A stretch of 33,861 nt of DNA from Neolecta irregularis DAH-3 (taxonomy: Eukaryota), in NCBI GenBank assembly GCA_001929475.1, contig LXFE01000343.1, positions 1 through 33,861 of the forward strand, in the 5' to 3' direction. Shown here piece after piece: positions 1 through 33,861 of the stretch. A model generated the notes under the pieces. It had not been told where the DNA came from. It saw only the letters and a program-made list of their open reading frames with translations, and made no database searches. The position numbers and the translations under genes were made by a program. The stretch's first letter is position 1. Each line of letters opens with the position of its first letter.

Positions 1-732
1 AGCCTAGCGCGCTAGCCGCGCTCGGCGCTACCTATATACCCGTTCTCGCGCGCCACCGTCCGGTTATTCGCCTGGCCCCTGTGGAACATGATCCACATGG
101 GGATCCGGCATCTTGGACTGGGAGGACGCCCACAGCTTGTGGCGTCCTCTCTGTCTCATCCTGGGTTTGCCGTTGTGTGGGGGCGGTGGGATTTGATAGT
201 GCCCACAGTGGGTAATAGCGGGTAGGCTTCTTAAGGTTGTTCTTTTTGATCTTGGTATTTTGAGATGTAGAAAGAGGGGCGGGGAACTATTCTATATACT
301 TGCAGAACACAACACACTTCCTTCCAGTACACGCTGTAGGTAAAAAAGGAAAGGCTAAGCTAGGCCCCGTTTACATACGGTGACTCGTCAGCACGCCCCA
401 TACTCTCGGTCTCGACTTAGATTAAGGAAATATAACCTGATCTTATTGTACTCGAGCTTCAACACTTACATTATTTGTCCCTGGTGGCTGTGGGGGTTCC
501 TGAAATCCCCACAATTATGAACAATTCAGGACTCCTTCCTATAACGAATCAAAAGCACCAACATGTTGAACATTGGCCTGGATTGGAAGCTGCAGTGTAT
601 TAATGGTTAACAAAGCTGGAAGAATAATTAATTCAAGTACGTGTGATGATGCCGAAACGTAGGGTGTAGAAATTTCTGATATTTAATGTATATGAATTTC
701 ACCATGCAATATTGGAACACCATGCTGAATCA

Positions 733-2540
<1,808 letters not shown>

Positions 2541-2723
2541 ATCGTTCGAGTCCTTGCGGCCTATATCTGACGACAGGTTATTTAAATTATAGTGTACGAA
2601 GACCGAAAGTCCGGGCAAAGGCAATCCACCGACCTATAAAAACATTATGGAGGGGAGGACCAGGAGAAAGACAAACCCGAGACTTGGAGTTGAGAAAGTC
2701 TTTGATCCGCCTCAGACTTGTAA

Positions 2724-3135
2724 ATGCGACCACCGATCCGGCTTGTTCATCTCCTTCCCCTGAAAAAGAGACAAATGGGCACTAAAGATAGCTGTGGATG
2801 TGGAGAATTGTTATCGGAACATGACAGATCAACCCGTCTGGCCCCTTTGGTTACGCGATCACATAATCCATGGGTCGAAACTTCCGGGAAGTTGCATAGA
2901 TCGTTCACTTTCAAAACTTTTCCATCCGCTTGGGCATTCATGAATCAGGTTGCTTTGAGAGCGGAGAAAATGAACCATCATCCTGATTGGTTTAATGTAT
3001 CTTCTTTACGTCTGCAGTATTAATTTGGGCCAGTCATATAACAAAGTAGATATTGAGCTGACTACACATGCCAAAGGCGGCATCACTATCTCTGATATCA
3101 AACTGGCGGAATATATAGATGGGATAGCTTTGTGA
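2724..3135 (+). CDS. Pterin-4-alpha-carbinolamine dehydratase (PCD/DCoH family); intron 2997-3033; alternative ATG at 2775
   Basis: [64 protein letters not shown] matches the PCD signature HHPxWxNxYxxVxIxLTTH. Confidence 0.92.
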
Positions 3136-3370
3136 GTTCTGTAACATAGTGGTTCCACCGGAACAAAGCGTCCTGTGGCGTCTGTCCAGATACCTAACAG
3201 AGGTTATCGAACCCAGAAGCGACGGAATGTCCAGGTAGGAGGTTCCAGGTAGGAGGCACGCTCCCGACTGGTATTATTTAATGAGTGATTGCATAATCAT
3301 AATACCGAAACTATCAAAGGTCAGTTATTTGCATCTATTTCCACTTTTCACTGGTTATCTACCAGTTCCT

Positions 3371-4175
3371 TTATAAATCTTCCTCACAGATAGCATCTAA
3401 TTCACCACTTTTAGGATTCATGAACTGCCCTTTACAACTAAACCGTTCGGGACATATAAACACTAAACTTCGTTAGGAATCAACCTTGTATATGAAGAGG
3501 AAGCAGTTACTCTTGCAAAAATGCAAATTTCCGTCATGTTTAGTCCAAATCAATCCCAACTCTTCATTGTCTGCAATTTCATCATCGTGATTGCTGGCCC
3601 ATATTTGCCAGACTTCCCTACCGTCGTCACTACAATCTTTATGGCCGTCCCAGACGACCCACGGATCCGCGGCGTTGGACTGAAACCATGTGTCGACCAC
3701 GGCTTGAACGCCTACCAAGTGCTCGTCTATAAGGAATGAGGAGTCTGTATAGTGCCCCTGTAGTGGATGTGACATTGTTTTGTTGACTTTCTTGTTAGTT
3801 CCTAGTGGAGTTGGAAAATAAAATTTACCGAGTATTCTCATTTGTTCTTTTTCATCAGGGTAACGTTCCAGTTTCGCGATTTCGGACTGGATATGCTTAA
3901 TCGTGGGTTTCAAATCTGATATTTCGTTAGTGTGCTCCATGAGGGGCTTGGGATACCGTACCGTCACTTATTCTCTGGTATTGATGCCATCTTGTGAGAT
4001 CCTCTGGTGATGGTCCTCCCCAGATGTCCGAATATATGGTCTCACCTTTGAAGTTGTAAATATAACTTGCTTTGAGCGCCGCATCTTTAATTTCAGCAAA
4101 GATCAGATGGTCTTCAAGAAGATGGGTTGTATTGACGGTAAGGAAACACACACAAAGTGCAATGAAAAACTTCAT
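3371..4175 (-). CDS. Orphan secreted protein, about 222 aa; introns 3961-3916, an in-frame 42-nt intron at about 3829-3788, and 3510-3463
   Basis: N-terminus MKFFIALCVCFLTVNT is signal-peptide-like. Three GT...CTAAC...AG introns join the ORFs and give a Cys-containing C-terminus (CKMFICPERFSC...AICEEDL*). No family recognised. Confidence 0.7.
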
Positions 4176-4309
4176 GGCACTTGAAAAGAGGCTTGTGAGT
4201 TTAAGGAGGAAAAAGAGGATTTATGTTCTTCTATGCAAGAGCATGGCGGGGTATCACAAATGAATCAGAAAGGTAATATCGCCCAGCTTCATCATGGTCT
4301 CATTAAGTT

Positions 4310-4734
4310 TGTGGCACGGTGAACAAAATCAACAACATATTAGTATTTTCTACGAGAAACTACCCAACCTTCCTCCCCCTCCCTTCGTCATCCTACACCA
4401 TTCTGGCGGGCCTAGAAAGATACTGGTACCCCTTTCCTTTTCCTTTTGTTTGTTTGTCTCTACTTCCGGGGTGACTGGTGAACTGCTGTGCAGCCTTTTG
4501 CTGCTCCCGGGTTTGTATCTCTGTTGTTTTCCGTTTCCGTTAACTTTCCTTTATCTTTGTACTCGTTCCGTTTGATACCAGCCTGCTGCTGGCGGCTACT
4601 TAAAGGGCTGGTTTTCTGTATTCGTAAGTAGCCAATTGTATTAACTTATTTCCGTTTCTAAGTCTTGACGACCCAAGAGACTGAAAGCCAATACGACCGT
4701 GGTCAACAATCAACAACCTATTACCCTATAAACA
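4310..4734. mobile_element. Possible degenerate solo LTR or repeat remnant
   Basis: About 425-bp non-coding block bounded by TG...CA, with a TACTTAAAG TATA-like motif and an internal inverted repeat (ggctactta/taagtagcc). An imperfect direct repeat (AATCAACAAC.TATTA) lies near both ends. No target-site duplication found. Confidence 0.3.
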
Positions 4735-5152
4735 TTTGCAACATCTAGCTACACCCTTCGTGCTTCAAGTTATACTATGACCATCGAGATAGCTTTCTAT
4801 AATGAACAAGTATGCATTTCCAGGGGACGAATAGAACGAACATATCTGCCCCGGCCCCAAGGTGCTGCTTAGAAAATCAAAACACGACACATGACTTCGG
4901 TCCGACAAAGATCATAGAAAAGAAATGGAGATCCCTTAAATACTCTCCACAAAATTGAATGTATCATCCCCATGCCACAAATTTAAGATGGAGATAACAC
5001 TGTAATCAAATCAACAAAATCATTTTAAAGGATAGTTAAAACCCAATGCAATCTCAAAGAAGATAGATAGATAGACAAAGAGACAGGCAAATGCATCTCG
5101 AAAAGAAAAACAGAGAAAAGAAAATGCCCCCTCCATGTCCTCCAGTGCCGAC

Positions 5153-6427
5153 CTAATTCCATGCAATAGTTCGTCCACGAGAACTAGCATACGGACTACG
5201 AAAATGCGGGTCCCAGTGGGGTTGAATAATCGGCGGCAGACTAGCCGTCGTTATATAAGGATGTGTATGACCTTGATTCGACTTTGCTCTAAATAAACCA
5301 AACGCGAAATTCGACAAGAACAAAGATCCAAAAATAAGCATTACTGCAAAAATCTCTTGTTCAACTTGTTAAAATGTGAAGGGGGAGATACCATTGTTTT
5401 ATAGCTAATTGGTTCAATAAACGAATTGACTATTTCGGCAAAAGTTTCTGCAGAGACGCGGGCTCGGCCTACAATTGTAGGATCGCGATTCATACAACGG
5501 CTCCAGATTTCACATGGGGCTTCCATTGCTGGAACCCGGATACCAGGGGTGCATCTATTTTCCAAGTATTCTTTTTCGCACAGTTTTATTTCTTGCAAGA
5601 TTTCTAGAGTGTGAGAAGAGTAGAGGTCACAAGGGAGCGTCTACCCGCTGAATATTCTTCGACTTTTTGGTCAACGTCTCGCTGGATTGTTTTTACAAAG
5701 GCTAGGACTAGGTAGAGTAATATGCCGATTAAAAAGAGGTTGAAAAGGAGTTGGAGATAACCGCTGGCGATATATGGGATATCGCGATGCGTCTCAACGG
5801 TCCATGATTTTTGCTGATTCTCGAATTCGGGCCTTTTTATTGGACTCGATCGTTCGTCTTCCTGCATACGTCAACAAAGAATAGTCAATCCTCTCACCTC
5901 GCTATCTGCCGTCCAGAAATCCTCTTGCCTTCTTCGTTTGTCCACCCTTTTACGTACTCTATCACTCACCTTTTTCTTGTTGGCGTCGATGTTAGAGATA
6001 ATAGCCAGCGACTTTACTTCGTTCAGTGGAGTTGTTTCTTTGTCTGATTTCTCGGGGCTACTTCCAGGTGTGTTCTCAACACCGTTGTTTTGAGGCCTTT
6101 CATTCCATCTGTGATGACGGGTACTTGGTATCGTTTTTGGGGTGGAAAAGAGGAATGGGGTATTTGATGGAGGGCCAAAGATGTTAGATTGTTGCGTCTC
6201 GGGTTTCTGGGGCGATCCCGTTTCAAAATGCGGACCTGTGATTGTTAAGGAGGGGGTGTTGGAATATGGGACGTACGTTTTCGAGGAGCTTCGTTTGAGG
6301 TACCGAGAAGTGATGATTGTAAAGTGTTCATGACAAAAGGCGAGCCAGTGGCAGAATTATTCGTAAACTGCGATTCGCGGTTATCGTATGTGAAATCCAT
6401 GGGAGATTCCTTTGTCCTGGTGTTCAT
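5153..6427 (-). CDS. BRL1: Nuclear envelope / NPC assembly protein of the Brl1/Brr6 family; 4 introns
   Basis: N-terminal ESPMDF motif. TM1 (GYLQLLFNLFLIGILLYLV), a luminal four-cysteine domain (LCEKEYLENRC...PCEIWSRCM), RARVSAETFAEIVNSFIEPISYKTM, then TM2. Confidence 0.9.
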
Positions 6428-6871
6428 TTGGGTTTTGTTGGTGTATTTGGAACGGCAACAGAGTGTATGGACATACAACGCTCATTTTCTGAGATGATGT
6501 GCGATGTTTCCATAAATACTACATATTGGTACTTAAATTTCTATCTAGTACTCTGGAGTAGATTGGATGTATGGATATACGAATAAAGCTATGATGGTGA
6601 TAGCTGCCCACGGAATACTTTCTGCTATTATTCAACGTCAAATATCCTGCAGCGACTAGCACTTTAGATCCATATAGATGGGGCCACGTTCATCAAAGAG
6701 AAGAATCAAGGCGTGAAACACGGTTGCAAAATTATACAGCAAACACGACCTGAACCGCCAATAGAGATAAACAAACGCCCTCATCACTAGCCTTTATGTT
6801 ACCATGAAACGCCAAACAATACAGTAAGAAAATAAACAGTAGCATGACGAAAGGAAAGAAGAGAGATGTTG

Positions 6872-7364
6872 CTATGAGACGGAGGACCCTGGTTGAGAGT
6901 GGTCTCGTTTGTAATCTGTAAAGCCGAGAAAGGAGTTTTCGCAGTAGAGGGAGCTCAGTGGAGGGAGCTGAATTGCAACAGGTGCCTTTGTGATGAGTTC
7001 GTCGAGATCGGGGACAGGTTCATTGTTGCGTTTTGCCTTTGAGACGATGTAGTCTCTCAGGACTCGGTTCTCGCGGGTCAAGAGAGCGAGATGCCTCTGG
7101 GTCTGCTCGAGGACTACGGCTTTGCATTCGAGCTGGTGGATTCGTTCTTCCTTGCGCTGGCGAAATGCCTGCTGCGCTTTTCTATTCTGCTCGGCCCTAC
7201 GAATTTAACGATGGAGATGCAAGACTGCTTTACCGCTTCGAGTCTTTCAAGGGGCGCTTGTTGGTGCGCTGGGGCGAAACAGTGTCTGGGCAGGTGGAGG
7301 TTGATGGAGGAGGCGGATCGAGGAGAGCGCCGAGGGTGCGATCTGAGCCTACAGCGGAATCCAT
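6872..7364 (-). CDS. bZIP transcription factor, Yap/Pap1-type basic region, KapC-like; 37-nt intron 7233-7197
   Basis: Spliced sequence KRPLKDSKR|AEQNRKAQQAFRQRKEERIHQLE...LTRENRVLRDYI contains the NxxAQxxFR signature followed by a zipper. Confidence 0.85.
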
Positions 7365-7967
7365 TGCACATGAACGAAAAAAGAAAAAGAAAAAGCAAGA
7401 ATAGATTTTCTGGTGGGAGGCGCGGGCTGGTGATAAGGGCCGGCGAGTCGGGCAGGTGGTTTTGCTTAGTCAGACTCGGAAACAAGCGCGCGCCACGCAA
7501 CAGACGGGAGGCGCGGATGAGGCGCAAATTGGTGTCTGTGGCGCGGGTGAGGCGTTAATATCTCATCCCGTCACCACCAAGCGAACGCCCTATGCTTGTA
7601 ATTGCAACAAGACAAAGGCAGCGTGAGGAAAGACGTTCGCTTTTAGCACGATCGGGTTAAGGGAAACCCGTGGAATGGCCTTCAAGGTTGTTGATCTACT
7701 CTTGATCGGGTTAATCAAGTTCTCTTGCATTGTATTTCGGGACACTAGAGATTGTAATATGTCTAGTGCGGCTCACCTCCGACTCCACCACCAGCAGAAA
7801 TATCAACTAGTCTCGTGGAGTTTTCTCCCTACGTATCTACGGCGCTCCCTCTTTGATGAATACAAGCGAATATCCATTTTCTTGTAATCGATTATGCTTA
7901 CTTCGTACTTAATGCCTCGACTGTTTTATACCAGATATAATACTATACGCCCTACAACAGAGTGATA

Positions 7968-10900
7968 TCAGAACATAACATCCAACCTGTTCAACTCTCC
8001 AAATGTCTCGGAACTCATCCGATACTGGATCATCCCTGCAAACATCATAGCACATCTGGCCATTTTCCTCAACTCTCCCATTTTCTACCACGGTTAGTAT
8101 ACGCAAAGGAAGAGTGGGATAATATACATTTATTCTACTCACATCCCCAAACGGGCTTTCTTTGAGCTGAGTATGAATCGCAAGCAAACAATTCATAGCC
8201 ATGCTCAACATGATGGGAATGTTACTTGCGATATATTCAGGAAGAGAACTGAATAGTTGAACCTTCTTTTTCACTTTTCCAACATTCAGTTCCTTATCAA
8301 GAGGAATTAGTTCTAATGCATCAAGAATCTGTAATCAATGACATGAGGAAAGTAGAAAACATACGTGCAAACAATTCTCCCACTGTTGAGCTTCAAAAGA
8401 TGTTCTTGCTTCAACCATTTTTAGCAATGTTTGACAGGCATCACGATTGACCTGACTGACTCGAGAATATATCCTTGCATTTGCAGAGTACACCTGCATC
8501 ATATTTCGAGCCAGTTGAGCGGGACTTTGCTCTGCAGCAAGAGCGATGCTCGTGTCATTGGATAACATAGGTGTCTGGAAGAGTCGGGACGATGGATCAT
8601 TAATTGCATCCCCGAGAGATTTATTGATGATCGTTGCCACGGTATCATAGTCCTAAATATATGAGCAAAGGCTTATAGTAGACGTAACACACCTCTGATA
8701 AATGGTATAAAAGGACTGCATCTGATGTTCGACCATCAAGGTCAGCCTGTCTAGCCGCTTGCTCTGTAATGGTTCGTAGGTAATCAGCGTGATCTTCGAG
8801 ACCAATTAATTTGACTCTCTTCTGTATCGCTCCAATCTCCTTTCGTCCATCAGCCTTTACATCTCCCAACAACGCAGAGAATTCTCTAGTTTCAAGCGCA
8901 AGTTCGCGGATCATTTCATGGCAAAGATTGCGCTGTTCAGTACCTTTTGGTGAGGGTAAATCTCCGTTTAAACAGATTAGGCAGATATAATCCAAAGCCA
9001 TTTCAGGTTCTGCTCGCATAAACTCTTGGATATATGACCCTAAAAGGCGGGCGAAATTTATAAAAGCTTCTTCATTGCCGGATTTGAGGGGTTTCGTTGT
9101 CACTTTAATTAGTCTAGGGCATCAGGGTGTATCATACATAAGCTATCTTCGCTGACTTCTTTGATAGAGGGAACACGCAGTAAGCCATGATAGCACAAAC
9201 CTACGGCAAAATGAACCGCGTCGGTATTATTCCAATTCAACAGATAATTCACACCCTACAGGTCAGTACTTGTTTTGCAAATATAGCGAACGCGTTCAAA
9301 GAGTCCGCAGAGAAGCAATAGTTGAAAATAAATGACCGGGTTGTTCCCTTTTTGATTGAAATGTTTTGCCCCAAAACTCATGATGGTATTCTGCAGATTA
9401 ACTAGTCCAAACTCCTCGCCGGAAATCTCATCATTCGAAGCTTCGCGGCAAAGGATGAGTTGGAGCCACATCCAATCTTCTGTTGTTGGACATACGTCTC
9501 CAAGGTTGCGCTTTGATAAATCACATCTTCCAATAATTTTATAGAGTGCTGTCTTGAAGGGATCTTGGGTGAAGCGGATTCTCTGGGAATACTCTGAATG
9601 AAGGCGGTCTCGTAATTGGCGGGGAAGACGGCGTTCGGAAGATGTTGCGTAGGCTTTCAAGTATGACACAAAGTGACGTTCGAGGCGGATGATTGAAGAT
9701 TCATGAGTTTGTGCATATTGGACGGCTTCAGTTAGATAGCCTGATCGGAAAAGGTAGAAGAGCAATGCCCAAATTGGGATATTGTTCACAATCTAGTAAT
9801 CAACTATTTGTTTGATTAGCACTTATTACCTCGAGGTTTGGGTTTTCCCAAGTATGATTGCGGTAGAATCGAACTTTGAGATATCCTAGCGCCTTATTCT
9901 GGATCGAAGGAACACCTCCAATGTTTGCATCTTGAGGGTTTCGAGCGACTTCAGTCTCGACATGGGCGAAGAATCTATCTTTAATTTCCAAAGCTAAAAT
10001 AAACATACTGATTCTCCAAATATCTCCGAGAACCGTCCGTGATCCGAGTACGAACAAAAACACCTTCTTTACTCTCGCTGCTGACTGCTGCGTAATGTAT
10101 GGCAAATTGCCGTTCCTTAATGACATCTCGAGTGAACTGGCCATTGAGAACACCACTCTCACCCACGATGCTTGATAGTATTCTCCAAGAATCGAATAAT
10201 TGTTGAGATTTCTTCAATTAGTACTGTTGAATATATAAATATTACGATATCTGATCCCAGAGATTTGATAGCTTCCCCAAAAGCTGACATGACAGGCATT
10301 GGTTTCTTCTCAATTCTTTTTATTTGGAGCAATTTGACAACTTGGCCGTATCTGGTCTGCCTGTGTATGTTGGGAGAAGAGGCTTGGGTCTGGGATTGAC
10401 GAAAAGTGTCATCTCGTCCAAAGACGCTCTTTCCAAATGTACTTTTTCTAAAATGGCTTTTCCCAAAGACACTTTTATCGAGAGACTGCTGGGAAGATTG
10501 CTGGTCTTGAGTCGATTTCAGAAATCCAAAGTGTTCGAAAAACTTTTGTTTCTGCTTTTCCCATTCTGCATTGAGGTTCTTTTCGAGGAAAAGGTCAAAT
10601 TCTCTGCTGCGGCGGGCCATATCTTGTTCCATTGCTGCCATGATAGACTGTTCACGCCGGTATCGCAGGTACCCCTGGGAGATCAGACGACTGGATTAGA
10701 ATAATAGTACATCAACATCTGTATCCGAGATTGGTGGACCAGAATCATAGGTTGACTGAAGTGCAATTGTCCTCAGCACCTGAGCAGTTTCCTCGGCGTT
10801 CATCCCAGAATTGGCCAAAAGATAATGACTAGAGCTTAAATACATAACTATTGAAGCTACTCACGCTTTTGTATCCCCATCGCGCGCCTGTGCGGCCTTG

Positions 10901-11082
10901 TTAGCCATTGACTGGGCCTGAACATCGATCTGTTCCAAGGAGAAATGCAGCTGAGGCAAAACCGGCTGTTTGAGTTCATAAAGCAGTCTCTTTGACTGTT
11001 CGAGCAGTTCATCTAGAGCTGATGCTGATGCTGATGCCGTTGGATTACCGGCGACTGGCAATTGTGCACTTGTAGCTGCCAT
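7968..11082 (-). CDS. NIC96: Nucleoporin Nic96/Nup93; 9 short introns
   Basis: LDELLEQSKRL...LPQLHFSLEQI N-terminus, PIWALLFYLFRSG, DPFKTALYKIIGRCDL, TTEDWMWLQL, DAVHFAVGLCYHGLL, and C-terminal AMMFAGMIQYRMSSETFGELNRLDVMF* after the last intron. Confidence 0.95.
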
Positions 11083-11270
11083 AAAACAGTTTTTGCACTA
11101 CTACGCACCAGCACAACACCAAGGTGGTGAATTGAAATTTGCCAAAGAAATACAAAGACACTATTGGATACTGCTTATGTATTGTATCTTGTGCATATTA
11201 CAGATAAACAAGATTCTGGCGGTGTGATTATTACTGCCTCGTTCGTTCTTTAAGATTGTCGGTCTTCGAC

Positions 11271-13641
11271 ATGTCGCAAAGTCCTGCACCGGGAAAAGTT
11301 TATGCTCTGCCAGAAAAAACTATTCCACCGCCGCTGCAGGATTGCAACGACTACAACAATTTTCGCTCGACTAAAACTCCCATAATTATCGATAATGGTT
11401 ATCTCGAAATATGCTTCGTTCAACTAATCTCCAGGGTCCTGGCAGTGCAGGGCAGGCTGGGCATCTGAAACTCTGCCAAGATACTCTTTCGAAAATCAGA
11501 TTTCAAAGTATCGAGACCGAAAAATGAATAGGTCTTTAAGCTACGTCGGTTCGGATATCCTCTCAGATCCTGCCGCCTCCTTCAATATCAAAAGCGCATT
11601 CGACCAAAACGTAGTAGTCAACTGGGAGTCTATTGTTTGTCCGCATCTCCTACAATAGTGTTCATGATACAGGAAATGGTCATGGATTTTGTCTTTCTGC
11701 GGATGGGTATCGATAGCGATAGGATCGATCATCCCATTGTCATGACCGAGCCAATGTGCAATCCTGGCTACAATCGCAAATGTATCCCGGTCCACGGAAT
11801 CAACAATTGACTGGTAGATATGACAGAAATGATGTTTGAATGTTACCAAGTACCATCCTTGACATATGGAATCGACAGTCTGTTCAGTTTCTACGCCAAT
11901 GATGGCACAGACGGTATTGTCGTGAATAGCGGGAACAATACGACTCATGTAATCCCCGTATCAAAAGGAAGGGGTGTTCTTTCAATGGGAAAGCGGTATC
12001 CTTCCTCGTCGCATCTTCACCAGACTGACAAATGTCGAGGCTATCGTGGGGTGGTACACAGGCGTCAGACCTAATGTTGAAGCTTATGCAACTCAAATAT
12101 CCAACTTTCCCCTCAAAATTGCAGCCTCATCAAGCCAATTCACTGGTAAAAGAACATTGCTACGTTAGTTCAGATTACTATGAAGAAGTATCAACCATGC
12201 TGCAGTCTGAAAATCTTGCAACCAAAGACCATGCCATCCAATTTCCATTCATTGAAGCAGTAGGCCAAACCAGATACAATAACTTACTTGTAGATTCAAA
12301 TCGAAAAAACCCAGGAGGAACTAGCCCTTGCTGCTGAGAAACGCAAAGAACATGGGAAAAAGTTGCAAGAAATAGCAGCAAAGGCTCGCCTTGAGAAGGT
12401 AATTTTCTTGGAATTTCACTGCTAATCGTCAGCTCATCCAGTATGAACAAGATTTGGATTACTACAAGGAAATACAGGAACGCGGCAAATCCGAACTCAA
12501 ACGAGACTTTAAGAAAACATTGGAAGGTGCAGAATTAAAAGATGAAGCAGACCTGGAAAATACAATCAAGAAACTTGAATTTAAAATTAGACGAGGAAGA
12601 AAACAAGATGTCGGGGGCGAAGACGAAGCCGAACAAACATTTCCACTACTCGATGTCCCCGATGATCAACTCGACGAAGCAGGCCTCAAGCAAAAACGTC
12701 AACAAAAGCTCATTAAAGCAGGGTACGAGGCTCGTCAACGTGCAAAAATTGAGAAAGAAAAAGAAAGGCAACGGCTAGAGGAGGAGGATAGGAAAGACGA
12801 GCAATGGAGAGAACAAGATTTAGATACTTGGCTTTCCGACAAACGTCAGAAACGAAATATCTATATCCAACGAATCAAAGACAGGAAAAGATTAAAAGAA
12901 CAACTCCTCGATAGGAAATCCCTCGCAAATCAAATGAGGATGAAAAGCATTGCTGCTCTGGCTAGCGATGCACCCTCTACAAAGAAACGTAAACGGGGTC
13001 AAGATGAAGATACCTTTGGCGCCAACGATGACGATTGGAGTATTTATCGCGATATAGCCAATGCATCGGATTCAGAGGACGACGAAGAAACTTGTATGCA
13101 GTTACGAAAGCTCGAAGATCAGTTATCTCAATTCGATTCGAATTTCGACCCAGAGAGTGCTCTTGACGCTCAAAATGACCCTCAAAAAAGTCTTCTAAAT
13201 AAATTTCTGAAAGCGGGGAAAATCGGCGAGGAGACAGATGCCCAGGTATATCAACTGCATCTCAACGTCGAAAGGATTCGTGTTCCTGAAGTTGTATTTC
13301 AGCCTAGTATTGTGGGATTAGATCAAGCTGGAATCATTGAATTACTTTGCGGAATGATGAAAAATTTAAATACCGCAAGCGAAATATTCACGACTGGTGG
13401 AAACACCATGTTTCCTAATTTCAATGAACGCCTTGAACGAGAATTACGAGCAATAATGCCTATCGGACGAAATTTGGTAATTCGGGCTGCCAGGAATCCA
13501 TTACTGGATGCATGGAGAGGGGCGGCAAAATGGGCTTGTTCAAACGAGTTTGAAAAGTTTGCAGTAAGAAAAGATGAGTATCTCGATAAAGGGACTGATT
13601 ATTTGAAGGAGCACGGAATGGGTAATTTCTCTCAAAATTGA
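11271..13641 (+). CDS. ARP5: Actin-related protein Arp5 (INO80 subunit); 6 introns
   Basis: PIIIDNG|SWQCRAGW, MTEMMFECYQVPSLTYGIDSLFSFY, charged insertion with DDTFG-like DEDTFGANDDDWSIY, LHLNVERIRVPEVVFQPS, LLDAWRGAAKW and YLKEHGMGN. Confidence 0.95.
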
Positions 13642-15453
13642 CTTCGTATATGTATTACTACTACATTGTTTTATAAATCTTGTCCCACCTCTTGCCTTAA
13701 TTATCCTCCCCGTGCTTAATCGGTGTACCGGACTCGATGATTGGTACCGTCCCGAGGATTAAGAAAGAGTCATTATAGCAAAAGCAAAGAATCTCTTGGA
13801 GTATATATAGCTGTCCAGGAAAGTATTCCAGACGTAAAAGAAGTCAATAAAATAAGGTTTGATGTTGCAAAGATGCAATATCGATGCAGCACGAAGGTGG
13901 AAAATTAGTCACCGACTTTTTAACTAACCTGATAGAAAAACCCAAAAATAATTTCAGTTTGACTTTCTTTTCTTCATCATGTATGTAGTCTATCTGTTTG
14001 ACTATGATTCTCGGACTCAGTGCTTCCTCAATGAGGATTGAACCTAGCAATTTGAAGGATCCACTTCATATATTTGAAAAATCCGACGAGAATCCCAATA
14101 GCTCACGGAAGAAGACAACCGGTGGCGCGCATTCGGGTTACCGAATAGAGGTTATGACCCCAGAAGCGGAAGGAGGGCTGGAGTGCTCAGGGCGAAGGTG
14201 GTGCGCATTGGCGGGTATTTAATGTGCTACTCACAGTTTCGACCATGGTTTGCTTGATTAATCGTTGTGCCGCGGTCACTATTAGACTAAAAACCATGTG
14301 GCTCATTTTGCAAAATCGACAATGCAAATCATATCCAACCAATAGGAATCTTTGGCTGACAAAGTAATAAGCATGGGACTCAAATTGAGATTGACAACCA
14401 CATGGCTTTCTATATTGCTCCATGTCGAAGCATTTTCTTTTGCCTGATATTCAATGGGATCTCGTCGAATCTTATTCAGCACGAATCGTAACTGAGCTAC
14501 ATAGACAGGAACGAGATATTAATGGTCGCTGCAATACTGCAATTCCTCGGGAGTGAAAATAAGCGATTGAAAGCGGATTTCTTGCAGATTTTCGAGAACC
14601 TTGCTTGGCCTGTTTCGCTCAATACCTCGAAATTGTGGATGTCATATCTTTGTTCATTCATAAGCTTACAGCGGAACCTGATTATAACGATTGTGGCGTT
14701 CAGGGGTCTTGAATATCTTTTAACGAATCATGATATCACGTTTGACCTCATACAAATTGGTTTTGATTGAGTTCGTTATAACGAGGAATTCGTTGTACGG
14801 AGGTTCCCTACAACCAGGTTCTACTATTCTAACAGTTTCCATGACGTTGTTGGCGACACAATCTCTTTCCGATTTGTAACTTTAGTAACAAACTATGACC
14901 TTATGGAGCATCCGCCTTCCCAAAGGATCAGCGGCACTAGTCGTGCAGGACAAATGTGCTTTAGAATGAAGAGAATCCTTCTACCTTGCTCAAACCATTT
15001 AGAGTTCAAGTCTACGATCTCAAATCGAAGCGTATGTCCGGCAGTGTATTAGAACGTATTTGATTGTACCGGCGACATGCGACTTGTTTAATTCATCTTG
15101 GATTGCTTTATCTCAGTTCAAACCAGGAAGGCTATAAATTTTAGTGCGGATTGGTATTCTTACTCCGTTATGAATCACTGCCATATCAAGGTGAAACAAA
15201 CTTAAATCATATTCTCCCCGACTTTGGAATCGTGTGAAGGACTTTCAAGGACTTCTTTGTGAAGAGGATACATATTTTTAGGTCTCCATGTCAATCCTGC
15301 TTTAGATTCAACTATGTGAGACACGTCAACATAGTTGACATAACGAATGCGTTGTTCTGCGCAATTACAAAGTAATCAACGATGTTATCTTTTAGGAATG
15401 AGAAAACAAACCAACAAAACAGTATTCCAATGACCGGGAACCTTCCCTTGACA

Positions 15454-15948
15454 CTAAGATGCTCCGCCTACACTATCCCCTACCATGGTGCCGTTTGCCA
15501 TTGCTTTGTCCCTAAGCTTTTGCTCTGCCTCGGCTATTCGTCGTTCCAATTCTTCAACCTCTCTTCTCTGGAGGGAGAGTCTGTGTTTCCTGTTTTCTCA
15601 GCAGTCATGTTCAGATAGTAGAATGTACTTGTCCCAGAGGTTCAATTCGAGACGGGATAGTTCCTCTGTTTTTGAATCCATTTGAAACGCCGAAATTAGT
15701 TCATCTGAAAAATGCCGAACAAAGCTCCTGTCCAGTTAAGCAAGGCCGGCAAACAAGAGACATACGACTGAGAATTCGTCCGGTGCAAAGCCGGGACTCC
15801 CAGGTTTGACGACGCAGTAGATCTGAGCATACTCCTGATGCGGATGAGCGCGCTGTCTCTGCATACGGGAAGGATACGCTTGAGAATTCGTATGGCGATG
15901 CGCTTGGGTGAAACGGAGTTGGAGGTTTTGGGTTGAAGCTGAAGACAT
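15454..15948 (-). CDS. Small coiled-coil protein, 124 aa; introns 15877-15835, 15765-15728, 15628-15590
   Basis: Three GTA...AG introns (43, 38, 39 nt, all phase 2) give an uninterrupted 375-nt CDS: MSSASTQ...HTNSQA|S...LHRTNSQS|SFVRHFSDELISAFQMDSKTEELSRLELNLWDK|KHRLSLQRREVEELERRIAEAEQKLRDK...GAS*. Confidence 0.8.
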
Positions 15949-16500
15949 GGCCACGGGCTCAAATATGGTTTTACGGTCAGATGGATGGAGAGGACAAGAG
16001 AACAAAGAAAGGGGTTCCCGTTATGGTCGCATACGGTTAGTCTAGCAGTTTCCAGGTCGTCAGCAAGGAAATATTCGAGTTCTATTCGAGTTTGCTTTGG
16101 GTTTAGATTGGTGTCCATTACCAGAACCAGCAAAGCCGAGCGGCCAGCGGATTTCTGAACCAAAGGAAAAGACTGGACCGAATAATTGTATATCATCCAA
16201 GAAATATACAGACACGCGCGATACGCGCTTGACACTTTGCGCTATTAATATACTGGGATCGCAGAGCTTCTGTAAGTTTCTGGCTCTTTGGAGTATCGTT
16301 TATCAGGTCAAAAAAGATATCGCTCTCAAAGACTACAGGCAGTTTGCGCTCGAGATTATGAAAAAGTGCATATCGATACATGTAGAAGCGCAAAATGGAG
16401 GAGAATAAACAGTCTTATCGATAAAACAAGGCTGTGAAACACAACTTCGGCAGGAATATGAATCAGGGAAATGTCCCTTAATTAACTTGCAATATTCAGA

Positions 16501-16508
16501 CAGTCACT
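16501..16508 (+). promoter_or_regulatory. Homol-D-like element (CAGTCAC) of a ribosomal-protein promoter
   Basis: CAGTCACT lies 98 bp upstream of the RPS6 ATG and matches the S. pombe Homol D box CAGTCACA at 7 of 8 positions. Confidence 0.6.
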
Positions 16509-16598
16509 TCATCAGCTCGCGAACAACTCACCTCCAAAAGGACCCGCCGATATCCACCCAACGAATATCTTGCTCTCGCTGCGCGGATCTAATTACCC

Positions 16599-17486
16599 AT
16601 GAAGGTGCGCAGTATTCCGGTTCCTTGCAGGAAAATTTGACCAATGTAGTTGAATATCGCTCACCCTGCAAACGGGTCACAGAAATTGATCGAAATTGAC
16701 GATGAACGACGACTGTACAAGCCTTTAAATCGATTCAACATTGATTTGACAGCCGCGATTTTATGGACAAGAGAATGGGGGCTGAAGTTGCTGGAGATTG
16801 TCTGGGTGATGAATTCAAAGGATACGTCTTCAAGATCACTGGTGGAAACGACAAACAAGGATTTCCCATGAAACAAGGTGTTCTTTTACCCCATCGAGTT
16901 CGTCTTTTGCTCTCCGCTGGTCATAGCTGCTATCGACCTCGACGTGACGGAGAACGAAAGAGAAAATCTGTCCGAGGTTGTATCACCGGACAAGATCTTG
17001 CCGTTATGTCTCTTGTTATCGTTAAGCAAGGAGAAGCTGATATCCCGCAACTCACGGATGTCACCCACCCAAAGCGTCTCGGTCCTAAACGGGCTTCCAA
17101 TATCCGAAAATTCTTCGTATATTGCCCATTCCACGTTCAAATTGTTAACATATATAGAATTTGACCAAAGAAGATGACGTTCGAAAATTCGTTATTCAAA
17201 GAGAAGTTGAACCAAAAGGTGAAGGAAAGAAGACATACACAAAATCTCCTAAGGTCCAACGGTATATTTCTTTTATATCCTGCTTTATGTGCTGATATTA
17301 AGATTGGTTACCCCAACCACTCTCCAACGAAAACGAAGACGAATGGCTCTTAAAGTAAGACGTGCTGAAGCGCAAAAAGAAGCCGCTTCGGATTACGCCA
17401 AATTATTGGCTAAACGAGTAGCCGAAGAGAAAAACAAGCGAACTGAACTGAAGAAGAGACGTGCAAGTTCGATGAATAAGAATTAG
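16599..17486 (+). CDS. RPS6: 40S ribosomal protein eS6; introns 16605-16649, 16715-16752, 17117-17157, 17262-17302
   Basis: [55 protein letters not shown] and C-terminal RRASS phosphosites. The 6-nt first coding exon is typical of RPS6. Confidence 0.98.
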
Positions 17487-17660
17487 GTTGTCAACCTGTT
17501 GATTCATTGAATACAATTGCCAACTTCATTTTTCTATTTAGCACTAGTTAGTTTCTCGTGAAATGCGAGATTCTTAATCTAGTGGTATGAGTTAATGACG
17601 TTATCACCCCGGGGTATCCCGTCGTAACGTGATTATTTTACATCAATTCACATTTACCAA

Positions 17661-18921
17661 ATGCCTCCTCACCTAGAAATTATTTTTACGGTATTGACGC
17701 ATTTGTCCACTCAACAAATGTTTATTTCAGTCTTCTCAAGTTGAATCATTCTTTGACATCGCTTTTGTGCCAAGAGATAATATATTTGCTGTAGTTGGTG
17801 GTCGAACTGTATCCCTTCAATCTTTCCAAAAAATTGATTAATCCAGAGGTATTACTTTTCGAACCTTTTGAAAGATCGGTCGACATGCTCGGATCTTTCT
17901 TCGACTCTGCAAATGTATATTACTCCTAATTACTATGATTGATAATTTAGGCGGCTGAGGAATATTATTGTTGTTGTTGGACATGGATCGACGATGTTTA
18001 TGTTCTTTGCGTTGCTGGAAAAGATGGAATAATCAAAGTCTTAGATGTAAATAATATGACGCTCCTAAAAGTAATTTTACAGGAGGCTTTATTGCTGATT
18101 TCTAGACGCTGACAGGGCATGGGTTTGTAGGATCATTCAACAGATTCTTTTTAAAGATTAGGCGATCCTGGATCTTTCAACCCATCCAGTTAATTCAAAT
18201 ATCATTGCATCAGCCTCTGAAGATAACTCGGTTCGATTATGGGACATTCAGTCTGGAGAAACCGTTTCTATATTTGGCGGAGATGGAGGACACAAGGAAC
18301 AAGTCATTTGCTGCGTATGTCTGTTCCTCGCCTGTGAGGCTAATGATGTAGACATTCCATCCATCAGGTGAATATCTGGCATCTGGCGGAATGGACAACA
18401 CTCTCAAAATTTGGAAAATTCCAGAGAATTTTCACAAGTTACAGATCTCGCACCCAATCTTTTCAAGCAGGGAGATGCATACGGACTTTATTGATAGTAT
18501 CCAGTTTTATGGAGACCTGATCATCGCAAAAGCTGCTTCCCAGTGTCGAATTATCATTTGGCAGATAATTGGCTTTCCTTTATCGACAAAAGCGGTTGTC
18601 AACATAACAATAAAATCATCTAGCGTAGAAAGAATTGCAACTTTAGATCTTCCGAATAGTCAAAACTGGTATATTCGACACTCTATCAGCTCTGATGGGC
18701 GCCTTATCTGCGGGAATGGCGCTGGATCGATATTCAGTTGGACTTTGGAAGATTTAAGGATTCAGAGGCCAGTAGAGCCTATCAAGGCGAATTGGTCTGG
18801 TCAAATTCCTGGCTACATGGGCACAATCAGGAAAGTTGAGAGTTCGAAAGATGCACAATATCTCATCGGATGTGGAGAAGGTGGAAAGATTGTAGTATGG
18901 AGGATGATAAATGATAAATGA
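17661..18921 (+). CDS. EED: Polycomb WD40 protein EED/ESC/FIE (PRC2 core subunit), about 345 aa; introns 17691-17730, 17809-17848, 17915-17950, 18071-18105, 18127-18161, 18315-18351
   Basis: Colinear with EED motifs as recalled: IFAVVGGRTVLLFE, EEYYCCCWT, LCVAGKDGIIKV, GHG.AI..L..HP, SEDNSVRLWDIQ, IFGGDGGHKEQV, SGGMDNTLKIW, HPIFSSREMHTDFIDSIQFYGDLIIAK, NWYIRHS, GN..G.I..W.L and GTIRK. Confidence 0.88.
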
Positions 18922-19080
18922 TAATATTAAAGATTGATTCTTCACAAGACAGTATATGACAAGCACCCAAACCAGACTTATATACAAAACATTGATTCTC
19001 TCGACCGTGGAGATGAAATATTTTCTTTAAACCATGAGGCACACATTCAGGTAGAGCACAGCCAAAAGTCTCCTGGTAAT

Positions 19081-19641
19081 TTACGACTTCCGCCCATTCC
19101 TATTCTGAACCATTTCAAACCCATCTTGATCAATAACCGGCCCTCTTAAGGGTTGAGGTTCGGCAGTTGTTTCGTCAACTTCCATTGATGCATCGCTTGC
19201 TTCATCATCATCATCTGGATTGTCGCATCCCTCAACTACAATTTGGATAGGTGTGGTGCTGTGAGCATGATGCCGTAGTTGGAGTTTGGTTACTGGTTCA
19301 TAGTTTCCTTGCCTGCATTCTTGATATATTATCATGATGTCTCTGGCATTTTCGCAGGCAGAATCGTCGTCTACGTCTACATTGAACTCGTCTTGCATGA
19401 CTTGTAGCAGTCGAGCTTCTACATCTTCTTCACATACTTGGCTTCCATCTAGACTTTTAGCATATTTTATAGAGTTTTGTAAACCCTCGAATAGATCTAC
19501 CACAGCACCAGCAAGCCAATCTCGTTTATCGCCACTATCTGGCCCACCCCAATGATTCTCGACTGCTACTCGCAAAACAGTCCATTTATACAAGATCAGA
19601 GCTACGCCTAGTTCGAAATACCGTCGTTGAACATTTTCCAT
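19081..19641 (-). CDS. TSR2: Pre-rRNA processing protein Tsr2 (eS26 escortin, WGG family); probable in-frame 36-nt intron 19484-19449
   Basis: FELGVALILYKWTVLRVAVENHWGGPDSGDKRDWL, LLQVMQDEFNVDVDDDS, an acidic tail and C-terminal DQDGFEMVQ. Confidence 0.93.
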   Translation of the reverse strand: MENVQRRYFELGVALILYKWTVLRVAVENHWGGPDSGDKRDWLAGAVVDLFEGLQNSIKYAKSLDGSQVCEEDVEARLLQVMQDEFNVDVDDDSACENARDIMIIYQECRQGNYEPVTKLQLRHHAHSTTPIQIVVEGCDNPDDDDEASDASMEVDETTAEPQPLRGPVIDQDGFEMVQNRNGRKS

Positions 19642-19904
19642 TACTTAGTAGGTGGGGTAGAAATAAACTAACCACCAAACTTCAATATCGATCACGCTTC
19701 ATCTCGACACGACTTCTCTTCCAGTCTATCACCGCCAACCTCTACTTTTCTCTATCAACATCCTCCAAGACTGGTACAAATTATTCAGAGATTTCAAACG
19801 CTGAATCACTAAAAGCATTCAAATATATTGTGGTTTTTCCACCAAAGGTAGCTAGGAGCTGCGATCCCTTCTGTGCCGCGGAAAATCCTGGGTTTCTCGC
19901 CACC

Positions 19905-22900
19905 ATGCAGATTACGAAATCGCTTCCAAAGCGTCTTACACCTCCTGTATGTATTTAATGGGATCATCAATAACCAGCAATAGCCCCCTGAAATCAAAAA
20001 ATTCATTGACATCGCTATATCAAGTCTAGATGTCGACTTGCCTAGCCATCTTTCATCATTGCAGAAATGGGTATACCCGCGTGGCGAAATGTTTCATTGG
20101 ATCCCTGTTCTAAATCGATTGGATGAAGTTTTGGAGAAATTGGTTGAAAAATACGAATTGACCAAAGTGCAAGGAGCTCCTTTCGAAGACTTTGATAAAT
20201 CCACTCTACTCTCGGTTCTCAAATTCACCTCATTCTTGTTCGATCATTCAGCGAATCGGTCTCTCTACAATTCATCCATGGTATCCTAACCTTTTTCCTG
20301 GATAGAGCTTATGTGACGTCAGCATTTGAACCATTTGTTACATACTACTGACATTGACGTTCTTGAAGCAAATCTTCGCCTGTGTCTTCGAATGGCCCAA
20401 CGGATACCAATGTCAGGTCATGCTAAGAACATTTATAAAATCAACCATGATCGAATCATGGAACTGGCTGTGAGTTGGCAGCGACAGAGGAAAACAAAAA
20501 TATCATTGGTTCAGTTGCTTCAAGATGACGCAGATATCCCAGAAGATTGGACGGGCCTGAGTTATCAATATTTTAGACAGGATCCCTCTCATTCGCCTGT
20601 CTCCGCATTTCGTCACACACATACTCAAAAGAAGAAAGAACCTGTTACTCCGACTCAGAAACGAGCTGTTGCTGAAGAGTACACTGAAGGCATAGTTGCC
20701 ATTGAAATCTCGGCAGAAAAACTCCAGAAGAGCTCTCTGGAACATGTTGTTCAGCAAACCATCACACAATTCGACCTCCCTCTTGAACATCAGCCTGAAT
20801 TTCTCTACCGCGTTCGATTGGCGAAATATATCCAAGATCCTATTAGACGGAAACAATTGGTTACCTGCCGATTGCTCGCACTGGCTAATGCTGGTAAGAA
20901 ACGCTTTAGCCTTGAACTGACATTTAGCCTACCTTGCTCTTGATTCGCCAAAAGAAGCTAAACTGATGATCTGTGAACCTGACATAATAGTTCGTCTCGT
21001 CGAAATCATCCATCCCGAAAACCATGTTCGTCGGGACGTTCAAACTATTGCTCTAAACGCCCTGGAAGCCTTTTCACATCAAAGTAATGCAGTAACAGAA
21101 GTTCTGACTGAGCTGAATGTTGCTATCAATCATGGGATTCTTTTGTCAGTTCTTCGAATGATGATTCGAGACTTTCAAGAAAGTAAACGTGTGCATCCGA
21201 CCTTATTTGGATATCTTGCTCACGTATTCAGCTGTTGATGAGAACTTTCAGGAGGCGATGTTCCGAATACTGACCTACTTCATTACCATTAGCACTGGCT
21301 CAGGAATGCTCTCATCTGCTGGTTTGATTCCAATCCTTGTTGCTATGCTCGATATTCAACACCCTGAAGCTCTTCGAGCCGTCTCTAAATGTATTGGCGT
21401 CATCGACCATCTTATTTTTGGGCTTCAGACGAGTTTCCAGTCATTCAGCAATGCGCAAGGTCTCAAATTTCTTGTAGATCGATTACAGGTACTGGTTTTT
21501 TCCGACCCTATACTAACTGTCAGCACGAAATTGATTACGGCATTAAACATGCATCTGCGCACACTGAACGTGTAATACCTCAAATGGACTACCAAATGCC
21601 ATACGAACGATTTACCCTCATCAGGACTTGCTTAAAATTCATCCTGCGTATGCTTACTACAGCTGGAATAGCGGACCAACTACGGAATCTCATTGATACA
21701 TCGTTGATCTTAACAATTGGCAAAGTTTTCAACCACTCCCAAGTTTTTGGAGCGACAATTTTTGCGACAATGACGAATATCATGGCGACATTCGTTCATA
21801 ACGAACCAACATCTTATGCCGTTATTCATGAATCTAAACTATCGCATACTTTCCTAGATGCGGTATCGCATGGATTTCCAAAGAGCAGCGAAGTCATGGG
21901 AATTATACCTCATGCCTTTGAAGCCATATGTCTCAATGCACAGGGAATGGAATTGTTCAAACAAATTTCACCAATGAAACCTTATTTTGAGGCGATGCTC
22001 GACGAGGCATACTGTCGAAACACCAGAGATCTCGAATCGGCCAATGCTGGAATCGGTCAAGGATTCGATGAGTTTTTACGTCATCAACCGTCACTGCGAA
22101 GCGATATTTATCGGGATATCCTCGGCTTAATTCGTCGCGTTGTAGACTATGGCGTCCAAAACCCTATTCCTCTGTTGAATGTTAACAAGAGCACCCTAGT
22201 AGAATCTTTGGTTGAAACGTCGGAAGATGTCTCAATGCGTGATGTCTCGAAAGACGTTAGGCAATGCAAAAAAGATGACGAGGAAGAAGTTGCATTTATT
22301 CTTTATCTAAACGTCGTTGCCGCATTCGTCGACGGTATGCTACAGAATCCGAATCAAGTCAAGGAATTCCTCAAGACAGAAGGACTTGATCTCTTGGTAC
22401 AACTGTACACCTCACCCGGACTTCCTTATGACTTTGGTTATTCGTCTGCCGCTTATTCGTTATCACATACCTTCAGACTTGTCGTCGAAGCTAAACCAGA
22501 TGTTGCGATTCCTGTAGTACTTAAAAAGGTCAGGGAGGTGCTTGAATTGATTCGACCAGTACTTGACTACAATGGCTCAGATTCGTTCCTCCGGCAATTC
22601 ATCGATATTCACGAAAACGATCTGGATGTGGCTAAACATGGGAATGAACTCATTAGGAACCTCATCTCTTCTCATGGCCTAATGATGCTTCTGTCTGATT
22701 TATATGCCAATCCAGCTATCAGTCATGGCAAAAGTTACATTTCTCTTTACCAACCCTACATTGAAACCCCGGAATTTCAAGATCTAATCAAGACGATTGG
22801 ACTGCTTCATCGTGTATGTATTTGGGAAGATTTGATGATCATCGGTACCATGTCGAAAGACTGGAACGATGCAACAGTAGCTAAATCAGAAGAACAACCT

Positions 22901-25900
22901 TCAGAGAACGATGAGATAGAGAAACGAAGGGTCCAAGCGGAAAGAGCCATTGATACCTCAGATCCGAAATTCAAAAATGCTAAGATCATCAGATTTTTGA
23001 TCAGTCAAATTCCAAGCGGTATTACACCGACGTTTCAGGGTACATTTGAGGAAAGAAATTAGTTGATTCTTTCTAGGTCTTGGTCGAATCTTAATTTCTC
23101 GAAGGTCTTCTGATAACAATCAAAGAAGGTTGTCATTTGCTATGGGAAAACAACTCGCTATGGTTTTGATAGAGCATATGAACTGGTCCAGAGCAGGTAC
23201 GTCATCTTGCAGTTCAAAACTTCTTATAACTTTAGCTGCCAGATCTACGAAAGACATGTATAGTTACTGGATTGTCATGCTAACCTTAATTCATGGTGTC
23301 CTTTTAGACGGTATTTCGATATTTGATACCTTTCCTTTCTAACTATAGATCGATCAAGCATGAACTCAAATTGCTCGCTTCTCACTTGTATCATGCTTCC
23401 CTTTCAGCAAAACAACGGCCTTGAATCTGTCCTTCGCATCCTTGAGCATTTTTGGCAAGAAGCCAAGTCTGTTCCAGAAGAACTAGGCAACGAAAATCTC
23501 ACTAACGAGCACCTATCGTCAACAACTTCCGCACATGTTCTAGGTGGATTGAAAGTCATTTTTCAATTCCTTCTTCAAATCACACGCTCAAAAACGGTTA
23601 TTGATGCTGCTCAAACTCAGGTTATGCAAGCCAGAACTCAGGATTTGGGTAAAGATGAGTATTTTGTTCCATCAGCATTCCTTCTGCGATTAAGATATAT
23701 CGTATTTCCGACAATTCAAATATGTTGGAAATCAGAGCATCTAATTAAGTTATCAAACTCTCTGGTCAAATTCCTCAGTCAAGTCCTTGCTCAATTGCTC
23801 AAAGGCGAAGGAGAAATCAATTTAATGCCTCAAGAACGTGAATCAAGCACAAGTGTTGCTTCATTTCCTGCTTTCCGTCGAGCGTTGGATGCGACTAACA
23901 ATCCTCGACCTCCAATTCAGTTATACGATGAATCAAATGTTCAGGCTCTTATGGAAATGGGATTTTCTCGGGGTGCTGTTGAAAGAGCACTTACTCGAAG
24001 TCGTAACAGACTTGAAGTGGCAACAGAATGGCTTCTGGCTCATCCAGAAGCCCATAGCTTGCCTCCTCTTTCTCAATCAATCACTCCACAACCCGAACGA
24101 CCCAGTTCAAGTCTAGCTGCCGAAGGAGGTTCGACAGCTGGGGATACTGAACAAGTTTTTCCAGCGCCGACCGTCAGTGAAGCAACAGTTGATGAAGGAA
24201 ATCCATCCATCCGAGTACCTGCCACTCAGCCTACTGCACCAGACGACAATTCCTCTCTCATGAATGTCGACGAAGAATCTAGACCTCGATCCAGCATTGC
24301 AGATCCTACTGGGGATGTTGAAATGGAAGAAGGACCTCTTCGGCCGCAGGTAGTTTTACCGCTTCCCCTGCTTGCAAAAGGCAAAAGCAAAGCAGCCCTT
24401 CGACGTGATGATACGGAAGAACTAATAAAACGAGTCTCAGAACTCCGAAATGATTCTCGAGCTACGATAATTGAACGTGCTCTCGATATTCTACAAGCCC
24501 ATCCAGACGTCTCATACGATATTTCAAAACTCATTATCGGTGCGTCAGATGGGTCTATACATCAGGAGTGGAGATTAGAAACGACAACGGTCATTATCGA
24601 GAGCATTCGTAGTCTTGCAGGTTCTCGAACTGATCCTTGTAAAGGTCTAGCTTTGACCTCTGTCATCCATCTCTTTGGACTTCTTATTCACGAAAAACCA
24701 TATTACTCGGATGCGTCTGCTGCCATCCAGGCAGATCTCCCGCTTCTCGTCGAAATCTCCCGTGTTAATGATGATGAATCTCCGCCTTGGTCCGCACATG
24801 TATTTTTAATATTCGAAGAGCTCTTGAATCACAGCGACCAGCCTATTCATGTCACTCTAAATCAGCATGGAGCTGAGGAATTTGTTGCTCGTTCCAAAAC
24901 TCCAATCGATGTGGTTAAAATTGATCTTGATGTTCGCATTCAGATATTCGAAAATATATTGAAAGTCCTCCAAACCCAACCTCAAGATAAAAATCTTGTT
25001 ATTACAGTCCTTCGTTTACTAGTGCGATTTACCAGGCAACGAGAACTTGCCACCCGAATGGTGCAAGATGGAGCTCTCGCAAATCTCTTTGGTACCATCC
25101 GAAAGCTATCTGGGCAGCATCTTCAAACCATTCAAGTCCCTCTTCTCCTCGTCCTTAGACACATCGTTGAAGATGAGTCGATTCTTCGGTCTATCATACG
25201 GACTCAAATTCGAGCAGCCTGTCGACCCAGTCGGTACGGTACACATGCTACTGATATGACCGTTTTTATGAGATCCACAGCGCCGGTCGTTCTTCGAGAT
25301 CCCGATACATTTTCTCAAATCATAACGGAACAATGTAAGCTTGCAGAAGGAGATCTCGGCATTTCGCAGCATTTCATCGACTTGAGAAGTCCCCCACAGA
25401 ACAAGGACGCAAATAGAGCAGAGACCTTGACAGATAGCAAAGAATCTCACTCACAGGACAGCAATACCAAACCACCAGGTGTGGAACATCCCGATGGAGT
25501 CATTCATTTTCTTGTTACGGAACTTTTGGCCCTTAAAGACATTGCTGATGGGGAACCTGAAATCAAACAGTCCGATAAAGTTGACGATGCTGAGACACAC
25601 AAGGAGGAAAAGAAGGTTCAGGATTTCAAGCTCGAAGAAAACTCGGATTTTCTTTATCGACTCTTCCTCCTTCAATGCTTGACTGAATTACTGGGTGCTT
25701 ATAATCGCTGCAAACTTGAGTTCATCAACTTTTCTCGTCGAGCTCATCCTAGAGAAACGATTACCCCTTCTAAACCACGCTCAACAATTCTCAACCACCT
25801 TCTTTATGATCTTATTCCGTACGATGTCAATGATTCGTCAGAAGCTCTTAAACCACACCTTAAGAAGCTCACCTCAGATTGGGCTATGTGGTGTATAGGA

Positions 25901-28900
25901 AGCTTGCTTTCCCATACCGGCGAGTTGCCAAAAGACGAGGAAACCTCGGACTTTATATTCGTTCGGAAATTTGCTCTAGAGGGGATTTTGAAAGCATTCA
26001 AGGAAGACACCGTTCACTATGAAACTCTCGACGCCCGTTATACTCGCTATATAGTACTATCCGAGTTGATTTTCAAATGTATTGTCCCCAAAGAAAATAT
26101 TCAGCAAGGTTTACGTCGCATCGCAGTGGATACAAATGATAAACTTGAGAAGCTTATGTTCGAGAAAAATTACATCAACGTTCTAACAAGCGTCGTTTCT
26201 GATGTTGATCTTAACTTTCCTACAGCAAGCCGAGTAGCTCGAAAGATTCTAAAGCCGCTTAAGCACTTGACGAGTGTTGCTAGCAAAATCACGGAGACCC
26301 GCGATGTCAATATTGGCGATGAAATTTCAATTGCTGAAAGTCTTTCTGACGCTGGGTCTGATGGTCGCGAAGAAACACCAGACTTTTATCGTAATTCTTC
26401 TCTGGGAATGTTACATGGAGACATGGAAGAAACTGAAGGTTCTGAAGAATTCGACGAGAACCAAGACGAGGATATGTATGACGAGATGGATTTCGATGAA
26501 GAAATGTCAGGAAGCGGGGGAAGTGGAGGAAGCGCTGTCAGTGACGAAGAGAGCGAGCATGAGCATGATCTTGGTCATGATGATATGAACGTGAGTGTTT
26601 TGTCATTTCGACACCGATACTGATTACATAGGTCGAAGTCGTACTCGAGGAGGAAGATGACTCAGAAGACAGTGATGATGAATCTCATTCTGATGAAGAC
26701 ACAGAAGCTAGCGCAGATAGGTATTCTGATACAGGTGGCCTTGAAGTTGTGGCCGATGACGAAAATGAGGGTCAAGAAGAATGGCAAACGGAATCTGAAG
26801 GGTCAAACGAACACGAATCTGAAGCAGCGGCGCGGCGCTTAGCAAGCACCCTCGAGACGATGCAACAATTTCCTGGAGGGGGAGCCGTTGGTCGAGCTCG
26901 AGAAGATCCATTCAATGAAGAGATAGGTGAAGAATCCGATGACGAAGAAGCAGACATGGATGGAGATGATGGATTTCTAGATGGAGACGATGATGACGAG
27001 GAGGCAATGGACGACTTTCAGTGGAGCTGGGGGCCTGATCTTGGTGATGGGAGCGGTGTACCTACTATACGACCACGTTCGCATAGATTCGTGTCTCGTC
27101 ACGTACGCGGACTTGGTTAGGCCCTTTGAATCATTTCCTTGCTTATACCCTTTAGAAGACGTGCCTATGTTTAGACGCAACAGGATCGATGCGCCTGCGA
27201 ATCGAAATGATGAATGGGTTTCGCATCCTCTCCTCCAAAACCCAGCTACGAATCAGCGGGCAAATCCCATTTCTGGAGCAGAACCTGACAATGTTGAGAG
27301 ACGGCATGCTGTTCGTCTCGAACAATTCACAGATTGGGTCCAATCGCTTCAAGATTTCACTGGAAACGGGGGTGTTCATGTTCTCGGCGACATCCTCAGC
27401 CGTGCTACTGCGAGAAGTGCACTGCAACCTGGGGGTATTAGAGTAGAACTTACCACAACAGGCCCTGTCGCTGCTCGTGAACTTGAGGCTCTTTTTGGTG
27501 GAAGAGCTGCCCTAAGGAACGACTTTTCTCGAAGTCACGTAAAACAACAAGATACCTTCCATTATATCAAAGCCTTTCTACCTGCAACAACATCTCAACG
27601 ATGGCAAGACGAGGCACGAATCATGTACGGCAACAATTATCTTGAAATCGCCAATCGAAGCGTCAATATCTTTCTAAATCGCTTGCTTCCCGAAGCTCAT
27701 GAAGTAGAGCGACTTCGAAAAGAAACGCAGGCCAGAGCCATTGAAGATCGCCGTGCTCAAGCCGAGAAGAAAGCTGCAGAAGAGGCTGATCAGCAACGCA
27801 TCAAGGCTGAAGAAGAAGCTGTTCGGGTAGCTAAAGAAGAAGCCGAAAGGAAGGCTCGCGAAGAAGAGGAAAGGATTCGTGCTGGGGCTGAGGCTGAGGC
27901 TGAGGCTTCCAATGCCGATAACTTAAATGAAGCAATGGAAGGAGTCGAACGAAACGAATCTGTTGATCAACCTGCTGGTGGAATAGGTCCTTCCATTCCA
28001 ACAGAACGTCGAGTTGTCAACATTTCCGGACGAGAATTCGATATCACAGACCTGGAAATTGATGTCGAATTTCTTGAGGCGCTGCCAGAAGAAATGCGAG
28101 AAGAAGTTCTCACCCAAGCGATTCGCGAGCAACGCCCAGAACGTTTGACCGATCAGTCGACTGAGATTAATCAGGAATTTCTTGATGCACTACCGGCAGA
28201 AATTCGTGCAGAAATTCTCGCACAAGAAGCATCCGACCGAAGTCGGAGAAGCCAGCAATCACGTCGAGGTCAGGATCCTAGCCCTGGTGCCTCTCATACA
28301 AATGCCCAGTTGGGTGATTTAGGATTCCCTGATCTTATCACGACATTAGACCCAGCTCTTCGTAACTCGGTCCTCGCTGAACACGACGGAGAGGTCTTGA
28401 GTAATCTTCCGCCTCACCTTCTCGCTGAAACTAGCGATCTTCGAAGAGCACTTCCCACTGACATGCGGGATCTTCGTGGTGGGTTTGACGGGCTACAGGC
28501 ACGGTATGGAGCTCTTCGGCATGCTTTTAGGGACCTCAAACGTCCCACCAACCCACCCGACTCTAAATCACAGAAAAAAGATGCCGTTCAACTTCTCGAT
28601 AAGTCTGGTATTTCTGCTCTCATCCGTCTCGTTTTCCTTCTGCAAAACCCTATCCGCACAACTCTGTCAGATGTACTCCTCAATGTCTGCGAAAACAAAC
28701 ATAACCGTGCGGAAGTTGTAACTTTGCTTTTATCGGTACTTCAAGATGCAACATACAACTTGAGTTCGATCGAGAAGAGTTTCGCTCAACTAACCTCTCG
28801 TGTCTCCAAAAATACTCCTAGCACACCGAAATCTGCTTCTAAGCAACGTCAAAGCGGCTTCCCTACTCTATCATTATCAAAATCTCTGGGAGAGGATGCC

Positions 28901-31453
28901 CCGAATTTGGTTACTCAGCAATGTATTTTTATTCTAAATCATCTTGTCGTTAACAACGAACATTTGCCATCATTTTTCCTTAACGAACATGAAACTGCTG
29001 CTCTTAGCTTAAAAAGATCTTCCAGCCGGAAGGGAAAAGGCAAGGAGCCTGCTCGGAATTCGAAATACCCGGTTAACACACTCCTTGGGTTGCTGGATCG
29101 TTCAATCATTCTAGACAATTCCTCAACCGTCGAAACATTTGCACGATTACTCTCTATTGTTACACGACCTCTTATGATGCTGCTCCGAAAGGATAGGGCT
29201 AAGGATTTGCCAAAGAGTGGAAGTAAAGAGGATGAGAAGATGAAAGAAAACCTGGGTTTCTCTGAGGTAACACATACTCAAGGTTTACATCATCTTCGAT
29301 TACAGACTGATTTCTGCAGACCCAAATACTTCTCTAGCTGCTCCAGAAATCCTGTCAATAGCGAAAAAAGACGATTCTGAGGGAAAGAGAAAAACTAAAA
29401 CCCTTCAACCTCCTCAGATTGCGGAAGCAAACATCAAGCTAATCTGCAACATCTTAAAAGCTCGTGATTGTGGTAGTAAGACCTTTCAATATACTCTCGC
29501 CACTATGCAGCACCTCTCGGCATTACCGGAAGCTAAACAAATATTTGCCATTGAACTTGCGAAGTCTGCGCAGGACTTAAGTGGGACTATTTTGCCAGAT
29601 CTAGAAGAGCTCCTCTCGCAGATACAAGGTGCACCTCCAGATTCAGAAATTAATGGACAAGCACTATCCCGATTCTCTCCTGCCAGCTCTCATCAGACTA
29701 AACTTTTACGAATCCTTAAAGCAATCGATTACCTCTTCGATCGTAATGCGAAGCCACCTGCAATTGACTCTGATAGAGAAGAAGTGACCAAATACGAAGC
29801 CGAAAAATCGCGTATTCACAACGCCTATCAACAACTTTCATTTGGCATGGTATGGAAAATATTAAGCGAGTGTCTTTCGGCTGTACGCTCAAGGCCGGAG
29901 AACATGCATATCGCGTCTGTCCTACTACCGCTTATCGAGGCCTTGATGGTAGTATGCAAAAACGCAGGTATCAAAGACGCCAAATCTCCTAGTGTATTCC
30001 GTCAAACAATCCTAACCAGAAATGATACAATGGAAACCCTTTTTTTCAATTTCACCGAAGAGCACAGAAAAATTCTTAATCAAATGGTTCGTGCTACGCC
30101 TTCGCTGATGAGCGGCTCATTTGCGCTACTGGTCCAAAATCCAAAAGTTCTTGAATTTGATAACAAACGGAATTACTTTAGTAGAAAGTTACATGAAAAA
30201 GCAAACCGAGAAAATCACGGAGTTCTACAGCTTAACATTCGGAGGGATCTTATTTTCTTGGATTCTTATCGTGCTTTGTATTTCAAATCCGGGGATGAAA
30301 TGAAATATTCCAAACTCAACATCCGATTTGCTGGCGAAGATGGTATCGATGCGGGAGGATTGACTCGAGAGTGGTACCAAGCTCTTGCAAGGCAAATGTT
30401 CAATCCCGATTATGCACTCTTCACGCCAGTCGCCTCCGATCGCACAACATTCCATCCGAATCGAACTTCAGCGATCAACCCGGAACATCTTTCGTTCTTC
30501 AAGTTCGTAGGTCGAATTATCGGTAAGGCGTTGTATGATGGGCGGCTGTTGGATTGCCACTTTAGTCGAGCCGTTTATAAACATATTTTGGGGAAACCGG
30601 TTGCTCTTAAAGATATTGAAACACTTGATTTGGATTACTACAAATCACTACAGTGGATGCTAGAAAACGATATTACTGACATTATCACGGAAACGTTTTC
30701 AATCGAATCGGACGAATATGGAGAGAGAAAGATTGTAGATCTTATCCCAAATGGCCGTAGCATTACCGTTACGGAAGAGAACAAGCATGAATATGTTCGT
30801 TTAGTGGTGGAATATCGTTTGAACACTAGTATTCAAGATCAGTTGTCCAACTTCCTCACTGGTACGCGATTGCTATCCTCCCTGTAATCTCATACTTTAG
30901 GATTCACAGATATCATCCCGGAAGACCTTGTTAAAATTTTTAACGAGCAAGAACTGGAACTTCTTATATCTGGTTTACCTGATATTGACGTTGATGACTG
31001 GAGGAATAATACAGAGTATGCCATCAAGTGAAAGGCTTACTGACCTGTGCAGATATCATAATTACAATGTGTCCTCACCTCAAATTCAATGGTTTTGGCG
31101 AGCAGTACGCTCGTTTGACCCAGAAGAAAGAGCCAAACTTTTGCAGGTATACAATATCTACAAATGATTACTGATGTGAAAGTTTGCCACTGGGACCTCA
31201 AAAGTGCCATTAAATGGCTTCAAGGAACTTGAAGGAATGGGTGGGCAACATCAACGCTTTAACATCCATCGTGACTACGGATCTGCTGATCGACTACCTC
31301 AGAGTCATACATGTTTCAACCAGGTATTCTTTCAGTATGTTTTACATCTTCTGACTACAACAGGTGGATTTGCCTGAGTACGAAACTTACGAGCAGTTGC
31401 GGAGCACTTTGTTGAAGGCGATTACAGAGACGCAAGGGTTTGCTTTCGCTTAG
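19905..31453 (+). CDS. TOM1: Large HECT E3 ubiquitin ligase Tom1/Ptr1/HUWE1, roughly 3650 aa, 15 short introns
   Basis: [19 protein letters not shown] (DUF908 region), FVHNEPTSY (DUF913), a UBA domain ([15 protein letters not shown]...ATEWLLAHP), an acidic region, UBM repeats ([15 protein letters not shown]) and a HECT domain ([15 protein letters not shown]...[10 protein letters not shown]...GFAFA*). Confidence 0.97.
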
Positions 31454-31583
31454 AATGTTTTGGTTGTGAATTAAGGAATTGCTGACTGGTTCTGTTTTTC
31501 TCTATCTGGCTTCTGCATTAACATAGAACATGTCTTTAGTATTTTCTTTTGTTTAGGGTTGCACATACATATTGATTCAATCA

Positions 31584-32254
31584 GGGTGCGTTCGTCAGCC
31601 ACCATAAAAAAAATGGGTGCGTTTGGCAGCCTCTTTTTATGCCCAGTTTGGCCAGAATTTCATGAAATTCGCATTTGACATGCGCGTCTTGCAACCACAA
31701 AATAGACTCGTTTTTTTATGATGTAAAGAGATCAGTGATAAGGAATTGCGATTCAGTAAAATTTGGCACGGGACTGCGAAACGGATTTTTTAGAATTATG
31801 CGAAATAGATTTTTAGTTTCACGTTTTCGGATTTTATGAAATTATTTTGAGGGTGCTGCCAAACGCACCCTATATGTATCATGATATTCAAAACGGGAAA
31901 TCTTCCTCGCTGACTACTCACAGTCCAACTTTGCATTCCCCCTCTTCTTCCCCGCTTCCCCCCTGGTTTGGCAGCAGCAGCAAAATCAGCAGGCTGTGAT
32001 GGACATTTTTGTGTTCTATTCAAATAAGCAGTATAATCTTTGTTTATAGAAGTAGCTCTATTTCCATTTATGCGTGTGATTGAAATAAAGTGGATACTTT
32101 GTTGAAGTGTTTCTAGGATTCCATTGGGAATATCTCAAGAGGACCAGCATGAGAATTTTCGAATTTGTGGTGCCCGGAACACGATGTGAAATTCGAATAT
32201 GTCAAAACTAATATTATGATAATTGGGTGAAAATGGTGGCTGCCGAATATTCTC
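31584..32254. mobile_element. Outer degenerate TIR element (PIF/Harbinger-like MITE)
   Basis: gggtgcgttcgtcagccaccat (31584-31605) is the inverted complement of atggtggctgccgaatattctc (32233-32254) at 16 of 22 positions, 14 of 15 in the inner part. Confidence 0.5.
31615..31870. mobile_element. 256-bp MITE with perfect 16-bp TIRs, PIF/Harbinger (Tourist)-like
   Basis: GGGTGCGTTTGGCAGC (31615-31630) pairs with GCTGCCAAACGCACCC (31855-31870). The interior is AT-rich and non-coding. GGG...GTTTGG termini resemble PIF/Harbinger TIRs. The flanks AAT and TAT form only an imperfect TSD. Confidence 0.75.
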
Positions 32255-32564
32255 TTTGTGTTAGGAAATTAACGTGCAATACTTGCTTAGACCAATGACG
32301 CTTGCTTTAACTCCACTCATCCATAGCCGAACTTCCTTTCGACGACAACGATATGATGTCTTACTCTCCAATGCTGAATGAGTCCAGCATCAAGAGTACG
32401 AGTGACAAAGCAACCCTTGGGGTCTATAAATGCAGCTTTTATCAGGATAAGGGGACTTTTAATTTCAATTTTTAAACTTCGTTGATTTGGATTCTTCTAC
32501 GCTGGACGTGTCATCTGTTCCTCGTGAGTGCTTTCTTCTTAATTAGCATTCACGCTCAGGAACC

Positions 32565-33861
32565 ATGAAATCCTTTGTTATTTTCTCGCTTGCTTTCCAT
32601 GCAGCTGCGCTGCCTGTAAATAAACAAACTTCTGATATTTATGCGAGTTCTACGAGCAAGACAACTCTACAGTTGAACAGAATGCAAAACCTCGGCCTCG
32701 AAATTCGTACAAAAGCATCCATGAAATTTACTTCTAGTGCGCGTGGTATCATTCTTAATTATCTCTGACAAGCTGAAAGTTATAGGGATAGAGTTTAAAG
32801 GAGGTGCTAAATCTAACATCGAAGGAACAGTAGTACCCGTTGGTATATCTTTTAATATACAGTATCTTTATACTAAATGTATCAGATGCCAGTGTCCAGA
32901 TTTTAGCAGAGACCAAAGCGCACTTTGGCAAGACCAGTAGAAATCCACTTGCACGAATCGATAAACACAGGACAAAAGAGCCTGAAATGTCGCTCGTCTC
33001 TGTTGCTAAATCCAAGGCGGCTACAGAAATCAAAAATGGCCGAGTCACAGGTATTAGAGTTGTGATAAACCCTGGCTGATCGATAGCTATTGATACCGAA
33101 GCGCATACAAATATTAGAGCAAAGGAAAAGCTACAATCACGTATTTATCAAATGTTTCATTATCTGAACTGACCAAAGCCGAAATCCAAACTGACGCTGA
33201 TTCCAAAGTATCAGTCGATCTCGCTCAACATTCCTTTGCACTGCCAGATAGATCTGAAACAAAAGGAAAGGAAGAATCAATGGTAATGATTAAAACCAGC
33301 GCCTCAGCCTCTCTACAAATGGAAGGCGGGTCGATCAAAACTGATGTTGAATCAGTGGCAAAATTTAAAGCAGATAACCTCGATCCAACGAGTACGATTA
33401 ACAGAACAGGACTGTAGCCTAAACATTAGATCTTGATACTCAAAGCAACGCTAAAGTTAATATTCAGCGACCAGTTTCTACACTCTCTGCTAGAAAGCAG
33501 AAGAAACTGCCGACCCTCTCGAATAAAACATCAAATGAAAACAAAAGGGTTATCAACAAGCAGAGTAAGTTTTAAATACCCTTCTGAGTTTTAAAATAAT
33601 GAAGTAGGCAATTCAGAAAACCCTTCTCCTTCCAAACCATCGACTCTTTCAGCTCATAGAATTTCATCATCAGGACCAAACTCAAAACCCAAGAGGCCGG
33701 TTAAATTTATTACCGACACAAATGCTATATCTACGGCAAAAATTGGGTCAGATCTACCTGTCAATACCTTGCCTTTTTCAATTCTTCCTTCTACTAGAAT
33801 TACGGCAACATCGTCAGCAGACGTGAAGATTGAAACTGTTCCACTTAGACCAGAACCTTCG
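32565..33861 (+). CDS. Orphan secreted Ser/Thr/Ala/Lys-rich repeat protein, 3'-truncated; introns 32746-32779 (or -32785), 32843-32885, 33051-33086, 33141-33178, 33392-33429, 33565-33607
   Basis: Signal peptide MKSFVIFSLAFHAAA-LP. Six GTA...AG introns give a continuous frame to the window end. A TATAAA lies at about 32425 and a probable 5'UTR intron at 32524-32559. Confidence 0.8.

What the first reader, a model, noticed from the sequence alone, without database searches (positions are those of the whole stretch)
17661..18921. Minimal Polycomb EED with an intact aromatic cage, suggesting PRC2 in a fission-yeast relative
Seen: the roughly 345-aa spliced product is essentially a bare WD40 propeller with no N-terminal extension or long insertions. 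Residues equivalent to the human EED cage F97, Y148, W364 and Y365 are present (SFFDIAF, EEYYCCCW, NWYIRH), by alignment from memory. All six introns are phase 0 and there is a 21-nt micro-exon, so most of the gene is missing from the ORF track. Established: EED binds H3K27me3 and allosterically activates EZH/KMT6; S. pombe and S. cerevisiae lack PRC2. Inference: this compact genome keeps a streamlined H3K27 methylation system, or an orphan EED with a new role.
Basis: partly seen in the sequence, partly recalled or inferred. Interest (0 to 1): 0.75.

Follow-up and report, generated by a model that had tools for sequence, protein, structure and literature searches.

The report
Neolecta EED (Polycomb) gene, already annotated
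This is a real, expressed seven-exon gene for the Polycomb protein EED in the fungus Neolecta irregularis, a relative of fission yeast; the public record already names it, but nobody seems to have discussed what it implies for Polycomb silencing in this group.

Summary
Window 17661-18921 (+) carries a 7-exon gene with six GT..AG, phase-0 introns of 35-40 nt and a 21-nt micro-exon, giving 345 aa. The product is identical to GenBank OLL25642.1, "Polycomb protein EED [Neolecta irregularis DAH-3]", on a 33,861-nt contig, which is the window's length. So the gene and its name are already public.

A spliced contig in coded run X2 joins exons 3-7 exactly, micro-exon included.

EED identity is solid:
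- Human EED aligns in one stretch, residues 28-339, at E 1e-42.
- Foldseek ranks 1-50 against PDB are all EED.
- VIA gives Z 41 and rmsd 1.9 Å over 317 residues.

The alignment shows Y64, W262, Y263 and R265 opposite human Y148, W364, Y365 and R367. The F97 equivalent (F18) is plausible but was not aligned. The protein lacks the insertion domain of other fungal EEDs.

The PRC2 claim is only partly testable, because no genome is held and I had no EZH query. One lead exists. A supplementary table of the Neolecta genome paper lists, unnamed, a Neolecta homologue (E about 1e-22) of NCU05460, which is N. crassa SUZ12. EZH remains unverified.

Interest is moderate to low: this is a known family and an already annotated gene.

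The parts
17661..17690 (+). Exon 1 (10 aa, start codon ATG 17661-17663)
   Evidence: An in-frame stop lies 11 codons upstream (ORF 17628-17744). In the model it forms strand 4-8, and model residue 1 aligns to EED residue 81/82. No transcript cover.
17691..17730 (+). Intron 1, 40 nt, GT..AG, phase 0
   Evidence: Predicted only, not covered by X2.
17731..17808 (+). Exon 2 (26 aa). It holds SFFDIAF, residues 16-22; F18 (codon 17752-17754) is the candidate equivalent of human F97.
   Evidence: F97 equivalence is not shown by any alignment.
17809..17848 (+). Intron 2, 40 nt, GT..AG, phase 0
   Evidence: Predicted only. The X2 contig starts at 17847.
17849..17914 (+). Exon 3 (22 aa)
   Evidence: X2 record 3, 17847-17914.
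17915..17950 (+). Intron 3, 36 nt, phase 0, removed in the X2 contig
   Evidence: joint 17914>17951, GT..AG.
17951..18070 (+). Exon 4 (40 aa). It holds EEYYCCCW, residues 61-68; Y64 is opposite human Y148.
18071..18105 (+). Intron 4, 35 nt, phase 0, removed in the X2 contig
   Evidence: joint 18070>18106.
18106..18126 (+). Exon 5, 21-nt micro-exon (TLTGHGF)
   Evidence: both flanking joints lie in one contig. The same residues are contiguous in relative P0003.
18127..18161 (+). Intron 5, 35 nt, phase 0, removed in the X2 contig
   Evidence: joint 18126>18162.
18162..18314 (+). Exon 6 (51 aa), canonical WD repeat
18315..18351 (+). Intron 6, 37 nt, phase 0, removed in the X2 contig
   Evidence: joint 18314>18352.
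18352..18921 (+). Exon 7 (189 aa plus stop). It holds NWYIRH, residues 261-266; W262, Y263 and R265 are opposite human W364, Y365 and R367.
   Evidence: X2 contig runs to 18931.

Best explanation
The gene encodes the EED/ESC/FIE orthologue of Neolecta irregularis. It is a seven-bladed WD40 propeller with no N-terminal tail and no fungal insertion domain. It is expressed and spliced as predicted.

By homology (inference), its top-face aromatic cage (Y64, Y263, probably F18, with W262 and R265) binds trimethyl-lysine, canonically H3K27me3. Its bottom face would bind the N-terminal helix of an EZH/KMT6 methyltransferase. On that reading it is the product-sensing, allosterically activating subunit of a PRC2 complex.

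Shown here: gene structure, expression, family membership, and conservation of three cage residues plus R367.

Inferred: methyl-lysine binding, partnership with EZH and SUZ12, and H3K27 methylation in Neolecta.
For: - Identical to OLL25642.1, named 'Polycomb protein EED'.
- phmmer against PDB: human EED at E 1.1e-42 in a single stretch, 28-339 against 112-437. WDR5 and designed repeats match only the canonical repeats 93-180, in several stretches.
- Foldseek ranks 1-50 are all EED: human at E 1e-28, Chaetomium at 5e-23.
- VIA: EED fills ranks 1-41 with Z 39-41.5 and 28-31% identity. The next families (Ciao1, LIS1, WDR5) have Z about 37 and 18-19% identity.
- The ESM Atlas structure search puts chordate EED first (TM 0.91). 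FIE and EED clusters are among the nearest by features.
- Cage residues and R367 are aligned. Their role is described in PMC5224880 (passages read).
- A spliced contig in X2 shows expression.
- A relative, P0003, is 89% identical and 97% similar over 251 aa and has the same WYxR motif.
- A SUZ12 homologue in Neolecta is listed in Supplementary Data 1 of PMC5309816 at -log10(E) 22.06, with none in S. cerevisiae or S. pombe. NCU05460 = NcSuz12.
Against: - No EZH/KMT6 gene was seen. None lies in the window, and the rest of the genome could not be searched.
- NCU07496 (SET-7) and NCU05300 (EED) are absent from the supplementary list. That list excludes families with good yeast hits (methods), so this says little either way.
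[quoted passage not shown] Its held supplement lists only Schizosaccharomyces among the six Taphrinomycotina genera I searched for, Neolecta included.
- The F97 equivalent is unverified.
- No EED orthologue other than P0003 could be retrieved, so no phylogeny was made.
- EED also binds other trimethyl-lysine peptides (PDB titles for H3K9me3, H1K26me3 and H3K4me3). An intact cage therefore does not prove H3K27me3.
Confidence: 0.75

Rival explanations
1. Orphan EED. Neolecta has lost the EZH methyltransferase, and the propeller survives as a methyl-lysine reader or scaffold in another complex.
For: EZH was not found or searchable here. EED crystal structures exist with H3K9me3, H1K26me3 and H3K4me3 peptides (titles), so the cage is not specific to K27. 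The nearest sampled relatives (S. pombe, T. deformans, S. complicata) score 0 for SUZ12 in the published table, so PRC2 is decaying in this subphylum.
Against: The same table lists a SUZ12 homologue in Neolecta. Two dedicated PRC2 subunits kept together argue for the complex. From my own knowledge, not tested here, clades that lost EZH have as a rule lost EED too.
Confidence: 0.17
2. The contig is not Neolecta DNA but comes from another organism in the sequenced material, so the EED says nothing about Taphrinomycotina.
Against: GC is 41-47% across the window, against 44% reported for the assembly (PMC5309816). The stretch lies in a high-depth contig of X1. The EED lacks the insertion domain typical of Pezizomycotina EEDs. 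Its identity to human and Chaetomium EED is only 28-31%, so it is not a copy of an animal, plant or Pezizomycotina gene.
Confidence: 0.03
3. A WD40 protein of another family (WDR5, Ciao1 or LIS1-like) that merely resembles EED.
For: Pfam reports only generic WD40. VIA Z scores for other propellers are close, 37 against 41. The word-index and representative searches returned generic WD40 proteins.
Against: Only EED aligns end to end in one stretch. EED takes Foldseek ranks 1-50. Identity is 28-31% to EED against 18-19% to the others. The EED-specific residues Y148, W364, Y365 and R367 are kept. The Atlas names FIE/EED.
Confidence: 0.02

Closest known systems
Human EED / Drosophila ESC (PRC2 regulatory subunit; PDB 3IIW, 2QXV, 5HYN)
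   Same: Seven-bladed WD40 propeller. Model residues 1-342 superpose on EED 82-440 with Z 41 and rmsd 1.9-2.0 Å over about 317 residues at 29-31% identity. Y148, W364, Y365 and R367 are conserved. There is no large insertion.
   Different: It lacks the roughly 80-residue N-terminal tail of human EED: 345 aa against 441. The F97 equivalent is unverified. The partner EZH is not shown.
Chaetomium thermophilum / Neurospora EED (Pezizomycotina PRC2; PDB 5KJH, 5BJS)
   Same: Same fold, Z 39-40 and 28% identity. The exon-7 segment HPxFSS...FYGDLI aligns at E 7e-15.
   Different: Pezizomycotina EEDs carry a large 'insertion domain' (reviews PMC8788455 and PMC7348808, passages). The Chaetomium chain spans 12-554 for about 330 aligned residues. 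The Neolecta protein has no such insertion.
Plant FIE (fertilization-independent endosperm)
   Same: Bare propeller of similar length. Atlas clusters of 350-406 aa named FIE/FIE2 are among the nearest by features (0.96) and by structure (TM 0.85).
   Different: Different kingdom. No alignment was made, because no FIE sequence was available to the session.

Membership tests
EED/ESC/FIE family | Seven-bladed WD40 beta-propeller | tested here: met
   AF2 model with pLDDT 77.8 and pTM 0.80, all-beta, 29 strands. It aligns over 1-342 to EED propellers.
EED/ESC/FIE family | Full-length sequence similarity highest to EED rather than to other WD40 families | tested here: met
   phmmer against PDB: human EED at 1.1e-42, one stretch 28-339. 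Higher-ranked hits are designed or tandem repeats that match only 76-180, many times over.
EED/ESC/FIE family | Closest solved structures are EED | tested here: met
   Foldseek ranks 1-50 are all EED. VIA ranks 1-41 are all EED.
EED/ESC/FIE family | Aromatic cage Y148 and Y365 (with W364 and R367) for trimethyl-lysine | tested here: met
   Y64, Y263, W262 and R265 are aligned to them. The cage is defined in PMC5224880.
EED/ESC/FIE family | Aromatic cage residue F97 | tested here: inconclusive
   The HMMER alignment starts at residue 28. Exon 2 alone finds no EED. F18 precedes strand 19-22, so the match rests on position only.
EED/ESC/FIE family | Groups with EED/ESC/FIE in a phylogeny | not tested
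   No EED orthologue except P0003 could be retrieved.
EED/ESC/FIE family | Binds the EZH N-terminal (EBD) helix | not testable with these tools
   No EZH sequence of this organism was available, so no complex job was sent.
Fungal (Pezizomycotina-type) EED | Large insertion domain near the C-terminal end | tested here: not met
   345 aa. The only low-confidence loops are 233-245 and 292-298. Chaetomium EED spans 12-554 for the same fold. The feature is described in PMC8788455 and PMC7348808.
PRC2 complex in this organism | EZH/KMT6 catalytic subunit (CXC + SET) encoded in the genome | not testable with these tools
   No genome is held. None was found in the window ORFs scanned.
PRC2 complex in this organism | SUZ12 (VEFS-box) subunit encoded in the genome | not tested
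   Literature only. NCU05460 (= NcSuz12) has a Neolecta hit at -log10(E) 22.06 and presence value 1 in Supplementary Data 1 of PMC5309816.
PRC2 complex in this organism | H3K27me2/3 present on histones | not testable with these tools
   Needs an experiment.

The most novel reading that the evidence does not exclude
Neolecta, alone among the sampled Taphrinomycotina, keeps a working and unusually plain PRC2: EZH, an insertion-free animal/plant-like EED, and SUZ12. Polycomb-type H3K27 methylation would then have survived in the one lineage of this yeast-dominated subphylum that builds complex multicellular fruiting bodies, and would have been lost later and separately on the way to fission yeast.
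Probability: 0.6. Interest if true: 0.55.

Novelty: new member of a known kind. Interest (0 to 1): 0.38.

Why it matters
S. pombe is the textbook heterochromatin model that lacks PRC2. An expressed EED with its cage intact, together with a listed SUZ12 homologue, in a member of the same subphylum dates that loss to after the split from Neolecta.

It would also add PRC2 to the genes that Neolecta shares with filamentous ascomycetes and that the yeasts lack, which is the theme of PMC5309816. A 345-aa EED without the fungal insertion domain could be a convenient minimal fungal EED for structural work.

The gain is limited. Independent PRC2 losses in ascomycetes are already accepted, because Pezizomycotina keep the complex. 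The protein is also already named EED in GenBank and UniProt.

Tried and rejected
- Retrieving EED orthologues for a tree. The word-index searches found only generic WD40 proteins apart from P0003: exon 7 against longer proteins, 2 hits; full protein, 54 hits; residues 176-345, 1 hit.
- The exhaustive representative search with exon 7 gave 26,094 hits at E<=0.001. Of the 150 listed, only P0003 was EED-like and the rest were long multi-repeat WD40 proteins. No phylogeny was made.
- DNA of the relative P0003, wanted for dN/dS and intron comparison: two metagenome scans found nothing.
- RNA runs: no RNA holder is listed. X2 is on record as 'DNA?' but behaves like a transcript assembly.
- Exon 2 alone against PDB, to place F97: only a chance hit at E 2.7.
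- Literature co-mentions: Neolecta+Polycomb 0 papers, Neolecta+H3K27 0, Saitoella+H3K27me3 0. Neolecta+histone gave 13 papers (11 listed), none on PRC2 by title. Taphrinomycotina+PRC2 gave 3 papers and Taphrinomycotina+H3K27 gave 4, none reporting PRC2 in the subphylum.
- A six-term search returned no Neolecta paper in its top 10 and was not informative.
- The review PMC7348808 names no Taphrinomycotina genus.
- The terms Polycomb, EED, zeste, SUZ12, VEFS and H3K27 do not occur in the one held supplement of PMC5309816.
- Papers not held: PMC3625340, PMC7225565 and PMC7261115. bioRxiv supplements and other supplements of PMC5309816 were not visible and might list EZH or EED.
- Earlier scan notes: none for this genome or sequence. 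Two notes on Encephalitozoon PRC2 genes did not bear on this case.
- No complex prediction was sent, for lack of a partner sequence.

Full report
WHAT IS THERE

I read 17300-19300 and the stop-to-stop ORFs, then built the gene by coordinates in a script. It has seven exons: 17661-17690, 17731-17808, 17849-17914, 17951-18070, 18106-18126, 18162-18314 and 18352-18921. The six introns are 40, 40, 36, 35, 35 and 37 nt. All are GT..AG and all are phase 0. The CDS is 1038 nt and gives 345 aa without an internal stop. Exon 5 is 21 nt.

PUBLIC STATUS

The exhaustive representative search with exon 7 gave one close hit, P0003. Its 90% cluster holds a second member, P0153. P0153 is 345 aa, has accession OLL25642.1 / UniRef100_A0A1U7LSX3, and is named "Polycomb protein EED [Neolecta irregularis DAH-3]". 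It lies on a contig of 33,861 nt, which is the window's length. P0153 is identical to my seven-exon translation.

The window is therefore a N. irregularis contig, and both the gene model and the name EED are already public. Neolecta is in Taphrinomycotina, the subphylum of Schizosaccharomyces. The window's GC of 41-47% fits the 44% reported for the assembly (PMC5309816, passage).

EXPRESSION AND SPLICING

Two coded runs hold the stretch. X1 is probably the source DNA. It covers the stretch in one unspliced contig.

X2 belongs to the same study and is on record as 'DNA?'. It has a 942-nt contig that lies on 17847-17914, 17951-18070, 18106-18126, 18162-18314 and 18352-18931 with no mismatch. It skips exactly introns 3-6.

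X2's cover is transcript-like. One contig ends at 17612, after the RPS6 gene. There is no cover over 17628-17798 or 18939-18995. Depths differ, about 483 for RPS6 and 52 for EED. X1 shows no joined form. I read X2 as RNA-derived. The gene is then expressed, and four of six introns, including both sides of the micro-exon, are confirmed. Exons 1-2 are not covered.

Two things support exon 1. There is a stop 11 codons upstream. Model residue 1 also aligns to residue 81/82 of human EED, where the propeller begins.

IS IT EED?

Pfam sees only generic WD40. The other evidence is specific:
- phmmer against PDB: human EED matches the full protein at E 1.1e-42 in a single stretch, 28-339 against 112-437 of the 441-residue chain. 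Chaetomium EED matches at 6e-37. The formally better hits are designed or tandem WD40 repeats that match only residues 76-180, many times over. WDR5 matches in three short stretches.
- An AlphaFold2 model built on a 22-row alignment (A1) has pLDDT 77.8 and pTM 0.80 and is all-beta.
- Foldseek against PDB gives EED at every rank from 1 to 50: human at E about 1e-28, Chaetomium at about 5e-23.
- VIA-align re-scoring gives EED at ranks 1-41, with Z 38.9-41.5, rmsd 1.8-2.9 Å, 308-332 residues aligned and 28-31% identity. Ciao1, LIS1 and WDR5 follow at Z about 37 and 18-19% identity. The Z gap is small, as expected among seven-bladed propellers. The gaps in identity and coverage are clear.
- The ESM Atlas holds this sequence. 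Its nearest clusters are FIE/FIE2 and EED by features. By structure, chordate EED comes first at TM 0.91.

I could not make a tree. Three word-index searches and two metagenome scans returned no EED orthologue except P0003.

THE CAGE

PMC5224880 (passages) names Y365, Y148 and F97 as the aromatic cage for H3K27me3, with W364 moving on ligand binding and R367 at the pocket floor. In the HMMER alignment to human EED (positions):
- Y64 is opposite Y148.
- W262 is opposite W364.
- Y263 is opposite Y365.
- R265 is opposite R367.

The alignment begins at residue 28, so F97 is not covered. Exon 2 alone finds nothing. F18 lies just before strand 19-22 in the model. Y64 and Y263 lie at the starts of their strands in the same way, so F18 = F97 is a reasonable inference. 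It is not a result.

Relative P0003 comes from JGI/IMG and is 251 aa. It is 89% identical and 97% similar over residues 94-344. It keeps the NWYIRH motif, and it reads straight across the exon 5/6 and 6/7 junctions.

MINIMAL?

The protein starts where the human propeller starts, so it lacks the roughly 80-residue tail. It also lacks the large insertion domain that two reviews describe for fungal EEDs (PMC8788455; PMC7348808). Chaetomium EED needs residues 12-554 for the same fold. In this respect the protein resembles animal and plant EED/FIE more than Pezizomycotina EED. Atlas FIE clusters are 350-406 aa, so the size itself is not exceptional.

PRC2 IN NEOLECTA?

This is the weak point. No genome is held, and no tool gave me an EZH or SUZ12 sequence to search with.

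In the window I scanned 16 long ORFs. I then scanned 67 of the 120 stop-to-stop ORFs of 75 aa or more. Of the 53 left out:
- 16 had been scanned.
- 2 lie in the EED gene itself. One is exon 7, scanned; the other is an alternative-frame ORF that was not scanned.
- 35 overlap long genes in other frames and were not scanned.

No SET, CXC or VEFS domain appeared. The neighbours are an SRPK-like kinase, a pterin dehydratase, a Brr6-like protein, a bZIP, Nic96, an actin-related protein, RPS6, TSR2 and a giant HECT ligase.

In print, I found no paper joining Neolecta with Polycomb or H3K27. [quoted passage not shown] Its held supplement lists Schizosaccharomyces but none of the other five Taphrinomycotina genera I searched for, Neolecta included.

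One positive lead exists. Supplementary Data 1 of the Neolecta genome paper (PMC5309816, part 1 read) has an unnamed row for NCU05460:
- The best N. irregularis hit is at -log10(E) = 22.06, with no hit in S. cerevisiae or S. pombe.
- The presence value is 1 in N. irregularis, most Sordariomycetes, Leotiomycetes and Pezizomycetes, H. sapiens and A. thaliana.
- It is 0 in the three Eurotiales, the yeasts, S. complicata, T. deformans and S. pombe.

PMC7886369 (S-figure legend) gives NcSuz12 = NCU05460, NcSet7 = NCU07496 and NcEed = NCU05300.

SET-7 and EED are not in that list. The list keeps only genes whose yeast hits are at least 20 log units worse than the Neolecta hit (methods). That filter would tend to drop WD40 and SET families, so their absence is uninformative.

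Two dedicated PRC2 subunits in one genome make a complete complex the likelier reading. I put it at about 0.6-0.75. EZH has still not been seen.

VERDICT

The protein is an EED orthologue, already annotated as such. The PRC2 inference is plausible and has one supporting published datum, but it is unproven.

This is a new member of a known family in a clade where PRC2 has not been discussed. It is of moderate interest to fungal chromatin biologists and is not surprising in kind, since Pezizomycotina keep PRC2 and independent losses in yeasts are accepted (PMC8788455).

Noticed in passing
window 16745-17612 (+): Ribosomal protein S6e gene (PF01092, E 5e-47). Its X2 contig ends at 17612, only 49 nt before the EED start codon, so the EED promoter and 5' UTR must be very short or overlap the RPS6 3' end.
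   Followed up: partly
window 19036-19644 (-): TSR2 (pre-rRNA processing, PF10273, E 1.5e-28) converges on EED. An X2 contig begins at 19036, and the EED contig ends at 18931, leaving about 100 nt between the two transcripts' ends.
   Followed up: partly
window 19984-31164 (+): A giant HECT ubiquitin ligase of the HUWE1/Tom1 type (DUF908, DUF913, UBA, UBM and HECT domains in successive ORF pieces), split by several short introns.
   Followed up: no
window 733-2144 (-), 2724-3020 (+), 5344-5870 (-), 6875-7204 (-), 7912-10213 (-), 11428-13638 (+): Other neighbours by Pfam: a protein kinase with a long insert (SRPK-like by my reading), pterin-4a-carbinolamine dehydratase, a Brr6-like protein, a bZIP, Nup93/Nic96 and an actin-related protein. 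None is chromatin-methylation related.
   Followed up: no
Supplementary Data 1 of PMC5309816, row NCU07505: This row has almost the same presence pattern as SUZ12: 1 in Neolecta, and 0 in B. graminis and the three Eurotiales. From memory only, NCU07505 is epr-1, the BAH-PHD reader of H3K27me in Neurospora. The table itself labels it 'Mito ribosomal protein L18', and I could not verify the gene id. If my recollection is right, Neolecta would also keep the Polycomb effector.
   Followed up: partly
run X2 on window 17400-19100: X2 is on record as 'DNA?', but its contigs are spliced, stop between genes and differ tenfold in depth between neighbouring genes. It behaves as an RNA assembly.
   Followed up: yes
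P0003 (JGI/IMG, contig 1734 nt): An unnamed environmental sequence encodes an EED 89% identical to this one and already spliced across two junctions. A close Neolecta relative therefore expresses, or is modelled to express, the same gene. Its DNA could not be fetched.
   Followed up: partly
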